64,000 nt of DNA from Acidimicrobiia bacterium. GTDB lineage: Bacteria > Actinomycetota > Acidimicrobiia > Spongiisociales > ZC4RG35. Each line of letters begins with the position of its first letter. Within the stretch, counting starts at the first letter, position 1. Under the pieces are notes generated by a model. The model saw only the letters and a program-made list of their open reading frames with translations. It was not told the origin of the DNA and ran no database searches. The stretch is from contig CBDBCY010000004.1 in assembly GCA_965203555.1 (NCBI GenBank), positions 2,432,001 through 2,496,000 on the forward strand. Reading direction: 5' to 3'. Shown here piece by piece: positions 1-64,000 of the stretch. Both the position numbers and the translations under genes were made by a program.

Positions 1-791
1 ACCGCCAGGGCCTGGTCGCCGACGGAGTCGTAGGCCTCAGTTCCTGGCTGAAGATGTTCCCCGGCGCAAAAGTGCAGGAGGGTGGTCCCCCGGCGCCGGA
101 GGAAGGCGACGGCGACGGGCCGGCCGCTGAAGCGCCCCCCTATCCCGGCAGCCCCCTGAGAATGGGATCGCGCGGCGCCGACGTCGTGACATGGCAACGC
201 GCCCTGGGCATAGCGGCAGACGGCTACTTCGGTCCCCAGACCGCCGGCGCCACCAGGACCTGGCAACAGGCCAACGGTTTGGAGGCCGACGGAATAGTGG
301 GTCTCGACTCCTGGCGCCGCATGTTCACCGGAGCAGGCCCATCAGACTCTTCCCCGGTGAATCGAACCTCCTCGGCGCTGCTGGAAGAGGGGGACACGGG
401 CCCCAGTGTGGAGAAGTGGCAGCGGGCTCTGGGGATCGAGGTAACGGGGGTGTTCGACGCCGATACGGTGGCTCGCACCAAGGCTTGGCAGCGCGAGCAG
501 GGGATCGCCGCCGACGGCAAGGTCACCCAGACATCCTGGGATCGCATGTTCTCCGACGAAGTCGTCGCCCCTGTCGATAACTGCCCTCTCCCCCAGGTGT
601 TGGAATCGGAATCGGGGTGCACCGGCCCCAGGGTGGAGAGATGGCAGCGGGCTCTGGGGATCGAGGTTACGGGGGTGTTCGACGCCGATACGGAGGCGCA
701 CACCAAGGCTTGGCAGCGCGGTCAGGGGATCGCCGCCGACGGCAGGGTAACCGAAACATCTTGGTACCGTATGTTTCCTGATGAGGAATGA
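1..791 (+). CDS. Peptidoglycan-binding-domain repeat protein (5' partial)
   Basis: Frame open to window edge; repeated PGBD motifs (GSRGADVVTWQRALG...DGYFGPQT...WQ...GL.ADGIVG); last two repeats near-identical at DNA level; overlaps tkt start. Confidence 0.85.
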   Translation, partial: RQGLVADGVVGLSSWLKMFPGAKVQEGGPPAPEEGDGDGPAAEAPPYPGSPLRMGSRGADVVTWQRALGIAADGYFGPQTAGATRTWQQANGLEADGIVGLDSWRRMFTGAGPSDSSPVNRTSSALLEEGDTGPSVEKWQRALGIEVTGVFDADTVARTKAWQREQGIAADGKVTQTSWDRMFSDEVVAPVDNCPLPQVLESESGCTGPRVERWQRALGIEVTGVFDADTEAHTKAWQRGQGIAADGRVTETSWYRMFPDEE

Positions 792-2709
792 ATCTTTAGC
801 GGTAGCGGTGGTCAAAGGTCTGGCCATGGATGCGGTCCAGCGGGCCAACTCCGGCCATCCGGGAATGCCGATGGGAATGGCCGACATAGCAGTGACGCTT
901 TGGTCTCGTTTTATCAAGGTGGATCCTGATTGTCCGACCTGGCCGGACCGGGACCGCTTCGTGCTCTCCAACGGTCACGGCTCGATGCTGCTCTACGCCA
1001 TGTTGCATCTGTCCGGTTTCCCGATCTCGATGCAGGACCTGAAGAACTTCCGGCAATGGGGGTTCCCCACCGCCGGCCATCCCGAGCGGGAGCCGGAGTT
1101 GGGCATCGAGACCACCACCGGACCCCTTGGCCAGGGCTTCGCCAACGGAGTGGGGATGGCCATAGCCGAGGAACATCTTCGCGCCCGGCTGGGGGCCGAT
1201 CAGGTGGACCATCACACCTACGGTTTCGTATCCGACGGTGACCTCATGGAGGGAGTGGCGGCCGAAGCGGCGTCTCTGGCCGGGCATCTGGGCTTGGGGA
1301 AACTGATCTACTTCTACGATGACAACCGTATCTCGATCGACGGCACAACCGATATCACGTTCTCCGAAGATGTCGGCGCCCGGTTCAACGCGCTCGGTTG
1401 GCACACCTTGTCGGTCGACGGCCACGACCGGGAGGCGGTGGCGGAGGCGACCCTGCAGGCTCTGAACACTGACGAACAACCGTCACTGATCATCTGCCGG
1501 ACCCACATCGGGGCGGGTTCTCCCAACAAGGTGGACACTCCCGGGGCTCACGGAGCGCCGCTGGGCGCCGAAGAGGTGAGACTGGCCAAGGAGAACATCG
1601 GGATACCGCCGGAGGAGGACTTCTGGGTGCCGGCGGAGGTTTACAGCTTCATGTCGGATGCTATGGGGCGGGGAAGGGCCGCCCGCCGGGAATGGGAGAG
1701 TCGGGAACGCTCCGCCGATTGGCACACCCTTCATACCCACCAACCGGTGAGGCTGGATTCCCCGGAGTTCGAGCCGGGCGCTGGCGTCGCTACCCGGAAT
1801 GTGTCGGGAAAGCTCTTCGGCCAGATCGGTGAGAAGGCGCCCGGTCTGATCGGGGGAGCGGCCGATCTGGCCGAGTCCACCAAGACGGTGCTGCCCGGCG
1901 ATCGGGGATTCTCCCGCACCAATCGCCTGGGCCGGAACATGCATTTCGGTGTCAGGGAGCACGGAATGGGAGGAATCGTCAACGGCATGGCTCTGCATGG
2001 TGGCCTGCGGCCCTACGGATCCACCTTCTTCGTCTTCACCGACTACATGCGTCCTTCCATCCGGCTTTCGGCCCTGATGGAACTTCCCTGCATCTGGGTG
2101 ATGACCCATGACTCCGTCATGTTGGGAGAGGACGGTCCCACCCATCAGCCCGTTGAGCATCTCGCCAGCCTGCGGGCCATGCCCGGGCTGTGGGTCATCC
2201 GGCCGGCCGACGCCACCGAGTCGGTGGAGGCATGGGAGATGGCTCTCAACCGGACCGAGGGTCCCACCGTGCTGGTGTTCAGCCGCCAGGGACTACCGGT
2301 GCTTGATCGATCGGCCGCCGACGGGGGACCGGCGCAGGGCGGGTACGTGCTCCGTCCCGGCGAAGACGTGGTGATCGTTGCAACCGGATCGGAGGTCTCG
2401 TTGGCATTGGACGCCGCAGAATTGCTTGAACCCCAGGGGGTCTCTGCCAAAATTGTCAGCCTTCCCTGCTGGGAGGCCTTCGAAGAGCAGGATGACTCCT
2501 ATCGAGAACATGTCCTCGGCGACGGCATTCCCCGGGTGTCGGTGGAGGCAGGCGCCACCTACGGCTGGGAACGGATCGTCGGTTCGGAGGGTTTGGCTAT
2601 CGGAATCGACCGGTTCGGAGCTTCGGCGCCTTACAAGGTGCTGGCCCGGAATTTCGGCTTCGACCCCCAGACCGTTGCCGAGCGAGTGTTGTCCCATCTC
2701 TCCGACTAG
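781..2709 (+). CDS. tkt: Transketolase
   Basis: SGHPG, DRDRFVLSNGHGSMLLY, GPLGQG, TPP motif SDGDLMEG, FGVREH, THDS..GEDGPTHQP. Confidence 0.97.
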   Translation: MRNESLAVAVVKGLAMDAVQRANSGHPGMPMGMADIAVTLWSRFIKVDPDCPTWPDRDRFVLSNGHGSMLLYAMLHLSGFPISMQDLKNFRQWGFPTAGHPEREPELGIETTTGPLGQGFANGVGMAIAEEHLRARLGADQVDHHTYGFVSDGDLMEGVAAEAASLAGHLGLGKLIYFYDDNRISIDGTTDITFSEDVGARFNALGWHTLSVDGHDREAVAEATLQALNTDEQPSLIICRTHIGAGSPNKVDTPGAHGAPLGAEEVRLAKENIGIPPEEDFWVPAEVYSFMSDAMGRGRAARREWESRERSADWHTLHTHQPVRLDSPEFEPGAGVATRNVSGKLFGQIGEKAPGLIGGAADLAESTKTVLPGDRGFSRTNRLGRNMHFGVREHGMGGIVNGMALHGGLRPYGSTFFVFTDYMRPSIRLSALMELPCIWVMTHDSVMLGEDGPTHQPVEHLASLRAMPGLWVIRPADATESVEAWEMALNRTEGPTVLVFSRQGLPVLDRSAADGGPAQGGYVLRPGEDVVIVATGSEVSLALDAAELLEPQGVSAKIVSLPCWEAFEEQDDSYREHVLGDGIPRVSVEAGATYGWERIVGSEGLAIGIDRFGASAPYKVLARNFGFDPQTVAERVLSHLSD

Positions 2710-2715
2710 CGATCG

Positions 2716-3378
2716 GTGATCCCTGCCGGCGCAACTTTCGGTCCTGCCGCTTTCATGGCTGCCTGGGCCGGTGGATTGGCTCTCACCCTGCCCCTGGCGG
2801 TCCGGTGGAAGGTGGCCAAGCGGGGCTACCAGATGCTGGGAGGGGGGGCCTCGGCGCTTCTGATGATCTATCCGGCCCTTCGTTCCTGGTGGGCGGCGGC
2901 AGGATTGGTCCTGGTGGCGGCGGCGGTTTTGAGATCGGGGAGGAGCGGGTATTCCTCCCTGGTCATCCCCGGCGCCGTCCTGGCGCTGTTCTCTTCGGCT
3001 CTGATCGCGGGCTGGGTTGCCGCCATTGCCGCCGGCGCGGCGCTGGGAGGGATCACCTCCACCATGCTTTTGGGCCACTGGTTCCTGGTTGACCCCACCC
3101 TGCCTCGTTGGGCGGTGCGGCGCCTCGACCTTCTGGCCGGCGCCGGACTGGTCCTGAGCTTGACGGCCGGGTGGCTGAACGGAGCTGCTCCCTATGACGG
3201 GGGCGCCTTGGGGTGGGCCCTTGCCGCGTTGGCGCTGGTGAGCGCAGCGTTGGTGGCGGGAACTTGGTTCGCTCTGGGTGAGACCGGTTACTCGGGTGTG
3301 ATGGCGGCAACCGGCCTCTCCTACCTGGGTGTCGTTACGGTAGCCGGCGTGGTGTTTCTCAACCACTTGATGGTTTAG
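2716..3378 (+). CDS. Hypothetical integral membrane protein
   Basis: About 7 hydrophobic segments, MLLGHWFLV.P motif; 6 nt after tkt stop. Confidence 0.7.
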   Translation: MIPAGATFGPAAFMAAWAGGLALTLPLAVRWKVAKRGYQMLGGGASALLMIYPALRSWWAAAGLVLVAAAVLRSGRSGYSSLVIPGAVLALFSSALIAGWVAAIAAGAALGGITSTMLLGHWFLVDPTLPRWAVRRLDLLAGAGLVLSLTAGWLNGAAPYDGGALGWALAALALVSAALVAGTWFALGETGYSGVMAATGLSYLGVVTVAGVVFLNHLMV

Positions 3379-3398
3379 AGGATTAGGGTGTGTTCACG

Positions 3399-3540
3399 TG
3401 AACCGCCCCGGATTCATCGGAGAATGTTTTGTGTGAGTAATTCTCCGGTTGTTGGTGGTTGTTGTCTGTGGTGGTGGACCTCTTTTTTCGGCGGGTGGGA
3501 TGTCTCCGATGGGTTCGAGGAGTCTGCGGTGGTTATGTGG
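3399..3540 (-). mobile_element. IS3-family remnant (right end plus transposase C-terminal fragment)
   Basis: TGAACCGCCCCGGATTCATCGGAGA resembles IS6110/IS51-group terminal IR; minus strand reads HNHRRLLEPIGDIPPAE(fs)E..., the typical IS3 transposase C-terminus. Confidence 0.75.
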
Positions 3541-3591
3541 AGTCGGCGTTGACCTGTTTGACCGGGTGGCGGACGGACTACACTCGGAAAT

Positions 3592-4689
3592 GTGACGCCG
3601 ACCGGTGGTTCTTCGGGTTCCGACCGGCCTCCTCCTTGGCTCAATCGCTGGTTGGGCACGGTCGCTTTGGCGGTGTTGGGGATTGCGGCGGTGGTGTGGG
3701 TGATGAGAGAGTTAACCGCCCTTTTGGTGATGGTCTTCGTCGCCCTGTTCCTGGCGGTGGGGCTTGTTCCGGCGGTGGACTGGCTGGAGAAGAAAGGATG
3801 GGGTCGCCGATGGGCGACCGCTGCGGTCTTTGCGGTGGCCCTGGTGCTGATAGTGGTGTTTTTGGCTACCCTGCTGCCTCTTTTGATCAGCCAGGCTGCG
3901 GAGATCGCCGTCAAATTGCCCGACTATCTGGCCACCGTGGAGGATTGGCTGGGACAGTACCTGAACGTCGATCTGGACGGCGCCATCCGTTCCCAACTGA
4001 CGGATATCGGGGCGCTTATCGAGCAGTACGGGGGCCGACTGACCGAAGGGGCGCTGGCGGTGGGTGGCACTTTGGCGACCGCGGTCTTCCAGGTGATGAC
4101 CGTTTTGCTGTTTGCCTTCTACATCGTGGCGGACACGCCCAGGATGCTGCGCCTGGTGCTTTCGCTCTTCTCCGCCCGCCGTCAACACCTCCTGCTGCGG
4201 ATCTGGGAGGTCTCCATAGAAAAGACCGGCGGGTATATCTATTCGAGGTTGATTCTGGCAGGGCTGTCGGCGGTGATCACCACCGTGACGCTGGCCCTGC
4301 TCTCGGTGCCCTATCCGGTGGCGCTGGGAATCTGGATGGGGGTGATATCCCAGTTTTTGCCCGTGATCGGCACCTATGTCGGGGGAGCGCTCCCGGTCTT
4401 CATCGCCCTGGTCGAGAACCCGATCACCGCCCTGTGGGTCCTGATTCTGATCGTCGCCTACCAGCAGATCGAAAACCTGATCATCTCTCCCCGGGTCACC
4501 TCCCGCACCATGGCCGTCCACCCGGCGGTCTCGGTGGGGGCGGTGATCGCCGGCGGATACCTGATGGGAGCGGTGGGAGCGGTCCTGTCGCTGCCGGTGG
4601 TCGCCATAGTGCAGTCCTTGATCTCCACCTCGCTTCGACACCATGAACTGGTAGTGGAGATAGAGGACAGCACCGGCCGGGAGGAATAG
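3592..4689 (+). CDS. AI-2E family (PerM/TqsA-like) transporter
   Basis: Multi-TM; FLPVIGT, YQQIENLIISPRV, VHPAV, GAVLSLP motifs. Confidence 0.9.
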   Translation: MTPTGGSSGSDRPPPWLNRWLGTVALAVLGIAAVVWVMRELTALLVMVFVALFLAVGLVPAVDWLEKKGWGRRWATAAVFAVALVLIVVFLATLLPLLISQAAEIAVKLPDYLATVEDWLGQYLNVDLDGAIRSQLTDIGALIEQYGGRLTEGALAVGGTLATAVFQVMTVLLFAFYIVADTPRMLRLVLSLFSARRQHLLLRIWEVSIEKTGGYIYSRLILAGLSAVITTVTLALLSVPYPVALGIWMGVISQFLPVIGTYVGGALPVFIALVENPITALWVLILIVAYQQIENLIISPRVTSRTMAVHPAVSVGAVIAGGYLMGAVGAVLSLPVVAIVQSLISTSLRHHELVVEIEDSTGREE

Positions 4690-4967
4690 ACCGACCATCG
4701 GACACCCGCCCCACCCCCTCGAACAGGCCCGGGCCCGGCCGATTAGGGGCGAAAACCACCGCCGGCGCCGATCAGCGCCAAGGTCGACACGAGCCTCAAA
4801 ACAATGCCGGGCACACTCCACGGTGCCCGGCACACCCCGGACACCGGATCCGAACAGGTTCGTCGGGTACGGTTGGTTCGCTCCGCCGCCGGTGGGGTTC
4901 GGTCTTCATGATTCCTTCACATTCGTTGGTTTACGCTCCCTTTTCGTCGCTGAGAAAGGAGACATCT

Positions 4968-5318
4968 ATGAGCAGACGAATGCGAATGGCCGCCGCCGCG
5001 GCCGGCCTGTTGATTGTCGGGGTGGCCGGCGGGATTCTGATGGGCGGCCGGGCGGGAGACAACGACGGTGAGATGGTCGGGAACACCGGTTTCGTGAACC
5101 GGGTGGTGGAGAATCTCGGAATGGACAAGGATGTGGTTCGGGACGCCGTCGACGGGGCGAAACAGGACGAGGAAGACGGTGGGAAAGGGACGTTTGCCTC
5201 CCGGCTGGCCGAGAACCTCGACCTCGAGGAGTCACAGGTTCGAAACGCTTTGGACCGGGCGAAGCGGGAGACACTCCGAGAGCGGGTCCGCGCCAATCCG
5301 GGGTCGGACCTCGGATAG
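4968..5318 (+). CDS. Small secreted/membrane-anchored hypothetical protein
   Basis: RBS GAAAGGAG before ATG 4968; N-terminal hydrophobic helix; two ENL..D/E..VR.A.D.AK repeats; precedes two-component system. Confidence 0.7.
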   Translation: MSRRMRMAAAAAGLLIVGVAGGILMGGRAGDNDGEMVGNTGFVNRVVENLGMDKDVVRDAVDGAKQDEEDGGKGTFASRLAENLDLEESQVRNALDRAKRETLRERVRANPGSDLG

Positions 5319-5353
5319 GGATTCGATGTGTCCGACGAAAGGCCGACGAGATC

Positions 5354-6124
5354 TTGAAGCCTTCAGGTGATCGGCCCGAGGAGCCCGGCATCCACCGGGA
5401 ATGGCAGTATTCTGGGACTGCCGGAAGGTTGAAGGCGGGTTGCACGGTTCTGATCATCGAGGACGACGAGCACACCACCGAACTGGTGCGCATGTACCTG
5501 GCTCGGGACGGTCACAGGGTGGTGGCGGCGGCTGACGGCTCCGAGGGCCTGGAGGTCGCCGCCGCCGCCCGTCCGGATCTGGTGGTGCTCGACCTGATGC
5601 TTCCGGGACTGGACGGGATGGAAGTGTGTCGAAGGCTCCGAGAGACCACGGATGTGCCGGTGATCATGTTGACTGCCCGCGTGGACGAGGCCGACCGGCT
5701 GGCCGGACTCGATCTCGGCGCAGACGACTACGTCACCAAGCCGTTCAGCCCCCGGGAGTTGGCGGCGAGGGTCCGGGCGGTGTTGAGACGGGTCTCCCGT
5801 GAAGCGGGTCTGAGCAGACCGGGGAAGATGCGGCGAGGGGAGGTTACCGTTCACCTGGGTTCCCGCCGGGTTCGCGTGGGGGAGCGTTCCGTGGCGCTCA
5901 CCCCCACCGAGTTCCATATTCTGGTGGTGCTGATCCGCGAACCGGAGCGGGTGTTCACCCGCGAGGAAATTATCGATGAGGTATTCGGTTACGACTTCTT
6001 CGGCTTCGACCGCACGGTGGATGCGCATGTGTCGAACCTCCGGCGCAAGTTGCGGGGTGACGGGGAAGCGGCCGGTTGTATCGGGACGGTCTACGGTGTC
6101 GGGTACAGATTCGACCGCCTTTAG
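5354..6124 (+). CDS. OmpR/PhoB-family response regulator (true start may be ~5446)
   Basis: VLIIEDD, LDLMLPGLDG, GADDYVTKPFSPREL, winged helix RTVDAHVSNLRRKL...TVYGVGYRF. Confidence 0.95.
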   Translation: MKPSGDRPEEPGIHREWQYSGTAGRLKAGCTVLIIEDDEHTTELVRMYLARDGHRVVAAADGSEGLEVAAAARPDLVVLDLMLPGLDGMEVCRRLRETTDVPVIMLTARVDEADRLAGLDLGADDYVTKPFSPRELAARVRAVLRRVSREAGLSRPGKMRRGEVTVHLGSRRVRVGERSVALTPTEFHILVVLIREPERVFTREEIIDEVFGYDFFGFDRTVDAHVSNLRRKLRGDGEAAGCIGTVYGVGYRFDRL

Positions 6125-6148
6125 GCTTCCCGGAGCCCGGAGGGGGTC

Positions 6149-7516
6149 ATGATCCGCAGAGTCCCGGCCAGTCTCTGGTTCAGGCTGGTAGTCGGTTTCG
6201 CGGTGACGCTTTTTGCGACGTTGCTCGGTGTCGGTCTCTACCTGAACCGGGTGGCCACCCGGGAGACAACCCTCTTCGATACGGACACCGGGGAGATCCG
6301 GGCGGCTCGTGTGGAAGAAATCGTGTCCGGGTATCTGCGGGGCCGGTCGGGGCAGGTCCACCTCCAGGACGCCGTGGAGAGCGCCGGCCGGCTGTACGGC
6401 TGGCGGATCGTGGTCCTCAACCGGGACGGGACGCCCTTGGCGGACTCTCACGTCGCGGCGGCCCGGCAGGAGATAGGCGAAACGCCCGGCAGCAGGAACA
6501 TACCCGTCGTGGACGAAGGACGAAAGGTGGCCTCGCTGCTGGTGGAGAGCCTCCCCCAACCCGAGGAAGGAACCGAACCGACCGCTTCCCGGATCGCTGC
6601 CTCCCTGAACCGGTCTCTACTCTACGCAGGTCTGGTCGGCGGCCTGGGCGGTATCGCGCTGGTCGCGCTCGTATCGGGCCGGATGCTCGGACCGGTGCGC
6701 CGGCTGAGCGACGCGGCCCGGCGCCTGGGGCGGGGTGACCTGAACCAACGGGTACCCTCCCCCGGACGAGACGAACTCGGTGAACTGGGGCGAAGCTTCA
6801 ACACGATGGCCTCCCGGCTCCAACGCGCCGAGCAACGGCGCCGCGACCTGATAGCGGACGTGACCCACGAACTGAGAACGCCCCTCTCGAACATCCAGGG
6901 ATACCTGGAAGCGGTGAAGGACGGCCTGATCGAACCCGACCCCGGAACTATCGATACCATCGCCGGCCAGACATCGCTGCTCTCCCGCCTGGTGGAGGAC
7001 CTGAAAGTGCTGGCGCTGGCGGAAACCGGTTCACTGAGGCTGGATCGGCGGCACATGTCGCTCCTGCCGATAGTGCACGCCGCGATCGAGTCATTCGCTC
7101 CCCGCGCGCTGGCGAAGGACATCGAACTGACCATTGAGGCGCCCTCCCACCTGCCGGCGGTCGAGATCGACCCCGAACGTCTCGCCCAGGTAACCGCCAA
7201 CCTGGTCGAGAACGCCATCGTCCAAACACCCGAAGGGGGCACAGTGCGCCTTGTGGTGGAAGCCGGGCCAACCCTGGTCAGGGTCACCGTCGAGGACACC
7301 GGACCCGGTATCCCACCCGACGACCTGAAACGCGTCTTCGACCGCTTCTATCGGGTGGACCCGTCCCGCACCCGGTCGACGGGCGGCGCGGGCCTCGGAC
7401 TCACCGTAGCCAAACAACTCGTCGAAGCCCACGACGGCGCCGTCCAGGCTCGGAGCACCCCCGGAATCGGCAGCCAGTTCACCTACGAACTCCCCGTGGG
7501 TCGACGAGACGCCTGA
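6149..7516 (+). CDS. HAMP-domain sensor histidine kinase (BaeS-like)
   Basis: Two TMs, HAMP, H-box DVTHELRTPL, N-box NLVENAI, DTGPGI, FDRFYRVD.SR, GGAGLGL. Confidence 0.95.
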   Translation: MIRRVPASLWFRLVVGFAVTLFATLLGVGLYLNRVATRETTLFDTDTGEIRAARVEEIVSGYLRGRSGQVHLQDAVESAGRLYGWRIVVLNRDGTPLADSHVAAARQEIGETPGSRNIPVVDEGRKVASLLVESLPQPEEGTEPTASRIAASLNRSLLYAGLVGGLGGIALVALVSGRMLGPVRRLSDAARRLGRGDLNQRVPSPGRDELGELGRSFNTMASRLQRAEQRRRDLIADVTHELRTPLSNIQGYLEAVKDGLIEPDPGTIDTIAGQTSLLSRLVEDLKVLALAETGSLRLDRRHMSLLPIVHAAIESFAPRALAKDIELTIEAPSHLPAVEIDPERLAQVTANLVENAIVQTPEGGTVRLVVEAGPTLVRVTVEDTGPGIPPDDLKRVFDRFYRVDPSRTRSTGGAGLGLTVAKQLVEAHDGAVQARSTPGIGSQFTYELPVGRRDA

Positions 7517-7626
7517 AAGAATGGGCGACGTCGAGGGCACGCGCGCCCATCCGAAGCTCTGGCCTTCCGTTCCTCCCGGACCCGGACTCCTCCCGGTAAC
7601 GGAAAGGCTAGGGGACGCTAAGGTGG

Positions 7627-10524
7627 ATGACAGCATGCATTGCTACGGAGGATGCGGATGAGTGCAAAGGTGAACCAGAGGTAGAGGATTTGGAGAGTGT
7701 AGGGGGTTCGAGTTTTTCAAGGCGGAAGAGGTCAGCGTCCGGGCGGGTGGCGTTCCTGGTGGGTGTCGCGGTGCTGTGCCTGTCGGCGGTTGTGCCTGTC
7801 GGTCTGCAGACACCCGTCCGGGCGTCCGGGGCGGCGGTTCGGGCTGTTACCGGAACGCCGGGCGCCGACGGGGTGGGTGACAGTTTCTTTCCCAAGCTGG
7901 GCAACGGCGGTTATGACGTAGCCCACTACCACATAGATATGGACATCGACATTTCCGACTTTTCGGTGGTGGCGGTCACCACCGTCACCGCCACCGCCAC
8001 CCAGGACCTGTCGGCGTTCAACTTAGACTTCAGCGGCTTGACCGTTAGCGCGGTGACCGTGGACGGCGCCGCGGCCGGGTTCTCCCGCAGCGGCACCGAG
8101 TTGACCGTCACCCCGTCCGCGCCCCTGGCTGATGAGAGCGAGTTCACCGTTGCGGTCAGCTATTCGGGAACGCCTTCTCCGACGCCCGACCCCGCCGCTA
8201 CTCACACCGACGGTGTCGGCTGGCAGACCCGCAGAGGCGCTTCCTATCCCTTGGGGGTTATCTTCGTCGCCAGTCAGCCGTCGGGGGCTATGACTTGGTT
8301 CCCGTGCAACAATCACCCGTCCGACAAGGCGACGTTCGAGTTCGAGATCACGGTTCCCGACACGGTTACGGCGGCTGCCACCGGAGTTCGCGAGAGCGAA
8401 GTCACCGCAGACGGCTTCACCACTTCCGTGTGGAAGATGGAGGATCCCATGGCCACCTACCTGGCGGCGGTGTATGTGGGCGACTTCCTGCGCCAGGAGG
8501 TCCGGGCCGGGGGCGATCCCCTGATTCGCAACTACGTTCACCGCGGCAAGTCGGCGCCGGGACTCTCCGTCGTGTCGGAGGCGCTGGCTCTTTTCGAGGG
8601 GATTCTGGGCGACTTTCCCTTCGACGTCTACGGGGGGATCGTCATGCCCTTCGACCTCGGATACGCCTTGGAGAACCAGACCCTGACTCTTTTCGGCGCC
8701 GATACCGTCGACGACGCTTTTATCGTGGCGCACGAACTGGCGCACGAGTGGTTCGGCAACTCCTCCTCGGTGGGGGACTGGAGCGATATCTGGCTGCACG
8801 AGGGCTTCGCCACATATTTGCACTACACGTACCTGGCCGAAAAACACAGCGTCAGTATGGATTTCTATATGGGCAGGAACAGGAACCTGGCCGTCAGAGC
8901 CAACGCGCAGCCGCCGAAAAAGATCTCCGTCTCCCAGATGTTCAACTGGTTTTCGGTGTATCTTCGCGGCGCTCTCACCTTGCACGCTCTGCACAGGGAG
9001 GTGGGTGACACGGTGTTCTTCCAAGTCCTCAGGGCCACGCACGATCGAACGGCGGGCGGCAACGTCAGCACGGAGAAGTTTCTGGGCATCGTGGAGGAAC
9101 TTGCCGACCGGAAGGCCGTGGCAGTGGTGAACAGTTGGCTCAACAGCGCCGCGGTCCCCAGGCTGAACGAGGCGCCCCGGTTCCCGGCTGCGGAGACGGG
9201 GCGGCGCGGCGTGGCCGAAGGGACCCCGGCGGGACGGGACATCGGAGTTCCCTTCACGGCTGTGGACCCCGACGAGGACGAACTGGTCTACACGGTATCG
9301 GGAAGGGACGCCGACCACTTCGAGTTCGACGCCGCGGCGGGGCAGTTGAGAACCAGGAACCCTCTCGACCACGAGCAGGATGCCAGCTACATGTTCATCG
9401 TCCGGGTCGCCGACCACAGGAACGACAGCAACCAGTACAACACGAGCATCGACGACACGATTACCGTCACCATCGATGTCATCAACGTCGAAGAGCCGGG
9501 TGTCATCGCTCTCTCCACGAAGGAACCGAGAGCGAATACCACCGTCAGAGCCGTCCTCGCCGATCCCGACGGTGGAATCTCGGGAGTCAGATGGAAGTGG
9601 GAGACTTCGGAAGACCCGAACGGGCCCTGGACCGAGATCACCGGCGCCTCCGGTAATGGGCACACACCGGCCGAACAGGATGTCGGCGGCTATCTTCGCG
9701 TGAGCGCCTCCTACACCGACCGGCATGGACCTGACAAGACGGCCGGTCCGGTCGCGAGCAACCGGATACTGCCCGCCAGAACCGGTGGAGGCGGGGGTGG
9801 CGGTAACGGGGGCGGTAACGGGGGTGGTGGTGGCGGTGGTGGCGGTGGCGGTGGTGGTGGTGGTGGCGGTGGTGGCGGTGGAGGCGTCGCCCCTGGAGAG
9901 GGCGGGGAGGAACCGCCGCCTCCCGCGTCGGAACTGTTCACCGACGTGGTCCCAGGGGTGTGGTACGAACCAGCCGTCACATGGATGATTCTCCACGAGA
10001 TCACCTCGGGCTGCGCCTCGGGGATGTTCTGCCCCGAAAGCGAACTTACCCGCCGGCAATTCGTCACATTCCTGTGGAGGGCCGCAGGTCGACCCGCCCC
10101 GACCTACAGAGGATCGGAGGCCTTCGCCGACGTAACAGAAGGCGAGTACGCCGACGAGGCCGTGGGCTGGGCGGTTTCCAACGGAGTCACGGTGGGATGC
10201 ACCGCCGGGAAGTTCGGCGATCCGGACTGGCGGTTCTGCCCCGCGGACCCGGTCACCCGAGGTCAGATGGCGACTCTCCTTTACCGACATGTGGATGCCG
10301 ACTATGAAGGAAGACCCCCTACCTACACGGATGTCGAACCCGGCAGGGTACACACCCGCGGCATCGTCTGGCTGACCGACTTCCAGGTAGTACCCGGGTG
10401 CGGGCCGAACCTGTTCTGCCCCGACCGCCACGCCGCCCGGGCAGAAGCAGCCTTGTTCATCAACGGGGTGGCCATCCGGCCGCACATCTGGGGCGAGGGC
10501 AACACCGCCCTGCTGCCGGACTGA
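7627..10524 (+). CDS. Secreted M1-family metalloaminopeptidase with cadherin-like domain, Gly-rich linker and C-terminal SLH-like domains (start may be downstream)
   Basis: GNGGYDV.HY N-terminus; YALEN; HELAHEWFGN...WLHEGFATY; cadherin-like A.DPD...LDHE...NVEEPG; SLH-like GC...FCP...VTRGQMATLL. Confidence 0.9.
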   Translation: MTACIATEDADECKGEPEVEDLESVGGSSFSRRKRSASGRVAFLVGVAVLCLSAVVPVGLQTPVRASGAAVRAVTGTPGADGVGDSFFPKLGNGGYDVAHYHIDMDIDISDFSVVAVTTVTATATQDLSAFNLDFSGLTVSAVTVDGAAAGFSRSGTELTVTPSAPLADESEFTVAVSYSGTPSPTPDPAATHTDGVGWQTRRGASYPLGVIFVASQPSGAMTWFPCNNHPSDKATFEFEITVPDTVTAAATGVRESEVTADGFTTSVWKMEDPMATYLAAVYVGDFLRQEVRAGGDPLIRNYVHRGKSAPGLSVVSEALALFEGILGDFPFDVYGGIVMPFDLGYALENQTLTLFGADTVDDAFIVAHELAHEWFGNSSSVGDWSDIWLHEGFATYLHYTYLAEKHSVSMDFYMGRNRNLAVRANAQPPKKISVSQMFNWFSVYLRGALTLHALHREVGDTVFFQVLRATHDRTAGGNVSTEKFLGIVEELADRKAVAVVNSWLNSAAVPRLNEAPRFPAAETGRRGVAEGTPAGRDIGVPFTAVDPDEDELVYTVSGRDADHFEFDAAAGQLRTRNPLDHEQDASYMFIVRVADHRNDSNQYNTSIDDTITVTIDVINVEEPGVIALSTKEPRANTTVRAVLADPDGGISGVRWKWETSEDPNGPWTEITGASGNGHTPAEQDVGGYLRVSASYTDRHGPDKTAGPVASNRILPARTGGGGGGGNGGGNGGGGGGGGGGGGGGGGGGGGGGVAPGEGGEEPPPPASELFTDVVPGVWYEPAVTWMILHEITSGCASGMFCPESELTRRQFVTFLWRAAGRPAPTYRGSEAFADVTEGEYADEAVGWAVSNGVTVGCTAGKFGDPDWRFCPADPVTRGQMATLLYRHVDADYEGRPPTYTDVEPGRVHTRGIVWLTDFQVVPGCGPNLFCPDRHAARAEAALFINGVAIRPHIWGEGNTALLPD
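9784..9885 (+). repeat. GGN microsatellite encoding poly-Gly linker
   Basis: (GGT/GGC)n run, ~34 codons. Confidence 0.9.
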
Positions 10525-10759
10525 GACCCCGACGGGTTGCACCTCGATCGTTTGCGCAAACCGAAGAGGCAACGCTGTCGCGATCAGCCATGAGGAAAGC
10601 CCTTTGATTGCCCGGCGGCCCCGGGGACTTCAACTCAACGGGCGAAACGCCCTCTCTCCTCCCGCCGCCCCGTCTTGTGCGGGTCGATCTCCCTCCTCGG
10701 GGGTTGCCGTTCGACCAAGCGGTCCCGGCTCTCGAGTCTGCGGCCGGTGCTGATGGTGA

Positions 10760-11290
10760 GTCACTCAGGGATGTTCTCCGACTCTGTTTTGTCCGGATGA
10801 GAAACTGACCCGTCAGCAGTTCGTGACGTTTTTGTGGAGAGCGGCCGGTAAACCCGCCGGTGAGTACACGGGATTCGAAGCGTTCTCCGATGTCGAGGAG
10901 GGGGTGTATTCGGACCGGGCGATCGGGTGGGCGGTGGCAGAGGAGATCACCTTGGGATGCACACAGGGGTCTTTCGGTACCGAGGACTGGAGGTTCTGTC
11001 CCCAACAGCCGGTCACCCGCGGTCAGATGGCTACTCTGTTGTACCGGCACACCGAAGCCGACTACGTTGGCGCTCCGCCTTCCTATACCGATGTGGCGCC
11101 CGACAGTTTCTACACGCCCGGTGTGTCCTGGTCGACCGATTTCGAAGTGGTGCCCGGTTGCGGTCCCGACGTGTTCTGCCCGGACCGGCCCGCCACCCGC
11201 GCCGAGGCGGCCCTGTTCATCAACGGAGTGGCCATCCGCCCCCACATCTGGGGCGAAGGAAACACCAGCTTCATACCCCAGCCACAATAA
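10760..11290 (+). pseudogene. Orphan 5'-truncated copy of the SLH C-terminal cassette
   Basis: Near-identical to ~21726-22250; begins mid-domain (VTQGCSPTLFCPDEKL...), no signal peptide. Confidence 0.75.
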
Positions 11291-11453
11291 AGCCGCCTAA
11301 ACCTTGGAAAAGGTTCGACCCACTGCCTGTTACTGCCCGCGGAGCATCACACGAACGTTCGTGATCTTCTGAAAATCCGGTAGGTTGGCTACGCCCTGTG
11401 TGGTGCGGCCGGGCCGATACCATTGGGTGCAGAATGCTCGGAAGGACCGCCGC

Positions 11454-12128
11454 GTGATCCGTACCCTCTTCGCTGTGACATCTGTTGTCCTGGTGGTTGC
11501 CGCCTGCGCCGGAGACGACCGCAATGCCGAGGTGGACGCCTCCTCCGCCGCGCCGTCCACCGCCACGACATCGACGGCGGCGAAAAGCCCCTCGACGCCG
11601 TCCACCACGACCACCATCGTTCAGCCCGCAGAACCCTCCACCACCACCTCCAAAGTGATCGAAGAAAGCCCCGCACCCACCACGACCACCACGACTGCAA
11701 CCACTGCCTTCGAGATATCCGACGACGTGCCCGACATCGAGATGTTCGACGTTGCCACCGGCTCGCTGGTCAGCCTGCGGTCGGTGGTGAAGGGGGAGAA
11801 GCCGCTGATGTTCTGGTTTTGGTCCCCTTTCTGAGAGACGTGCCAGGAGGAAGCTCCGGCCATCGAGCAGTTCGCTCGGGAAAATGCCCACCGCCTCACC
11901 GTGGTCGGTGTCGGCGCCATCGGCACACTGGAGGTCGCCCAGGAGTTGGTGGCCTCCAAGGGTGTCACCTTCACGGCGCTGTGGAGCGACTCACGCGACG
12001 CCTGGGATCATTACGACATGGACAGCACCTCCGATTTCCTGCTTCTGGACCGCTTCGGCGCCCGGCTCACCGAGGCGGCGCCCTACGACTCGGACCTCGT
12101 GGAGGAACTGCTGGACGAGTTGTTCTGA
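11454..12128 (+). CDS. TlpA/thioredoxin-fold lipoprotein, predicted selenoprotein (UGA 11832-11834, motif WSPF-U-ETC)
   Basis: Lipobox VAAC, Thr-rich linker, KPLMFWFWSPF*ETCQEEAPAIEQF...TVVGVG continues in frame to 12128; SECIS-like hairpins after UGA. Confidence 0.85.
11863..11881 (+). promoter_or_regulatory. Candidate bacterial SECIS hairpin (gene 1)
   Basis: CGAGC-AGTTC-GCTCG stem-loop within 19-mer starting 29 nt after UGA; second hairpin GCC-A-GGAG-GAAG-CTCC-GGC at 11842-11860. Confidence 0.55.
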
Positions 12129-12186
12129 TGTCGATCACCCGGCCCGGGGCGTGACCGCGTGACTATTCTCTTGCCAGTATTCACCG

Positions 12187-13293
12187 ATGAACAAATGTGA
12201 CCGTATCCGACCCGGCCCGCGGAAGCGGGGGAGACGTCGCCGTCGGTCGGGGGCGCCGCTGATGACGGTGGTGGTATTGCTGGCGGCGGCGGTCGCCACG
12301 GCGCCTGTGAGTGCCGCCGAGGGGTTCTCCGACGTGGACTCCGGCAATGTGCACGCACCGGCTGTCACGGCCTTGGCCGAGCGGGGAGTGTTCGCGGGCA
12401 CCGAATGCGGCGACGGCCTGTTCTGCCCCGACGACCCGATCGAGCGGTCGGTGATGGCGGTGTGGCTGATCCGGGCGCTGGGCGCCAGCCCGGATGCCGA
12501 CTCGTCCCGCTTCGCCGACGTGGAAGCCTCGGAGTGGTGGTCGCCCTTCGCCGAGGAACTGGCCGACCGCGGGATCACCAGGGGGTGCGCGACCGGCCCT
12601 CTCCGCTACTGCCCGGACAGTCCGGTCACCCGCGCCCAGATGGCCAGCTTCCTGGTGCGGGCCTTCGAACTGGAAAGCGCCGGGGCGGCCGGATTCGCCG
12701 ACACGGAAGGCAGCGGTCACCGACAGGATATCGACGCCCTGGCCGCGGCGGGGATCACCAGGGGGTGCGCGACCGGTCCCCTCCGTTACTGTCCGGACAG
12801 TGCGGTCACCCGCGCCCAGATGGCCACCTTCCTGCATCGGGCGCTGCTCCGACAGGAGCAGACGACCCCGATCAGCGACGACGTACCCGACGTGGACCTC
12901 ACCGACCTGTCCACCGCAGACACTGTCAACCTCCGGTCCCTCGTAACCGGCGACAAGGCGGTGCTGCTCTGGTTCTGGGCCGAGTGGTGACCGAGGTGCC
13001 GGGGCCATGCCCCCGAAGTCGAGCAGTTCGCTCGGGACAACGCCGACAGAGTCACCGTGATAGGTATCACCCCCGCAAACTGGGGAAGCACCAGAGCAGC
13101 CGAAGCCTTCGTGGCCCGCTATCGCCTGACCTTCGTCAATCTGTGGGACAACTCCGACGCCGCCTGGCGACACTACGGCAGCCCGTACACCTCCCAGTTC
13201 TGGTTGTTGGACCACAACGGCGACCGGATCGGTGACCGTGCCCGTGTTTTTTCAGCCTCCACGGTCCGGGGACTGTTGCGCTCCTTGGAGTGA
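12187..13293 (+). CDS. SLH-domain plus TlpA/thioredoxin-fold protein, predicted selenoprotein (UGA 12988-12990, motif WAEW-U-PRC)
   Basis: Signal peptide, three SLH-like repeats, KAVLLWFWAEW*PRCRGHAPEVEQF...VTVIGI in frame to 13293; alternative start ATG 12262. Confidence 0.85.
13019..13037 (+). promoter_or_regulatory. Candidate bacterial SECIS hairpin (gene 2)
   Basis: Identical 19-mer TCGAGCAGTTCGCTCGGGA at identical +29 offset from UGA. Confidence 0.55.
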
Positions 13294-13766
13294 TGATCAG
13301 CATATCGGAAGCCGGCCACTGCCGGCCGGTCGCCGACGCCGCACACTCCGTCCCATAGTCGCCACGCGGACCACACCCTGCTCTGGCATATCGAAGAACC
13401 GGGTCGCGAAACAAAGGGGACGGTGGGGGTTGACTCTGTCACAGGTCCCATGGCACATTGAGAGGGTCGAAACACCTCCCGGTCCGTTCCGACGTCGCAC
13501 GGGCCGCACAGGCGCTTCTGTGGACAGAGGGGTCATATTTCTTTCGGACGCGGGTCTCCCGGCGGGACCGGTCGGTTCGCGCTCGGTCCCTGGTTGGTTG
13601 GCGGCGGGGGAGGGCCCGAAGAGAGAAAAGACGGCCCGGGTTTTCGCGGGATAGGGGTTGGTTTCGCGGTCTCGCTCTGATCGGGAGCGACCTATCCGAC
13701 TCTTGTGGTCAGGCGATGGCGCGTAAATGCGAAAGCGCAGGTCACAGGCCTGCATGGAAAGGGCTT

Positions 13767-13834
13767 TGCCACGGTCTAAGCCCGAATCTGCCACGGTCTG
13801 AGCGCAAATCTGCCACGGTCTTGATCCCCCCTCA
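13767..13834. repeat. Three TGCCACGGTCT direct repeats at 22-bp period; probable transposon end
   Basis: Copies at 13767, 13789, 13811, followed by ...CCCCCCTCA (TG... on minus strand). Confidence 0.6.
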
Positions 13835-14135
13835 CCAGCACCTCACCGCCGCTCGGGCATTGAGGATGCTCAACCATCCGCCGGGTGGAACTGAAGCCAA
13901 CCAGCACCAGATCACCCTCACCACCCGACGCACGCCCCTCCAAGCCCGGATACTCGCCGCTATCGGAGTCAACACCCGCACCTGGGACAAAGCCACCATC
14001 GCCTAATCCCCATCGGCTCCAAAAATCCCGAATGTAGTGGAAATACCCTTCACGCGTATGCCCTCTGACCTGGGAAAACACCAAACCACCCGCCAAATTC
14101 GGGTCTGGGTTACGCAACCGACCGCGGCAGATGTA
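13835..14135 (+). mobile_element. IS remnant: transposase C-terminal fragment plus right end (IS1634-like)
   Basis: Fragment ...HQITLTTRRTPLQARILAAIGV...* then GTAGTGGAAA...TGACCTGGG...ACCGCGGCAGATG, resembling IS1634 right ends. Confidence 0.5.
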
Positions 14136-14221
14136 ACGGCCGCGTGGATGGACTGGGAAGAAGCAACCCGTTTCTGTCACGGTTATGAAACAGAAACGAG
14201 CCGTTGGTCAGCCCGGCTTTG

Positions 14222-14557
14222 TCAGTACAGTTCGTAAATGTATCGCCGGGGGTCCCGGTCAAACTCAACCAAGGAGGCGTACTGGTTGATCAATGCATCC
14301 GCGATGACCCGATTGGGAGCGTTCTTGATCTGCACCCATATCAATTTCGGTGGACACCCGAGGGTTTTGCTGATGGGCACAAATCGCTGTCCTTGGATGT
14401 GACAACAAAATCGAACCTTCTGGCGTGTAGCCATATATCCTCATCAGGGCATCTCTCTCCCAACCCCCTCGAGAAGGACATGACTGGACCCAGGGTAGAG
14501 GTGTCCTACCATCCCGACCAGTTTCCGGGAGAGGTTCTGGTCAAAAAGCAGTCTCAT
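14222..14557 (-). pseudogene. DUF5615 PIN-like toxin, frameshifted twice
   Basis: MRLLFDQNLSRKL...(+1 G in G-run ~14464)...DEDIWLHA...TSKDSD(-1 T)FV...PPKLIWVQIKN; ATGA overlap with DUF433 stop. Confidence 0.75.
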
Positions 14558-14781
14558 TTGTGGGGAGGAACCCTCGGGATAACAGTTTCGTCGCTCACGT
14601 AGTCGTAACAGGCCAAGATGTCGTCCATGCTAAGTTCTGGGAAGTCGCTGAGCAGTTCCTCGTGGGTCATACCACCAGCGAGGTTTTCGAATATGTCAAA
14701 CACGGTCATTCGGCTGTCGCGAATGCAGGGTTTCCCTGACCGTCGGCGCGGGTCAAAGGTGATGATGTCTTCGTGATTCAC
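14554..14781 (-). CDS. DUF433 domain antitoxin
   Basis: IITFDPRRRSGKPCIRDSRMTVFDI...GMTHEELLSDFPELSMDDILAC. Confidence 0.88.
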   Translation of the reverse strand: MNHEDIITFDPRRRSGKPCIRDSRMTVFDIFENLAGGMTHEELLSDFPELSMDDILACYDYVSDETVIPRVPPHK

Positions 14782-14824
14782 AACCCTATATGCCACTTGT
14801 CCCTCCGACGCTCCTCGGCCCAAA

Positions 14825-15311
14825 TCAATAATAGGACGAAGTGGCCGTTCCCCGGCTCGTCCACGTTGGTGATGCTCAGCGTTACGCCGATCGAATCCGC
14901 GGCTCCGGAGGGGTCGGCCGCGGTGATGGTAAAACGGTACGTGCTCTTTGCCTCGTGGTTCAGAGCGGACCTGGTCTGAAGTTGGCCCGTTGCCGCCACC
15001 ACCGCGAAGGCGCCGGCGTCGGCGCCGCTGATCCGGTATGTCAAGGGATCGTTGTCAGCGTCCTGCGCCCCGACCGCAGCGCCGATGTTCACACCGGGCC
15101 CGGTGTTCTCCGCCACGCTCCTGGCGCCCGACTCGGTGGACGGGAACACAGGGGCTTGGTTGGTCTGGGCCAGTGACGCCGAGGTCGCACCGAACATGGT
15201 GGCGGGCAAGGCGCAGAGAGCCAGGACGACAGCCCACCGGGGAAACGCCGGCGGGCCTCGACCTGCGGGTGTCCGCGAGCCGGCATGGATGGACGACTCG
15301 CCTCTATTCAC
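14825..15311 (-). pseudogene. Truncated secreted cadherin-domain protein
   Basis: Signal peptide plus NQAPVF...SVAENT...DADNDPLTY...LNHE...NVDEPG, then abrupt switch to unrelated sequence before DUF433. Confidence 0.7.
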
Positions 15312-15609
15312 CTGCCTGCAGGCTCCCTGTTAGTCGATTTCGCGGCGGTCCTCATCCGTCGATTTAGTTTCTGTACGCCTGCATCCCCTTGTGCATATCT
15401 ATCTAAGCCATGATCTTATACTGTCGGTTTGTATGGTTTCTGTGCGCGACTCTGCGACGGGGGGGATCGGTGGGAGGTGATTTCGGCGGTTCGGTCAGGG
15501 GCGAGCGTTTGAGGGTGGGCAGGGGACTTGTGGTTTGGGCCGCCTTGCTGTTCGAACGCGTGTCACGTCCTCGAGACCGCGGTGGCTTTACGGTTCGAGG
15601 GGTCGCTCG

Positions 15610-16419
15610 GTGACGAGGCGCTCTCTTGTGCGGATCGGCGTCGGCGCCACGCTGTTGGTCTTCCTGTTGGGCGGCGCTTCTTGGTGGTTCTCGGCCTCGC
15701 AGAAGTCGGGGCGGTCGACGGGTGGTGTGTCGGTGTCGGCCGATGCGGCGGCGGGGACGGCGGCGTCTGTTTCCTTCGAGTCGGCCGGGGTGCCCGAGAT
15801 CGAGCCGCTGATTGTGGCGGGCGACCTGGACGACGCATCGGCCGCGTTGCAGGAGGGTGAGAGAGCGGTGTTGCAGGTGGGTGAGAAAGTCGATCCCGGC
15901 GTTGATGAAGAGGGAGAGAAAGAGGCGCCGGCGCCGGTGGAGCCGGGACCGGCGTCGGGGGAGTCCTATACGTGGCATGACGGTGACCGCGCCCTGGTGG
16001 TGCGGTTGCAGCCCGACTTGGTGGTCCGGTCCGAGGGCGAGGGTATTTCCCGGGATGACATCGTGCCGGTCGGCGACCAGGGTGACTTCGCGGCGGTGCA
16101 GGGCGAGGCCGATGGCGTTGAGGTGGAGCCCCGCAAGGACCGGCCGGTGTTTCGTTCCGACGAGGGCGAGTTGATGGCGTTGCCGGGCGGTGTGGTGCTG
16201 GTGCTCGACCCCGGTTGGGACGAGGCGGCGGTGGACGCGTTTTTCGAGCGCAACGGCATCGCGTCTCGCCGCACGACGGCTCTCGATTACGTGACGAACG
16301 GGTTCTTCATCGAGACCGAGCCTGGTTTCGCGTCGTTGAACCTGGCGAACGCGCTGGTCGGCCAGGACGGTGTGGTGTTGTCCAGCCCGAATTGGTGGAA
16401 AGAAGTCGTCGCCGATTAG
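15610..16419 (+). CDS. Secreted protein upstream of S8 protease; possible external chaperone/propeptide-like protein
   Basis: N-terminal TM; YTWHDGDR, PVFRSDEGELMALPGGVVLVL, SSPNWWKEV; 10 nt before protease start. Confidence 0.7.
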   Translation: MTRRSLVRIGVGATLLVFLLGGASWWFSASQKSGRSTGGVSVSADAAAGTAASVSFESAGVPEIEPLIVAGDLDDASAALQEGERAVLQVGEKVDPGVDEEGEKEAPAPVEPGPASGESYTWHDGDRALVVRLQPDLVVRSEGEGISRDDIVPVGDQGDFAAVQGEADGVEVEPRKDRPVFRSDEGELMALPGGVVLVLDPGWDEAAVDAFFERNGIASRRTTALDYVTNGFFIETEPGFASLNLANALVGQDGVVLSSPNWWKEVVAD

Positions 16420-16429
16420 GCCGGCCTCT

Positions 16430-19400
16430 GTGTCTGACGTGTCGTTGAGTGGGTGGCGGGTTTGCCTCTGGGTGCTGTTGTTGCCGGCGTCGGCGGCGTT
16501 TTTGTGGCTGTTGGTGGGTGGCGCTCGGGCACAGTCGGTGGCTGCTCCGACGATCGACCATGTGGCGCCGGGTGACACGGGGCTGACGGTGGCCTGGACG
16601 GCGCCTGCGGGGGCGTCGGGGGTGGTGGCCTATGACGTGCGTCATATCCTGACCAGCGCCACCGACAAGTCCGATGCCAACTGGACGGTGGTGGACGAGG
16701 CGTGGACCGAGGGGTCTCTCCGGGTGATCCTGACCGGGTTGACCAATGGTGTCTCCTATGACGTGCAGGTGCGGGCCACCACTGCCGGTGTGGACGGCGC
16801 CTGGTCGAGCACGACCACGGGGACCCCGGCGGAGCCGGGCGATACACATGCGACAGCGGTCAGGTTCGTGGCGGAGCTGCCGGTGCGGGGCGTGCTGGGT
16901 CCGAACGACGACGTGGACTATTTCCGGTTCGACGTCTCCGGCACGGCCATCCGCGAGTACTACGTCTTCACTACGGGAGATACCGATACCTACGGCGAGT
17001 TGTACAACCAGAGCGGTGACCGCCTGAAGTGGTCCAATGACGCGTTTTTTGCGTCGGGTCCGTACAATTTGATGATGACCGGTCGGCTTTCGCCGGGTGC
17101 ATACTATGTCAGGGTGGAGGCGGGCCGTACCGGTGAGCAGGGTCCGTACACGCTGCACCTCGGTTTCCTGGCGGAGACCACCGGTTTGGCCAACGCCACG
17201 CCCGTCGGCCTCGGCGAGGTCGCACGCGGCGTCTTCAGCCGCGCCGGCGGCGCCGGCGTCACGGGAGATGTCGACTACTTCAAGCTGGTACTGTCGCAGG
17301 CCGCCGACGTGGCGGTGCGAGGCGGCGGGCTGGTGTCCGACACGACGGGCGCGATTCTGAATTCGAGCGGCGCCGAGATCGTCACCAGCGACGACGGGTG
17401 GCTGTGGCCCAACACCAGGCAGTTCGCCATGCGGACCCGACTGGCGGCCGGGACCTGGTACATACGGATCGAGCCATGGGTGAATCCGGTCGTACGGACC
17501 TTCGGCTTTCCGGCTCCGACCGGTTTCTACAACCTGTACGTGGACGCGGCGCCGGAGCCGGGCGGCACGACGACCGCGGCGGCCCGCCTGAGGCTGGGGG
17601 ACACCGGCGGCGGCAAGATCGACCCGGCCGGCGACGTCGACTTGTTCCGCATCGACCTCGACTCATCGGCGCGGGTGCGGATCTCGGCGGCGAGCCGCGA
17701 TGTCGACATCGACTTCGAACTGGCGGACCACAACGGCATGACGCTTGCCAACCATGTCTACGATGTCACTGTCGTCAACAGGAGTTCGGTAACTGTGGCG
17801 TACTACAACGTTCTCAGCGGCGGGTTGGCGGCGGGAACCTATTATGTGCGGGTCAGCGCCGAGGATCCGACCGCCACCGGTTCGTACCTGGTGCTGTTCT
17901 CGGACGACAGGGGCTATGATCGTCTCCTGCGTCACTGCCCGCAGGCGCCGGCCGGCATCGACGATCCCCTGTTCGGGTGCCAGTGGCATCTGGGCAACGA
18001 CGGCGGCCTGGGAGGCGTGGCGGGCGAGGACATCAACCTGGGCACGGCGTGGAGCACGACCATGGGCGCCGGCGTCAACGTGGCGGTGGTCGACAGTAGA
18101 CTCGACCCGTTCCATGAGGACCTGAGCGACAACGTGCTGCCGTCGCGCAATCACAGCTACGGTCCGGTCGGCCCGGTGGATAGACACGGTACTGCGGTGG
18201 CCGGTCTGATCGCGGCGCGCGACAACCAACTCGGCATGCGGGGGGTGGCGCCCCGGGCGAGCATCTACGGCTATGACCTGCTATCGGAGTTCAGCCTGGC
18301 GAACGCGGCCGACGCCATGGCGCGGGGACGGGTCACCACGTCGGTCTCCAACAACAGCTGGGGAACCAGCAGCGGTCCCTATGTCGGCCGCTCCTCCCGG
18401 CTGCTGGATCTGGCCATCGAGTCGGGACTGCGGGAGGGCGACGGCGGTAAGGGGGTGGTGTACGTCATATCCGCGGGCAACGACCACGGACAGAGCGGAT
18501 GGGCGTCGCTGGAGGAAATGGAAACCCATCACGGTTTCACCACGGTCTGCGCGGTGGACGCGTTCGGTGAGAGGGCGAGCTATTCCGAGCAGGGACCCAA
18601 CCTGTGGGTGTGCGCTCCGTCCGGGGTTCGGGCATCCAAGATTCGCCCGGACATGGCCACCACGTACAACTACAACCGCTACAGCGATGACTTCAGCGGC
18701 ACGAGCGCCGCCGCGCCGGTGGTGTCGGGGGTGGTTGCGCTGGTGCGGGCCGCGGGCCCCACGCTGACCTGGCGGGACGTGAAACTGATCCTGGCGGAGA
18801 CGGCCCGCAAGAACGACGCCTCGGACAGCGGCTGGCAGCGGGCGGGCCGCAGACGCGGCGGTGGTGGATCGACTCAGTTTTACGAGTACAGCCACAAGTA
18901 CGGTTTCGGGGTGGTGGACGCCGAGGCGGCGGTGCAACTGGCTGCCGGCTGGACGAATCTGCCGCCCATGCGCACCGCCGCCGTGACCTCGACCGGCGGG
19001 ACCGTGTCGGTTCCCGACAACGGAACGAGGGTTTCCCGGAGCGTGAAGATCGACACGCCGATCGATTTCGTGGAGCATGTGGAGTTGGACGCGTCGTTCC
19101 AGGCGCGGGCGTTCCGGGACCTGGAGGTGGAGTTGGTGTCGCCGTCGGGCTCGGTGTCGGTGCTGTCGAAACCCGCGGCGGACCAGTCTTGCCCGCAGTC
19201 GGGCGTCGGAGAGTGTGCTTTGGTGTCGCCGTTTCGGTTCGGCTCTGCCCGGCACCTGGGAGAGGACCCGTCGGGAACGTGGACCCTGCGGATGCGGGAC
19301 CTGCGGTCGGGCGGTCCGGTGTCGAGGCTGGATGGGTGGACGTTGACCGTGTACGGGCACCGTTCCGGGCCGGGGGCGCCTCCGTTGGGTGGGGTGGCGC

Positions 19401-22256
19401 CGGGCGACGGTTCGTTGACCGTGTCGTGGAGCGCTCCGTCCGATGCGGGATCTTCTGCGCTGACCGGCTATGACGTGCGTCACATCCGCAACGCCGCCAC
19501 CGACAAGTCCGACGGGCAGTGGACGGTGGCGGCGGACGCGGCGACGGCCGGTACGAACAGTTACACGATCACCGCACTCACCAACGGTATCCGCCGCGAC
19601 GTGCAGGTGCGGGCCAAGAACAGCACCCGCTCCGGGGTGTGGTCGGTGACCGCGGCGGGGACGCCGGGCGCTTCCAACGGTGTGCCGTTCTTCACCGACG
19701 GCGAGTCCGCCACCCGTACCGTGGAGGAGAACACCGATCCGGGCGTCGACATCGGCTCGGCGGTGGGGGCCCGCGACCCCGACGGCGACACGCTCTCCTA
19801 CACGTTGGACAGTTCAGGTGCGGCCTGGTTCGACATCGTGGCGTCCACCGGCCAGTTGCAGACCAAGGCCCCGCTCGACCACGAGACGCGGGGAAGCTAT
19901 TCGGTGACGGTCTCGGTGCGGGACCAAAAGGACGACGACAACGTGGCTGACACCGCGGTCGACGACACCGTCACCGTCACCGTGGCAGTCGGCGACGTGA
20001 ACGAGCCTCCGGTGGTGAGCGGGCCGGTCCGCTCTGAGGTTGCGGAGGGCAGCCGTAGCCTGGTGGGCGACTATTCGGCCGTCGACCCGGAGGGCTCTTC
20101 GGTCTTTTGGTCGTTGTCCGGCGATGACGCCGCCCTTTTCGTCATAACCAACAGGAGCGGCCTGTTGTTCTTGGACTTCGTGACGCCGCCTGATTTCGAG
20201 TCTCCTGCCGATTCTGATGGTGACAATGTTTACGACGTGACGGTAGAGGCGTTCGACGGTGCGGTGACGGGGATGTTGGACGTGGAGGTGACGGTCACCA
20301 ACGTGAACGAGACCCCGGTTCTGACCGGCCCGTCGACGGTCGAGGTCGACGAGGGAACCGCCACGACCGTGGCCGTTGCCACCTTCACTGTCACCGACCC
20401 TGACAACGACCCCATTACGTGGCTGCTCTGGGGCGAGGACCGGGACGATTTCAGCGTTTCCAATAGTGGTGAGTTGAGCTTCCGGGCGGTGCCTGATTTC
20501 GAGAACCCCGCCGACCGCAACCGTGACAATGTCTATTGGGTGACGGTTCGGGTGTCCGACGGGTCGGTCACCGTTTCGCGGCAGGCTAGGGTGAGGGTGC
20601 GCAACACCGACGAGGCCGGCTCGGTCACGCTCTCGCTGCTGCATCCCCAGGTCGGTACGCGGATCGGGGCTTCGCTTTCCGATCCCGACGGCGGCGTGAC
20701 GTCGGTTGCCTGGCAGTGGCAGTCGTCGTCCAACCAGCAGAACTGGACGGCGATCGCCGGGGCGACCGGGAGGAACTACACGCCGGTGGCGGCCGACGAG
20801 GGCCGGTGGCTGCGAGCGCGGGCGGGCTATCGGGACGGTGAGGGGTCCGGCAAGACCGCCGCCGCCGCGTCGGCGTCGGCCACCCGGGCCGCTCCCCAGG
20901 TGAACCGACCGCCCACGTTCGGCCAAGGCAGCGTGCAGCGCAGCGTCGCGGAGAACACGCCCGCCGGTCAGTCCGTCGGCGCCGCGGTTACGGCTAGCGA
21001 CCCCGACAACGATCTGCTCACCTACGCTCTCGACCGCAGCGGCCGCGCGTTTTTCGATATCGATCCGAATACCGGGGAGCTTTTGACCAAGGCGCCGCTC
21101 AACCACGAGACCCGCGGTTCGCACAACGTGCGGGTGACCGCCAGGGACCCGTCCGGGGCCGCCGCTTCTGTCACTGTGAACATAGAAGTGGTCGACGTCG
21201 ACGAGGACGGGACGCTCACATTGCCGACCAGGCAGTTGAGCGAGGGTCAGACGCTGTCAGCGACGCTCCGGGAGCCCGACACCGGCGTACGCGACCGGGT
21301 GTGGCTGTGGGAACAGTCCACCGACCGGAACAACTGGACGACCATCAGCGGCGCTACCGGGTCGAGCCTGCGGCTGACCGCCGATCACGTCGGCGACTGG
21401 TTGCGGGTCACGGTCACCTACACCGACACGCACGGCGCGGGCAAGACACTGGAAGCCGAAACGCCCAACAGGGTACAGGCGCGAACCACCGGCGGAGGAG
21501 GTGGGTCCCACCGGCGGCGGAGGAGGTGGTGGAGGAGGAGGAGGAGGCGGTGGAGGGGGCGGTGGAGGAGGTGGTGGAGGAGGTGGTGGAGGAGGTGGTG
21601 GGGGTGGTCCGGTTGATGATGGTGGTGGGTTGGACGTAGCGCCTCCCCGCGCTTCCGAGTTGTTCGAGGACGTTCCCGAAGGGGTGTGGTACGAGTCGGC
21701 GGTGTCGTGGATGATCCTCCACGAGGTCACCCAGGGATGTTCTCCGACCCTGTTTTGTCCGGATGAGAAACTGACCCGTCAGCAGTTCGTGACGTTTTTG
21801 TGGAGAGCGGCCGGTAAACCCTCGGGTGAGTACACGGGATCGGAAGCGTTCTCCGATGTCGAGGAGGGGGTGTATTCGGACCGGGCGATCGGGTGGGCGG
21901 TGGCAGAGGAGATCACCTTGGGATGCACACAGGGTTCGTTCGGTACCGAGGACTGGAGGTTCTGTCCCCAACAGCCGGTCACCCGCGGTCAGATGGCCAC
22001 ACTCCTCTACCGGCACACCGAAGCCGACTACGTTGGCGCTCCGCCTTCCTACACCGATGTGGCGCCCGACAGTTTCTACACGCCCAGTGTGTCCTGGTTG
22101 ACCGACTTCCAGGTGGTGCCCGGATGCCACCCCACCCGCTTCTGCCCAGAGCGGCCCGCCACCCGCGCCGAGGCCGCCCTGTTCATCAACGGAGTGGCCA
22201 TCCGCCCCCACATCTGGGGCGAGGGAAACACCAGCTTCATACCCGCCCCCGGCTAG
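16430..22256 (+). CDS. Large S8 (kexin-like) serine protease with FN3, PPC, P-domain, cadherin repeats and SLH anchor; frameshift at ~21503 in Gly linker
   Basis: Triad VAVVDS / HGTAVAG / GTSAAAP; P-domain (FVEHVEL...DLEVELVSPSG); ORF 16370-21616 and SLH ORF 21501-22256 join on removal of one G in GGTGGGTCCC. Confidence 0.88.
21491..21608 (+). repeat. GGN microsatellite poly-Gly linker
   Basis: (GGA/GGT/GGC)n run. Confidence 0.9.
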
Positions 22257-22443
22257 ACGGGCGCTTCCAGGGGTAGTGGTCGCATGCCGTAGGAAAGGGG
22301 GCAGGGAGTCGTGGCCATGCCGACACCGGGCTATTTGATGAGGTCGAAAATGTCCTGGATTGCCAGACTGAACCACTGCTCATAAATCCCCGGTTGGTCG
22401 TAGAATGTGACTCGTAAAGCCATTGCAGGCAGGGAGCCTCAAG

Positions 22444-22716
22444 ATGACGATGCCGACACGCCGACCCCGAGAGGAGACAGCCCGTCTTGGCGAAGAGATA
22501 TACGAGCGGGATATCCGGTCTCAGGTCGAGAAGACCCATCGCGGGAAGATAGTCGCCATCGACGTGGACAGCGGTAACTATGCCATCGGCGACATGGTCG
22601 TTACCGCAGCAAAGCGTCTGCGGGAGCAACGCCCGGACGCCGATGTCTGGTCTGTGCGGGTGGGATACCGCACGCTGCGCAGCTTCCGGGGCGGTTCCTT
22701 GCGGAGGACGGGGTGA
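22444..22716 (+). CDS. Small hypothetical protein (DUF5678-like) paired with clan AA aspartic protease
   Basis: EIYERDIR...HRGKIVAIDVDSGNY...VRVG; GTGA overlap with next gene. Confidence 0.75.
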   Translation: MTMPTRRPREETARLGEEIYERDIRSQVEKTHRGKIVAIDVDSGNYAIGDMVVTAAKRLREQRPDADVWSVRVGYRTLRSFRGGSLRRTG

Positions 22717-23093
22717 TATAGGGTTTCGTGAACGCCAGGTATGAGCCGGTGATCTCGATTCCCTTGCAAGGCCCATCGGGGCTGGCGCAGGAGATCGAAG
22801 CCGTGGTAGATACAGGCTACAACGGTTATATAACCTTGCCGCCTGGGCTGGTGGCGGAGTTGGGGCTGACTCTTCAAAGCGAAGGGTGGGCGATGCTGGC
22901 GAACGGCAGTGTCGAGACATTTGACATTTACGGTGTCACGATGCTTTGGGGCGGCCAACCGAGACATGTCGATGCTGACGCGGTGGGACCGACGCCGCTT
23001 GCGGGCATGCTCTTGCTGGACAGGCATGACTTGAGCATCCAGGTTCGGGAAGGGGGCCGCGTCGAGAGCGGTGCTGTTGGCGTTCTATCTTGA
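22713..23093 (+). CDS. Clan AA (retropepsin-like) aspartic protease; TAG at codon 3 (22719-22721), possibly pseudogene or restart at GTG 22728
   Basis: AVVDTGYNGYITLP, LANGS, PLAGMLLL. Confidence 0.75.
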
Positions 23094-23139
23094 CTAACCC
23101 CAAGGGTGGTTCCGGTACAATGAGGGGTGGAGGGGCAGG

Positions 23140-24165
23140 TTGGTCATGTTGACAGGCTGTTTTGAGGCGGCGCGCACAGGAGCAGATGCGGTGGGAGTTG
23201 TTGATACAGGATTTGTTCCTACTTTGGCGGAGGCGGAGCGGGCTGCGAAGGTGGTGGCCGGGGAGGGCGCGGGAAGGGTGTTGTTGTTCGGCTCGGTTGT
23301 CCGTGGTGAGGCTCACCGTCACAGTGACATTGACCTGATGGTGATTTACGACGATCTCGATTATGCGGTGCGGGAGGATATGAAAGTCGAACTGGAGAGG
23401 TTGGCGCGTGCTGAGGTCGGTTGCCCTGTGAACGTTCATCTCACTGATCGTCCGGAGTGGAAGATGCGCACCGAGCAGGTGGTGACCTCTTTTGAGAGCA
23501 GGGTGAAGGGCCATGCGCTGCTGTTGGTGGACAGGGAACCGGGAGAGGTCGATTGGGACAAGGAGATGGTGATGGCAACAAGCGACGATGAAGAAGCGGT
23601 GAAGCGGCTGCGCCAGGTAGCGAACGCGTTGGAGGGCATTGAGACCGGTTTCGTGCCCACCTTTTCCCAGCGGCTGCGGGAGGAGTCCGGTCACCAGATG
23701 GCGGCGTTCGCTTCATACGAAAGGCGGCTCGCCCGAGGTTGCGCTGCGGGGCATCTTGCTGTGGAGACATCGGTGAAGGCCCTGATCCATCTAACGTCTT
23801 CGCCGGAGGCTCAGCCGTGGGGTCACCAGATAGACAATCTTCTCCCTCAGCTCCCCGAGCCGCACAGGAGCGAGATCGAATCCCGTCTGGATCGGGCGGG
23901 AGTTGATGAGCTTCAGCGCTGGCAGGAACAGGCCCGGTACGAACGGTTTGTTCCCGGCACTGCCGACGTGTTCACGGAGATAGCCGAAGCGGCCTGTGAG
24001 GTGGCTCTGTACACAGTTGACCAATTTGACTCGGGCTTGGGCATCGCGGACGAGGTCCGGAGTTCGGTGTCGGCTATAGAACAGGCCTTGGCCCGCCGCG
24101 ACCTCTACACCGGCCGAGAGCGGGAGGGCACGGTTGAACGGTCGATCCGTAGGCCCCTGGCGTAG
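23140..24165 (+). CDS. Minimal nucleotidyltransferase-HEPN fusion protein
   Basis: VLLFGSVVRGEAHRHSDIDLMV; HEPN-like AVETSVKALI...PWGHQIDNLL...ARY; start uncertain. Confidence 0.8.
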   Translation: MVMLTGCFEAARTGADAVGVVDTGFVPTLAEAERAAKVVAGEGAGRVLLFGSVVRGEAHRHSDIDLMVIYDDLDYAVREDMKVELERLARAEVGCPVNVHLTDRPEWKMRTEQVVTSFESRVKGHALLLVDREPGEVDWDKEMVMATSDDEEAVKRLRQVANALEGIETGFVPTFSQRLREESGHQMAAFASYERRLARGCAAGHLAVETSVKALIHLTSSPEAQPWGHQIDNLLPQLPEPHRSEIESRLDRAGVDELQRWQEQARYERFVPGTADVFTEIAEAACEVALYTVDQFDSGLGIADEVRSSVSAIEQALARRDLYTGREREGTVERSIRRPLA

Positions 24166-24402
24166 TTCATATATCCACCATATGCCGTGGAACGCGGTTG
24201 CGGAGGCGCCACCCTGGGTGGGGTTTTCGAAATAGCATTCGTGTGTGAAACAACACGAGAAGGCTGCTGAGTATTGCGTTCGGGGGATGGTGAATCACCC
24301 AACTCGATCTCGAACGGCACGGTGGACGCACCGGTCGAGGGGGGTCATGGCCGGAGTCCTCAGAAGCGTTCGACCCACTGCCTGTGACTACCCGCGGGCA
24401 TT

Positions 24403-24423
24403 ACACGAAGTTCGTGTTATCTT
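24403..24423 (+). promoter_or_regulatory. Palindromic operator plus extended -10 of vapBC-like operon
   Basis: ACACGAA-G-TTCGTGT inverted repeat overlapping TGnTATCTT. Confidence 0.55.
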
Positions 24424-24438
24424 CAGCGGAGAAAAACA

Positions 24439-24669
24439 TTGCGGAATGTGACTATCACGCTTGACGAAGAAACTGCGCGGTGGGCCCGTGTTGAGGCGGC
24501 AAAGCTTGGTACCAGCGTTTCCCGTCTCGTAGGCGAAATGCTGGAGGAACACATGAAGAGCGCGGCGACATATGAACGGGCCCGGCGGTCGTATTCCAAT
24601 CGCTCGCCCGTTCCCCTGAAGGCAAGTGAGGGCTCCTATCCCACGAGAAGCGAGACTCACTCAAGGTGA
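24439..24669 (+). CDS. RHH/CopG-type antitoxin (VapB-like)
   Basis: RNVTITLDEETARWARVEAAKLGTSVSRLVGEML; GTGA overlap with PIN gene. Confidence 0.85.
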   Translation: MRNVTITLDEETARWARVEAAKLGTSVSRLVGEMLEEHMKSAATYERARRSYSNRSPVPLKASEGSYPTRSETHSR

Positions 24670-25107
24670 CGGTGTTCGTCGATACCAATGTTCTGGTCTA
24701 TGCCCGGGGAGGTGAGCGAGCCGGAGAAACAGCCTATCGCACGAGAGTGGATCGATCGTCTGTGGAGCACGAGACAGGGCCGCTTGAGTGTGCAGGTTCT
24801 CAACGAGTACTACGTAACAGTTGCTCTCAAACTCCACCCGGGGATGTCTATTGGGGATGCACAAGCGTACATCAGGGATCTGAAGAGTTGGGACCCCATG
24901 CCCGTCGACTCAGCATTGATGAACCGCGCCTGGGCGGTGGAAAGCCGATTCGATCTGCAGTACGGGGACGCTTTAATTGTCGCCTCCGCTCAGCAATTCG
25001 GCTGCAGCCACCTTCTCAGCGAAGATCTGCAAGATGGTCAAGACCTCGACGGAGTGCTGGTAGTGAATCCCTTTACCCACCAACCCGACAGGCTTCTTTC
25101 CGGTTGA
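24666..25107 (+). pseudogene. PIN-domain VapC toxin with +1 frameshift in G-run (~24706-24709)
   Basis: VFVDTNVLVYAR then frame switch to SEPEKQ...SVQVLNEYY...YGDALIVASA...LLSEDLQDGQ...VVNPF. Confidence 0.8.
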
Positions 25108-25111
25108 TTGG

Positions 25112-25508
25112 GCCGCAATGGAGGAGGGCCGAATTCGGCCCTCGGAGCCCCGCAGGTGGCGCAAGCCCCGAATGGTGTTCGTGCCGCAATGGAGGAGGGC
25201 CGAATTCGGCCCTCGGAGGGGCTCCCCACTTGAACACATCCTCATCGAGACCGCAGCCGCAATGGAGGAGGGCCGAATTCGGCCCTCGGAGAAGCACATA
25301 CCGACCGGGGGCGCCGAAGGGCGCCCCCGCCGCAATGGAGGAGGGCCGAATTCGGCCCTCGGAGTAGGACTGTCCGAGGTGAAGTGAAAGTGATCACCAT
25401 CGCCGCAATGGAGGAGGGCCGAATTCGGCCCTCGGAGGAGAGTCTGGTGTGGGTGTTGGACCTGGCCAGGCAGCCGCAATGGAGGAGGGCCGAATTCGGC
25501 CCTCGGAG
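25112..25508 (-). CRISPR. Type I-G CRISPR array: 6 identical 36-bp repeats, 5 spacers (35,37,37,37,35 bp)
   Basis: GCCGCAATGGAGGAGGGCCGAATTCGGCCCTCGGAG at 25112, 25183, 25256, 25329, 25402, 25473; minus-strand form CTCCGAGGGCCGAATTCGGCCCTCCTCCATTGCGGC; leader faces cas2. Confidence 0.98.
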
Positions 25509-25679
25509 GGCTCGCACTTTATTTGGGCGCTGACCTGGGGTTTAGCGTTACCTTTGCGAGCACTTGGTTCGGCGGCTGATTTTGAGCAGCTGTTATTCGG
25601 TTGTCAAGGTGCTTTAATCCTACATCTATCAGGCATTCGAGCGGTTCTTGGGAGTGGTGGTCGGACCTTACCTCTCGCA
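25509..25679 (-). promoter_or_regulatory. CRISPR leader
   Basis: Lower-GC region between array and cas2; inverted motif GCTCGCA (25510)...TGCGAGC (25555). Confidence 0.7.
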
Positions 25680-25979
25680 TCAGATAATTACCGGTCCGCT
25701 GGTGGGCAATGGGTTGGATTGTCCCATGAAAGAGAAGCATCTCGTGCCGCGTTCTTGTGGCTGCCCGAGGTCGACGATGGCAATGGAATCAATGGTGTGA
25801 TGGATAATGCTCCCCAATTCAGTGCGCAACTCCATTAGTTCCATAAAATCAAGATCACAGACGAAAACTGAGTATTGCAGGGACCAGCCAAACGCTTTCA
25901 TAGTCTTGTGCACCCGGCGTAGACGTTTGTCGTCTCTGATGTCATAAGCTACCAGGTATCGTTTTCGTCCTCTCGCCAC
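25680..25979 (-). CDS. cas2: CRISPR-associated Cas2
   Basis: YLVAYDIRDDKRLRRVHK...QYSVFVC. Confidence 0.95.
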   Translation of the reverse strand: MARGRKRYLVAYDIRDDKRLRRVHKTMKAFGWSLQYSVFVCDLDFMELMELRTELGSIIHHTIDSIAIVDLGQPQERGTRCFSFMGQSNPLPTSGPVII

Positions 25980-25982
25980 GCG

Positions 25983-27623
25983 TCACCTCGTCATGAATGG
26001 AACGTATTCGGGTATTTCGCCAAGAAGGTAGGCGCCGAGCATCCTGGCCTGAACTTCGAAGACTCGGCGACAAGTTATCCGGTACTTGTAGGTGGGGTGC
26101 GTCACCTGTTGGTCGAGTCGGCGTTCGTAGGCTTTGATGAAGGTTCTCCGTCCCTGGCTGGTCAGTGCTACACCCTGGGCACGTATGACGAAGCCGCTTC
26201 TTCTTATCTCTTCATTGTTGATGAGGGTCAAGACGACCGATTCGGCAACAAGAGGTCGAAACTCCTCGGCCAAATCAAGCGCTAGGGCTGGCCGACCGAA
26301 TCTGGGACGATGGTAGACGCCGAGATATGGGTCGAAGCCCACTGCGAGGGCTGTGGCTGTGAAGTCTTTGACCAGCATCGAATACCCAAAGGACAGCAGA
26401 CAATTGACAGGATCACGCGGTGGTCGGCGGTTTCGGCTGTGAAAGTCAAAGGTGCCCAAGCTGTCGTTCTTGAGCATCGCGGCAAACCGGGAGAAGTACA
26501 GGCGGGCGGCGGTGCCTTCGATCCCCAGCAGAGATTCGATTGAGGGAGCTGATCTGGCTTGGCCGGCGAGAGTGTTGAGTTGGGCGAGAACGCGATCAAC
26601 ATCTACTCGGGAGTTACGTCGAAGAATTGTACGGGAGTTTCGGATCTTGCCTTCGATCATGCGTTGCGCAATGGGCAGTCCCGCCTGGGAGGCAATGGCT
26701 ACTTGGCGTCGTCGCAGTTCGACGTGTTTCGACGGCAAGCCGTGGGCGATGCCCTGGAACCAGCCTCCCCATGAGAACCAGCAGACCGGCGTTTCTCGCA
26801 TGAAGGCTGCCCGCATGAACTGGGAACTGATCTGGACATTGCCGTAGACCGATACCTGGGAGACATCGATCATGCGGACGGCCTTGATCCGCTCGTAGCT
26901 CTTGGACACCACCGCTCTGCCTCCCCTGATACCGATCCTCGCTCCCTGCTCTGTCACATACAAAGGACGGGCTGAAGGATCGCGGGGAACGAGGCGACGA
27001 GGCCGTTTGGCGGAGCGCTTTGTGTGCAGGTTGGTCTCGTCCGGGAGGCAGATGCCCACCAGCGAACACCTCGGACATTTCGGGCTATCGACCAATGGAG
27101 GTGGAGGTTCGGATTTCGAAGCGACCTGGCGCAACTCCTCGACAAGTTGGAGGGTCTTGGATATGAGTTGGTCATCGAAGGGAATTGTGACTCGCTGACG
27201 GATCTCTGCGAAGTAGATCTCTCCCTCAGAACAGTCGTAACCGTTGTCACGAAGCAAGAGACCGATCGCGCACAACTGAACGAGCTCTGGTGACCATGCG
27301 GGGCCATGCTTGGGCGGTCGACCCCGCTTAACCTCTACAGGAGTCACTTGGCCGTTCCCTCCCTCGATGATGTCTGCTTTGGCGATCAGCCCCAATCTTT
27401 CCGACCCCAACATCACAGACCGGGCCTTGCGCACGGGGTCTTCTTCCTCCGGTCCTGCGATCCGACCTCCCCCTGGATCAACGTTCCGATGCACATAACG
27501 ACCTTCCACCGTGTCGGGGTTGTCCACAAATCGAGACTGGACCCACTCCAAATAGAAAAGCCGCGGACAGTATTCGAACTCGTTGACCATCCGAGCCGGA
27601 ACCAAGGCCGGTACGTCAGACAT
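25983..27623 (-). CDS. cas1: Cas4-Cas1 fusion
   Basis: Cas4 YCPR...PVEVKRG...CPRCSLVGICLP; Cas1 LLGIEGTAARLYF...RRPPRDPVNCLLSFGY...LDLAEEFRP. Confidence 0.95.
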   Translation of the reverse strand: MSDVPALVPARMVNEFEYCPRLFYLEWVQSRFVDNPDTVEGRYVHRNVDPGGGRIAGPEEEDPVRKARSVMLGSERLGLIAKADIIEGGNGQVTPVEVKRGRPPKHGPAWSPELVQLCAIGLLLRDNGYDCSEGEIYFAEIRQRVTIPFDDQLISKTLQLVEELRQVASKSEPPPPLVDSPKCPRCSLVGICLPDETNLHTKRSAKRPRRLVPRDPSARPLYVTEQGARIGIRGGRAVVSKSYERIKAVRMIDVSQVSVYGNVQISSQFMRAAFMRETPVCWFSWGGWFQGIAHGLPSKHVELRRRQVAIASQAGLPIAQRMIEGKIRNSRTILRRNSRVDVDRVLAQLNTLAGQARSAPSIESLLGIEGTAARLYFSRFAAMLKNDSLGTFDFHSRNRRPPRDPVNCLLSFGYSMLVKDFTATALAVGFDPYLGVYHRPRFGRPALALDLAEEFRPLVAESVVLTLINNEEIRRSGFVIRAQGVALTSQGRRTFIKAYERRLDQQVTHPTYKYRITCRRVFEVQARMLGAYLLGEIPEYVPFMTR

Positions 27624-27648
27624 GGTCGTTTATGTTATGACCAGGGTA

Positions 27649-29049
27649 TCAATCAGGTCTGAACAAACCCAGACCGAAATGTGATAGATGCCCCAGTGCC
27701 AGAGGGCCCTCAATGGGACGGTTGAAGACGAGACGAAGTGATCTCGCTGGCCGCGGTCGGCTGGAATAACCTCCTTGTGGACGGGCCCGCCGGAATCTGC
27801 GCCATTCTGGTCTTTTCAATTCTTGGAAGCGGATGGGTTCGGGATATCCCCGATATCCGAGTTCCCGCTTCAAGTCAGAAGTCAAGTGAGCCTTCCTCTT
27901 CTCGTCATCCATCCATTTGGCGCACGACTTTCCGGGAATGTATGGGGTTTGCGACGCCCAGACATCCGATATACCTGTGAATTCGGGAAGGGCCAACTGC
28001 GTTGAAGCAAGTACCTCCAAGCCCAGCCGATATGTGCCGAGCCGACGCAAATGTTCTGGAGCGGACAGTCGACGAAGGCGGGTGACTCCGGCGATTTCTC
28101 GTTCCCCGAGGCCTCCGGGAGCCCAGATGGCCAGGGTGTCGATGCGTCCGTCGTTGGTGGATGAGAATGCAAGGTAGTGCGCGTGCTGGTGTTGGTCATC
28201 GCGAGGTCCTGTTTCCGTTCGACCAGATAGGACATCGGATGGTTCCTTCGTCCGACTAATGACCGCTTGGCGAAGAAGGTGGCATACGGCCACGGTTTCC
28301 GCAACCGGCGGCCTCCCGGTGTCGGGGAGGTGCCAGCGAGCAGCTGTGATTGCAGAGCGTGGTCTTGGTGTAGAGGTTCTTGGTGGTGAGGAACGGCTGT
28401 CAGCGATTGTGTACTGGACCCAACGAGTCTTGGCTGGGTCTTGATGCCTTGACTTCCGGAGTTCGGTTGGACTTTGGCACAAATCCGCAAAGGAGAAGGT
28501 TGGTGTGGGGACCAAGAGACGCAGGACTTCGCCCTCCGCCCTGCCAGGGAAGCAACGAATGGATGCGGATTCGTTCTCGTAGCCATTCTCGAGCAGTCGG
28601 GCGTGGCAAACAGAATCAGCTCGGCCGAGATAAGGTATGGCGCTGACCAGGGTGGAAAGCAATCCACGGTCTTCTTGGTTGACAACATTGGCGAACTCGA
28701 CGATCAGGTCTTGGTCAGGGTGGATAGAAAGGAACGGGTCAAGGGCAAGAGATCGGTTCTTGCCGGGATTGTTCATGCCGTGCTTGTAACTTGGCATGTA
28801 GTGGCGCGTGTGCGCCGATCCTGCTGGAGGTAGCCAATACGCGGGAGGCTCGGCCATCAGGCGGTTCAGCAAATCCATTACACGGCTTTCCTCCAGGCAC
28901 CACAGCCGGGTCTTCCAAACAGAAACAATGGCCCTGAGAATTCGCCAAGGCGACGGCGGCCATTCGACCCTGCCCTCGTTTACGCTGGCGTCCCAAGGCG
29001 TGGCGTGATAGCGGCCCAGCGGAAAACGAAGGGCCACCCGGGTTGTCAT
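27649..29049 (-). CDS. csb2: Type I-G Csb2 (Cas5/Cas6 fusion)
   Basis: GRYHATPW...EWPPSPWRILRA; YLGRADS; Cas6 G-rich loop GPLALGHLSHFGLGLF. Confidence 0.92.
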   Translation of the reverse strand: MTTRVALRFPLGRYHATPWDASVNEGRVEWPPSPWRILRAIVSVWKTRLWCLEESRVMDLLNRLMAEPPAYWLPPAGSAHTRHYMPSYKHGMNNPGKNRSLALDPFLSIHPDQDLIVEFANVVNQEDRGLLSTLVSAIPYLGRADSVCHARLLENGYENESASIRCFPGRAEGEVLRLLVPTPTFSFADLCQSPTELRKSRHQDPAKTRWVQYTIADSRSSPPRTSTPRPRSAITAARWHLPDTGRPPVAETVAVCHLLRQAVISRTKEPSDVLSGRTETGPRDDQHQHAHYLAFSSTNDGRIDTLAIWAPGGLGEREIAGVTRLRRLSAPEHLRRLGTYRLGLEVLASTQLALPEFTGISDVWASQTPYIPGKSCAKWMDDEKRKAHLTSDLKRELGYRGYPEPIRFQELKRPEWRRFRRARPQGGYSSRPRPARSLRLVFNRPIEGPLALGHLSHFGLGLFRPD

Positions 29050-29993
29050 GCTCTACCCTTCGGGTTCCATACCACCTCAGTGACGGTTTCGGTATCGCGC
29101 AGTTCTCGGCACTCTTCTGCTAGGTGGGCAATCTTTTCTGCCAGCCGAGATGGGTTTGACAGGGATTCAGGCAGATCGCTCTCCACACTGAAAGAGCAGG
29201 CGGTACGCAGTCGCATCTGTTCAGATGCCAGGCTCGCCAGTTCCCATCTTGCCACGGTTTCGAGTATCTCGACCGCTGTAGCGCTTAATCCATAAGATGC
29301 CAGCAGACCGATGTCCAGTGCTGTGCGTAGCCAGATCCTGGCTGCCGTGTACTCGACGCGGTGAAACGGCACCATTCCATATCCCTCAGCCGCACCTCCC
29401 GTAGTCCCGGTCACCTTATGCCTGACATCGTCGGTTTTGACTCCCCCGGAGTGAGCCTCCCGGACATCCTCGGCCTCGATAAAGGCAGTAGTCGCTCTTG
29501 CAATCTTTGGCTGATGGGGCCACTTTCCGACCGCGAAGAAGACCCCGTGGATAAGGTTGAGTGGGTCGAGTCGAAAGATGGTCCGGGCAACTCGACTGGT
29601 GTCAACCGGTCGGTCTTGAACGAGTCCGAAGTCCTCCTCGAGGACTTTGAGAAAGTCCTTCGAGCCCTTCTTGGAGTTGCGGATAAAGGCGGAAGCGAGA
29701 CGATGGGCTTCGGTCCGGCTCGAAGTCAGATACTCACCGCTGTCGTTGACGACTCTCACCCACGGAAGCCCCGCGAGTTGTTCTACAGGATGATTGTCGA
29801 GGTCATTCCAACCCTGCGCTTCCAAGTGATTGGCCATCGACTGTGCGGATTCGACCAACAGCATCTTGGTGGTCTGCCCGTTAGGTCTTGGCTGGTCGTA
29901 CAGAGCCGCTCCCAGATCGGGGAACCCGGTCGGTTGGAAACGTCCGCTTGGCTCGGAACGAAGCGACAGATGGTGTATCTCCTGTTGTGTCAT
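29046..29993 (-). CDS. csb1: Type I-G Csb1/Cas7g
   Basis: RFQPTGFPDLG, LLVESAQSMANHLE, EAHRLAS, GYGMVPF, LRTAC; ATG 29993 overlaps csx17 stop. Confidence 0.93.
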   Translation of the reverse strand: MTQQEIHHLSLRSEPSGRFQPTGFPDLGAALYDQPRPNGQTTKMLLVESAQSMANHLEAQGWNDLDNHPVEQLAGLPWVRVVNDSGEYLTSSRTEAHRLASAFIRNSKKGSKDFLKVLEEDFGLVQDRPVDTSRVARTIFRLDPLNLIHGVFFAVGKWPHQPKIARATTAFIEAEDVREAHSGGVKTDDVRHKVTGTTGGAAEGYGMVPFHRVEYTAARIWLRTALDIGLLASYGLSATAVEILETVARWELASLASEQMRLRTACSFSVESDLPESLSNPSRLAEKIAHLAEECRELRDTETVTEVVWNPKGRA

Positions 29994-32224
29994 TTTGTTT
30001 CTCCTTCGGATGGACGTGGGGGACAAACGTTCCTGATAGCGTGTTCAACGGTGCGGGGAGAGATGGGAATCAATAGAGAGGCGAGAAGCCTGTCGGGCGA
30101 AGGGACACGAATGAATCTGGGTCGCACCGCAGGACTGAATCCTGCCGCCCGTAGCCGAACGATCGCCTCTCGCAGCACGGCTTGGACGTTCCCTGCTCGT
30201 AGTTTTTGTGGCCAGGTGAGCGAAGGAAGCAGATAGCGTTTTTCTTGCTCACCGGTATCTTCGCTGGGGACCTTGACAGGCCGTGCGTGGTAGAAGGGTG
30301 CCAGCAGCGCTCTCGCAACTGAGATGTCCCTTGGCTGATCCCCTGGATCGGCTTTGAAGGATGGGGGATATGCCAGCAGAGAGGCCACAGAAAGAAGTCG
30401 CCGGAGTCGCCGGCCGTCCAGAGGGTTGTTGAGGAAGGCCGACAGGTCAGCCGGGCCTAGCGGTCCTGCGTGGTCGAAGGCCACCAGCGATCCAGACCCC
30501 ACTGCAGGAGCATCCTCTTGGGGCTGGCGGGTCCGAGAGAGCATAGAGCGTGTAACGACTGCGGCTGCTAAGCCCTCAATTACGGTCCTTGACCCAAGAT
30601 AGTCGGGAGGTCGGTCAGCCCATTCGGGAGGCTTCCATGGATCCTTATGAAGCTTGACCGGCCGGAGCAATGCGCTAGCGGATCCGCTTCGCTGCTCGGG
30701 CTCCGTCAGCCTTCTTCCCCCTGGTGGGCGGTCGGCTTGAGTAGCGATTGCCGCCGCCAGTCGCCACTCGAAAGTATTGTCTTCCAGCGCCTCGGCCCAT
30801 CGTCCTGTGTCAAGCGGTGGCAGGGGAAACCCAACACCCTCTCGCAGGTCGGGATTGCGACTGATGGTCTGTTCCAAGGAGGCGAGTTCTGTTAGGAATT
30901 CTTGTAGCGGTTCAGGTCTGTCAGGTTTACGAACAACCTCCATCTGGGCGGCGTCGATACGGCGCAGTGCGGATCTTGCAGCGCCGGGCGGGGACTGTCT
31001 GCGGACACGATTCACCCAGTGATCAGTTTCTCCAAGAAGGCTGACGCGGTCTGCTGGCTGAGCGGCAACGTCAAAAGTACCAACCGGGACTGCGAGTGGC
31101 GACTGCCCAAAGCGTTCGGCGATGACGTATCTCTCGAAGCTGCCTAGTCCCCGGTCAACACCGAGAGTGGTCAAAGCCTTGGCAGCATCCAAGCCATGGG
31201 CCGCATGTCTTCCGTTCCACGAGATCCGCCCTTCTGCGATCACGCGGCGCAATTCCGGTACTGTGAGAGGGCGTTTCCAAAGTGGCGCCCAGAACTCACC
31301 TTTCACGTTCTCGCCTTCGGCGGACGTGTAACCCGCCGGACTACTCGGTACGGTGAACGGGGTGGTAGCCATCCCGCGGGAGCCGCCGAACCTGCGTGCT
31401 ATTCCGGAAGTGAACAGCAAAGTTCCTTCTAAGCCCAAAACGAAACTCCACAAGTTCTCCACGCTCTCAGCACTTCCGAAGGCGGAGGAGTTCATGGTTC
31501 CTGCGGCTCCTGGTGAAAACTGTCCCACTGGCTTTTTATCCAACCGGGGATGACCTTCGTCAAACAGGGAGTGGCTGAGCAGTTTTGCGCTCCGTTTTCG
31601 ATGCCTCGGGTCTAGTAGAAAGGAAAGGGCCTCCATGTAGTTTGTTGCGAGATCCAGCCTTCCGAGATTTCCGCCGGTCCCCAGCAACAGCGGGTATTGA
31701 GGTTTCTTCTCGTCGGCGATCACCACAGTTGCATCTAACCAATCGAGCGCCTCGTCAGGAAAGAGAGATCGACATCGAGCAAGGAAGGTGCTCTTGTCAA
31801 CTTTGAGAATGTATTTGTCATTCTTTCCGACTTGCTTCTCCCACCGCTCCTCGATCCATCCCGATGCCATTCCTTCACCCCACGCACGCCGTGCCTCTTC
31901 TATCGCGAACCGGAATGGTGCAAATCGAGAGCTGTCGTTTGATTCGATCTTGGCAACGGCCCTTTCGCCCTTTTCACACTTCAAAGTTCTGAAACCACCG
32001 CCGCCGTTCCAAGGTGAGAGCATCGGTGTAGGTTTATAGCTTTCCAGGAAGAATCCCTGTATGGCGTCGCGGGCTAGGTCACTGTTGATGTGGAGAGTGG
32101 AGTCCTTCCAAAAAGACAAAAGCTCAGACGAGCATTGCTTATGGAGAATGCTCAGAATCCCTAATCCTCGTAGGTATGAGAGCAAGGGAGTAGAACGACA
32201 ACCGGTCAAGGCGATGAGACTCAA
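29990..32224 (-). CDS. csx17: Type I-G large subunit Csx17/Cas8g
   Basis: LTGC..PL.SYL, PWNGGGGF, LLGTGGNLGRLD, GEFWAPLW, RGLGSFERY. Confidence 0.9.
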   Translation of the reverse strand: MSLIALTGCRSTPLLSYLRGLGILSILHKQCSSELLSFWKDSTLHINSDLARDAIQGFFLESYKPTPMLSPWNGGGGFRTLKCEKGERAVAKIESNDSSRFAPFRFAIEEARRAWGEGMASGWIEERWEKQVGKNDKYILKVDKSTFLARCRSLFPDEALDWLDATVVIADEKKPQYPLLLGTGGNLGRLDLATNYMEALSFLLDPRHRKRSAKLLSHSLFDEGHPRLDKKPVGQFSPGAAGTMNSSAFGSAESVENLWSFVLGLEGTLLFTSGIARRFGGSRGMATTPFTVPSSPAGYTSAEGENVKGEFWAPLWKRPLTVPELRRVIAEGRISWNGRHAAHGLDAAKALTTLGVDRGLGSFERYVIAERFGQSPLAVPVGTFDVAAQPADRVSLLGETDHWVNRVRRQSPPGAARSALRRIDAAQMEVVRKPDRPEPLQEFLTELASLEQTISRNPDLREGVGFPLPPLDTGRWAEALEDNTFEWRLAAAIATQADRPPGGRRLTEPEQRSGSASALLRPVKLHKDPWKPPEWADRPPDYLGSRTVIEGLAAAVVTRSMLSRTRQPQEDAPAVGSGSLVAFDHAGPLGPADLSAFLNNPLDGRRLRRLLSVASLLAYPPSFKADPGDQPRDISVARALLAPFYHARPVKVPSEDTGEQEKRYLLPSLTWPQKLRAGNVQAVLREAIVRLRAAGFSPAVRPRFIRVPSPDRLLASLLIPISPRTVEHAIRNVCPPRPSEGETK

Positions 32225-34614
32225 GACAGTGCCCTCCCCGGGTTAGCACTGGCTCGCCAATCGGCCATCCTCACCAGCATCTCCAGAAATGCCAGACGGA
32301 AGGGTCCCAGATCGGACCGATCGCGGAGTGTGAGCATCCGAGCGGTGTAACTGGGGGCAAGACCATCGCCGTTGCCCAAGCCTACGTCTGCGAGACAAAC
32401 CTCGCCCCCGCGGGTCTTCCCGCCGGGTATCTCCACGGCTGGCACGTAGTCGCCATCCACCACCCCGAGCGCGATGTCTCGGGCTCTCTTGTTCGGCGGG
32501 GGCCGTTCGTCTTCCAATCGACGGACCCCCAACCGGACTCGGCCATGGTGTCCTGCTGCTAAGAAAACCACTAGGTCAGGTTCAGCTACGTCTTCAAGAA
32601 GGAATCGTTCGGGGCCAAGCAGCATCAAGGCGGAGACAAGACCGTGCCGGAAGTGTCTCTGGGAGTATCTCAAGGTCCGTTTGTTTCCTCCTTTGGCGAG
32701 CACCGCTTCCTCCTCCGGGAGAGGATCAGAGTCTGCCCGTGTCTTCCTGATAGCGTCTTGGAAAACTTGATGTGCCTTGCCGAGGTCGTGATATCTGGCA
32801 GCCAACCGTGCCGCCTGAACGGCATTGGTAGGTACGTCAAGGGATCCGAATTCGTCTATTATTTCTACGAAGGATGATTCGGTGTCCGCCAAATGATCCC
32901 GGAGTGTCAACCACGGGACTCGGGAGAAGGCGCTTGCCGGATCATCGCCTATAGCCGAATCATGCTGATCGGCCAACACTTTATCGCCGGAGACCGGCGT
33001 AACAGGTTTGGAGGAACGGTCCCAGCCCAGTTCGGATCCATAACCGCCGGTGGCTACGTCAAGGACAACCGTCAAATTAGGTCGTATGTCACGGGCCAAG
33101 ATTTGCGACCAGCGGCGTTCGCCCCGGGCTAGCGGATCTGCTACAAAGGCACGCGCTTTTTTATTGCTGACGAATCTCCGTAACTCTCCTATAGGTACAC
33201 GGCAGATCTCTGTGGCGGAGGGTCCGGTATCAGGCGACGGATGGTTGTCGTCGGTGACCGTGCGCCAGAGCACCATCACGTCACGATCAGCGGTGTCGCG
33301 AATGAACCGCCCGACGTCAATGTCGTTGCCGGTCAGGTCTGGCAAGGTGTCGAACAACTCAACAAGGTCACGTCTGCGGAGAGTGGGAACCGGATCGAGG
33401 TTCGTTTGGACAGTCTTTGCCGACAGCGATGTCGGTGTAACCGTGTCTGGGAGGCTGGTCAGCACTCTCTCGGCAGTGTCGAGTTCATCTTGGTTGTAGG
33501 GATGAGCAGTCTTAGGTCGCATCCACAACATCTGGGCGTCCACTGTTTCGCCTGTTCTGTTGCAGCGTCCCGCTCTTTGCACGAGGGATGACCAAGGCGC
33601 CAGATCGGTGAGGAGGGTTGCAGATGAGATGTCCAGGCCGGCTTCCACGACCTGGGTGGCAATCACAATGCGTCCCGATAATGGGATATCAGCCAGGATC
33701 CGGCTTAGCGCAGCTTGGCGGTCTCCTTGGCGAAATCGTGAATGAATCAGTACCACCTCAGCGTCTGTCTTCATTCTCCTGAGTGCCTTATAAGAGTCCT
33801 GTGCGCGCCTCACATTGTTCGCAACCACCAGTGTCAAAGTGTCGGGTCGGTGATTGTCATAGGCGAGGCGGGCTACATCTATAGGTTTTGGTGCGTGTCC
33901 AACATCTCGGATTTGACGCGGCGCGTCAGATCGTTTGGTCAATGTCTCCCAGGAGCGATCCTCTTCGCCGAGTTCCACAATGCGGCCTACCTCCGGTGCA
34001 TCAACGGTCTTAAGCGCATTGAAGTTCACTGTTGCCGACATCCACATGGTGCTCGTGGGCTGAGCGGTGCCGAAGATCTCGCGAAAGGCTTGAATTTGAC
34101 GCCCGGTCGACACGGCTGCATCCATCAGTTGGATCTCATCGAATACCCACTGGCACCCGGAGTTGAAGGCGCCGAAAGAGATGGGCCAATTCCATCGGTT
34201 GTCTGCGAATCCGCGGTTGAGAGCCCGTGAGAGAAGCATGTCCATCGTGCCTATGAACACGGCATCACGCTCTGGATTGAGTCTCCACTCTTGATCACTC
34301 CAGGCGGCTCCGCCCATCACGCGGTGGACTCCCAGTTCTTCCTGGCCGAGACCAAGGGCTTCCCGCCACTTGACGAACCGATTGAAGGTTTGGTCGACAA
34401 GTGTGCGCATGGGAAGGGCGTAAACCAGCCATCTAGGGGTTGTCCCCCGGGCGGCGTGCCTCCGGAGCCACAGCCAACTAAGCCCCGCGGCTTCCGTTTT
34501 CCCACATCCCGTATCCACTCGCAACACTTCGGGCAATCCTTCGTGGGCGAGACGCGATTGGTAGGGATAGGGATTGTGGCTTGTCGCCTGCCGGAAAAAA
34601 CCGCTGAAATCCAT
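32221..34614 (-). CDS. cas3: Type I-G Cas3 (helicase with C-terminal HD nuclease)
   Basis: PYPYQ, TGCGKT, DEIQ, SAT, QRAGRCNR; C-terminal H...YHDLGKAH...HH...ADWRAS. Confidence 0.95.
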   Translation of the reverse strand: MDFSGFFRQATSHNPYPYQSRLAHEGLPEVLRVDTGCGKTEAAGLSWLWLRRHAARGTTPRWLVYALPMRTLVDQTFNRFVKWREALGLGQEELGVHRVMGGAAWSDQEWRLNPERDAVFIGTMDMLLSRALNRGFADNRWNWPISFGAFNSGCQWVFDEIQLMDAAVSTGRQIQAFREIFGTAQPTSTMWMSATVNFNALKTVDAPEVGRIVELGEEDRSWETLTKRSDAPRQIRDVGHAPKPIDVARLAYDNHRPDTLTLVVANNVRRAQDSYKALRRMKTDAEVVLIHSRFRQGDRQAALSRILADIPLSGRIVIATQVVEAGLDISSATLLTDLAPWSSLVQRAGRCNRTGETVDAQMLWMRPKTAHPYNQDELDTAERVLTSLPDTVTPTSLSAKTVQTNLDPVPTLRRRDLVELFDTLPDLTGNDIDVGRFIRDTADRDVMVLWRTVTDDNHPSPDTGPSATEICRVPIGELRRFVSNKKARAFVADPLARGERRWSQILARDIRPNLTVVLDVATGGYGSELGWDRSSKPVTPVSGDKVLADQHDSAIGDDPASAFSRVPWLTLRDHLADTESSFVEIIDEFGSLDVPTNAVQAARLAARYHDLGKAHQVFQDAIRKTRADSDPLPEEEAVLAKGGNKRTLRYSQRHFRHGLVSALMLLGPERFLLEDVAEPDLVVFLAAGHHGRVRLGVRRLEDERPPPNKRARDIALGVVDGDYVPAVEIPGGKTRGGEVCLADVGLGNGDGLAPSYTARMLTLRDRSDLGPFRLAFLEMLVRMADWRASANPGRALS

Positions 34615-34901
34615 TACTTACCTCCACCAGTGGGAGCAAGGCCCACTTTCTTAGGGACGGGTGTCGTTGGATAGCATCTTCGGGTACGCATTTCTGTCGT
34701 TGGCTTAGTGTAGATAGAGGGGTGTGACACCTTGCCATTGGCGTTTTTAGTTGGAGGTCTCTGACTGAAGCAGATAGAGCACATGGGGACATTCCCGCTG
34801 CCCCAAGCGTCAACGGGTTCTCCTTTGGTCTTGTGAGCGCGCCATTCCCAATAGTCATGTTGCTTTCCTCCAGCGATGATCCACGGTGTGATGAGACCCA
34901 T
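34614..34901 (-). CDS. Unknown 95-aa protein translationally coupled to cas3 (candidate CRISPR-repressed toxin or accessory factor)
   Basis: ATG 9 nt after TATAAT; stop overlaps cas3 start (GGAGGTAAG-TAA-TG); contains CSIC and further His/Cys residues. Confidence 0.55.
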   Translation of the reverse strand: MGLITPWIIAGGKQHDYWEWRAHKTKGEPVDAWGSGNVPMCSICFSQRPPTKNANGKVSHPSIYTKPTTEMRTRRCYPTTPVPKKVGLAPTGGGK

Positions 34902-34910
34902 GTCGCCTTG

Positions 34911-34940
34911 ATTATAGGCACTCTGGTCCCATACAGCCAA
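34911..34940 (-). promoter_or_regulatory. Sigma70-type promoter of ORF95-cas operon (TTGGCT-18-TATAAT), overlapped by mini-array target
   Basis: -10 TATAAT at 34916-34911, -35 TTGGCT at 34940-34935; protospacer-like site 34947-34930 with TTG PAM 34950-34948. Confidence 0.7.
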
Positions 34941-34965
34941 CTATCAGCAACTGTACTCACGGGAA

Positions 34966-35059
34966 GCCAAAAGAGGCAGGACCTGGCGAGGGTCCCGGCA
35001 GGTTGAGCATACATCCAGCTATCAGGCCGCAATGGAGGCCAGGTCCCGCCTTGTCGGAG
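34966..35059 (-). CRISPR. Degenerate CRISPR mini-array (crRNA-like regulatory RNA): psiR1 35026-35059, 24-nt spacer 35002-35025, psiR2 34966-35001
   Basis: psiR1 keeps CTCCGA start and CCTCCATTGCGGC 3' end incl. 8-nt handle; psiR2 is 36 nt with compensated stem GGACC/GGTCC; spacer matches adjacent promoter. Confidence 0.8.
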
Positions 35060-35212
35060 GATACCGCAATTGCCACTTGACAAGTGTCAGGACAGGGAGA
35101 AGCGTGTTGCCTCAGCCTGGAGGCCTTTTGGCAGGTCCAACGCGCACCACCCCGACATTCATCTGCGGGGGAGGGGGAGATTGGTGTGGTGTATTGTTCG
35201 GCGCAAAGCATT

Positions 35213-35434
35213 ATGACCAACGACCTGACCGACGAGGGTGTGGAGGCAATCCTGCAACGTGGTTCCCCTGCCTCATGGCCGGACTCCCACAGTGATGAGT
35301 TGAAGATACCCTTCGGTCGCCACCGGGATAACATCTGGATCATCGGGGATATCGTCTCTCCCATGCCTGTCGAGTGGTTCGAAGGGAGTGTTGATGGGGA
35401 CGAGGACTTGTTTAGCCCACTGACGAGTGGTTAA
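35213..35434 (+). CDS. Small acidic protein, antitoxin-like C-terminus
   Basis: KIPFGRHRDNIWIIGDIVSPMPVEWFEG resembles C-terminal tails of VapC-partner antitoxins; no adjacent toxin. Confidence 0.45.
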   Translation: MTNDLTDEGVEAILQRGSPASWPDSHSDELKIPFGRHRDNIWIIGDIVSPMPVEWFEGSVDGDEDLFSPLTSG

Positions 35435-35694
35435 GTCAAGAGGAATGCCGAGGGATTGCACTATGGAGCGTTCGGTGGAGTTGCGCTCCATCGCCTGGGT
35501 TGTTTCACCACTGACACTTCCTCCTGATCCCCTCCTGAGTCGGAGATGGCCAGTGCGCCTCTGGCGAATGGAGCAAGTGGGATGAACGGGACCGCTGATG
35601 GAGGGCGGCAGGGGGTGGCAAAGAGCCAATCTGTCACAGGGCCAAGGTTATGCTGAGCCTATGGTGTCCAGTCGAGATCAGGAGGGGAAACCGT

Positions 35695-36450
35695 ATGACA
35701 ACTGAAGCCGCTGTCTTTTCTGGAAGTGAGGCGACCCAAGGGGCGACGCGCACCTTGTTCCAATCAAAAAAGCGTGAGGTGCGGAATGGCGCTGCTACGA
35801 ACGAGCTTGTTCTGAGCGCCTATGTGGGTGGGAACGAACATGTCTTTCCTCGAGTGATGGGCTTGTACGTAAGTCCCGGAAGTGTGGTGGCTGATGTCAC
35901 CTACGGCAAGGGTGTGTTCTGGAAGAACATACCGGCCGACCGCTATACGCTCCTGGCCACGGACATCCAGGACGGGGTGGACTGCCGGGATCTCCCTTAT
36001 GCGGATGAAGAGATCGACTGTGTGGTTCTCGATCCCCCTTACATGCACTCACCTGGGGGTACTGCCCATCGCTCTCATACGCCCTTTGAGACCTACTACA
36101 GGAATAACGGGTCGGGAGGACAGACTCGTCGGAAATATCACGAAGCCGTTTTGGACCTGTACCTCGACGCTGCGCGGGAAGCGTATCGTGTGTTGCGCGA
36201 GAGGGGCGTTTTCATCGTCAAGTGCCAAGATCAGGTTTGTTCCAACCGGCAGCGCTTCACCCATGTCGAGATTATGGAGGCGTGTGGCGAGATGGGGTTC
36301 GTCGCGGAAGACCTGTTTGTTGTTGTGCGGAACAATCGACCGGGGGTCAGCCGCGTGGTTCGCCAGGTGCATGCCCGCAAGAACCACTCCTATTTCTTGG
36401 TGTTCTGGAAGCGCGGGGCCAAGGGGTCACTGTGGGAAGCTCCCGGCTGA
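35695..36450 (+). CDS. Amino (N6A/N4C) DNA methyltransferase
   Basis: RBS GGAGG; SAM-binding VADVTYGKGVFW; catalytic VVLDPPY; HARKNHSYFLVF. Confidence 0.85.
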   Translation: MTTEAAVFSGSEATQGATRTLFQSKKREVRNGAATNELVLSAYVGGNEHVFPRVMGLYVSPGSVVADVTYGKGVFWKNIPADRYTLLATDIQDGVDCRDLPYADEEIDCVVLDPPYMHSPGGTAHRSHTPFETYYRNNGSGGQTRRKYHEAVLDLYLDAAREAYRVLRERGVFIVKCQDQVCSNRQRFTHVEIMEACGEMGFVAEDLFVVVRNNRPGVSRVVRQVHARKNHSYFLVFWKRGAKGSLWEAPG

Positions 36451-36947
36451 GTCCTGTCGACCTCATGGTGAAGGTCATCAAGGATCACACACCAGAGTCG
36501 ATCTGGACGGATTCGCCTTTCATGGGTTATCGCCTGGTTGGGAACACCAATCGCGGCGAAATCGGAGAGGATTTTATTCGCCGATACTTGAAGGGGGCCG
36601 GTATCGGGGTCGGAAACGGTTCGCGCGTCACTCCAACCGATCTGCGGATCGCCGGAGAGAGGTTTGAGGTAAAGACCGCATCGTTGGGAGCGAACGCGAC
36701 CTTCCAATTCAACCATGTCCGACTCGACAAGCAATACCGATATCTGCTGTGTCTGGGGATTTGCCCTCATCGCATCGTGTTCAACGCATGGCGCAAGGGT
36801 GCTCTTTCAGAAGGAGAGGCCGGGAAGCTCGTCCGTATGGCGGAGGGACAGAGCACTACACACAAACTGACGAAGAAGCTGGCTGATATGAGGCCGATCG
36901 AGGAACTGCCCCTGTGGATTCGGGAAGAAGTAATCGAGAATGGTTAG
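36432..36947 (+). CDS. Putative PD-(D/E)XK restriction endonuclease
   Basis: RGEIGEDF...TDLRI...FEVKTA...FQFNHVR; overlaps methyltransferase end. Confidence 0.7.
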   Translation: MGSSRLSPVDLMVKVIKDHTPESIWTDSPFMGYRLVGNTNRGEIGEDFIRRYLKGAGIGVGNGSRVTPTDLRIAGERFEVKTASLGANATFQFNHVRLDKQYRYLLCLGICPHRIVFNAWRKGALSEGEAGKLVRMAEGQSTTHKLTKKLADMRPIEELPLWIREEVIENG

Positions 36948-38046
36948 CCGGAGACCAGCTTTTCGATGAGGGTGACCGAACGGAGTGAGGCTGTGCCGTC
37001 TCCGTAGGGGGTGGGGGTATTGGCTAAGCGGCGGTGGGTGCAGTCCAGGGTTTCCGTTATCTGGGTGATGGCCTCGTTCACTCCGTCGCCAGGCTTGCGG
37101 AGTATGGCGAAGGTGCCCAGGACTTCGGGGCGTTCGGTGGAGTTGCGGACGACCACCATGGGGCGTTTGACTACTGATACCTCTTCCTGAACTCCGCCCG
37201 AGTCGGAGACTGCCAGGGCGCATTCGGCGAGGAGGGAGAGGAACTCTGGGTAGGGGAGGGGTCCACTACTCGCAGCCGGTCGAGGAGCGGCTGCAGTCCG
37301 AACGAGGCGGCGCGGTGACGGCTGCGCGGGTGGAGCGGCAGCACGACCGGCAGGGAAAGTCCGGCCAGATCGGAGAGGATGGTTTTCCAAGTCCGGGGAT
37401 GGTCGACGTTCTCGGGGCGATGGAAGGTGGAGAGGATGAACCCGTTGGGATTCAGACCGTGGCGGTTCAGGATCCGAGCACGCTGGTCGGGAAGTGGAAG
37501 TAGCGACTCCAGCGCCTCCACCACCGGGTTGCCGGTGACCGCCACCCGGTCGCCCGCTATCCCCTCCCTGGCCAGGTTGGAGGCCGATGTCTCGGTGGGC
37601 GCCAGGCACAGGTCGGAGAGATGGTCGCACACCACCCGGTTGTGTTCTTCGGGCATGGCCCGGTCGTAGCTGCGCAGTCCCGCCTCCACATGCACCAGCA
37701 GAGTCTCGGTGGCGTTGGCGGCCAGTGAGCCGGCCAGCACCGCGTTGGTGTCTCCCTGCACCACCACCGCCCGCGGAGGGTCATTCAGGAAAAGACGGGT
37801 GAGGCGGGAGGTGGCCTCTCCGATCTGGATGCCCCGGGGCTCCCCTCCAACCTCGAGGAAGTGGGTCGGGAGGGGCAGGTCGAAGGCCCTGAAAAACGCC
37901 GCAGAGAGGTTGGCGTCGTAGTGCTGTCCGGTGTGGATCACCCGGGCGGCGGGTCCCAGCAGTTTGATGATGTGGGCCAGCTTGATGATTTCCGGACGGG
38001 TGCCGAGCACGATGGCGACGGCGCCGGGAGGCAGATCAGCGGTCAT
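36944..38046 (-). CDS. wecB: UDP-N-acetylglucosamine 2-epimerase with -1 frameshift in C-run (~37258)
   Basis: GTRPEIIK, HTGQHY, QGDT, HVEAGLRS, PEEHNR; second frame LPYPEF...SDSGGVQEE...TERPE...PYGDG. Confidence 0.85.
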
Positions 38047-38627
38047 TGCGGATTTCGCGAGATCCATTCGTGTTCAAGCAGCGAAAACACCTCGTGGTCC
38101 ATCCATTTTCCTCTCACCATGATCTCCTCCCGGGCGATCCCCTCATAGGAGAATCCCAGTTTCTCGGCCACCCGGCGGCTGGAGTGATTGCCGACCGCGA
38201 TTCTCATCAGGATACGATGGAGGCCCAATTCCTCGAATCCCAACGGCAGCAGGGCGCCGGCAGCCTCGGTGGCCACCCCCATTCCGGTCAGGTCGCTTCT
38301 TACCCAGTAACCGAGCTCACCGCTTCGCTGAATGCGGGAGGTGTACCAGATCCCCACGCCGCCCACCAGCCTGTCCGGCCGGTCTTTCATACTCACCGAG
38401 AAGTCAAAAGCTCGTCCGCGGCGCCACGACCGGCTGGAACTCCTGATGAATGTGCGGGCCTCCGCAAGTCCGTAGAGTCCCTGGGCCCAGGGCAACCATC
38501 GACTCAGTTCGGGAAGCGATTGCCCCACCGCCTCAGAGAGCGGGCGGGCGTCGCCGGAACGGAACCGGCGCAGCCAGAGTCGCTCAGTGGGGACCGCCGG
38601 AGGCATCGAATGAAAGTAGTTGGTCAA
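38043..38627 (-). CDS. RimJ/RimL-type GNAT acetyltransferase
   Basis: TERLWLRRF, ELGYW, G.GVATEA, N..SRRVAEKLGFSYEG. Confidence 0.9.
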   Translation of the reverse strand: MTNYFHSMPPAVPTERLWLRRFRSGDARPLSEAVGQSLPELSRWLPWAQGLYGLAEARTFIRSSSRSWRRGRAFDFSVSMKDRPDRLVGGVGIWYTSRIQRSGELGYWVRSDLTGMGVATEAAGALLPLGFEELGLHRILMRIAVGNHSSRRVAEKLGFSYEGIAREEIMVRGKWMDHEVFSLLEHEWISRNPQ

Positions 38628-38656
38628 GGGGTTTCGGTTGTCTGTTCCTTCGTGCC

Positions 38657-39232
38657 ATGATGGAGGGCATGTGGGACCGCCTTCACTATTCCATGGCTGA
38701 TCCGATCCTTCCCGAGGGAGACGTGGCGGCGGTGCTGGCTCTTATTTTCGCGGATGAGGAGGGAATTCTACGACTGGTGCTCACCAAGCGGTCCCGCACC
38801 CTCAACAGCCACGCCGGCCAGCTTGCCTTTCCGGGAGGCAAACCCCATCCCGAGGACACCGGTCCGGTGGATACCGCGCTTCGGGAGACCCATGAAGAGG
38901 TGGGTATCCATCCCTCCCAAGTGGAGGTCCTGGGTTTTCTGCCGTTGATTCGCACGGTGCGCTTCGCCCTGCCGATGCTGGGGATGGTGGCCCGGCTTGA
39001 GGAAGAACCGCTGTTTATCCCCTCGCCCGATGAGGTGGAGAAGGTCCTGACTCCATCCCTGGATAGCCTGGCCGATCCCGGCAGTTGGCTCGACCGGAGT
39101 TGGGCCGGCGTGCCGCTTTGGTTCATGGATGTCGACGGCGAGTGGCTGTGGGGCGCCACCGCCTATCTGGTGCGGGTGCTGGTGGGATTGCCCATTGCTC
39201 GGCGACCTGCGGCACGTGACTCGTTGATCTGA
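38657..39232 (+). CDS. Nudix hydrolase, CoA pyrophosphatase type
   Basis: LTKRS..L.SHAGQLAFPGG...ALRETHEEVGI; WGATA. Confidence 0.9.
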   Translation: MMEGMWDRLHYSMADPILPEGDVAAVLALIFADEEGILRLVLTKRSRTLNSHAGQLAFPGGKPHPEDTGPVDTALRETHEEVGIHPSQVEVLGFLPLIRTVRFALPMLGMVARLEEEPLFIPSPDEVEKVLTPSLDSLADPGSWLDRSWAGVPLWFMDVDGEWLWGATAYLVRVLVGLPIARRPAARDSLI

Positions 39233-39284
39233 GACGGAGTGTCACGAATTCAGTTGTAAATTGTTGGTGCATCACCAGAATTCT

Positions 39285-39293
39285 TGGTACAAT
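39285..39293 (+). promoter_or_regulatory. Extended -10 promoter (TGnTACAAT)
   Basis: TGGTACAAT in AT-rich intergenic region, no downstream ORF before terminator. Confidence 0.55.
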
Positions 39294-39299
39294 ATCACC

Positions 39300-39366
39300 T
39301 TGAACCGCCTAGATCTCCTGACGGTGACTAGGCCCAGCAAAGACCCGCCTCGAGGCGGGTCTTTGT
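39300..39366 (+). ncRNA. Candidate ~65-nt two-hairpin small RNA
   Basis: Hairpin GCCTAG-ATCTCC-TGAC-GGTGA-CTAGGC followed by terminator hairpin. Confidence 0.45.
39338..39365. terminator. Bidirectional intrinsic terminator-like hairpin
   Basis: CAAAGACCCGCC-TCGA-GGCGGGTCTTTG perfect inverted repeat. Confidence 0.8.
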
Positions 39367-39403
39367 GCATCACGTCCACCGGGTCTTTGTGCATCACGTC
39401 CAC
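39356..39403. repeat. Exact 24-bp tandem duplication
   Basis: CGGGTCTTTGTGCATCACGTCCAC at 39356-39379 and 39380-39403. Confidence 0.95.
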
Positions 39404-40027
39404 TTTTTGGGCTTGGGGATTCGTCCCCCTGATTTGGTGAACACCGGGTCTGGCAGTTGGGATCTCCTCAAGTGTCTGACCTTCAATATGCGCTTGTCTG
39501 AACTGAGAAGACGGCGAGGCTGATCTGATTGCTGATGAGGGTTAACGGTTATTACCTTGACCCCCTCGCCTTCGGCAAAGTCGACAGGCGTCTGGAGATC
39601 GCTGTCGTTGGATAACACGAGGGCAACGTCCATCAGGCGATGGCATGCATCCCGAACCAGATGGGCACCGAGTGAGAAGTCTGAACGCTTTTCCTCGAAT
39701 TGCACCACTTGCACGAATCTATTGAGGTCTTTCGCTAACGGGAGCCGTTTCTTTCGCCGTTTGAACTGCCCGAAGTGCACTTCAACCTCAGAGTGAGCAA
39801 CCAGTGCTCGAATGTAGTCATCCTACCGTTGCGAAAGGCCTGGATTGTCATGTCGACCTTGGACCCGCGAGGTGAAATACTTGACTTATCGATTCTGTGG
39901 CCTCTCAGAAGTATCTCTGCGAGGGCTCTGTGGTCGATCCACTTCAGAGAGGTTCCCTTTACGGCCCCGAGTAGAAGTTGAATCCGTCAACGTATACGAC
40001 AACCCGCGGCTGAGGCTTTTGGGTCAT
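39394..40027 (-). pseudogene. NYN-domain (LabA/DUF88) RNase pseudogene
   Basis: VVVYVDGFNFY (fs) KWID...(fs) VKYFTSRV...QR*DDYIRAL...EEKRSD...LVLSNDSDL...SQLPD...KPKKW. Confidence 0.8.
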
Positions 40028-40067
40028 GCATGTCGCATCCTTGCCGCCACACCGGTTGAATCTACAG

Positions 40068-41666
40068 TCATCCAGAGTCGAATGCAGCTCCCAATCGCAG
40101 CAGACCCACCGTCAGACCGTCGGAAAGCGCCTCCCAGGAGGCTTCGATCATGTTGGGATGGACCCCTACCGTGCCCCAGGAGGTGGCGCCGTCGGTGGTC
40201 TCGATCAGGACCCGAACCGTGGCGCTGGTGCCGTCGGAGGAGTCAAGTACCCGGACCCGGTAGTCGATGAGGCGGAGCAGTTCCAATTGGGGAAAGGCGG
40301 AGATCAGCGAGGAGCGGAGCGCCAAGTCGAGCGCGTGGACCGGACCCACCCCGGCGCCGGTGGTGCGGTGACGTTCTCCTCCCACTTCCACCACCACTTC
40401 GGCCCGGGAGACAACTTCCCCGTGGCCGTTGTCGCGGTGGATGGAAACCGAGAAACCTCCGGCCGAAAAGAGATCCCGGTGCAAGCCGAGGGTGCGTCTC
40501 ACCAATAACTCGAATGATCCGTCCGCCGCCTCGAACTGGTATCCCCGGTGTTCCATTTCCTTCACCCGTTCCAGCACCTGTGCGGCGGATTCCTGGTCGA
40601 GGGTGAGCCCCAGTGCGGCGGCCCTTCGGATGACCGCCGCTCTTCCCGCCTGCTCGGAGATGACCATCCGTGTGGCGTTGCCGACCAGATCGGGCCGGGT
40701 GTGCTCGTAGGCGTCGGGACGCCGGGCCAGAGCCGAGGTGTGAAGTCCTGCCTTGTGGGTGAAGGCCGACGACCCCACATAGGGCCGATGGGGGTCCAGG
40801 GTGACGTTTACCACCTCGGCGATGTGGTGGGAGATGGAAGAAATCCGGGAAAGCCGCCTGCGGTCCACTACCGGCGCTCCCATCTTCAGAACCAGATCGG
40901 GAATGATCGTGGAGAGGTCGGCGTTGCCAGTCCTCTCTCCGTAGCCGTTGATGCATCCCTGCACCTGTCTGACCCCTAGGGCGGCGGCCCCCAGGGAGGA
41001 AGCGACCGCGCATCCGGCGTCGTTGTGGAAGTGGACGCCCAATGCTTCCACCGGCAAAGACTTGTCGAGTTCGGAGATGATCCGGTTGATCTCGGTGGGC
41101 AATACACCGCCGTTGGTGTCGCACAGGACCAGCCGCTCGGCGCCCGCCTCCCACGCGGTGGTGATCACCGCCAGGGCATAGCGGGGGTTGGCCCGGTAGC
41201 CGTCGAAGAAGTGTTCGGCGTCGAAGAACACCCGGCGTCCTTTCGATTTGAGATACTCCACCGATTCACCGGCCATGCGGATGCCTTCGTCCAGATCGCA
41301 GCGCAACGCCTCCCGGACGTGGTAGTCCCAGGACTTGCCCACGATGCAGATCACTTCGGTCCCGGCTTCCAGCAGGTGACGCAGTTGCGGATCGGATTCC
41401 ACTTGGCGGGAAGGACGGCGGGTCGATCCGAAAGCGGTGAGCCGGCTGTTGGACAGGGACAGTTCGGTTTTGGCCCGGACGAAGAACTCGTTGTCCTTGG
41501 GCAGGGCGCCCGGCCATCCACCCTCTATGTAGTGGACCCCCAGCGAATCGAGGAGCGAGGCGATTCGCAGCTTGTCGGAGACAGTGAGGGAAATACCCTC
41601 CTGCTGGGCGCCGTCGCGCAGAGTGGTGTCGTAGATCTCGAGCTCTGGATGGAGGGTGGGGGCCAT
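40068..41666 (-). CDS. cimA: Citramalate synthase
   Basis: YDTTLRDGAQQEG, IEGGWPG, GKSWDYHV, FDAEHFFDG, YEH..PDLVGN, GYQFEAADGSFELL, WGTVGVH.N.IEASW. Confidence 0.92.
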   Translation of the reverse strand: MAPTLHPELEIYDTTLRDGAQQEGISLTVSDKLRIASLLDSLGVHYIEGGWPGALPKDNEFFVRAKTELSLSNSRLTAFGSTRRPSRQVESDPQLRHLLEAGTEVICIVGKSWDYHVREALRCDLDEGIRMAGESVEYLKSKGRRVFFDAEHFFDGYRANPRYALAVITTAWEAGAERLVLCDTNGGVLPTEINRIISELDKSLPVEALGVHFHNDAGCAVASSLGAAALGVRQVQGCINGYGERTGNADLSTIIPDLVLKMGAPVVDRRRLSRISSISHHIAEVVNVTLDPHRPYVGSSAFTHKAGLHTSALARRPDAYEHTRPDLVGNATRMVISEQAGRAAVIRRAAALGLTLDQESAAQVLERVKEMEHRGYQFEAADGSFELLVRRTLGLHRDLFSAGGFSVSIHRDNGHGEVVSRAEVVVEVGGERHRTTGAGVGPVHALDLALRSSLISAFPQLELLRLIDYRVRVLDSSDGTSATVRVLIETTDGATSWGTVGVHPNMIEASWEALSDGLTVGLLRLGAAFDSG

Positions 41667-41691
41667 GGGTTCTGTCCTGGTCGGGGCAATG

Positions 41692-41719
41692 AAAAAGCCC
41701 TCTGCCGGGGCAGAGGGCT
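41692..41719 (-). terminator. Attenuator terminator upstream of cimA
   Basis: AGCCCTCTGC-CCCG-GCAGAGGGCT followed by T-run on minus strand, ~25 nt before cimA ATG. Confidence 0.8.
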
Positions 41720-41745
41720 GGGGCGCAGGCTTGGGCGGCCGACGC

Positions 41746-41796
41746 CTATGGGTCGATAATGATGGAGTGGATGCCGATCTGTGTCACGGTGTTCAT
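41746..41796 (-). CDS. Ile-rich leader peptide MNTVTQIGIHSIIIDP (or from GTG 41787)
   Basis: Five Ile codons incl. ATC ATT ATC, ends 26 nt before terminator hairpin. Confidence 0.75.
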   Translation of the reverse strand: MNTVTQIGIHSIIIDP

Positions 41797-41849
41797 TATG
41801 GCAGAACCATATCGGCTCGTCAACTGGTTAGGATGAGCGCTGTTCCGAA

Positions 41850-42836
41850 ATGTTCATAGGCGAAAAGAAGGTTTTTTCGGGTATCCAGCCCACCGGCGAG
41901 CTCCATCTGGGGAATCTGGTTGGCGCATTGCGCAACTGGGCGCAGATGCAGGACGACTACGAGACCTACTACTGCGTGGTGGATCTGCATGCCATGACCA
42001 TCCCCTATGATCCGGCGGCGTTCCATGCCGCCCGCCTGGAGACCGCCAAGCTGGTGATGGCCTCCGGCATAGACCCGAAGCGGTCGGTGTTCTATTTCCA
42101 GTCCCAGGTGCCGCAGCACTCCGAACTGGCCTGGGTGCTCTCCACCATCACGGGGATCGGCCAGTTGAACCGGATGACGCAGTACAAGGAAAAGGCCGAC
42201 CGCAGCGGACAGAATCTGGGTCTGTTGTCCTATCCGGTGCTGATGGCGGCCGACATCCTAATCCACAAGGTACATGCGGTGCCGGTGGGGGAGGACCAGC
42301 GCCAGCACCTCGAGTTGACCCGCGATCTGGTGGAACGGTTCAATCACCGTTTCGGGAGGGTCTTTCCGGTTCCCGAGCGGATCACCCCCCAGGTGGGGGC
42401 GCGGGTGATGTCACTGCAGGACCCCACGTCCAAGATGTCCAAAAGCGATCCCGACGTGCGGTCACGGTTGTTGCTCACTGATTCGGCGGACCAGATCCGG
42501 CGCAAGATCCGATCGGCGGTCACCGATTCGGAGCGGACGGTGGCCTATGAGTGGAAAATCAAGCCGGGGATCTCCAACCTGCTGGAATTGTTCTCGGTCG
42601 CCACCGGCCGTGCGGTGGAGGAACTGGCCGCCGAACACCGGGATGCCGGATACGGTCGGTTCAAGATGGCCGTTGCGGAGGCTCTGGTGGAGTACTTGAC
42701 GCCGGTCAGGGAGCGCTACGAAGGGATGGACAACGCCGAGGTGTCCCGCCTGATGGCGGAAGGAGCGGCGGAGGCCCGCCGCCGCGCCGAGATTTCCATG
42801 GCCACGGTCTGGGAGGCGGTGGGACTGTCCGCCTGA
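41850..42836 (+). CDS. trpS: Tryptophanyl-tRNA synthetase
   Basis: SGIQPTG.LHLGN, YPVLMAADIL, VPVGEDQ.QHLE, KMSKS. Confidence 0.96.
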   Translation: MFIGEKKVFSGIQPTGELHLGNLVGALRNWAQMQDDYETYYCVVDLHAMTIPYDPAAFHAARLETAKLVMASGIDPKRSVFYFQSQVPQHSELAWVLSTITGIGQLNRMTQYKEKADRSGQNLGLLSYPVLMAADILIHKVHAVPVGEDQRQHLELTRDLVERFNHRFGRVFPVPERITPQVGARVMSLQDPTSKMSKSDPDVRSRLLLTDSADQIRRKIRSAVTDSERTVAYEWKIKPGISNLLELFSVATGRAVEELAAEHRDAGYGRFKMAVAEALVEYLTPVRERYEGMDNAEVSRLMAEGAAEARRRAEISMATVWEAVGLSA

Positions 42837-42951
42837 CGGCGCCAGGGCTTGGACCCACCGATATATGTTGCTATACCGGTGGCGTTGGTTCATTTAGCGG
42901 CGGGCCTGGCCCATCGAAAATCATGGCCCTTGCAGGTTCAACAAGAAACTG

Positions 42952-43176
42952 CTATTCAGATTCGGGACCGCTCCACTCGCTCAAAGCCGGCCACTGCGAC
43001 ACTCTCTCGTAGCCTGCGCGAAGGTCTTCGATCACCATCCTCTGTGCTTGAACTATCTGATAAGTAGCTTCCGCTCTGCGTTGTCCCACCAGAAAGAGGT
43101 TGGCCAGGATAGTTCCGAGAACCCCTAATCCGGCTCCGGCTACCGCGGAGATTCCTAACATCCAGGGCTCATCCAT
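42952..43176 (-). CDS. Small single-TM hypothetical protein
   Basis: N-terminal hydrophobic helix; overlaps upstream ORF. Confidence 0.5.
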   Translation of the reverse strand: MDEPWMLGISAVAGAGLGVLGTILANLFLVGQRRAEATYQIVQAQRMVIEDLRAGYERVSQWPALSEWSGPESE

Positions 43177-43378
43177 AGGTCAACAAATCCCTCAGAGTGG
43201 GCTTTGGTCGCGGTCGGGGCCGGAGAGGCCTGCCTGATTTGAGGTGCTTTCTCAACATTTCCAGCACCGTCGTGAAGTCCTCCTCGGAAAGCCCCAACTC
43301 CAACCTTGCCTCCTCGTGAGAAATGTAGGGGCGCTGGGAAGCGATGTCAGCCAGGTCGAACATGAGATTGCGGTCCAT
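43169..43378 (-). CDS. Small hypothetical protein (possible HTH-like)
   Basis: Preceded by promoter TTGACC-17-TAGGCT (43415-43387) placing TSS at or near ATG. Confidence 0.5.
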   Translation of the reverse strand: MDRNLMFDLADIASQRPYISHEEARLELGLSEEDFTTVLEMLRKHLKSGRPLRPRPRPKPTLRDLLTYG

Positions 43379-43539
43379 GCTGTGAAAGCCTATAACACCG
43401 GGGTGCGTAGGTCAACCCTCGCGGCTTTCTTTCACAACTCCCTGGAGTCAGACGTTGGTCGGGCTACAGAGGATCTTGGAGGTTTACCAGAAGAAGTGTT
43501 CCCGGTGTTGATTCGGACGTGTCCGGTCCGTGGAGCAAG

Positions 43540-45162
43540 TCATCCGGCAGGTGGAGACCACAGGAGGGTGTCGGGCCAGAACTGGCTCCAGGCGAACCAG
43601 AAGGCTTGATGGGAGGCAATCTCGGACCCGTCGGAGACCGCAACGGCCCGGAGTCCGTCACCGTCCTTGATCAGTTTCACGCCCTCGGCGATCACGTCCC
43701 CGCCGGAGTCGATCACCGACAGGGCGGTCTGGCGGGGAAAGGCGATGGTGGTCCCTTCCCCCAGTTCCACCCCCACCACCAGATCCTGAACGCCCAGGCG
43801 GGTGTCCACGTCGCCGACCGGGAAAATGGGGCCGTGGTCGTCCCTGCCTCTCAGCGGGTCCATGGGGTAGCTTCGTCCCAGCCCGCCGTCCTCCGCCAGG
43901 ATGGTGGTGTCCGGATGCGCCTGCTTCCAGGCGCCCCAGGTGGATGACACGACCGTGGCCTGGGGAAGCCGCACGCCCGCCTCCCGTAACGGTCCGGACA
44001 CGGCCTCGCCGGTGAAGGTGTCGAACACCGACTTGGTGTTGAGGTCGTACATGACTTTGTTGGATCTGCTCAGCAGTCCCGAGGTGCGTAGAACCGGGGT
44101 TTCGACGCCCTCCGGCACCTGGTCGGTGAAGTAGGCCTGCGCCGAGCCGCACAAGGTGCAGTAGGGCATCCCGATTCGCCTACCCCCCAAGGTGTCGTTG
44201 ACCATCTCGTGGATTTCCATCTGGTTCTTGGGATAGGCCCGGGATTCGCCGTTGATGGTGACTCCGAACACCACGCCGTCGTCGGGATACCAACCGCCGT
44301 CCTCGGCAGGGGTCACCGGGGGATCATCCAGGGAGGGGATGCATCCTCTCGGACAGTCGGTGGTCGCTCCCAGGGGCCGATCGTCGATGAATACCCCTCC
44401 CCAACTCAACCACCGCCAGTCGATGGTGGCGTCCGGATCGCTGAAGAAAGGTGCCCAGCCCGGCTCGACCAGTGTGAAGAGGCGTCCTTTGTATTCTCGG
44501 TACTCGGGGAAGTCCGGAAGGTCCCAGGCTATGAGCAGGTCGGTGGCGTCCTTCCACAGGTCCAGGGTTCCCCCACGCAGAACATCGGCGCCCAGCAGGT
44601 CCTGGAGGCGGGCCCCCAGCAATTCGTGGAGTTCCACGCTGTTGGCGAAGCGCAGCACGTCGGAAAGGACCCAGGCACTTCTGATGTCCCCGTGGGAAGC
44701 CACCGCTATCAACTCCTCCCGCCCGATCCTCCGCTCGGCTTCCAGCAAGCCGAAAAACGCTTCGAGATCGGAACGCAGTTCATCGGAGATCGGACCTTGC
44801 GGAAACTCGGGAGGCGGTGGGAAGGTGTCGCCGCTGCTCGACACAAGGGCGGCGGACGGTACCGCTTCGGTGACCCCGGCCGCGCTGGTGGTGGTCGCCG
44901 GTTCTGTTGCAGGGGTGGTGGTCTCCTCCGCGCCTATGGCGGAGACGTCGGGTACGGTGGTTTCAGATAGCGCCTGGGTGGTGGCCTGGGAATATGTAGA
45001 CGTGGTTGCCGCAGTGGTGGTGACTGCGGCTTGGGTGGCGCTGACCTCGGACGTGGTCGGTGGGGTGGCGTCGCCGCCGCATGCCCACAGGATCGGCAGG
45101 ATCAAAGCCAGGGTGATGATTTTTCGATGAATGTTGGCTTCCCGGTATGGGTTTCTTTCCAT
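43540..45162 (-). CDS. DUF3179 domain lipoprotein
   Basis: Lipobox LWAC, Thr-rich linker; WGGV..D, IPSLDDP, RAYP..HEMVND, YCTLCGS, SG.L..SN.VMYD, FWFAW..F.P.T. Confidence 0.85.
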   Translation of the reverse strand: MERNPYREANIHRKIITLALILPILWACGGDATPPTTSEVSATQAAVTTTAATTSTYSQATTQALSETTVPDVSAIGAEETTTPATEPATTTSAAGVTEAVPSAALVSSSGDTFPPPPEFPQGPISDELRSDLEAFFGLLEAERRIGREELIAVASHGDIRSAWVLSDVLRFANSVELHELLGARLQDLLGADVLRGGTLDLWKDATDLLIAWDLPDFPEYREYKGRLFTLVEPGWAPFFSDPDATIDWRWLSWGGVFIDDRPLGATTDCPRGCIPSLDDPPVTPAEDGGWYPDDGVVFGVTINGESRAYPKNQMEIHEMVNDTLGGRRIGMPYCTLCGSAQAYFTDQVPEGVETPVLRTSGLLSRSNKVMYDLNTKSVFDTFTGEAVSGPLREAGVRLPQATVVSSTWGAWKQAHPDTTILAEDGGLGRSYPMDPLRGRDDHGPIFPVGDVDTRLGVQDLVVGVELGEGTTIAFPRQTALSVIDSGGDVIAEGVKLIKDGDGLRAVAVSDGSEIASHQAFWFAWSQFWPDTLLWSPPAG

Positions 45163-45364
45163 GCTACGGAGGATTTGAAAGCATAGGATTGGTGTAAAGG
45201 ACAAGCTACCGGCGCCCCGCCTTGTGGGGTGCTCTTGATCGGTGTCGGCTTGATGAGGGAGATGAGTCAACGAATAGAGACTGGGACAGCGACCAACTGT
45301 CCCCTGAGCGCGGTAGGCTGAGAAGGTGGACGTGGAGGTTGACACAACCGGAAGGGAGGTTGCC

Positions 45365-45694
45365 ATGTCGGACTTGGAAAACCAACTTAGTGAGCAGTCG
45401 AAATGGTTGGAGGACCAGTTCCAATTTATCGGCCAGTATTTCGAGTGGTTCGAAACCCAGTTCATCGAGATTCGCAAGGATGTCGGGGGTTTGAAGGAGG
45501 ATGTCGGGGGTTTGAAGGAGGACGTTGGGGGTTTGAAGGAGGATGTCGGGGATCTCAAACAGGACATCAGGGGTTTCGAACAGGAAGTGGACGCTCGATT
45601 CGAGGGCTTGGAGGAACGCCTTACGGAAAGGATCGACAACTTGGAGGCAGGCCTCGACCAGCGACTCCGGGTTGCCGAAGGGATTATCTTGTAG
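45365..45694 (+). CDS. Small coiled-coil protein with DVGGLKE heptad repeats
   Basis: RBS GGAGGT; heptads encoded by 21-bp tandem repeats. Confidence 0.7.
   Translation: MSDLENQLSEQSKWLEDQFQFIGQYFEWFETQFIEIRKDVGGLKEDVGGLKEDVGGLKEDVGDLKQDIRGFEQEVDARFEGLEERLTERIDNLEAGLDQRLRVAEGIIL
45478..45561 (+). repeat. 21-bp coding tandem repeat x4
   Basis: GGATGTCGGGGGTTTGAAGGA: two exact copies, two variants. Confidence 0.9.
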
Positions 45695-46035
45695 GAAGGC
45701 GCCGGCGGGTCCAGGCGGACCGGGCAGCGCTCCGTTTGATATACCCGGCAACATCATCTGCTCAGAGGGGAGGCCTTTTGTGGCAAATGATGTCAAGCCG
45801 TGCATCTGGCCGGCCGCCATCGTGGCGCCGCCAGTCGGCTCTCCTGCCGGACCGACAGGAACGGCCCACCGGACAACTCTTGAGAAAAGCGAGTGGCGGG
45901 GTTTTGTCACTGTGCCTTGGTAGCCTTCGGGGACAGGCGGATTTTGGGGCAATCTCGATGACCTTCCAGCGTTCAATACGAATAAGAGGCGCGGCGCTCT
46001 CGCGGTGGATGTGCCGCAGGGTGGGCGGAGCGTAG

Positions 46036-47193
46036 ATGGCGGTCGACATCGGCATCGGCAAGACTGCCCGACGGGTTTACGGGCTGGATGAGATAGCGAT
46101 CGTTCCCACTCGCCGCACCAGAGACTCGGACGACGTCGATCTGGGTTGGCAACTGGACGCCTACCCGTTCTCGGTTCCCATGATGGGCGCCGCCATGGAC
46201 TCGACCATGAGTCCGGCGACGGTGATCGAGGTGGGGAGGCTCGGCGGTCTGGGAGTCCTCAACCTCCAGGGGCTTTGGGCCCGCTATCAGGATCCGACCC
46301 CGATCTACGAGGAGATCGTCTCGGTGTCGGCCGATTGCGCCACGGCTTTGCTGCAAGAGGTCTATCGGGAGCCCGTCAAGGGATTTCTCATCGGCGAGCG
46401 TATCCAACAGATCAGGGATTCGGGATTCGTCGCGGCCGCCAGCCTCACGCCGCAGAACACCCTCCAATACGCCCATCTCGCCGCGGAGGCGGGACTTGAT
46501 CTGCTGGTCATCCAGGGGACGGTGGTCTCTGCTGAACACGTCTCGATTCACACCGAGCCGCTGAACCTCAAAAAGTTCATCGCGGAGTACCCGGTCCCCG
46601 TGGTGGTGGGGGGATGCTCGTCGTATTCCATGGCTTTGCATCTGATGCGCACCGGAGCGGTGGGCGTGCTGGTGGGCGTCGGTCCCGGGGCGGCCAGCGT
46701 CACCCGAAAAGTTCTGGGCGTGGGGGTGTCCCAGGCCACCTCCATCGCCGACGCGGCGGGCGCCCGGGTCCATTACCTGCTGGAGACGGGGCGCTACGTG
46801 CACGTCATCGCCGACGGCGGCATGAGGACCGGCGGTGAGATAGCCAAGGCGATCGCCTGCGGGGCCGATGCAGTGATGCTGGGCTCTCCCCTGGCGGCAG
46901 CCGGCGAGGCGCCCGGACGGGGATTCCATTGGGGCATGCACTCCTTCCATCCTTCCCTCCCCCGGGGTGTCCGCATCGAGATCCCCACCCGCGGCAGCCT
47001 GCGGGAGGTCATGTTGGGACCGGCCACGGAAAGCGACGGCTTCACCAATCTGTTCGGGGGGCTTCGTAGGGCGATGTCCACCACCGGATACTCCAACGTC
47101 CTGGAATTCCAGAAGGCAGAGGTGGCGGTGGCGCCTTCCTTTCTTTATGAGGGCAAGCAGATGCAGCGGGCACAACAGGTGGGGATGGATTGA
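46036..47193 (+). CDS. GuaB3-type IMP dehydrogenase family protein
   Basis: [53 protein letters not shown]. Confidence 0.9.
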
Positions 47194-48728
47194 CCTCTTC
47201 CACCGACAATGTGCTGGTGGTGGATCTGGGGGCCCAGTACGCCCGCTTGATCGCCCGCCGCATCCGGGAGGCGCAGGTTCACTCCGAGATAGTGCCGGCG
47301 CGGATCACCGCATCGGAGGCGATGGCCCGCTCGCCCTCGGGCATCGTATTGTCGGGCGGACCTGCGTCGGTCTATTCTCCGGACGCCGTCTCCATCGATC
47401 CGGGCCTGCTGTCGTTGGGAGTGCCGGTGCTGGGCATCTGCTACGGACACCAACTAATCGCCGATCTGATGGGAGGCAGGGTGGCGGCCACCGGCGGGGG
47501 GGAGTTCGGAAACACCATTATGGAGACCGACTCTCCTTCCCTTCTCCTGGGAGACTTCCCACCGGTCTCCGGTGTCTGGATGAGCCATCGGGATGCGGTG
47601 GTGGCCCCGCCCCCCGGTTTCACGGTGACCGCCCGCACCCCCGGCGCTTCGGTGGCCGCCATGGAGAACCGGGACCTGGATCTGTACGGGGTGCAATTCC
47701 ACCCGGAGGTGACCCATACCCCGATGGGGATGGACGTGTTGCGAAGGTTCCTCCACGGGGCCTGCGGGGCACAGGCCTCCTGGACGGCCGAATCGATCAT
47801 CCGACGAGAAGTAGAGAACATCGGCCGACAGATCGGCGGGTCCCGGGCGGTGTGCGGGCTGTCGGGCGGGGTCGATTCGGCGGTGGCCGCAGCCCTGGTG
47901 CACCGGGCGATCGGCGATCGTCTCACCTGCGTGTTCGTGGATCATGGACTGCTGCGCCAGGGCGAGCCGCAACAGGTGGAAGAAGTGTTCGGCGACAACT
48001 TCTCGACCAACCTGATCCATGTCAAGGCGCAGTCCAGGTTTCTGGACGCCCTGGCGGGAGTGACCGACCCAGAGACCAAACGAAAAATCATCGGGGAGAC
48101 CTTCATCAAGGTATTCGAGGAGGTCTCCGATCGCCTTCCCGAGTGCCGTTTCCTGGTGCAGGGGACCCTTTATCCCGATGTGATCGAATCGGGAGGAGGG
48201 GATGCAGCCGTCATCAAGAGCCATCACAACGTGGGTGGCCTTCCCGAGCACATGCGGCTTGAGCTGGTGGAACCGCTTCGGGACCTCTTCAAAGACGAAG
48301 TGCGGGCGGTGGGAGAACAGTTGGGTCTGCCCGAGGAAATTGTCTGGCGTCATCCGTTCCCGGGGCCGGGGTTGGCAATTCGCATCATCGGTGAGGTGAC
48401 CGCCGAGCGGCTCGACCTGCTCCGCCGGGCCGACACGATCGTCATCGACGAGATACGCCGGGCGGGCCTGTACCGCGACCTGTGGCAGGTGTTCGGGGTC
48501 CTACCGGCCATACGATCGGTGGGTGTCCAGGGGGATGGACGCACCTACGCCTATCCATTGGTGGTGCGGGCGGTGGAAAGCGACGAGGCGATGACCGCCG
48601 ACTGGGCGCGGCTTCCCTACGAGGTGCTTTCGGCCATCTCCCAGCGGGTGATCGGGGAAGTGGAGGGGATCAACCGGGTGCTCTACGATGTCTCGTCCAA
48701 GCCTCCCGCCACCATCGAATGGGAATGA
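47190..48728 (+). CDS. guaA: GMP synthase (glutamine-hydrolysing)
   Basis: [45 protein letters not shown]. Confidence 0.97.
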
Positions 48729-48729
48729 G

Positions 48730-50943
48730 ATGATTGTCTCGCATCCACTGCTTGAGGAACTGAACACCGAACAGCAGGAGGCGGTGGCGATCGCCGGCGG
48801 GCCGGTGATGGTGGTGGCGGGAGCAGGATCGGGCAAGACCCGGGTGCTCACTCATCGCATTGCCTACCTCATCCGGGAAATGGGGGTTCGACCCGAGTCG
48901 ATCCTGGCCATCACTTTCACCAACAAGGCTGCCAGCGAAATGCGGGAGAGAGTAGGGGGACTGTTGGGGGCCACGTTGAACAACATGTGGGTTTCCACCT
49001 TCCATTCGGCCTGTGCCCGCATACTCCGCCGGGAAGCTCACGTGTTCGGCTACCGGTCGAATTTCTCCATATACGATCGCTCGGATTCGTTGCGCCTGGT
49101 CAAGCACTGCCTCAACGACCTGGGACTCGACGCCGGCCGGCTGTCTCCCCGAGGGCTGTTGAACAAGATCAGCGGCGCCAAGAACGACCTGGTGGACTAC
49201 GAGACCTTCCTGGACCGGACAGAAGGTCCCGTCGAGGTGGCGGAGGTCTACAAGCTCTACCAGCAGCGTCTGCTGCAGATGTCGGCAATGGACTTCGACG
49301 ATTTGCTCATGGTGACCGTGGAGTTGTTCGGAGCGGTTCCCGAAGTGCTGGAGAAGTACCGCAACATCTTCCGTCACGTGCTGGTCGACGAGTACCAGGA
49401 CACCAATCGCGCCCAGTATCTGTTGGTCAGGGACCTGGCGAGAGGGCATCGCAGCCTTTTCGTGGTGGGGGACAGCGATCAGTCCATCTATGCCTTCCGA
49501 GGAGCCGACTACCGGAACTTTGACCGCTTTGACGAGGACTTCCCCGAAGCCCGGCGGGTGATCCTCAACCGCAACTACCGGTCCACTTCCACCATCCTGG
49601 ACGCCGCCAACGAGGTGATCAGCGCCAATCTTCGTTCCGATCCCAAGGATCTGTGGTGTGACCAGGGACAGGGAGACCGGATAACAGTTCATCAAGGGGC
49701 CGGAGCAGTCCGAGAGTCGCGTTTTGTCGCCAACCGGGCCAGAGCGTTGATGGCTGAGGGCTACAACCCTGCGGATATGGCGGTTTTCTACCGGACCAAC
49801 GCCCAGTCGCGCGCTTTCGAAGAAGCATTGCGCCGAGCCAAGGTGCCATACCAGGTGGTGGGAGCGGTGGCTTTCTACCAGCGCCGGGAGGTGAAGGACG
49901 TGGTCGCCTACCTGCAGGTGGTGGCCAATCCCGACGACGGGGTGGCCCTGCGACGGATCATCAACACTCCCCGCCGGGGTATTGGCCGGACCTCCCTGGG
50001 ACATATGGAGAGGTTCGTCTCCACGGAAGAGGTGAGTCTGCGGGAGGCCTTGGACAGAGCCGATGAGATAAACGGGATCTCGACCAGGGCGCGGAAGGGA
50101 GTAAAGGAACTGTCCGACCTGTTGGCCCGGATCAGAGACCACCTGGAGTCGCACGGTGTGGGCCGGGCCTCGGAAAGCGCCATTTTCGACACCGGACTGG
50201 CAGAGATGGCCACGGCCGAGGGAGGGATCGAGGCGGAGGCCCGTTCCGACAACCTTGCCGAGCTTTCCCGGGTGGCGTATGAATTCGACGCCAACCTCGA
50301 GGAGGATCTGCTTCCGATGGAGCAGTTGGGTCGCTTCCTGGAAGGTGCCTCACTGGTGTCGGATACCGACAACCTGGATGAGGGCGCCGGGGCCGTGGCG
50401 CTGATGACGGTTCACAGCGCCAAGGGACTGGAGTTCCCGGTGGTGTTCGTGGTCGGTATGCAGGACGGATTGTTTCCCCACGATCGCAGTATTTCGGATC
50501 CCGACCAACTGGAGGAGGAACGGCGACTTTTCTACGTGGCTATCACCCGCTCCATGGAGAGACTTCACCTCAGTTGGGACGACACGCGGATGGTGGGCGG
50601 GTTTCCCTATCCGCAAATCCCGAGCCGGTTCCTGCGCGAGATCCCCGACCACTTGGTGGACAACGTCGGCAGGCCGGTTTTCCGGGCCGGCGGTCGGGCA
50701 AGAGTCGGACCGACAGGTCTGCCAGCCTCCGGGGCAGCGGTCCGATCGACGAGGGGCATCGTCCGACGGTCCGGGTTCGAAGTGGGGGACCGGGTGCGTC
50801 ACCCCGAATGGGGAACGGGTCGAGTGCTGACCATCTCCGGCCGGGGGGCCCGCGCCGCGGCCACCATCTTCTTCCCGGGTCTCAAGGAACGGCGGGAACT
50901 GATGCTCACCGCGGTGGAGAAGGTGAGCGGCTTCGGTCCCTAG
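48730..50943 (+). CDS. pcrA: ATP-dependent DNA helicase UvrD/PcrA
   Basis: AGAGSGKT, VDEYQDTN, GDSDQSIYAFRGA, NYRST, HSAKGLEF, EERRLFYVAITR; C-terminal Tudor-like domain. Confidence 0.93.
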   Translation: MIVSHPLLEELNTEQQEAVAIAGGPVMVVAGAGSGKTRVLTHRIAYLIREMGVRPESILAITFTNKAASEMRERVGGLLGATLNNMWVSTFHSACARILRREAHVFGYRSNFSIYDRSDSLRLVKHCLNDLGLDAGRLSPRGLLNKISGAKNDLVDYETFLDRTEGPVEVAEVYKLYQQRLLQMSAMDFDDLLMVTVELFGAVPEVLEKYRNIFRHVLVDEYQDTNRAQYLLVRDLARGHRSLFVVGDSDQSIYAFRGADYRNFDRFDEDFPEARRVILNRNYRSTSTILDAANEVISANLRSDPKDLWCDQGQGDRITVHQGAGAVRESRFVANRARALMAEGYNPADMAVFYRTNAQSRAFEEALRRAKVPYQVVGAVAFYQRREVKDVVAYLQVVANPDDGVALRRIINTPRRGIGRTSLGHMERFVSTEEVSLREALDRADEINGISTRARKGVKELSDLLARIRDHLESHGVGRASESAIFDTGLAEMATAEGGIEAEARSDNLAELSRVAYEFDANLEEDLLPMEQLGRFLEGASLVSDTDNLDEGAGAVALMTVHSAKGLEFPVVFVVGMQDGLFPHDRSISDPDQLEEERRLFYVAITRSMERLHLSWDDTRMVGGFPYPQIPSRFLREIPDHLVDNVGRPVFRAGGRARVGPTGLPASGAAVRSTRGIVRRSGFEVGDRVRHPEWGTGRVLTISGRGARAAATIFFPGLKERRELMLTAVEKVSGFGP

Positions 50944-50960
50944 ACCGGCGACTCGGTCAC

Positions 50961-53465
50961 TTACTCTTCACCGGAATTTGACGGGTCCATTATTCTCGCT
51001 CCGGGCACCTCGATCTCGCTGCTGCGGAACCAGACTCCTACCGGGAGGTCAGCCGGCAGGTAGCGAAGGTCGGGGATGATCGCTTCGCCGTCGGCGCCGA
51101 CGAATCCCACTTCGGTCCGGCCACCGGCAACGGGCCGCGCCCGGATCCTCCCGATTGAATCTTCCTGCACCTCGACACCCCCGCTCACGTGCCACCTTCC
51201 CGCAGGTGCGTCGACACGCAGGAATCGCTGGGTCGGCAGGGCTTGCCGGCCGTCGGCAAACTCGACGCCGTGCTCGATGCGGCCGTCCTCGCCCAACCGG
51301 GCGACTATGCGGAGCCGGTGGGACTCGGGGCCGGATACCGGTGCCGGAAGCGTCTCGGGACGCAGCAGCCTGCGAAGTTGGGAACTGTGGTTGATCTGGA
51401 GGCGTTGGAGGAAGCGCAGGTTCGCCGCGCCGGCCTTCTCCACCGCGCACAGTGCACTGTCCACTGCCAACCCGTGAACAGGCCGGATCGTACGCATTTC
51501 GGCGTCGAGAGCGAGCAACTGGTCAACGTCGGCGGCGTCGGCGGCCTGGAGCGCGTCGCGTAGTGCATCGGCTCCCGGGTTGCAGGCCTGGTCTGCCATC
51601 ATCTTCCGGACGTCGGCATCCTTCCATCCCTCATCGGCGGCCCGGGCCGCGGTGACGATCCCTCCAGCCGTCACCGCCGCCGCGACGACGCTTTCGGCAT
51701 AGGAGACCTGGGAGTGTGTTTCGAGTGCTTCCTCGAACGACAGCGTGGCGCCATTGTCGATCCGCTGCTGGAGCGAGCGCCAGGATGAGGCCATCCAGGC
51801 GAACTCGGAAGATGCCGCAGCGGCTACCTGGAGCACGGAGTCCTCGATCGCGATCGGATTGAGCGCCTCGTCGGCGGCCAGGGAATCGATCATCCCCAAT
51901 GCGCGGGCAGCAGAAGCGTATCGCTGTCCGAACGCCTTGAGCAACGTGTTGGTCGACAGGTTCGCCACGGTGACCGGGGCCGGGTCCCCCTCCTCCGACA
52001 GCGCTGCGATCCCCGGCCGCTCGAACACGTCGTCCAAGACCTGGGTTAGCACCCCCGCCGCATAGATCGCTCTAAGCCGAACCTGCGGATCTACGTTTGC
52101 GTCCGGGTCGGTGGCAGTGCTCACCTCTGTCGTAACCTTCCCGTCGCCATCAGCTTTGGCGGCCACTATGTACCTGGCGCCGTCTACGCGTACGTCTACG
52201 GGCTCGAAGGTCGGACCGCTCAGAACAATCAGGTTCTGCCACAGGCCGTGGAACCCGATTTCTTCACCCGTCCTGTCGTAGGTCACGACTGCCACGAACA
52301 GCCACGTGGGGCCGGACCGATGGAAACTGACCTCGAACGGAGCGATGTCGCTGATCAAAGTGCTGCCCGCGCTCGCCGTACCGGACCCGGAGTGATAAGC
52401 GACTCCGGCTTGCCAATGCCCTCCAACAGGGCCGAGGCGCTCGAACACGCGGGGTCCGACCACGTACAGCACGGCGTAGCCGCCCGCGGCGAGATCGCCC
52501 CCAACGTTCCCGGCGCGGTAGTGGACAAGGAAGGGATCGCCCGCGACCACCTCCGCGGGAACCTGCGCCTGCTCGATCTTCAACTGGGCGCGCTTGCGTT
52601 CCGCCTGCTCGTCAACCAGGTGGACAGTGAGGTCGAAGTCGGCTCGCAGGGGTTGGTAATCGCGCTCAAGGTAGGTGGTCGCCTCGATGAAGTAGCCACC
52701 GGCGGGCAGATATTTTTCTATGCGAGAGTTACGGAACTCCCCGCCATCGTCGTTGGCTCCGATTATTCCACCCGATAGTGACGCCAAGGACAACACGGGA
52801 TCGCCGTTCTCCGATGTCAGATCGATACGCACGCGACCGCCCTGCTCAAGGTTGAACGTGTAACCGTGAGCAGGGTGCTCCACGACGAAGCGCGACCCGC
52901 ACGTATCAAGCGTCCAGGATCCGGATGCGGTCAGATCGGCGCCCGCTTCCAGGGTGCCGAGATGCACCGGCTCGCAACCGGAAACGTAGCTGACGGAGAT
53001 GGCGAAGTCCGCAGGTCCCCGGCTCCTGCCGCCGGCAGTCGTTGCCTCGATCACATACGTACCGGGTAGCAGGTCTTGCTCAACGCGGGCATCGATTGTG
53101 GCTCCGCCGTCGTCGTTGTCTGCGAGGCGACTTCCGTCCTCCGCCAGCAGGTAGAGGTATGGATCGCCCCCTGCCGATGTCAGGTCGATCCTGACCCGTC
53201 CTGCCGTAGCGACTCGGAACCGATAAGTGTGGGCGTCACTGTCAGAGCGGAACTGTGAATCGCAGTCTGTGTTCGTCCAACGCCCGATCGCCTCCAACCT
53301 GTTGCTGCTCAGCGTTCCGAGGTCTATGACCTCGCAGTCTGTGGACTCCTGCCCAGACACGGTTCCCGATCCCGGGAGGGCAAATAGACTCGCCATGAGG
53401 GTGAAGGCGATGCACGCCCGGGCCAGTCTGCGCACGCCGGGCCTACCGACGAGGACTCGTCTCAT
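50961..53465 (-). CDS. Secreted protein with two PPC-like domains
   Basis: RBS AGGAGG, signal peptide, repeats VRIDLTS..GDP.L.L...NDDGG....A/SR.E..L.PG.Y.IEATT. Confidence 0.8.
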   Translation of the reverse strand: MRRVLVGRPGVRRLARACIAFTLMASLFALPGSGTVSGQESTDCEVIDLGTLSSNRLEAIGRWTNTDCDSQFRSDSDAHTYRFRVATAGRVRIDLTSAGGDPYLYLLAEDGSRLADNDDGGATIDARVEQDLLPGTYVIEATTAGGRSRGPADFAISVSYVSGCEPVHLGTLEAGADLTASGSWTLDTCGSRFVVEHPAHGYTFNLEQGGRVRIDLTSENGDPVLSLASLSGGIIGANDDGGEFRNSRIEKYLPAGGYFIEATTYLERDYQPLRADFDLTVHLVDEQAERKRAQLKIEQAQVPAEVVAGDPFLVHYRAGNVGGDLAAGGYAVLYVVGPRVFERLGPVGGHWQAGVAYHSGSGTASAGSTLISDIAPFEVSFHRSGPTWLFVAVVTYDRTGEEIGFHGLWQNLIVLSGPTFEPVDVRVDGARYIVAAKADGDGKVTTEVSTATDPDANVDPQVRLRAIYAAGVLTQVLDDVFERPGIAALSEEGDPAPVTVANLSTNTLLKAFGQRYASAARALGMIDSLAADEALNPIAIEDSVLQVAAAASSEFAWMASSWRSLQQRIDNGATLSFEEALETHSQVSYAESVVAAAVTAGGIVTAARAADEGWKDADVRKMMADQACNPGADALRDALQAADAADVDQLLALDAEMRTIRPVHGLAVDSALCAVEKAGAANLRFLQRLQINHSSQLRRLLRPETLPAPVSGPESHRLRIVARLGEDGRIEHGVEFADGRQALPTQRFLRVDAPAGRWHVSGGVEVQEDSIGRIRARPVAGGRTEVGFVGADGEAIIPDLRYLPADLPVGVWFRSSEIEVPGARIMDPSNSGEE

Positions 53466-53902
53466 CTCAAACTCCTCCTGTTTCGGACCGCTGTCAGACA
53501 GGTGCCCTGTGCCGACCGAGAGCCTTGACGATCAGGGCGCTGAGAGCAACCAGCGAAATACTCTGTTCGATCAAAACTAAACACTAGCGCGACTGATTCA
53601 AACTATCTGAACGATACAACCTTGCCGAAAGGTAACGACTCTGCTGACCTCCGGCACCAAATCAAAAGGATTTACATACCAAAGTGGCGGCGCCAAGCCA
53701 TCAGCCCCGGTATCGCCAGTTCTTCTTGGGAGGCGTGGAGAGAACAGCACGGGCGATGTTCTCCGGCGTGTCGGGGATCGGCGGACGCCGCGGTCCAAGC
53801 CAACAATTGGATTACGGAGGAGGCGGCGGGATTCAGGCGCGCTGCTGTGGAAACCGCTTTCCCGTCTACAATTGCTCACTTGTAGCCATCCGACCCCCGA
53901 GG

Positions 53903-55633
<1,731 letters not shown>

Positions 55634-55682
55634 AGTCTGCTCGGACTATCGCCGCCCAACCGATACGAGGAAAGGGTTCAGA

Positions 55683-56795
55683 TCAGGCGAGTTCAACGTA
55701 TTTGGCTCTAATGTGGGTTTGCAGTTCCACGAAGGACTCAGCGAAACTGCGCACTCCCTGTGTTTCCAGGATTTGCACCACGTCCCGGTAGTCGATTCCC
55801 ACTGCCTCCAGTTCCGCCAGCAGACTCCGCGACTGCGCGGTCTCTTCGGGCCCGAAAATTTGGGGCCGCCGGGCGCCGTGGTCGGCATAGGCCTCGATGG
55901 TGGACAGGGGTAGCGTGTTGACGGTGTGGGGGGACACGAGGGTGTCCACGTACAGGGTGTCGGGGTAGGCCGGGTTCTTGGTGGAGGTGGAGGCCCACAG
56001 GGGACGCTGTATTCGTGCGCCACGGGCTGCCAGCCGGTCCCAGCGGTCGCCGGAGAACACCGAGAGGAATTCCCCGTACGCCGCCCGGGCGTTGGCCACC
56101 GCCGCCTTGCCTCGTAAGGCCAGCGCCTTGGGGTCGCCTCGATGTTCCAGGCGCCGGTCCACCTCGGTATCCACCCTGGAGACGAAGAAAGACGCCACCG
56201 AAGAAACCTCCCGCAGGTTCCCACCCACCTGCCAGTAGTCCTCGAGGCCTGCCAGGTAGGCGTCCATAACCTTGCGGTACCTGGCCAGCGAGAAGATCAG
56301 GGTCACGTTCACCGAGATACCCTCGCCGGTCAGTTGGCGGATGGCCGGGATGCCCTCCGGGGTTGCGGGCACCTTCACCAGCAGGTTGGGTCGACTCACC
56401 CGTTTTACCCACTCCCGCGCCTCGGCCACCGTGGCAGGGGTGTCCGCCGCCAATACCGGTGAGACCTCTACGGAGACAAAGCCGTCCGCCCCGCCGGTCG
56501 CGCGGTGAACAGGCCCCAAAACGTCACAGGCGTCGGTGATGTCCCGGGTGATCAATTCGGCGTAGGTTTCGTCGGGATCCGAACCCTGTCGGATCAGACG
56601 AGCCATCTCCCGGTCATAGTCGTTGCTCTTGGTGATCGCCGCGGCGAAGATGGACGGATTGGACGTAACCCCGGTTATATGCTGCTGGCGCACCCGGCGG
56701 GAGAGCTCCCCGCTGTCCAGCATCGCCCGGGAGATCTGATCGGCCCAGATGCTTTGCCCGGCCAGGGTGAGGGCGTGGAGGGGAAGAACTGACAT
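55683..56795 (-). CDS. tal: Transaldolase
   Basis: [56 protein letters not shown]. Confidence 0.95.
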
Positions 56796-56831
56796 GGGAT
56801 TGATGGTAATGGCGGCTCTACCCTTGGACGG

Positions 56832-57215
56832 ATGAGAAGACGCGTCTTGATTGCCAAAGCAGGTCTGGACGGCCATGATCGAGGGGCCAAGGTGGTGGCC
56901 CGCGCTCTTCGCGACGGGGGACACGAGGTGATCTACACGGGACTTCACCAGACCCCCGGGCAAGTGGTGGCGGCGGCTGTCCAGGAGGATGTGGACGCCA
57001 TCGGGCTCTCTGTGATGTCCGGGGCGTACATGTCGATTTTCCCTCCCATTCTCGATTTGCTGGCATCCTCGGGCGCCGACCACATCGTGGTTTTCGGGGG
57101 AGGCGTGATTCCCGCAGAAGATGTGGAACGACTTCTGGACATGGGGGTGGCCCGAATTTTTGCCCCGGGGGCGTCCTTGGGGGAGATCATCGAATGGGTC
57201 GACAATCACCTGTAG
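56832..57215 (+). CDS. Cobalamin-binding subunit of methylmalonyl-CoA-mutase-type enzyme
   Basis: [26 protein letters not shown]. Confidence 0.92.
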
Positions 57216-57243
57216 GGGATCTTGAGGACGAGGAACCTGTCAG

Positions 57244-58911
57244 CCTGGATCCACCGGTGGGTTTGGTGGTGTGGGGTGGTGAAATGCTGTGAAGTGCCTC
57301 TCTGACCTGGGAGAATAGCTGTTACCAAACACGGCTATTTGCCCTGGCAGAGGAGGCACTTCTTGTGAAAATGATAACCAGGTTGGACGGGTTGGAGGTG
57401 AGGTTCGACGAGGGGTCGTTGGTGGCCGACGCGGGTCTGCTACTGGCCGGGAGTTTTTTGTCCCGGTTGGGTGTGGAACAGTTGGTGGACGACACCGTGA
57501 ACATTCCCGGCAAACAGGGCGGCGCCCGTCCGGGCCGCAAGATACTGTCGTTGGTGGCGTCGATGCTGCTGGGCGGCACCCATATCGATCATGCCGATCG
57601 GCTGCGGTCTGCAGCCACCCGTAGGGTGCTGCCGTTTCGGGTGATGGCCCCTTTTCACGCTGGGAACGTTTCTTCGTTCTTTCACATGGGGTCATGTCTG
57701 CCAGTTGAACAAAGCCTTGGGACTGCTGCTGGCCCGGGTGTGGTCCCAGCCGGGCATCGGCCCGGGCGACCGTCGGTTGATTATTGATGTGGACTCCACC
57801 ATCTGCGAGGTTCACGGCAAGAAAAAGGAAGGCGCCGTCTACGGTCACACCGGTGTGTTGGGATACCATCCGCTGACGGCGATCGTGTCCGACACCGGCG
57901 AGATTGTTCATCATCGCCTGCGGAAAGGATCCTCGCAGAGAGGAAACACCCGGTTCATAGTCGAGACGGTCAACCGGGTGAGACGGGCCGGAGCGACCGG
58001 TACGATCACCGTCCGGGCGGACAAGGGCTTTTGGTCGGGTAAGACCGTGCAGAAACTGGAGTCCATGGGAGCGGAGTGGTTTATCGGTGTTCGACGATAT
58101 CCCAACGTCAAACGTGCCATAGAGAACATAGACAACGATGATTGGGTGGACATCGGCTACACCCCGGACGGTCAGGCGCAGGTGGCCGAGACCACTATCA
58201 CCACCAAGATCGACAAAGAAGAACACACCCTGCGGGTGGTGGTCAGACGCACCCGCCTCACCGACCGCCAACACCCCCAGTTGCCGATCTGGTCCGACTG
58301 GCGACACCACGCGTTCGCCACCAGCAACCGTGTCCTCGAAGCGGTGGAAGCCGACAGTATGTACCGCCGTCATGCCTGTGTGGAACTGGGCATCCGCGAC
58401 CTCAAACATCACGCCGGACTGGCCCACTGCCCATCAGGGCGGTTCTTCGCCAACGCTGCCTGGACGGCCGCCGCGGTGGCGGCTCACAACCTGTACCGGT
58501 GGATCAACCACCACACCAAAACACCAAAGGGAAAGCTCACCTGCGGTCGCACGGTCCGCACCCGCCTTTTCAACCTGCCCGGAAGAATCGTCAACCACAG
58601 CCACAAACTCCTCCTGCGACTACCCACCCGCTGGCCATGGGCAAACGCCTACCGAACCGCTCTCAACAGCATCCGCACCCTGCCACAACTCTGCTGAACA
58701 ACCCCGCCAGCAACCCAAACCCTCTATCAGGACTGCATCACTCCGGCTGCCGCATACCCCAAAAGCCCCCCACCGGGCCGTTTACACCCCGCAACCCCAC
58801 CGACAGACCCCGACCACCGTCCAAAGAACAAAACCCGCCCGCCAAAACACCAAAAACAAGCCCGATCACACCAACCACACCCACCCAAACCACCCGATCG
58901 GTGGATTGAGG
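57244..58911 (+). mobile_element. Complete IS1380-family element with 5-bp target-site duplication
   Basis: Imperfect TIRs CCTGGATCCACCGGTGGG / CCCGATCGGTGGATTGAGG; GTCAG at 57239-57243 and 58912-58916. Confidence 0.9.
57365..58697 (+). pseudogene. IS1380 transposase, frameshifted near 57652
   Basis: LVADAGLLL...MAP(fs)TLGTFLRSFTWGHV.QL; DVDST, GYHPL, VRADKGF, YRRHA.VE..IRDLK, F.ANAAW. Confidence 0.85.
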
Positions 58912-58953
58912 GTCAGAGAACCATCCCCCGGCCGGGGCTACCATATTCGCCTT

Positions 58954-60174
58954 GTGAACATTCATGAGCACCAGGCCAAGGAACTGCTGGCCTCTTACGG
59001 GGTAGCCGTACCTGCGGGCAGGGCGGCCTTCACTCCTCGAGAGGCGGCCGATGCCTCTGTGGCCCTCCTGGAACAGACCGGCGGTCATTTGGTAGTGATC
59101 AAAGCGCAGATCCACGCCGGCGGAAGGGGGAAGGGTAGCTTCAAGGAATATCCTGATGCGGGGATCGGTGGGGTGAATGTCGTGGCCTCGGGGCAGCAAC
59201 ATCTTATGCGCAAGCGGATGCTGGGACTGGCCGAGAAGATGCTGGGATCCACGCTGGTCACCGTACAGACCGGGCCCGCCGGCAAGGTGGTGAACCGCCT
59301 GCTGGTGGAAGCCGGTGTGAGTATCGCCCAAGAGCTTTACCTGGCCGTCCAACTCGACCGCAAGGTCTCCCGCCCGGTCATTCTGGCTTCCACCGAAGGG
59401 GGAGTGGAGATCGAGAAGGTGGCGGCCGAGTCTCCCGAGAAGCTGGTGACCGAGACCATCGATCCAGCGGTGGGGATCCGCCCTTTCCAGTTGCGGCGCC
59501 TCGCCAACCGCCTCGGTCTTTCCGGCAAGGCGGCTTCCTCGTACACCACACTGGTGGCAAAAGTGGTGGAAGCGGCTGCAGATCTGGACACCGAGCTGCT
59601 GGAGATCAACCCCCTGGTGATTACCTCCTCCGGAGAAGCCTTGGCGCTCGATGCCAAAGTGTCCTTCGAGGACAACGCCCTCTACCGCCATCCGAAAGTG
59701 GCACAGATGCGGGACGAGAGCGAGGAGGCGTCTGCGGAGACGACTTCCCGCAAGGCCGGGCTCAACTACGTGAAACTCGATGGGGAGATCGGATGTATGG
59801 TGAACGGCGCGGGACTGGCCATGGCCACCATGGACATCGTCCAACATTACGGTGGCACTCCCGCCAACTTTCTGGATGTGGGGGGTGACACCGACGCCGA
59901 ACGGGTGGCCACCGGGTTCCGGATCATCACCGCTGATCCGAATGTGAAGGGAATCTTTGTCAACATCTTCGGAGGGATCGTCCATTGCGACGTGATAGCC
60001 GAGGGCGTGCTGGCCGCCACGCGGCAGGTGGGGCTCTCGGTGCCGTTGGTGGTGAGGCTCGAGGGAACCAACGTCGATCTGGGACGCAGAATGATCGCCG
60101 AATCGGGGCTGGACGTCATCTCCGCAACCGACATGGCGGATGGGGCTCGCCGGATAGTGGAGTCGTGTCGATGA
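58954..60174 (+). CDS. sucC: Succinyl-CoA synthetase beta subunit
   Basis: [52 protein letters not shown]. Confidence 0.96.
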
Positions 60175-61097
60175 GCATTCTTTGCAACCGGGACACGAGA
60201 CTCCTGATCCAGGGCTTGGGCAGAGCCGGACAGTTTCACACCCGGCAGATAATCGCCTACGGAACCCAGGTGGTGGGCGGTGTTCATCCCCGCCGGGCCG
60301 GAGAGACCCACAGTTTCTCCGGAAAGACCGATCACAGCGGGGTTCCGGGGAGACCCGACGCCTTCGAGGTGGACCTGCCCCTCTTCTCGGGGGTGAGCGA
60401 AGCGGTGGACGCCACCGGCGCCAACTCCAGCCTGATATTCGTCCCGCCTCCCTTTGCGGCCGATTCGATCATGGAGGCGGCCGATGCCGGTGTGGAACTG
60501 ATCGTTTGCATCACCGAAGGAGTGCCGGTCAATGACATGGTGACCGTCAAGAGCTACCTGCAGTCGCGAACCTCCCGCTTGCTGGGGCCCAATTGCCCGG
60601 GGGTGATAACTCCGGGAGAGTGCAAGTTGGGGATAATGCCCGGTTACATCCACAACCCCGGAAAAGTGGGGGTGATCAGCCGCTCGGGAACCCTCACCTA
60701 CGAGGCCGTGTATCAGCTCACCAACCTCGGTCTGGGGCAGACCACCGCCCTGGGCATCGGGGGCGATCCGGTGAACGGCACCAGTTTCGTGGACGCCCTG
60801 CGTCTGTTCGAGGCCGACCCGGCCACCGAGGGGGTGCTGATGATCGGTGAAATCGGCGGTCCGGCCGAGGAAGAAGCCGCGGACTTCGTTCGCTCGGAGA
60901 TGACCAAGCCGGTGGCGGGGTTCATCGCCGGGCTCACCGCCCCACCGGGAAAGCGCATGGGCCATGCCGGGGCGATCATCTCCGGCGGGCAGGGGACCGC
61001 GCAGAGCAAAATCGAGGCCTTCCGACGGGCCGGAATCGAGATAGCTCCGACTCCCCCCGACATGGGCTCGGCCATGCTGGCCGCACTCCGCCGGTAG
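60171..61097 (+). CDS. sucD: Succinyl-CoA synthetase alpha subunit
   Basis: [30 protein letters not shown]. Confidence 0.96.
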
Positions 61098-61191
61098 TCG
61101 GAACACCCTTCACCCGGCACGCCGCCCTGGGGTTACTCTTGAATGTCATGGCACCCTTGGTCGGGCTTACCGAGCACCGAGAGGTACGGCC

Positions 61192-62619
61192 TTGAAACTG
61201 GTGATGGTGGCGGCGGGAAAGGTGGCCCGCAACGTTCTGGGTCGATTGGGTGACCGCTGGGAGGTCACCCTGATCGACCCCAGGGACTCCGCCCTGCAGA
61301 TGGCGCGCCGCGTCAGAGAGGTCGAGACCGTTCAGGGCGACGGTTCCAGCCGAGTGGTGCTCCGCATGGCCGGTTTGAAGGATGCCGAGGCTCTGATAGC
61401 CGCCAGCAGGGAAGACGAAGTGAACCTGGAGGCATGCCGGTACGCCCGGAAACTGGGTGTTCCCCGAATCATCGCCGTGGCGGACGCCTCCGATCAGATG
61501 TCGTCCTACCGGGAGTTGGGAGCGAAGGTGGTGTGGGCCGACAACCTTACGGCCCGGCACGTTGAAATCAACCTTGACGGTCGCCGTACTCAGTCAGCCG
61601 CTTTCGCCAACGGACTGGCCGAGGCGATGGAGTTTCGCATTTCCCACGATTCTCCGCTGCAAGGGGTGACCGTCCGCTCGCTGGGTCTGCGGTCCTGGCT
61701 GGTGGCGACTGTGCTGAGAGACCAGCGCCTGATCATTCCCCACGGCAACACAGTGCTGGAGGAGGGAGATCTGGTCACAGTGGTGGGCGCATCCGAGGAC
61801 TATGCGGACATGGTGGAGACATTCACCGCCGGACACGCCCGGTTCCCCCTTGATTACGGGCTCTCGGTGGCGGTGGCCCTGGCCGCTACGCCTTCCGATG
61901 ACGCGGTGCTGGCCGAGGCTGCCCACTTCGTGAAATTCACGGCCGCCGACTCCATCCTGGCTTTGTTTCCTCCACTGGACCGCAGGGAGCCCGGGGAGGT
62001 CGAAGCGTTGCGCCGCAGGATGGACCAGTGGCGAGTGCGGCACGAGAGCATCGAGATAACCTTCATGGTCTCACCGGGCGTCGGCCCGGAAGCAGTGTTC
62101 GATGTTGCCTCCTCGGAGTCGGTTGGCGTGGTGGTGGCGCCTCGGCCGCCGAGCCGGCGCAAAGTGGTGAGGCTGGTTGAACTGAGCCGTTCACGAAGAA
62201 CCCCTCTGTTGATAGCCTCAGGACGTTTTCCATATTCGGGTCCCATGGTGCTGCTCAGCGGTGAAGAAGAAGAGGAGTATCTGGGCGCCCGGGAGGCGAT
62301 CGACATGGCCGCTCACTCGGGAACCGCTTTGCAAACCGTGGGGGTCCTGCCTCCCCAATTCCTACCGGGGGAGAAGACGCGTCACGACATCCGGGTACAG
62401 ATCAGTCGGGTCCGGGAGGAAGCTTCCGTACAGGGGGTCACCATCCGTCGTCGTATCCAGCGGGGCAACCCGGTGCGGGTGGTGGATGAACTCTCCAGGA
62501 ATTCACTGGTGGTGATGAGTATTGGAGGTCATCCCTACAGTTATCTTCGTCCGGGGATCGCGGGTCTGATGGCTGCCACTGTGGACTCTTCAGTCATCCT
62601 GGTACCCGCCCGGAACTGA
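61192..62619 (+). CDS. TrkA-type RCK domain protein with C-terminal USP-like domains
   Basis: AAGKVA, GDGSS, TrkA-C IIPHGNTVLEEGD; USP-like GNPV...SSVILVP. Confidence 0.8.
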   Translation: MKLVMVAAGKVARNVLGRLGDRWEVTLIDPRDSALQMARRVREVETVQGDGSSRVVLRMAGLKDAEALIAASREDEVNLEACRYARKLGVPRIIAVADASDQMSSYRELGAKVVWADNLTARHVEINLDGRRTQSAAFANGLAEAMEFRISHDSPLQGVTVRSLGLRSWLVATVLRDQRLIIPHGNTVLEEGDLVTVVGASEDYADMVETFTAGHARFPLDYGLSVAVALAATPSDDAVLAEAAHFVKFTAADSILALFPPLDRREPGEVEALRRRMDQWRVRHESIEITFMVSPGVGPEAVFDVASSESVGVVVAPRPPSRRKVVRLVELSRSRRTPLLIASGRFPYSGPMVLLSGEEEEEYLGAREAIDMAAHSGTALQTVGVLPPQFLPGEKTRHDIRVQISRVREEASVQGVTIRRRIQRGNPVRVVDELSRNSLVVMSIGGHPYSYLRPGIAGLMAATVDSSVILVPARN

Positions 62620-62625
62620 CTTACG

Positions 62626-63804
62626 GTGGAGTCAACCGACGCAACCACCCTGATTCTGGTGGGCTTGGCAGCCCTGGCCCTGCCGTTGGCCGCCCGGCGG
62701 CTGCGCCTGCCCCCGGTGGTGTTGGAGATTCTCTTCGGGGTGCTGGTCGGTCCCGTGCTACAGATCGTTGTCTCGACACCGCTGTTGGAGTCTCTTGCCC
62801 AACTGGGCTTTCTGATGTTGATGCTTCTCACCGGTTTCGAGATCAACGTCGGGTTTTTCCAGCGGCAGGGAATAGGTCCGATCCTGGTGGGTCTGCTGGG
62901 GTTCGCCGCCACCCTCACGGCTTCCTGGTTGGCAAGCAGGATCCTGGGCGTCGAGCCTTTCATGGTCATGGTGCTGGCCACGACCTCCGTTGGCCTGGTG
63001 GTGCCCAGCCTCCGCTCGGCCGGGGTGGCCTCCCGTCCCATCGGCCAGGACATCCTTCTGGGCGCGCTCCTCGCTGACTTCCTGACCTTGCTGGGAGTTA
63101 CCGTGATAGCCCTGCTGGTGATGGGGGACGCCGAATGGCGGTTGTTGGGCATCCCGGGGTTCTTCCTGGTCGCCGCCGTGGTCCTGTTGGGCATCAGGCG
63201 GGCGGCATGGTGGCATCCGGACCGGTTCGCCGCCCTATTCGCCGCCGAGGACACCGAGGAGATGGGTATCCGCGCCACCCTGGCTTTGCTGTTCGTGTTC
63301 GTGGGGGTGGCCAGCCTGCTGGGAATTGAAGCTGTGCTGGCCGCCTTCCTGTCGGGAGGCATCATCGCGGTGGTGTTCCGTGAACGAGGGGCGCTCGACC
63401 GGAAACTGTCGGGATTCTCCTACGGTTTCCTGATTCCGATCTTCTTCATCGACGTGGGCATCCGGTTCGACCTGACGGCGGTCACCGACGTGGAAGCCCT
63501 GCTGTTCACCGCCAAATTGGTGGTCGCAGCCTTTGCGGTGAAAACCGCCTCCGCGCTGGTTCTCTTCCTCCGGGGCCACAAGGTTCGATCGGTTGCCGCG
63601 GCCGCCGCCCTCTTGTCCGCCCGTCTGTCGCTGATCATCGTGGTGGCGGAGATAGGACGCCACCTGGGCCTTCTCACCAGGTCACAGGAGAGCAGCATCA
63701 TCCTGCTGGCCATCGTCACCACCACCGTGGCGCCCACCCTGTTCCGGTGGCTGATGCCGGCCTCCACCGGAGAGACAAGCATTCCTCAGGGGGAGCCCGA
63801 GTAG
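62626..63804 (+). CDS. Cation:proton antiporter (CPA2/Kef-like)
   Basis: Multi-TM; TTSVGLVVP.L, GFLIPIFF..VG. Confidence 0.88.
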   Translation: MESTDATTLILVGLAALALPLAARRLRLPPVVLEILFGVLVGPVLQIVVSTPLLESLAQLGFLMLMLLTGFEINVGFFQRQGIGPILVGLLGFAATLTASWLASRILGVEPFMVMVLATTSVGLVVPSLRSAGVASRPIGQDILLGALLADFLTLLGVTVIALLVMGDAEWRLLGIPGFFLVAAVVLLGIRRAAWWHPDRFAALFAAEDTEEMGIRATLALLFVFVGVASLLGIEAVLAAFLSGGIIAVVFRERGALDRKLSGFSYGFLIPIFFIDVGIRFDLTAVTDVEALLFTAKLVVAAFAVKTASALVLFLRGHKVRSVAAAAALLSARLSLIIVVAEIGRHLGLLTRSQESSIILLAIVTTTVAPTLFRWLMPASTGETSIPQGEPE

Positions 63805-64000
63805 CCGGATACCAGGCCGCCGTCTCGGGTGTTGCCCGGCTGGGAAGGGGGCGCTTGCGTTCGGTTTCTTGCGGGGAGTCCTCAATAGCCGGGGATGACG
63901 GTTTAGTTGCCCGGACCGTACAAGCCGTACTGGAGGCGGGGGTCGCCGGGGATGGCGTCGCACCGAACTTGATATGTTTCCCCGATCCAGCGGGAGCGGG

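Follow-up and report, generated by a model that had tools for sequence, protein, structure and literature searches.

Two adjacent genes for surface-anchored thioredoxin-like proteins with predicted selenocysteine at in-frame UGA codons in a sponge-type Acidimicrobiia genome

Introduction

The locus described here, in a stretch of 64,000 nucleotides from an Acidimicrobiia bacterium (the window; assembly GCA_965203555.1, contig CBDBCY010000004.1, positions 2,432,001 to 2,496,000), raises the question of how two neighbouring genes, designated A and B, are to be read. Each is interrupted by a TGA codon in its active-site motif. A preliminary description of this DNA claimed that both codons are read as selenocysteine (Sec) and that the products are surface proteins of the thioredoxin fold. 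Such codons could also end two shorter functional proteins, be misread as an ordinary amino acid, or mark genes in decay. The assembly is a metagenome-assembled genome of the sponge-type Acidimicrobiia, 95.2% complete and with 2.2% contamination.

Gene organization and protein domains

Gene A starts with the GTG at 11454, with GGAAGGA just 5' of the start codon, and runs through ...FWFWSPF to TGA 11832-11834. The frame then continues with ETCQEEAPAIEQFAR... to the final stop TGA at 12126-12128. Gene B starts with the ATG at 12187, reaches TGA 12988-12990 after ...LLWFWAEW and resumes in frame with PRCRGHAPEVEQFAR..., ending in a double stop TGA TGA at 13291-13296. In alignment A2 the UGA of gene A falls on the first Cys of CxxC, and that of gene B is aligned to the Cys of WCPFC in PDB entry 1LU4 and of WCPTC in 3IOS. 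On the read-through proteins, Pfam found AhpC-TSA at 38.1 bits for gene A and 47.9 bits for gene B (cut-off 26) and Redoxin at 36.4 and 41.8 bits (cut-off 26.6), which bears out the claim that both frames are interrupted at the first CxxC position with a thioredoxin fold in frame beyond.

A putative lipoprotein signal with a Thr-rich stalk and three SLH repeats, as proposed earlier, could also be made out. Lipobox and repeats were read by eye, and SLH (PF00395) was matched in gene B at 51.1 bits (cut-off 20.8), Pfam giving two SLH stretches where three repeats are read. Orthologues of gene A keep the lipobox Cys and the Thr-rich stalk, the latter in varying length. The lipobox, again read by eye in the lipoprotein-type orthologues and other non-SLH paralogues, takes the forms FAS-C, IAG-C, VAA-C, LTA-C, AAA-C and VSS-C. 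Gene B is matched over its full length by OZ242000.1 (83% over residues 1-368). Genes A and B carry the recoding signature, the fold and the signals for export and anchoring (Table 1). A remnant of a truncated SLH gene lies directly upstream of gene A, at 10823-11290.

Table 1. Features of genes A and B, in positions of the window
Feature	Position	Strand	Remarks
Gene A, lipoprotein UxxC thioredoxin-like selenoprotein (predicted)	11454..12128	+	224 aa plus stop
Gene A signal peptide and lipobox	Cys18 codon 11505-11507	+	LVVAA-C, residues 13-18, read by eye
Gene A Thr/Ser/Pro-rich stalk	about 11508-11714	+	~65 Thr-rich residues
Gene A Trx-like domain	11715-12125	+	Pfam matches on read-through protein
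Gene A putative Sec codon UGA	11832..11834	+	first position of U-E-T-C; same column in 5/5 lipoprotein-type orthologues from other genomes
Gene A hairpin 1	11842..11860	+	GCC-A-GGAG / GAAG loop / CUCC-GGC
Gene A hairpin 2	11863..11879	+	UCGAGC / AGUUC loop / GCUCGG; loop starts 34 nt past UGA
Gene B, SLH-anchored UxxC thioredoxin-like selenoprotein (predicted)	12187..13293	+	368 aa plus stop
Gene B signal peptide	about 12187-12315	+	
Gene B SLH repeats	12322-12486, 12508-12675, 12691-12852	+	residues 46-100, 108-163, 169-222
Gene B Trx-like domain	12862-13290	+	predicted structure, pLDDT 96.1
Gene B putative Sec codon UGA	12988..12990	+	first position of U-P-R-C; same column in 10/11 SLH-type orthologues from other genomes
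Gene B hairpin 1	12998..13016	+	GGGGC / CAU / GCCCC, or CGGGG / CCAUGC / CCCCG
Gene B hairpin 2	13019..13035	+	UCGAGC / AGUUC loop / GCUCGG; loop starts 34 nt past UGA

Selenocysteine machinery and genetic code

A search for selA, selB, selC and selD, named beforehand as a check on the Sec claim, found all four above curated cut-offs. The tRNA-Sec (78.7 bits, cut-off 47; called by ARAGORN as SeC with anticodon tca) lies on contig C2 of the same assembly, and SelA (348 bits), SelB (wing domain, 60.6 bits) and SelD (379.8 bits) lie on C4, the contig of the window. SelD, too, contains Sec, encoded by an in-frame TGA within GAGUGCK. Sec machinery is described as universal in Actinomarina in the accessible part of bioRxiv 10.64898/2026.04.03.716425, and an excerpt of PMC5649159 reports SelA and SelB as enriched in sponge symbionts.

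The genetic code of the genome is unchanged and TGA is a normal stop: the nine other Pfam-backed genes in the window have no internal TGA and six of them end in TGA. Since none of these nine genes is interrupted and all but one of the close orthologues examined have TGA at that column, the in-frame TGAs of genes A and B are not due to chance. Insertion of Cys or Trp at the UGA, or its decoding by a suppressor tRNA, instead of Sec would agree with the tolerance of Cys at this site in the relatives L042 and P0017, and at low selenium UGA can indeed be misread as Cys or Trp. It is nevertheless highly improbable here, given the ordinary use of TGA in the other window genes, the position of the recoded site, which is the redox-active one where Sec is known to be used, and the presence of both dedicated Sec machinery and structured RNA behind the codon.

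Conservation of the UGA codons and of the downstream sequence

Of the 11 SLH-type orthologues from other genomes (50-74% identity), 10 have TGA at the shared column. The remaining one, L042 (OY760694.1), provides a Cys/Sec pair: its codon is TGC, and the tree places it as the sister of a Sec form. With both types pooled, 15 of the 16 orthologues from other genomes keep TGA. CxxC occurs in three more Cys forms, P0017, P0034 and P0062, all single full-length proteins. Together with the Cys of 1LU4 and 3IOS and the TGC of L042, they confirm the pairing of Cys and TGA among homologues, another of the checks proposed in advance.

In all orthologues of the SLH and lipoprotein types, the frame behind the TGA stayed open for 97-113 codons and closed at the equivalent position. 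Downstream of the TGA, dN/dS had a median of 0.37 for the SLH type (range 0.16-0.69, 66 pairs; upstream 0.30) and values of 0.02-0.30 for the lipoprotein type (15 pairs); the roughly 100 codons past the TGA are under purifying selection. Decay of the downstream part, which had been named as evidence against recoding, was not seen, the sequence past the UGA being conserved. Decaying pseudogenes with a nonsense mutation at each catalytic codon are therefore the least probable of the alternatives considered, even though both TGAs are taken as stops by gene callers, the best 120 database relatives of gene B are almost without exception SLH-only proteins of 240-290 aa, two relatives that were read back (P0027 and P0085) end at ...FWAEW and the truncated SLH remnant lies just upstream. 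Set against this are the TGA at the same codon in nearly all orthologues, the open downstream codons with dN/dS well below 1 and the complete Sec machinery of the genome.

Contigs of four DNA runs were compared with the locus. Those from two other studies (X4 record 11 and X6 record 16) span the TGA of gene A, and among the differences listed none falls at 11832-11834.

The preliminary description had further held that two independent nonsense mutations at the same catalytic codon would be unlikely. Independence was refuted by the tree, in which the lipoprotein form nests as a monophyletic offshoot within the SLH-type clade (support 100/99). Genes A and B are old paralogues, and their TGAs are consequently not independent events but a Sec codon inherited from one ancestor. 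The real argument for Sec is that both lineages have kept the TGA over a long time. Neither did the supposed rarity of selenoproteins hold for this branch of the Actinomycetota: by hand count, one in-frame TGA occurs in 42 of the 150 listed thioredoxin-like matches, spread over 31 of 61 related genomes, those in L014-L020, L027 and L037 being the ones checked individually.

Termination at the UGA was considered as well, with a stalked lipoprotein and an SLH protein as the functional N-terminal products; the downstream part would then be translated on its own from an internal GTG (11901 or 13057) or not at all. Open reading frames do begin at 11901 and 13057, and downstream fragments of 78 aa occur among public predicted proteins (P0003-P0005). 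In all bacteria Sec insertion has to compete with termination at the UGA, which makes a certain amount of truncated product likely. As the main outcome, however, termination is very unlikely: a cut inside the active-site motif would split one compact fold (single-domain model, pLDDT 96.1), the stretch between UGA and internal GTG is conserved like the remainder, and the Cys forms are single full-length proteins.

RNA structures downstream of the UGA codons

Two hairpins follow the UGA in each gene (Table 1). Hairpin 1 of gene A folds at -10.5 kcal/mol against a mean of -4.4 in synonymous recodings, of which a fraction of 0.023 reach this stability, while that of gene B was no better than its recodings (fraction 0.31). 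Among orthologues, hairpin 1 of gene B shows compensatory changes at pair 16-24 (GC 6, CG 4, GU 4, AU 2), and its register slips, with 66.5% of cells paired in a single fixed register. Among the x/y paralogues, compensatory changes affect three of the seven pairs of hairpin 1, and 97.1% of cells are paired, versus 43-60% with the partner slid.

Hairpin 2 is invariant, even at synonymous sites. All 20 sequences of the SLH, mid, x and lipoprotein types agree in its stem columns, and the Ala codon within it is GCU in each of them, a codon with a genomic use of 10.8%. In 18 of the 20 it was more stable than synonymous recodings (fraction ≤0.05); in gene B the value is -7.9 kcal/mol against a mean of -3.0 (fraction 0.013). 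There is no covariation in hairpin 2, because its sequence never varies. It is also kept in recent Cys forms, at the nucleotide level in L042 and as the EQFAR peptide only in P0017, so its conservation could in part reflect selection on the EQFAR peptide itself. P0034 and P0062, which are divergent Cys forms, have not retained the EQFAR stretch encoding the hairpin.

In the available portion of PMC13188914, the bacterial SECIS (bSECIS) model has a loop of 3-9 nt, a stem of 4-16 bp, a G in the first two loop positions, a distance of 16-37 nt from the UGA and an MFE of ≤-7.5 kcal/mol. The 5-nt loop, the 6-bp stem, the distance of 34 nt and the G then U at loop positions 2-3 of hairpin 2 all fit. 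The stem alone reaches -7.1 kcal/mol in the window genes against the limit of -7.5, and the 21-nt piece has an MFE of -7.7 / -7.9. A strict bSECIS scan found agreement on all four of its criteria in 16 of 23 Sec genes, and both window genes fell short on energy only. The same arrangement of two hairpins is found behind the UGA of SelD in this genome, where a GGUGC loop lies at a distance of 32 nt. Hairpin 2 is the best bSECIS candidate in both genes.

An Rfam scan of 11000-14000 (E up to 10) returned two chance-level matches and no SECIS family; bacterial SECIS elements are barely covered by Rfam, according to the accessible part of bioRxiv 10.64898/2026.04.03.716425. The core of hairpin 2 has four copies genome-wide, and only the two window copies are preceded by an in-frame UGA (flanks read by eye). 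A genome-wide search with this core and with 5-bp stems carrying an AGUUN loop gave no lineage-wide SECIS consensus.

Comparison with known systems

The thioredoxin-like domain of gene B was modelled with a pLDDT of 96.1, its best structural matches being 1LU4 (E 6.9e-13) and 3IOS (E 7.0e-12), with ResA next. The model superposes on all three at TM 0.78-0.82 and has the extra N-terminal strands and central insert of the TlpA/ResA/DsbE type. The best sequence matches were again 1LU4 (E 8.8e-15) and 3IOS (E 1.5e-13). The earlier label TlpA needs correction: judged by sequence and predicted structure, the closest solved proteins are mycobacterial DsbE (MPT53, 1LU4; TM 0.78) and DsbF (3IOS; TM 0.82), and not TlpA itself. 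Both are actinobacterial and secreted and have the active-site context WFW..WCP(F/T)C..EAP, with C-P-T-C in DsbF where gene B has U-P-R-C. They differ in having Cys instead of Sec, in lacking SLH repeats and in an identity of only 26-28%. They also keep the cis-proline, their QP corresponding to TS in the window proteins. Ser stands at this position in 19 of 24 aligned sequences, both window genes included, and Pro only in five x/y paralogues; the position is presumably that of the cis-proline facing the active site.

Among selenoproteins, the closest likeness is with the Prx-like thiol:disulfide oxidoreductases (PF00578), which have the same AhpC-TSA/Redoxin fold, Sec first in U-x-x-C, a bSECIS-like hairpin and Cys homologues. 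Genes A and B reach the PF00578 gathering score and carry the U-x-x-C motif of this family. The class (UxxC or UxxU) is graded 'predicted with high confidence' in the available portion of PMC13188914, and 28 organisms are counted in that of PMC5029168. Unlike the class as described, the products of genes A and B are predicted to be exported and tethered, one through a lipoprotein signal with a Thr-rich stalk and the other through three SLH repeats. They also form a tandem paralogue pair in sponge-type Acidimicrobiia and have Ser for the cis-proline. The literature search found no paper tying SLH domains or lipoprotein signals to the Prx-like selenoprotein class. Genes A and B are new members of the known UxxC class, with a new wall-anchored architecture.

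ResA, StoA, TlpA, CcmG and Etrx belong to the same fold subfamily (ResA 1SU9, E 1.7e-10; Etrx1 4HQS, E 3.2e-8) and are extracytoplasmic, membrane-tethered, often lipoproteins, reductive and fed by CcdA/DsbD. Genes A and B score far below the cut-offs of the NCBIfam ResA model NF002854 (26.2 and 34.1 bits, cut-off 170) and of the DsbE (CcmG) model TIGR00385 (20.6 and 24.5 bits, cut-off 123.15). The ResA-like WAxxUGC selenoproteins (NF041054) share with gene B a ResA-like fold and Sec after a W-A-x-x context. Membership was rejected, since this model gives gene B 18.9 bits (cut-off 300) and the motif is WAEW-U-PRC, not WAxx-U-GC.

Envelope context and proposed function

The claim of Sec recoding is strongly supported by the machinery, the Cys/TGA pairing and the conserved downstream sequence. 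The best overall explanation, and on the sequence evidence a very probable one, is that genes A and B are genuine selenoprotein genes whose UGA is read as Sec via SelB and whose products are exported, anchored thiol-disulfide oxidoreductases. At 11832 and 12988, SelB with Sec-tRNA(Sec) would insert selenocysteine at the UGA under the direction of an RNA structure within 50 nt past the codon; the likeliest SECIS would be the invariant hairpin UCGAGC-AGUUC-GCUCGG with a second, GC-rich hairpin before it. The products would belong to the DsbE/DsbF-ResA-TlpA branch of the thioredoxin fold and have a U-x-x-C active site. That of gene A would reside at the membrane as a lipoprotein on its stalk of about 65 Thr-rich residues, and that of gene B in the cell wall, held by its three SLH repeats. 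A polysaccharide pyruvyl transferase match (PF04230, 110.9 bits, C4:508834) is a candidate for the wall-polymer anchoring of SLH.

The substrates would presumably be cysteines of cell-envelope proteins. Disulfide formation or isomerisation is the slightly favoured role, a leaning that stems from the names DsbE and DsbF; titles of papers ascribe an oxidase role to the mycobacterial proteins. A reductive role, fed by CcdA, is a less likely possibility, and a peroxidase-like one is quite improbable. The genome has one CcdA-type gene, about 1.8 Mb from the window genes, and DsbB and two DSBA-like matches that also lie far away, so that the idea of genes A and B as the only oxidases of the genome was rejected. 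Searches for VKOR and Thioredoxin_4 gave no match in the genome, which is 95% complete. The surface proteins of the locus are rich in Cys, with two per SLH repeat.

There is no redox partner near genes A and B, nor any cytochrome-maturation, Sco or Msr gene. When 10 proteins of the window were compared by tblastn with 14 orthologous loci, no shared neighbours were found beyond SLH similarity. The neighbours differ at each orthologous locus, with transposases, methylases, dehydrogenases and LRR or SLH proteins in the flanks (Pfam scan of 40 of the 63 listed flanking ORFs).

A more speculative reading, which we consider unlikely, is that the conserved tandem pair acts as a two-tier redox relay across the monoderm envelope, with Sec for fast exchange or peroxide recharge. 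On its flexible stalk, the lipoprotein would carry redox equivalents back and forth between CcdA or DsbB, as its partner in the membrane, and the SLH enzyme, which is fixed in the wall and could not itself reach the membrane. Sec would give the exchange sufficient speed. Alternatively, Sec may allow direct recharging of the wall enzyme by peroxide, leading to disulfides on Cys-rich surface proteins of the sponge symbiont.

Implications for the lineage

With genes A and B, the known UxxC thioredoxin-like selenoproteins would gain wall-anchored and membrane-stalked forms. Extracytoplasmic Sec enzymes appear to be recurrent in the sponge-type Acidimicrobiia, with four in this genome and TGA-interrupted relatives in about half of the 61 genomes. 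Genes A and B are candidate targets behind the enrichment of SelA and SelB in sponge symbionts reported in the excerpt of PMC5649159. The frozen AGUUC hairpin 34 nt downstream of the UGA, together with its helper hairpin and mirrored in SelD, provides a testable SECIS model for the lineage. In public annotation these genes are systematically truncated at the Sec codon, and what is left is labelled 'S-layer homology domain-containing protein', so that the surface redox capacity and the selenium dependence of these symbionts are under-counted.

Architecture of the two genes

Re-reading of positions 11200–13500, together with the ORF listing, confirmed the central claim of the preliminary description, that a TGA stands in mid-frame at the first position of a U-x-x-C motif in both gene A and gene B. 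AhpC-TSA and Redoxin matches above the Pfam cut-offs were found in both read-through proteins, and an SLH match in gene B. The architectures proposed for them also fit the sequences. In gene A the signal peptide closes with LVVAA-C and a Thr-, Ser- and Pro-rich stretch of about 65 residues comes next, as expected of a lipoprotein with a Thr-rich stalk, and gene B is fused to three SLH repeats with two cysteines each, preceded by an Arg-rich signal peptide.

Coordinates of gene A, gene B and surrounding features in the window
Feature	Position	Strand	Remarks
Gene A, start	GTG 11454	+	GGAAGGA eight bases before start codon
Gene A, in-frame TGA	11832	+	immediately 3' of FWFWSPF codons
Gene A, past TGA	stop TGA 12126	+	frame unchanged, reads ETCQEEAPAIEQFAR... 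(translation)
Gene B, start	ATG 12187	+	ORF listing of 11200–13500
Gene B, in-frame TGA	12988	+	3' of LLWFWAEW codons
Gene B, past TGA	stop TGA TGA 13291	+	reads PRCRGHAPEVEQFAR... (translation)
M1 aminopeptidase	7627–10524	+	fused cadherin domain, ~45-residue Gly/Asn run, SLH repeats
S8 subtilase, 1748 aa	16370–21616	+	fn3, PPC, P-domain, Big_9 and cadherin domains; large surface protein
Cas4-Cas1 fusion gene	25983–27623	-	low-G+C region of the window

Decoding of UGA

TGA retains its stop meaning in this genome. Among the nine other genes of the window with Pfam support, six have TGA as their stop codon and all nine are free of an internal TGA; gene A and gene B each terminate in TGA as well. 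The assembly (3.42 Mb in four contigs, 95.2% complete), in which the window occupies C4:2432001–2496000, was checked for selA, selB, selC and selD, and all four components were found: a tRNA-Sec of 78.7 bits (cut-off 47; called SeC with anticodon tca by ARAGORN), SelA with 348 bits, SelB, detected via its wing domain with 60.6 bits and adjoining SelA, and SelD with 379.8 bits. SelA, SelB and SelD lie on the window's own contig. SelD (C4:2892774, locus L012) has one in-frame TGA within the motif GAGUGCK and is therefore itself a selenoprotein.

A six-frame search of 61 related genomes, this one included, was performed with the thioredoxin domain of gene B as query, with an additional scan of one genome per species. 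Outside this genome, SLH-type orthologues were found in 11 genomes and lipoprotein-type orthologues in five, with TGA as the candidate Sec codon at the U column in 10/11 and 5/5, respectively. The SLH-type locus L042 (OY760694.1) has TGC in this column. It is sister to the Sec-containing L046 (89/88, maximum-likelihood tree) in a clade otherwise made up of Sec forms only, and because of this nesting a Sec-to-Cys replacement is the likeliest explanation. Full-length Cys forms (P0017, P0034 and P0062) were present among the best 120 database matches and, together with the TGC of L042, provide the Cys/TGA pairing sought by aligning homologues. The remaining 117 consisted nearly all of the SLH domain only, mostly with 240–290 residues; the two that were read back (P0027 and P0085) end precisely at ...FWAEW, and those with a source name are labelled 'S-layer homology domain-containing protein' or 'hypothetical protein'. 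One in-frame TGA was counted by hand in 42 of the 150 thioredoxin-like matches listed, spread over 31 of the 61 genomes, the individually checked ones being those in loci L014–L020, L027 and L037.

Among the relatives, the records that carry a name are MAGs of Acidimicrobiia; several bear the label Candidatus Spongiisociaceae, whose family name derives from sponges (PMC11384910), or Spongiisocius. The DNA runs containing the locus carry the labels sponge, coral and marine metagenomes.

Instead of decay past the UGA, open frames and low dN/dS values were found in the homologues. All 12 SLH-type sequences remain open for 99–113 codons after the UGA, ending at a homologous ...L(E/D), and the six lipoprotein-type sequences for 97–105 codons. 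For the SLH type the median dN/dS past the UGA was 0.37 (0.16–0.69), compared with 0.30 upstream (Nei-Gojobori, 66 pairs); for the lipoprotein type it was 0.02–0.30 past the UGA and 0.08–0.48 upstream (15 pairs). These values indicate the same purifying selection on both sides of the UGA and point to translation of the downstream part. The Sec recoding proposed for both TGAs is thus upheld by the machinery, the TGA/Cys pairing and the selection past the UGA.

Fold and ancestry

Modelled by AlphaFold with Cys in place of U, residues 226–368 of gene B form a single compact domain (pLDDT 96.1). The nearest solved structures by sequence are MPT53/DsbE (1LU4, 8.8e-15) and DsbF (3IOS, 1.5e-13) of Mycobacterium tuberculosis, U being aligned to the first Cys of their WCPFC and WCPTC motifs. 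These were also the best fold matches (TM 0.78 and 0.82), followed by ResA, StoA and the pneumococcal surface lipoprotein Etrx1. The curated ResA, DsbE and WAxxUGC selenoprotein models scored far under their cut-offs, which places the two genes in the broad subfamily but outside these named families.

A notable structural departure concerns the proline facing the active site in thioredoxin folds. It is replaced by Ser (TS, NS or WS) in 19/24 aligned family members, both window genes among them (thioredoxin regions 11706–12125 and 12862–13290), and is Pro in 5/24. P0034 and P0062, both Cys forms, have Ser here as well, and the change is therefore not tied to Sec.

The unit conserved across loci is the A/B gene pair itself, found in tandem in six genomes: this one, G003 (L039), G006, G056 (L047) and those with loci L040 and L041. 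L040 (OZ253564.1, Candidatus Spongiisociaceae) has three consecutive UxxC Sec genes at 1368, 2515 and 3832, one lipoprotein and two SLH forms, with TGA at the same column in all. In the maximum-likelihood tree the lipoprotein forms make up one clade (100/99) that falls inside the SLH-type radiation, so the duplication is an old one and the Sec codon was passed on to both copies. The non-SLH paralogues examined were putative stalked lipoproteins without exception.

Outside the window, a second tandem UxxC pair is located at C4:856438–857411 (L037/L038; FWAEW-U-PAC and FWAEW-U-PTC, with in-frame TGA), encoding two putative lipoproteins with Thr-rich stalks. This brings the count of UxxC selenoproteins in the genome to at least four, in addition to SelD.

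RNA hairpins downstream of the UGA

Two hairpins are located 3' of each UGA. Hairpin 1 begins 10–12 nt past the UGA and varies in sequence and register among orthologues, with 66.5% of cells paired in one fixed register and pair 16–24 occurring as GC (6), CG (4), GU (4) and AU (2). In the x and y paralogue groups, which have a common register, two-sided changes occur in three of seven pairs and 97.1% of cells are paired, versus 43–60% with the partner slid. Compared with recodings in which the protein was kept and synonymous codons were redrawn, hairpin 1 stands out in 10/23 Sec genes; gene A (0.023) is one of these, whereas gene B (0.31) is not.

The stem columns of hairpin 2 (UCGAGC-AGUUC-GCUCGG, coding for (V/I)EQFAR) do not vary among the 20 sequences of the SLH, mid, x and lipoprotein groups. 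Alanine is encoded there by GCU in 20/20, versus 10.8% of Ala codons in the window's verified genes, and the hairpin is better than its synonymous recodings in 18/20 (gene A 0.027, gene B 0.013). The loop starts 34 nt past the UGA with G then U at positions 2–3, a loop and distance that fit the bSECIS model as set out in the Fig. 2 legend of PMC13188914. All four criteria of a strict bSECIS scan were passed by 16/23 family members, gene A and gene B failing on energy only and by a borderline value (-7.1 vs -7.5). SelD of this genome shows the same layout, a first hairpin followed by a GGUGC-loop hairpin 32 nt past the UGA. In the L037/L038 pair, each gene has an AGUUG loop in the first hairpin, 16 nt past the UGA.

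Hairpin 2 is the most likely candidate for the SelB site, with hairpin 1 as a putative helper. Against a SelB site weigh the lack of covariation in hairpin 2, which never varies in the 20 sequences, its retention at the nucleotide level in the recent Cys form L042 and the EQFAR peptide retained in the Cys form P0017. Loss of hairpin 2 is confined to P0034 (MERFAT) and P0062 (MAKFAE), two divergent Cys forms.

Genomic neighbourhood and putative function

The surroundings of the pair form a cluster of surface-protein genes, with a two-component system and the SLH-anchored M1 peptidase on the 5' side and a cadherin-domain protein and the S8 subtilase on the 3' side. Conservation at the orthologous loci extends to none of these neighbours. 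Genes for one CcdA-type protein, one DsbB, two DSBA-like proteins and a pyruvyl transferase are located in other parts of the genome.

An ORF at 10823–11290 (+) duplicates the SLH end of the M1 peptidase in shortened form, with a nearly identical C-terminus (...ALFINGVAIRPHIWGEGNT...). Its homology extends 5' across two TGA codons, so that region 10604–11290 looks like a decayed partial duplicate of the peptidase gene. The G+C content falls from about 0.65 to 0.555 at 14–15 kb, where small minus-strand ORFs are broken by TGA, and is about 0.57–0.61 from 23 kb onward (23000–30000).

With DsbE and DsbF as nearest relatives, we lean towards the formation or isomerisation of disulfides in Cys-rich proteins of the envelope as the role of the pair. 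Every SLH repeat of the M1 peptidase and of gene B has a Cys pair, and the SLH wall anchors may thus be disulfide-bonded.

The 'Prx-like thiol:disulfide oxidoreductase' class, which comprises UxxC selenoproteins with an AhpC-TSA/Redoxin fold, is already established among predicted selenoproteins (PMC13188914 and PMC5029168). Sec machinery is reported in 84/84 complete genomes of Actinomarina, likewise a member of the Acidimicrobiia (bioRxiv 10.64898/2026.04.03.716425), and an enrichment of SelA and SelB in bins of sponge symbionts has been reported (PMC5649159). No paper tying SLH domains or lipoprotein signals to the UxxC class was found in full-text searches. The finding is real and its Sec interpretation is right. 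Wall anchoring and the membrane stalk set the genes described here apart within the Prx-like class, and the wall-anchored and membrane-stalked forms are not a new type of system but a new architecture within a known selenoprotein class.

Follow-up and report, generated by a model that had tools for sequence, protein, structure and literature searches.

A candidate CreR-type regulatory mini-array upstream of a type I-G cas operon in an Acidimicrobiia bacterium

Type I-G cas operon and main CRISPR array

The window analysed here is a stretch of 64,000 nucleotides from the genome of an Acidimicrobiia bacterium (contig CBDBCY010000004.1, positions 2,432,001 to 2,496,000). Its minus strand harbours a cas operon, a CRISPR array and, immediately 5′ of the operon, a small open reading frame (ORF95) and a degenerate CRISPR-like element (Table 1). 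The NCBIfam matches for Cas3g, Csx17, Csb1 and Csb2 all exceed the curated cut-offs, and Pfam detects a Cas4-Cas1 fusion. By these family assignments the operon is of type I-G, as the initial annotation had proposed. The repeat of the main array is the 36-mer CTCCGAGGGCCGAATTCGGCCCTCCTCCATTGCGGC, present in six copies at 25112-25508.

Table 1. Features of the cas locus and of the region upstream of it; positions are those of the window.
Feature	Position	Strand	Evidence or remark
Main CRISPR array	25112..25508	-	Repeat search; 6 repeats, 5 spacers of 35-37 nt
cas4-cas1	25983-27623	-	Pfam: Cas4 and Cas1 domains in one ORF
csb2 (Cas5-Cas6 fusion)	27649-29049	-	NCBIfam TIGR02165, 189 bits; Pfam
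csb1 (Csb1/Cas7g)	29046-30026	-	NCBIfam TIGR02570, 88 bits; Pfam
csx17 (Csx17/Cas8g1)	29990-32224	-	NCBIfam TIGR04113, 488 bits; Pfam
cas3g	32221-34614	-	NCBIfam TIGR02621, 689 bits; Pfam
ORF95	34614..34901	-	Translation; homologues found
Promoter TTGGCT-18-TATAAT of the small ORF-cas operon	34911..34940	-	10/12 consensus positions
18-nt target	34947-34930	-	Overlaps the -35 box of the small ORF-cas promoter
TTG PAM	34950-34948	-	Adjoins the target
Mini-array psiR1-spacer-psiR2	35059-34966	-	Separate from the main array by 9.5 kb; directly 5′ of the operon
psiR2	35001-34966	-	Local 7-bp hairpin (34997-34977), armY (34987-34974) and U-rich tail
Pseudo-spacer, 24 nt	35025-35002	-	Positions 1-18 (35025-35008) match the target
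CTCC linker and 8-nt handle ATTGCGGC	35037-35026	-	Handle equals the last 8 nt of the CRISPR repeat
armX, 14-nt 5′ strand of the conserved helix	35038..35051	-	Inverted repeat, fold, duplex energies, two-sided changes
psiR1	35059-35026	-	Sequence check
-10-like box TATCCT, putative mini-array promoter	35058..35063	-	TANNNT hexamer, hand tally over 7 loci

Mini-array upstream of the operon

Read on the minus strand, the element comprises in this order a TANNNT box, a 14-nt arm (armX), CTCC, the handle ATTGCGGC and the pseudo-spacer. The last 12 nt of the repeat, CTCCATTGCGGC, are found here alone, 9.5 kb off the array, and are identical at 12 of 12 positions. With up to one mismatch allowed, the last 13 nt of the repeat occur seven times in the window, namely in the six array repeats and at 35026-35038, versus 0.19 copies expected, and none of 100 shuffles reached seven. 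Apart from the handle, psiR1 and psiR2 are heavily degenerate. A hairpin of its own is absent from psiR1, where armX sits at the position at which a repeat would have the 3′ arm of its hairpin, and the local hairpin of psiR2 scored as a terminator-like match. On a recheck of the minus strand, the positions initially assigned to psiR1, the spacer, psiR2, the TTG and the target all proved correct. The initial annotation had also taken CTCCGA at the start of psiR1 for a kept piece of the repeat; these letters overlap the conserved -10-like box, so that they need not be a remnant of the repeat.

Pseudo-spacer and promoter target

Over its positions 1 to 18, the spacer agrees at 16 of 18 nucleotides with a site that carries a TTG flank and lies 78 nt downstream. 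The two mismatches are those of positions 8 and 12, the former within the presumed seed; positions 19 to 24 show zero identity. The site covers the -35 hexamer TTGGCT of the promoter of ORF95 and the cas genes; match and coverage agree with what had been annotated. The 18-nt word of spacer and target occurs exactly twice in the window (0.01 expected), and 3 of 5000 shuffled spacers equalled the match of the spacer to its own target. In the whole genome of 3,417,261 bases, the TTG-flanked target is the sole site with two or fewer mismatches to the first 18 nt of the spacer, the next best site having three mismatches and an ACC flank. The match is confirmed as an observation far beyond chance. 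The promoter is the only sigma-70-like match in 34500-35700, and the distance of only 9 nt from the end of its TATAAT to the start codon at 34901 points to a leaderless-type start. The two 18-nt copies form direct repeats beside it.

The same module in related type I-G loci

Six further type I-G loci possess the module, giving seven with the window. Five of them (L034, L079, L080, L081 and L082) were located via the small ORF, and L092, in which the module is present and the small ORF absent, via a covariance model. This comparative set of only seven loci, partly related, spans two I-G gene-order variants, between which the Cas3 proteins are only about 28% identical. CTCC is invariant in all seven loci and the handle exact in six; a TANNNT hexamer lies 19-21 nt ahead of CTCC in 7/7 by hand tally. 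The target is present in every locus, flanked in six of the seven by TTN, the PAM of other I-G systems, and spacer-target identity begins at the first base past the handle in 7/7. Locus L079 carries an AAC flank instead of TTN, and its handle differs from that of the window at two of eight positions.

Across these loci, spacer and target co-vary. In a test of six loci, each spacer is identical to its own target at 15-20 of 24 positions, versus 10-14 across loci, with the exception of the close-kin pairs L080/L081 and L079/L082 (16-18 of 24). The own identity was reached by none of 5000 shuffles in four loci, by the above-mentioned 3 in the window and by 52 in L034. Eleven of the 22 mismatches found in positions 1-18 of the six loci fall on position 6, 12 or 18, where 3.7 would be expected (binomial p = 3e-4, the sequences being related); with L092 included, a hand tally gives 14 of 27. 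Mismatches within the presumed seed were also found at positions 3 and 8 in L080 and L081, and at position 5 in L034. The mini-array was not found in L036, which keeps the small ORF and the promoter region, even with filters off, nor in G002, the nearest Cas3 relative in the genus of the window, and the circuit is therefore dispensable.

Split-hairpin helix

The arms armX and armY constitute a 14-nt inverted repeat (I8) that is 93% complementary, and their pairing is the minimum-energy fold. With its own armY, armX of the window reaches -30.8 kcal/mol, compared with -11.1 to -21.1 kcal/mol with the partners of other loci; the mean duplex energy is -27.2 kcal/mol for own partners versus -15.8 for cross-locus ones, and this comparison is a control for the helix that is independent of any alignment. 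In the covariation alignment (A9), which was realigned to the model and leans towards structure (the MAFFT alignment A7 shifted the right arm of L034 by one column), the paired cells amount to 87%, and both sides have changed in 8 of the 13 pairs. The covariation score is 0.549, versus 0.13-0.24 in slid registers, and none of 500 shuffles reaches it. By hand count, armY starts about 38-42 nt past the handle in all loci.

The GGACC/GGTCC stem of psiR2, which had been described as a compensated form of the repeat stem, does exist locally, but the conserved pairing is instead that of 35051-35038 with 34987-34974. As to a 3′ handle or hairpin for the processing enzyme in the second pseudo-repeat, the picture is mixed: a helix is maintained at the canonical distance by compensatory changes, yet it forms with psiR1 and is unlike the repeat hairpin in sequence, and a local hairpin is found in only three of the seven loci. 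The covariance model also matches ordinary repeat-spacer-repeat units with 14-34 bits, which corresponds to arm 1 being the 3′ arm of a repeat and arm 2 the 5′ arm of the next. What is conserved, as judged from covariation and duplex energies, is a split hairpin between the two pseudo-repeats and not a local psiR2 stem. The same layout, in opposite orientation and with a weak model match, is seen in L038, an unrelated Propionibacterium-type I-G locus, so that regulatory RNAs of type I-G may share this design more generally.

The anatomy of the module, its genome-unique target, and the conservation and covariation of spacer/target and helix are direct observations. Six further loci with co-varying spacer and target, a TTN PAM, mismatches at every sixth position and a kept helix support a CreR-like reading, and this comparison strengthens the earlier proposal of a crRNA-like mini-array addressing the promoter of the small ORF and cas3. 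The same observations bear on the view that the element is a non-functional old array end or self-targeting spacer that decays neutrally. Such a relic would account for the strong degeneracy of psiR1 and psiR2 outside the handle, and for the loss of the element in some relatives. However, handle, CTCC, -10-like box, spacing and both pairings are kept in seven loci with such distant Cas3 proteins, and compensatory changes maintain the pairings of spacer with target and of the helix; we regard a relic as highly improbable.

Searches for further members

A DNA search with the region against 201 genomes of the window's family returned only the window and a weak 35-nt match (G156, E 1.8e-4). Among 401 sampled genomes of the class, only the window's own genome and one weak match came up, and an order-level sample of 151 genomes added zero members. 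In metagenomes, the alignment of the small ORF matched 117 stretches, none of which was confirmed, and the Cas3 alignment retrieved 32 I-G loci, none with the small ORF and none with a same-strand handle within 1.5 kb upstream. Two matches to the handle with one mismatch each, located where cas3 begins in L071 and L075, appear fortuitous. A covariance-model scan of 41 sources detected no further upstream element besides the weak one in L038; Rfam gave no matches at E up to 1, and a scan of viral contigs with the handle and spacer start gave none. A search of sequencing runs listed no RNA run that contains the locus. When 297 distinct spacers from 13 arrays were compared with the window's genome to derive the PAM of this clade, no protospacer was found; all matches were partial, at 20-26 nt. 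A 'TGTCACA' motif upstream of cas3, shared by eye among the window, G002, L035 and L036, was considered as a separate regulatory site but need not be one, being most simply part of the coding sequence for the conserved C-terminus of the small ORF; tblastn gave no support for the small ORF in G002.

ORF95, the first gene under the targeted promoter

The conserved protein encoded by ORF95 is small, and its residues His15, His23, Cys41 and Cys44 are invariant. Its homologue is the first gene in six of the seven module loci, and its stop codon overlaps the ATG of cas3, an overlap also present in L036. ORF95 matched no Pfam family, and a word-based protein search was empty. As a single-protein query in the window's family it gave 14 matches, none of them credible, with E of 2.7e-4 or worse and internal stops in ten. 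In the structural model the N-terminal 50 residues have a pLDDT of about 73-91 and the remainder is poor; Foldseek against the PDB returned a single match (E 4.4) and no fold match, and scores in the protein atlas were 0.77 or lower. By its invariant residues, ORF95 is a rare His-His-Cys-Cys mini-protein, zinc-finger-like and perhaps capable of binding zinc.

Two other explanations give this gene a larger role. According to the first, the two 18-nt copies are operators bound by a protein, for example the small zinc-finger-like ORF regulating itself, and the repeat-like flank is a decayed remnant. The arrangement of the copies as direct repeats by the promoter, the third, tandem copy of the motif in L034 and the possible zinc binding of the first gene's product are consistent with it. 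An operator nevertheless fails to predict that identity starts right after an intact crRNA handle in 7/7 loci, that a TTN flank accompanies the other copy only (6/7), that mismatches fall on every sixth position, or that a co-varying helix lies at the canonical spacer distance; moreover, L092 keeps both copies without the ORF. This makes protein operators a very unlikely explanation.

According to the second, ORF95 is a toxin held off by Cascade in a CreTA-like addiction or anti-anti-CRISPR module, so that loss or inhibition of Cascade would yield a growth-arresting protein instead of, or beside, more Cas proteins. The step of RNA-guided repression is common to this and to the CreR reading, which differ only in the role of the first gene. 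The target does lie on the promoter of the small ORF, and the ORF leads the transcript in most module loci. Protein toxins repressed by CRISPR effectors have been reported (10.1101/2024.01.05.574328), and in L034 module and ORF persist although insertion elements between the regulated ORF and cas3 cut both off from cas3. Yet ORF95 shows no similarity to any toxin or other family and is translationally coupled to cas3 through the stop/start overlap in the window and L036. The module occurs without the ORF in L092, and the ORF without the mini-array in L036, a combination that should be deleterious with a toxic ORF. We consider a toxin unlikely.

Proposed CreR-type repression of the cas operon

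The best explanation of the element, to which we assign a probability of about 0.8, is a CreR-type regulatory mini-array of type I-G that represses its own cas operon. We infer that its RNA is transcribed and processed, that Cascade binds without cutting by Cas3, and that the operon is thereby repressed. A short RNA would be transcribed from its own -10 box and would consist of a 13-15-nt arm, CUCC, the 8-nt crRNA handle AUUGCGGC (from 35033), a pseudo-spacer of about 40 nt, and a second arm that pairs with the first. Helix and CUCC would mimic the local geometry of the repeat hairpin, so that Csb2 could cut before the handle and stay bound 3′. Cas7 and Cas8g would load onto the RNA, and the first 15-24 nt of the spacer would pair with the TTN-flanked site, which lies at the -35 region of the nearby downstream promoter. 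As this pairing would fall short of a full R-loop, Cas3 would not be licensed and the complex would instead repress the small ORF-cas operon; loss, titration or inhibition of Cascade would lift the repression.

Csb2 would presumably cut at the bipartite helix, and one helix may serve both as the cleavage signal before the handle and as the 3′ helix held by Csb2 in the finished complex. The split hairpin would in this way give a full-length Cascade on a guide that pairs only via its first 15-24 nt. A wider reading, in which the split hairpin is cleavage signal and 3′ helix for Csb2, its layout a general I-G design and the mini-protein a new Cas-associated factor, is tentative, and the odds seem somewhat against all of it holding jointly.

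Relation to known systems

Among the type I subtypes, I-G has to our knowledge received the least study, and we know of no experimental test of a regulatory crRNA-like RNA in it. Repression by crRNA-like RNAs was experimentally shown in types I-B, I-E and V-A (10.1101/2023.03.10.532045) and I-F1 (PMC10120712). Liu et al. (10.1101/2023.03.10.532045) mention CreR-like elements of I-U/I-G only as found by hand (Figure S7), and a table of Shmakov et al. (PMC10120712) gives 235 I-G loci, 0.04 with a mini-array. The consulted passages of the latter describe no I-G case; its supplements and Figure S7 of Liu et al. may show I-G examples, possibly of this family. Since CreR-like elements had already been reported for I-U/I-G, the finding is less new than the initial annotation implied.

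Similar to CreR of types I-B, I-E and V-A (10.1101/2023.03.10.532045), the element is a degenerate repeat-spacer-repeat by the cas genes, its psiR1 carries an 8-nt 5′ handle, and its spacer partially matches a PAM-flanked site in a cas promoter, without an obvious toxin partner. Autorepression of Cas, relieved on titration or inhibition of the effector, is likewise predicted. It differs from CreR in belonging to subtype I-G, in that both pseudo-repeats lack their outer halves and their inner halves are predicted to pair across handle and spacer, and in that the predicted regulated transcript begins with a conserved small protein gene. The mini-arrays of Shmakov et al. (PMC10120712) are also located near cas3, with targets in promoter regions next to a cognate PAM and tolerated mismatches at positions 6 and 12; repression by a shortened match without cutting was validated there in a I-F1 system. 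Those of I-F1 are situated between cas3 and cas8, with a reading direction that leads away from cas3, whereas the present one precedes the operon and shares its strand. As in CreTA, a crRNA-like RNA is predicted to direct Cascade to a promoter that serves a small neighbouring gene, but the adjacent gene of CreTA is a toxin, and that of the window is ORF95, without toxin similarity and predicted to be co-transcribed with the cas genes.

Type I-G uses a TTN PAM, leaves every sixth base unpaired, and is processed by Csb2, whose cleavage site on the 3′ side of the hairpin, 4 nt from its base, yields an 8-nt handle (PMC9638904). The predicted RNA resembles the I-G crRNA of Thioalkalivibrio sulfidiphilus (PMC9638904) in its 8-nt handle, the 4-nt gap from helix to cleavage site, a helix about 40 nt past the handle, the six-base periodicity of complementarity and the TTN PAM. 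Its helix is built, however, from two strands flanking the guide and not from a hairpin within one repeat, and only 15-24 of its roughly 36-40 guide positions match the target.

The seven loci provide natural variants with matched changes in spacer and promoter, which can be transferred to reporter assays. The family also suggests what the I-G effector tolerates, namely a mismatch at every sixth position and apparently a partial match of 15-24 nt next to a TTN flank. The bipartite helix is a possible substrate for defining recognition by Csb2, and the rare conserved, possibly zinc-finger-like mini-protein appears tied to the control of the cas operon. If the circuit works as in types I-B, I-E and V-A, blocking of Cascade by an anti-CRISPR is predicted to raise Cas production.

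Mini-array and its target in the window

Reading of the minus strand from 34400 to 35300 confirmed every base quoted in the initial annotation. The main-array repeat has its 3′-terminal 13 nt present in one extra copy apart from the array (table), and with up to one mismatch this 13-mer has seven matches in the window, the six array repeats and the mini-array, against 0.19 expected. The 18 nt directly 3′ of the handle copy recur 78 nt downstream, 16/18 identical and preceded by TTG. The whole 3.4-Mb genome possesses no other site with two or fewer mismatches to this spacer word. The downstream target overlaps the TTGGCT of a TTGGCT-18-TATAAT promoter, the sole sigma-70-like promoter in the region. 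The TATAAT ends 9 nt before the ATG of a 95-codon ORF (ORF95), whose stop codon overlaps the cas3 ATG.

We consider the element to be a Cascade-guiding regulatory RNA aimed at the promoter of its own operon, with a probability of about 0.8. CreR RNAs, which are crRNA-like Cas-regulating RNAs, are described as repressors of cas promoters in I-B, I-E, and V-A systems (Liu et al., 10.1101/2023.03.10.532045), and the same work reports hand-found CreR-like elements for I-U, as I-G was formerly called. In a systematic survey, 4% of 235 I-G loci carried a mini-array, and an I-F1 case was validated (PMC10120712). In view of these precedents the present element belongs to a known kind, of which it is a new and unusually well-supported regulatory mini-array. 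Neither the inter-repeat helix described below nor a conserved mini-protein as first regulated gene appears to be described in the main text of these two studies.

Coordinates of features in the window and in related type I-G loci
Locus	Feature	Position	Strand	Remark
Window	Main array	25112-25508		Six identical 36-nt repeats, 3′ end CTCCATTGCGGC
Window	ORF95	34614-34901	minus	Small ORF ahead of cas3
Window	Type I-G operon			Order cas3g, csx17, csb1, csb2, cas4-cas1
Window	Second arm (armY)	34987-34974	minus	
Window	Extra copy of repeat end	35038-35026	minus	
Window	Predicted start of processed RNA	35033	minus	AUUGCGGC, handle start, after Csb2 cut
Window	First arm (armX)	35051-35038	minus	
Window	Second partial handle-like word	35064-35073		AATTGCGG; immediately 5′ of the mini-array -10-like box
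L034	Transposase/integrase genes	7136-9833		rve, HTH_Tnp_1, HTH_38; between regulated small ORF and cas3
L035	tRNA gene and small-ORF remnant	9480-9760		tRNA gene abuts the 5′-truncated remnant ahead of cas3
L083 (G556)	Second I-G gene order	6752-7678		Includes Cas3-extension family protein NF049934; also in equivalents
L032 (G002)	Array	11689-18929		About 100 spacers
L038	Separate I-G mini-array	7686-7846	opposite to cas3	Propionibacterium-titled MAG locus
L038	cas3	8938		36% identical to that of the window

Co-variation of spacer and target

Seven type I-G loci carry the element, namely the window, L034, L079-L082, and L092. In a six-locus test, each spacer agreed with the promoter region of its own locus in 15-20 of 24 nt, whereas cross-locus matches reached 10-14, with the exception of the close-kin pairs L080/L081 and L079/L082. 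Shuffled spacers equalled the observed match in 0/5000 cases in four loci, 3/5000 in the window, and 52/5000 in L034. When seven loci were compared over 18 nt, the L034 spacer had 15 matches with the L092 target and 13 with its own, because of the kinship between these two loci. Changes on both sides were found at several positions, such as position 1 (C:C in the window, T:T in L034) and position 13 (C:C in L080, T:T in L081).

In 7/7 loci, spacer-target identity begins immediately 3′ of the handle. The target is preceded by TTG, TTC, TTC, AAC, TTA, TTC, and TTC in the individual loci. Across six loci, 22 mismatches fall within positions 1-18, and 11 of these are at positions 6, 12, or 18, where 3.7 would be expected (p = 3e-4, a value that overstates the evidence since the loci are related). 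With L092 included, a hand tally gives 14 of 27. Type I-G systems use a TTN PAM and flip out each sixth base (PMC9638904); the PAM is taken here from other I-G systems. The PAM-like flank, the start at the handle edge, and the six-base mismatch spacing are what a type I effector would be expected to leave. Seed mismatches are present in several loci, and in L079 the flank is not TTN and the handle is altered. The comparative set is small and partly related. The comparison suggests a regulatory function of the mini-array, and the co-varying spacer and target, together with the conserved helix, support the CreR-like reading proposed in the initial annotation.

Predicted RNA structure

A TANNNT box lies 19-21 nt ahead of CTCC in 7/7 loci, and therefore the transcript would start at the first arm. 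This arm ends exactly at CTCC, and its partner, the second arm, starts about 38-42 nt after the handle. In the window and L034, the two arms are paired in the fold of minimum energy. The arm duplex has a mean of -27.2 kcal/mol with its own partner, compared to -15.8 between loci. Eight of the 13 helix pairs are changed on both sides, with a covariation score reached by 0/500 shuffles (0.549 in the true register vs 0.13-0.24 in slid registers). The covariance model also matches ordinary array units with 14-34 bits, spanning the 3′ half of a repeat through the 5′ half of the following one; therefore, the element corresponds to a repeat-spacer-repeat unit. The outer halves of its repeats are decayed, the inner halves having stayed complementary.

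Csb2 of type I-G cuts 4 nt past the hairpin base (PMC9638904) and the CTCC between helix and handle is invariant, thus the helix could mimic the local geometry of the hairpin. The split helix could present this geometry to Csb2 and later act as a 3′ helix, a processing route that we regard as rather doubtful. The initial annotation had placed a stem within the second pseudo-repeat, psiR2. This local hairpin is present in the window, but among the other loci only L034 and L092 possess an equivalent, and the conserved pairing is the inter-repeat helix. The mini-array and its regulatory reading are therefore retained, with the inter-repeat helix in place of the psiR2 stem. The local hairpin might form after cleavage, leaving a 24-nt guide. 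The word AATTGCGG may be left over from another decayed repeat, or may have arisen by chance.

Distribution among relatives

Within the window's family (201 genomes), the element DNA has no close relative. G002, the genome of the same genus with the nearest Cas3 (64% identity), possesses a near-identical repeat, and the element was not found there. The array sizes of these two differ, with five spacers in the window. A Cas3 scan of species genomes revealed the three loci L034, L035, and L036, with 65-67% identity; their records bear the title of Acidimicrobiia MAGs.

In L034, a perfect copy of CTCCATTGCGGC precedes a spacer resembling a TTC-flanked site ahead of an ORF95 homologue; with the insertions in this locus, the mini-array would have lost direct control of cas3. 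L036 has the small ORF directly ahead of cas3, and no mini-array was detected, also with an unfiltered model search. The module has been lost in close relatives (L036, G002). In L035, a tRNA junction replaces the 5′ part of the small ORF and everything upstream, and this locus seems to lie at a tRNA-linked junction. A second I-G locus of that genome, L092, retains the mini-array. An ORF profile search in the family of the L034 genome gave matches in 7/29 genomes, the L035 remnant included.

The same kind of element was present in all four new loci L079-L082, about 125-140 nt upstream of the small ORF. Their gene order is small ORF, csb1, csb2, cas3g, Cas3-extension protein, cas4-cas1, cas2, and array, and their Cas3 shares only about 28% identity with that of the window. 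In this second gene order, tblastn with the window's protein did not find csx17. The regulatory module is common to the second gene order and the csx17-type locus of the window. The covariance model, built from six elements and then used to scan further loci, matched a seventh element, L092, ahead of csb1 in a locus without the small ORF. A 151-genome sample of the order gave no further member, and neither small ORF nor element was found in 32 metagenomic I-G loci.

Small ORF protein family

The small-ORF gene heads the type I-G operon in the window, L034, L036, and L079-L082. A profile of the first 50 residues of ORF95 matched eight clusters only among 1.84 billion representative proteins, and the family is real but rare. 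Met1, Gly2, Leu3, Gly12, His15, Tyr17, Trp20, His23, Trp33, Pro39, Cys41, and Cys44 are invariant. ORF95 gave no Pfam family match and no fold match. The His-His-Cys-Cys pattern (His15, His23, Cys41, Cys44) suggests zinc binding.

Mini-array of L038

The separate mini-array of L038 possesses a repeat-end-like word, CTCAATTGAGGC, identical at 11/12 positions to the repeat end of its own locus. At 16/18 positions the spacer matches a site on the cas3 strand that is flanked by TTG and about 80 nt distant, and G/C-rich arms border the handle and the spacer of about 40 nt. A 64-codon Cys/His-rich ORF, which is not related to ORF95, follows the target, and a RelE/ParE-like pair lies between this ORF and cas3.

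Follow-up and report, generated by a model that had tools for sequence, protein, structure and literature searches.

A rare gene for a small His/Cys protein heads type I-G cas operons, downstream of a promoter that a CRISPR-like mini-array matches

What is encoded by a short open reading frame that lies between a cas3 gene and a promoter which a CRISPR-like RNA may repress? This question is raised by a 64,000-nucleotide stretch of an Acidimicrobiia genome (contig CBDBCY010000004.1, positions 2,432,001 to 2,496,000), referred to here as the window. CRISPR-repressed guards such as CreTA and CrePA, as well as the CreR type of autoregulation, are recent discoveries, and the known protein examples come from one lineage only, the Acinetobacter type I-F systems with their KilAC-domain toxin. 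A sequence-only reading of the window had proposed that its 95-aa product is either a protein toxin held off by Cascade or a new accessory factor of type I-G, with a zinc-binding regulator as a further option.

The ORF, whose product is called P0001, lies on the minus strand at 34614..34901 and was placed using the ORF list and its homologues, with the ATG at 34901 and the TAA at 34616-34614. It is followed by cas3g (32221..34614, minus strand; 797 aa, called Cas3g by PADLOC with E=3.9e-244), cas8g (29990-32224), cas7g (29046-30026), cas5/6g (27649-29049) and cas4-cas1 (25983-27623), each downstream of the one before, and the locus carries a CRISPR array of 6 repeats at 25112-25508. Promoter P1 (34911..34940, minus strand) consists of a -35 element TTGGCT (34940-34935), an 18-nt spacer and a -10 element TATAAT (34916-34911). 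It has 10 of 12 matches and is the sole sigma70-like match in 34400-35300, compared with 0.4 +/- 0.6 in shuffles. Much of the initial description of the ORF holds on inspection. Only 9 nt separate the TATAAT (34916..34911) from the ATG at 34901, giving a near-leaderless start, and the ORF is directly downstream of the promoter that is matched by the mini-array pseudo-spacer. The overlap TAATG is present at 34616..34612, where the cas3 ATG (34614..34612) takes as its first A the last A of the stop codon (34616..34614), and a Shine-Dalgarno-like GGTGGAGG of cas3 (34621..34628, minus strand) is found inside the 3' end of the ORF. The product is indeed basic and rich in Trp and Pro (pI 9.9; 14 K+R against 5 D+E; 4 Trp; 11 Pro), and its Cys/His features are C41-x2-C44, H60 and C76.

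Viewed alone, the window's ORF could be a chance opening in GC-rich DNA. That it is not one follows from the existence of homologues. An exhaustive phmmer search of 1.84 billion sequences, a profile search and scans of genome contigs gave 13 relatives. Eight small proteins came from phmmer (E 2e-8 to 6e-6), which also returned P0002 as a ninth, matching in the tail only, and one spurious repeat-protein match; 2 further members came from the profile search and 4 loci from the contig scan. The 13 relatives and the window's copy have in common a 46-aa N-terminal module, in which M1, G2, G12, H15, Y17, W20, H23, W33, P39, C41 and C44 (n=11) are invariant across the 14 members and L3, W18, D31 and G34 are at least 90% conserved. 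The window's copy contains all 11 invariant residues and is the most divergent member, with 21-44% identity to the others. Codon differences are more frequent at the third position than at the first and second in 10 of 10 pairs, and these pairs show 6-14 synonymous changes at identical residues. A strong Shine-Dalgarno sequence (AAAGGAGG) precedes the ATG in two related loci, L020 and L021.

These data bear on the possibility, raised by the sequence-only reading for a stretch lacking homologues with codon-level conservation, that the 288 nt are a long cas3 5' UTR that happens to be open. Homologues and a third-position bias are what was found. In favor of a 5' UTR, the window's ORF is missing from the protein collection (a k-mer protein search with P0001 returned nothing, its own ORF included), a different frame across this DNA stays open through 201 codons, and the tail of the ORF is not conserved as protein. 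Against this stand the homologues, invariant residues that begin at Met1, the codon bias and the strong ribosome-binding sites of L020 and L021. For codons 1-46 the 5' UTR reading is already contradicted by these comparisons, and overall we regard it as barely credible.

By the same comparisons, conservation is confined to residues 1-46. The module (codons 1-46; 34764..34901, minus strand) bears the coding signature and is predicted to be soluble and near-neutral (pI 6.7, GRAVY -0.27), while the tail (codons 47-95; 34614..34763, minus strand) is basic and Pro-rich (pI 10.8, GRAVY -1.11). A transmembrane or hydrophobic segment, as in type I toxin-like peptides, is absent from both the module and the tail at these GRAVY values. 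The 95-aa unit as first described is therefore only partly upheld: residues 1-46 form the conserved protein, and the C-terminal half, with its cas3 overlap, is read-through of a cas regulatory element and specific to the lineage. P0002 was discarded as evidence for the tail, as it is a chimeric gene call whose residues 1-37 match the window's DNA in another frame, and in its source locus the reading frame changes on the way from the module to the tail. Also set aside were L022 and five metagenome loci (L023-L027), near-identical frames that have only an HEYWRWRDHK-like stretch in common with the family and that come without a start codon, the Met-Gly-Leu start, CxxC or cas genes. Taken over its conserved part, the 95-codon ORF is, on the comparative evidence, a genuine gene; its small product is new and rare and carries a conserved His/Cys motif. 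The family is unannotated, and standard gene callers partly miss its members.

Searches for known families can suggest what such a protein does. The initial view that the product matches no known Cas family is borne out by PADLOC (0 families at E<=0.1); Pfam gave no family at E<=0.01 for P0001, and neither P0001 nor the family has a match in Pfam, PADLOC or PHROGs. No KilA-type Pfam family appeared at E<=10 among the 14 members, and no similarity of the module to toxin families, CreP/KilAC included, was found. Sequence-profile searches of the PDB gave no match (best E 0.17), nor did the ESM Atlas (best score 0.77), and Rfam gave 0 matches at E<=1. Two AF2 runs reached pLDDT 55.9 and 58.9 with no confident fold, and Foldseek against the PDB, run with the second, low-pLDDT (58.9) model, returned 0 matches. 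A complex prediction of residues 1-50 with Cas3 and Zn scored 0.01, which is uninformative either way. In the motif itself, H15, H23, C41 and C44 are invariant in 14/14 members, giving the ligand pattern H-x7-H-x17-C-x2-C, which fits the zinc-binding alternative of the sequence-only reading and makes the module a putative metal binder. Sub-threshold Pfam matches, all below curated cut-offs, were to TerY_C in 3/14 members (best E 0.011) and to YacG in 1/14 (E 0.088). YacG and TerY_C-type domains are small zinc-knuckle or metal-binding domains; like the module, they have a CxxC knuckle with a preceding Pro, but they are C4 domains, unlike the H/H/C/C arrangement seen here.

Upstream of P1 lies a CRISPR-like mini-array. 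It comprises, on the minus strand, a degenerate repeat (psiR1, 35026..35059) which shares its last 12 nt (35037-35026) exactly with the 3' end of the locus CRISPR repeat, a pseudo-spacer (psiS, 34992..35025), and a hairpin with a T-run (34967..34997) that may serve as a second pseudo-repeat or as the terminator-like end of the mini-array transcript. The pseudo-spacer target (34925..34950, minus strand) starts at 34947 with TTG on its 5' side (34950-34948) and overlaps the -35 element of P1. The first 20 nt match at 16 positions, a value that 0 of 2000 shuffles reach. Across the loci with a mini-array (window, L018, L020 and L021) the match between pseudo-spacer and promoter is 15-17/20. No more than 1 in 2000 shuffles does as well, and the match is not due to chance. 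TTG, TTC or TTA stands 5' of the target in 3/4 of these loci; TTN is the PAM of type I-G. The 12-mer handle matches perfectly in the window, L018 and L021; L020 shows 2 mismatches. No sigma70-like promoter match other than the P1-equivalent precedes the operon in the window, L020 or L021. A search with this 12-mer, as distinct from a handle fitted to each genome's own repeat, found no copy upstream of cas7g in 12 loci that lack the small gene, which is not a fair test for mini-arrays there. By analogy with known circuits, the CRISPR-like mini-array appears to switch off the promoter in front of the ORF, and the small protein would probably be made only when the CRISPR machinery fails.

One locus does not fit this arrangement. 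In L019 no pseudo-repeat is recognisable within 450 nt upstream or in the non-coding rest of the 14-kb locus, and only a 13/15 direct repeat and weak hairpins were seen. Its copy of the small gene is intact, as are the related P0011 and P0006. An intact gene with no recognisable mini-array counts against a CRISPR-repressed cassette and against the toxin reading in particular, because a toxin would not be expected to persist once its repressor is gone.

Genomic context can further narrow the choices. The comparison covers five loci (window, L018, L019, L020 and L021), which are few and mutually related. In 4/4 relatives with retrievable DNA the small gene is first in a type I-G cas operon and co-directional with it, in two gene orders. 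The proposed co-occurrence with cas3 thus stands as a link to the head of the I-G operon and not as a link to cas3 itself, as cas7g is the next gene in three loci. No relative was found among viral contigs, phage records or plasmid records. A six-frame search of 60 relatives gave chance-level matches only (best E 0.005, with internal stops); in a phylum sample of 400 genomes there was no carrier beyond the window's own genome, and in a class sample of 400 genomes the search gave the own genome and one marginal match with an internal stop. Another genome, G008, with a Cas3 that is 64% identical and a 60-repeat array, has neither the mini-array nor the module, and its 109-codon ORF upstream of cas3 was rejected as a homologue (BLASTP E 0.07). 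In the loci with retrievable DNA, the family is specifically tied to I-G operons.

This is the evidence on which an accessory or regulatory factor of type I-G must be judged. Here the protein would be a metal-binding first cistron of an autorepressed cas operon of the CreR type and no toxin, and it could, for instance, modulate Cas3 or Cascade or bind nucleic acid at the locus. Its constant position at the operon head, in the direction of the cas genes, would be expected of such a factor. So would the continuity of the transcription unit, given that no terminator-like site or second sigma70-like promoter lies between the small gene and cas7g in L020 and L021 and that stop and start codons overlap at cas3 in the window (TAATG) and L019 (ATGA). 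Retention of the gene in L019 points the same way, and the H/H/C/C set with a Trp-rich helix may resemble small nucleic-acid- or protein-binding zinc modules. However, 29 of the 400 other class genomes encode Cas7g and can be counted as I-G genomes, and none of the 29 carries the small gene. A general accessory factor of I-G, as first suggested, does not survive this count; with the absence from G008, it implies that the gene is not needed for I-G function and is, as far as these genomes tell, optional. Nor does the protein co-diverge with any Cas protein: across layouts the module retains 50-57% identity compared with 24-32% for the Cas proteins, which indicates that the history of the small gene is decoupled from theirs. 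The neighbor varies between cas3 and cas7g, and longer or fused forms, the absence of which is weak evidence, were not found. An accessory factor is on balance unlikely, though as the main competitor of the reading preferred below it deserves serious consideration.

A second cis element lies within the tail of the ORF. TGTCACA (34729-34723), followed by a TACACT -10-like hexamer (34712-34707), forms a conserved element (34707..34729, minus strand) that is a candidate native cas promoter or operator. TGTCACA follows the module and precedes the first cas gene. I-G loci that lack the small gene have it too, a hint that the cas genes retain a control region of their own. A three-way DNA alignment of the cas3-proximal regions was uninformative. 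The element is relevant to another alternative, in which the protein is a non-toxic regulator supervised by CRISPR and induced on Cascade failure for second-line defence or stress, or a hitchhiker of the mini-array and promoter with little present function here. A non-toxic output has a parallel in crlRNAs, which are reported in the accessible text of one preprint to control other defence systems (10.1101/2024.12.27.630466). The divergence of the window's copy, the frame change in the source locus of P0002 and the small array of 6 repeats would suit a hitchhiker, yet the window's copy keeps 11/11 invariant residues. No target genes or binding sites were identified for a regulator, and TGTCACA is not the small protein's private operator, because it occurs in genomes without the protein. 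We consider this alternative improbable.

The reading that we prefer, which we put not far below an even chance, is that of a portable protein cassette under CRISPR repression, in analogy to CrePA. It would have three parts: the mini-array (degenerate repeat, pseudo-spacer and hairpin), the strong promoter P1, partly matched by the pseudo-spacer beside a TTN motif, and the small ORF, the functional unit of which would be the 46-residue N-terminal module with its invariant His-His-Cys-Cys and presumed metal site. In type I-G cas operons the cassette would precede the native regulatory region. Cascade carrying the mini-array RNA would bind P1 and keep the small gene off, as the CreA and CreR RNAs do in their systems. 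Loss of Cascade, or a block of it by anti-CRISPRs for instance, would let P1 fire, and the protein would be made, in the window from a near-leaderless mRNA. Its most likely role would be that of a CreP-like growth-arresting or alarm effector, which would make the cas locus addictive or abort infections that disable Cascade. L019 is not all that weighs against this reading. The module is soluble and near-neutral, with no similarity to toxin families and no confident fold, and the loci are few and related. P1 transcripts probably carry the cas genes too, as in CreR autoregulation, given the lack of a terminator or second promoter in L020 and L021 and the stop/start overlaps in the window and L019; a toxin would then be co-expressed with Cas proteins.

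Comparison with known systems shows where this locus fits. In CrePA of Acinetobacter type I-F, CreA represses a protein toxin of 103 aa (Shu et al., 10.1101/2024.01.05.574328). As far as the accessible text of that preprint describes it, CrePA shares with our locus a mini-array of two repeat-like elements inside the cas locus, a pseudo-spacer that, beside a PAM, partly matches the promoter of a neighboring ORF some 100 codons long, and a patchy distribution confined to one lineage. Unlike the CrePA described there, the protein here has no KilAC domain and no Pfam match, belongs to subtype I-G instead of I-F, and is encoded at the operon head, co-directional with cas and with no obvious terminator, whereas CrePA occupies the cas3-csy1 intergenic region; its toxicity is conjectural, and 1/5 loci has no detectable mini-array. 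CreR circuits, in the accessible part of their preprint (10.1101/2023.03.10.532045), likewise use a degenerate mini-CRISPR that matches the promoter heading the effector cas genes, and creA-like elements are mentioned there for subtype I-U (now I-G). The circuits presented in that part have no protein gene between the targeted promoter and cas, in contrast to the conserved ORF and second cis element here. The architecture thus appears to blend CreR and CrePA. CreTA of haloarchaeal type I-B follows the same logic in the portions of the two articles at hand (PMC10120712, PMC9458426), with Cascade and a crRNA-like RNA silencing a neighboring promoter and guarding the cas locus; CreT is there a small RNA acting through rare codons, whereas the conservation here is at the amino-acid level over 46 codons. 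No description of a small protein gene heading I-G operons was found in full-text literature, where supplementary lists (e.g., of PMC10120712) may include I-G mini-arrays, possibly these loci.

In its strongest form, which is tentative and which we place somewhat short of an even chance, the proposal is that mini-array, target promoter and 46-residue His/Cys module make up a mobile 'Cascade-failure alarm' cassette that has moved between two strongly dissimilar I-G operon types and encodes a new effector class unrelated to CreP, released only on loss or inhibition of Cascade. If true, the cassette would be the first known outside type I-F to encode a CRISPR-repressed guard that is a protein, and it would be positioned upstream of the cas operon's own control region. 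At 46 residues, the module lends itself to synthesis, mutagenesis and assays. Should it prove toxic, it would point to a new cellular target as well as an anti-anti-CRISPR device of a new kind; if not, it would be a new I-G-linked regulator. The locus apparently adds a second, unrelated protein family under crRNA-like control, in type I-G systems of uncultured Acidimicrobiia.

The small gene is a 95-codon open reading frame (ORF) on the minus strand of the window, running from an ATG at 34901 to a TAA at 34616-34614. A TATAAT hexamer (34916-34911, minus strand) stands 9 nt before the ATG and is separated by an 18-nt spacer from a TTGGCT -35 hexamer (34940-34935, minus strand), a pair that matches at 10 of 12 positions and is the sole sigma70-like promoter match in 34400-35300 (0.4 +/- 0.6 hits in shuffles). 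The TAA has one A in common with the ATG of a 797-aa ORF, which is Cas3g (Pfam Cas3-like_C_2, DEAD and Cas3_HD; PADLOC E=3.9e-244) and has its own Shine-Dalgarno (SD) sequence, GGTGGAGG, at 34628-34621 (minus strand). Downstream of cas3g come cas8g, cas7g, cas5/6g, cas4-cas1 and then a six-repeat array. The predicted product is basic (pI 9.9), contains 4 Trp and 11 Pro, and carries C41-x2-C44, H60 and C76. The promoter spacing, the TAATG overlap and the basic Trp/Pro-rich product had all been claimed in a sequence-only reading, and all were seen again here. Elsewhere, the window holds a DNA methylase-like ORF (35650-36450), a repeated stretch (35460-35567 versus 37122-37230, 76-88% identity, ~1.66 kb apart), a perfect 24-nt tandem duplication (39356-39403) and a 1748-codon plus-strand ORF (16370-21616) with a long Gly-rich stretch of GGX repeats at its end (21504-21626).

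A k-mer protein search with the ORF found no match, not even the ORF itself, which was apparently missed by the gene caller of the source, and a six-frame search of sixty related genomes gave chance-level matches only. Searching 1.84 billion representatives with phmmer returned eight small proteins of 47-121 aa (E 2e-8 to 6e-6, 38-49% identity) that align to ORF residues 1-47 to 1-61. A profile search added two members, and scanning 185,579 species genomes for a motif added four loci, L018-L021, titled Acidimicrobiia or Spongiisociaceae MAGs. The protein-collection members all come from metagenome assemblies and include no named entry or Pfam domain. Two kinds of match were discarded: a spurious 373-aa repeat protein, and a start-less frame of 107 codons, nearly identical across L022-L027, whose match to the search motif is a chance one. 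The latter, present in an Acidobacteria MAG and in five metagenome contigs of soil type, represents a DNA element that is highly conserved. The alignment of 14 sequences begins at Met1, with M1, G2, G12, H15, Y17, W20, H23, W33, P39, C41 and C44 invariant and L3, W18, D31 and G34 kept in at least 90% of sequences. Within codons 1-46, the module, third positions differ more often (21-28) than first (12-19) or second (9-17) positions in all ten pairwise DNA comparisons, and codons for identical residues show 6-14 synonymous changes. Homologues aligned from Met1 and this third-position signature show that the module is protein-coding and under selection; the earlier alternative of a long 5' UTR, which supposed that no such codon-level conservation would be found, is contradicted for these codons. 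A strong SD, AAAGGAGG, precedes the small-gene ATG in L020 and L021.

Neither Pfam, PADLOC nor PHROGs holds a family for the small protein, and the claim that it matches no recognised Cas family holds for both PADLOC and Pfam. The best hits to PDB by sequence profile (E 0.17) and to the ESM Atlas (score 0.77) gave no relative, and fused forms were not found. Sub-threshold matches were to CxxC metal-binding domains only (TerY_C for 3 of 14 members, YacG for 1 of 14). Two AlphaFold runs (pLDDT 56 and 59) point to one helix spanning residues 14-23 and a second, short one at the CxxC; a Foldseek search with the model returned no match, and a predicted complex with Cas3 led to no verdict. Given four invariant potential ligands, H15, H23, C41 and C44, it is natural to infer that the protein may bind a metal. 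The module is soluble and near-neutral, and thus not a membrane peptide.

As a 95-aa protein, the earlier prediction holds in part: residues 1-46 are conserved, but past residue 46 members differ in sequence and length (47 to 121 aa). The 79-aa P0002, which phmmer aligned to ORF residues 32-95, was rejected as support for the tail (codons 47-95) since this gene call is a chimera: residues 1-37 align with window DNA in a different frame (29/50 identities), and beyond residue 37 it agrees with the small ORF's own frame. A weak K-[LV]-S-H tail motif was likewise rejected as a protein feature, being the DNA element TGTCACA translated in frame. In full, this conserved element consists of (T/G)TGTCACA(C)C, 8-10 nt and a cAtAcT-like hexamer. 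It occurs in sense orientation 36-243 nt before the first cas gene (within 250 nt) in 10 of 18 type I-G loci of the class: the window (34729-34707, minus strand, inside the tail), L010 (~1258), L018-L021, L039 and L041-L043. The last four lack the small gene, as does G008, a genome of the same genus that is also counted among the ten. Against a background of 5e-5 per nt the binomial P is ~4e-15, for a motif defined post hoc and loci that are related. The 11-13 nt spacing from TGTCACA to hexamer is less than a canonical -35/-10 pair needs, and the two may be an operator plus the -10 of the native cas promoter. The tail, including the cas3-ATG overlap, reads as read-through over the native cas 5' regulatory region.

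Locus context was obtained by searching with the window's Cas proteins (tblastn) and by PADLOC scans, and covers five loci, all from related uncultured bacteria. A type I-G operon begins with the small gene in each of the four genuine relative loci, L018-L021, and there are two layouts. In the window and L019 the small gene is followed by cas3g, cas8g (~740 aa), cas7g and cas5/6g, and in L019 its stop overlaps the cas3 start (ATGA); in L018, L020 and L021 it is followed by cas7g, cas5/6g, cas3g (~915 aa), a short cas8g and cas4-cas1. The proposed co-occurrence with cas3 and mini-arrays is borne out for the I-G operon (4/4) and largely for the mini-array (3/4), but the next gene is cas7g in the second layout and L019 has no recognisable mini-array. 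A class sample of 400 further genomes contained 29 with Cas7g, and the small-protein profile had no credible match in those 400; phage, plasmid and viral-contig collections held no relative. (The unpublished genomes G039, G050 and G666 enter tallies only, including the sixty-relative search and the Cas7g count.) The small gene is rare and optional. G008, whose Cas3 is 64% identical and whose array has 60 copies of a repeat nearly identical to the window's (six copies, 25112-25508), has neither module nor pseudo-repeat and retains the TGTCACA element.

Module identity does not track Cas identity: 41% against 55-68% within the first layout (window versus L019), 51-62% against 53-86% within the second, and 50-57% against 24-32% between them. 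The small gene's history is thus decoupled from that of the Cas proteins, which leaves two options: transfer of the cassette from one I-G operon to another, or a cassette that keeps its place while the operons behind it are swapped. A divergent AlgH-like neighbour (PF02622; ~6140-6970, minus strand) lies beside I-G loci of both gene orders, L019, L020 and L021. This shared flank fits the second option and suggests that operons were replaced at a single chromosomal site while the head region was kept.

A pseudo-repeat precedes the small gene in four loci: the 3'-terminal 12 nt of the CRISPR repeat recur there without mismatch in the window, L018 and L021, and with 2 mismatches in the same relative place in L020; the genomes of L019, L020 and L021 carry large arrays with that repeat 3' end. 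In these four loci the stretch that follows the pseudo-repeat, the pseudo-spacer, agrees at 15-17 of its first 20 nt with the sequence directly before the small gene (reached by at most 1 in 2000 shuffles), and three of them have TTG, TTC or TTA on the 5' side of the target. The target and the -35 of the sole promoter-like site overlap in the window, L020 and L021, and the window mini-array terminates in a hairpin and T-run. L020 (6863-6890 versus 6920-6947) has its mismatches between pseudo-spacer and target at positions 6, 9, 12, 15 and 18, a strict 3-nt period unlike the other loci. Upstream of the window mini-array is a short divergent ORF (~35213-35434, plus strand) with no Pfam family, its DNA similar to the corresponding G008 region. 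In L042 (900-1440, genome G056) the repeat 3' handle recurs with one mismatch ~510 nt before cas7g, and after it comes a 97-codon ORF that has a strong SD and encodes two hydrophobic segments. This ORF is unrelated to the His/Cys family and may be an analogous cargo gene.

According to two reports, mini-array RNAs direct Cascade to partly matching promoters, which are silenced (10.1101/2023.03.10.532045; 10.1101/2024.01.05.574328): those of cas genes for CreR (10.1101/2023.03.10.532045), and toxins for CreTA and CrePA, the CrePA toxin being a 103-aa KilAC protein of an Acinetobacter I-F system (10.1101/2024.01.05.574328). By analogy, the small-gene promoter is probably repressed by Cascade with the mini-array RNA. 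The parts run from a crRNA-like mini-array to the strong promoter it matches, the small ORF, the native cas control region and the cas genes. The small protein would be made when Cascade is absent or inhibited. Four observations argue for a CreP-like guard, which by this analogy we hold as a tentative leading reading: the gene is distributed like a cassette, its history is decoupled from the Cas proteins, promoter and SD are strong, and G008 has lost both parts together. A co-expressed accessory or regulatory factor, which we consider somewhat less probable, would account for the presence of the gene in L019, where no pseudo-repeat was found in the 450 nt upstream or in any other noncoding part of the locus, for the lack of a terminator or second canonical promoter before the cas genes, and for the stop-start overlap with cas3; these same points count against the guard. 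TGTCACA as the operon's own promoter could reconcile the two readings.

We found no published description of a small protein gene heading I-G operons in the literature searched, a search that excluded supplements possibly listing I-G mini-arrays; in Shmakov et al. (PMC10120712), I-G appears in a table only. The kind of circuit is already known. What is new is a protein family without a recognised relative, encoded by a small gene that heads type I-G operons in two layouts and is combined with a second conserved cis element.
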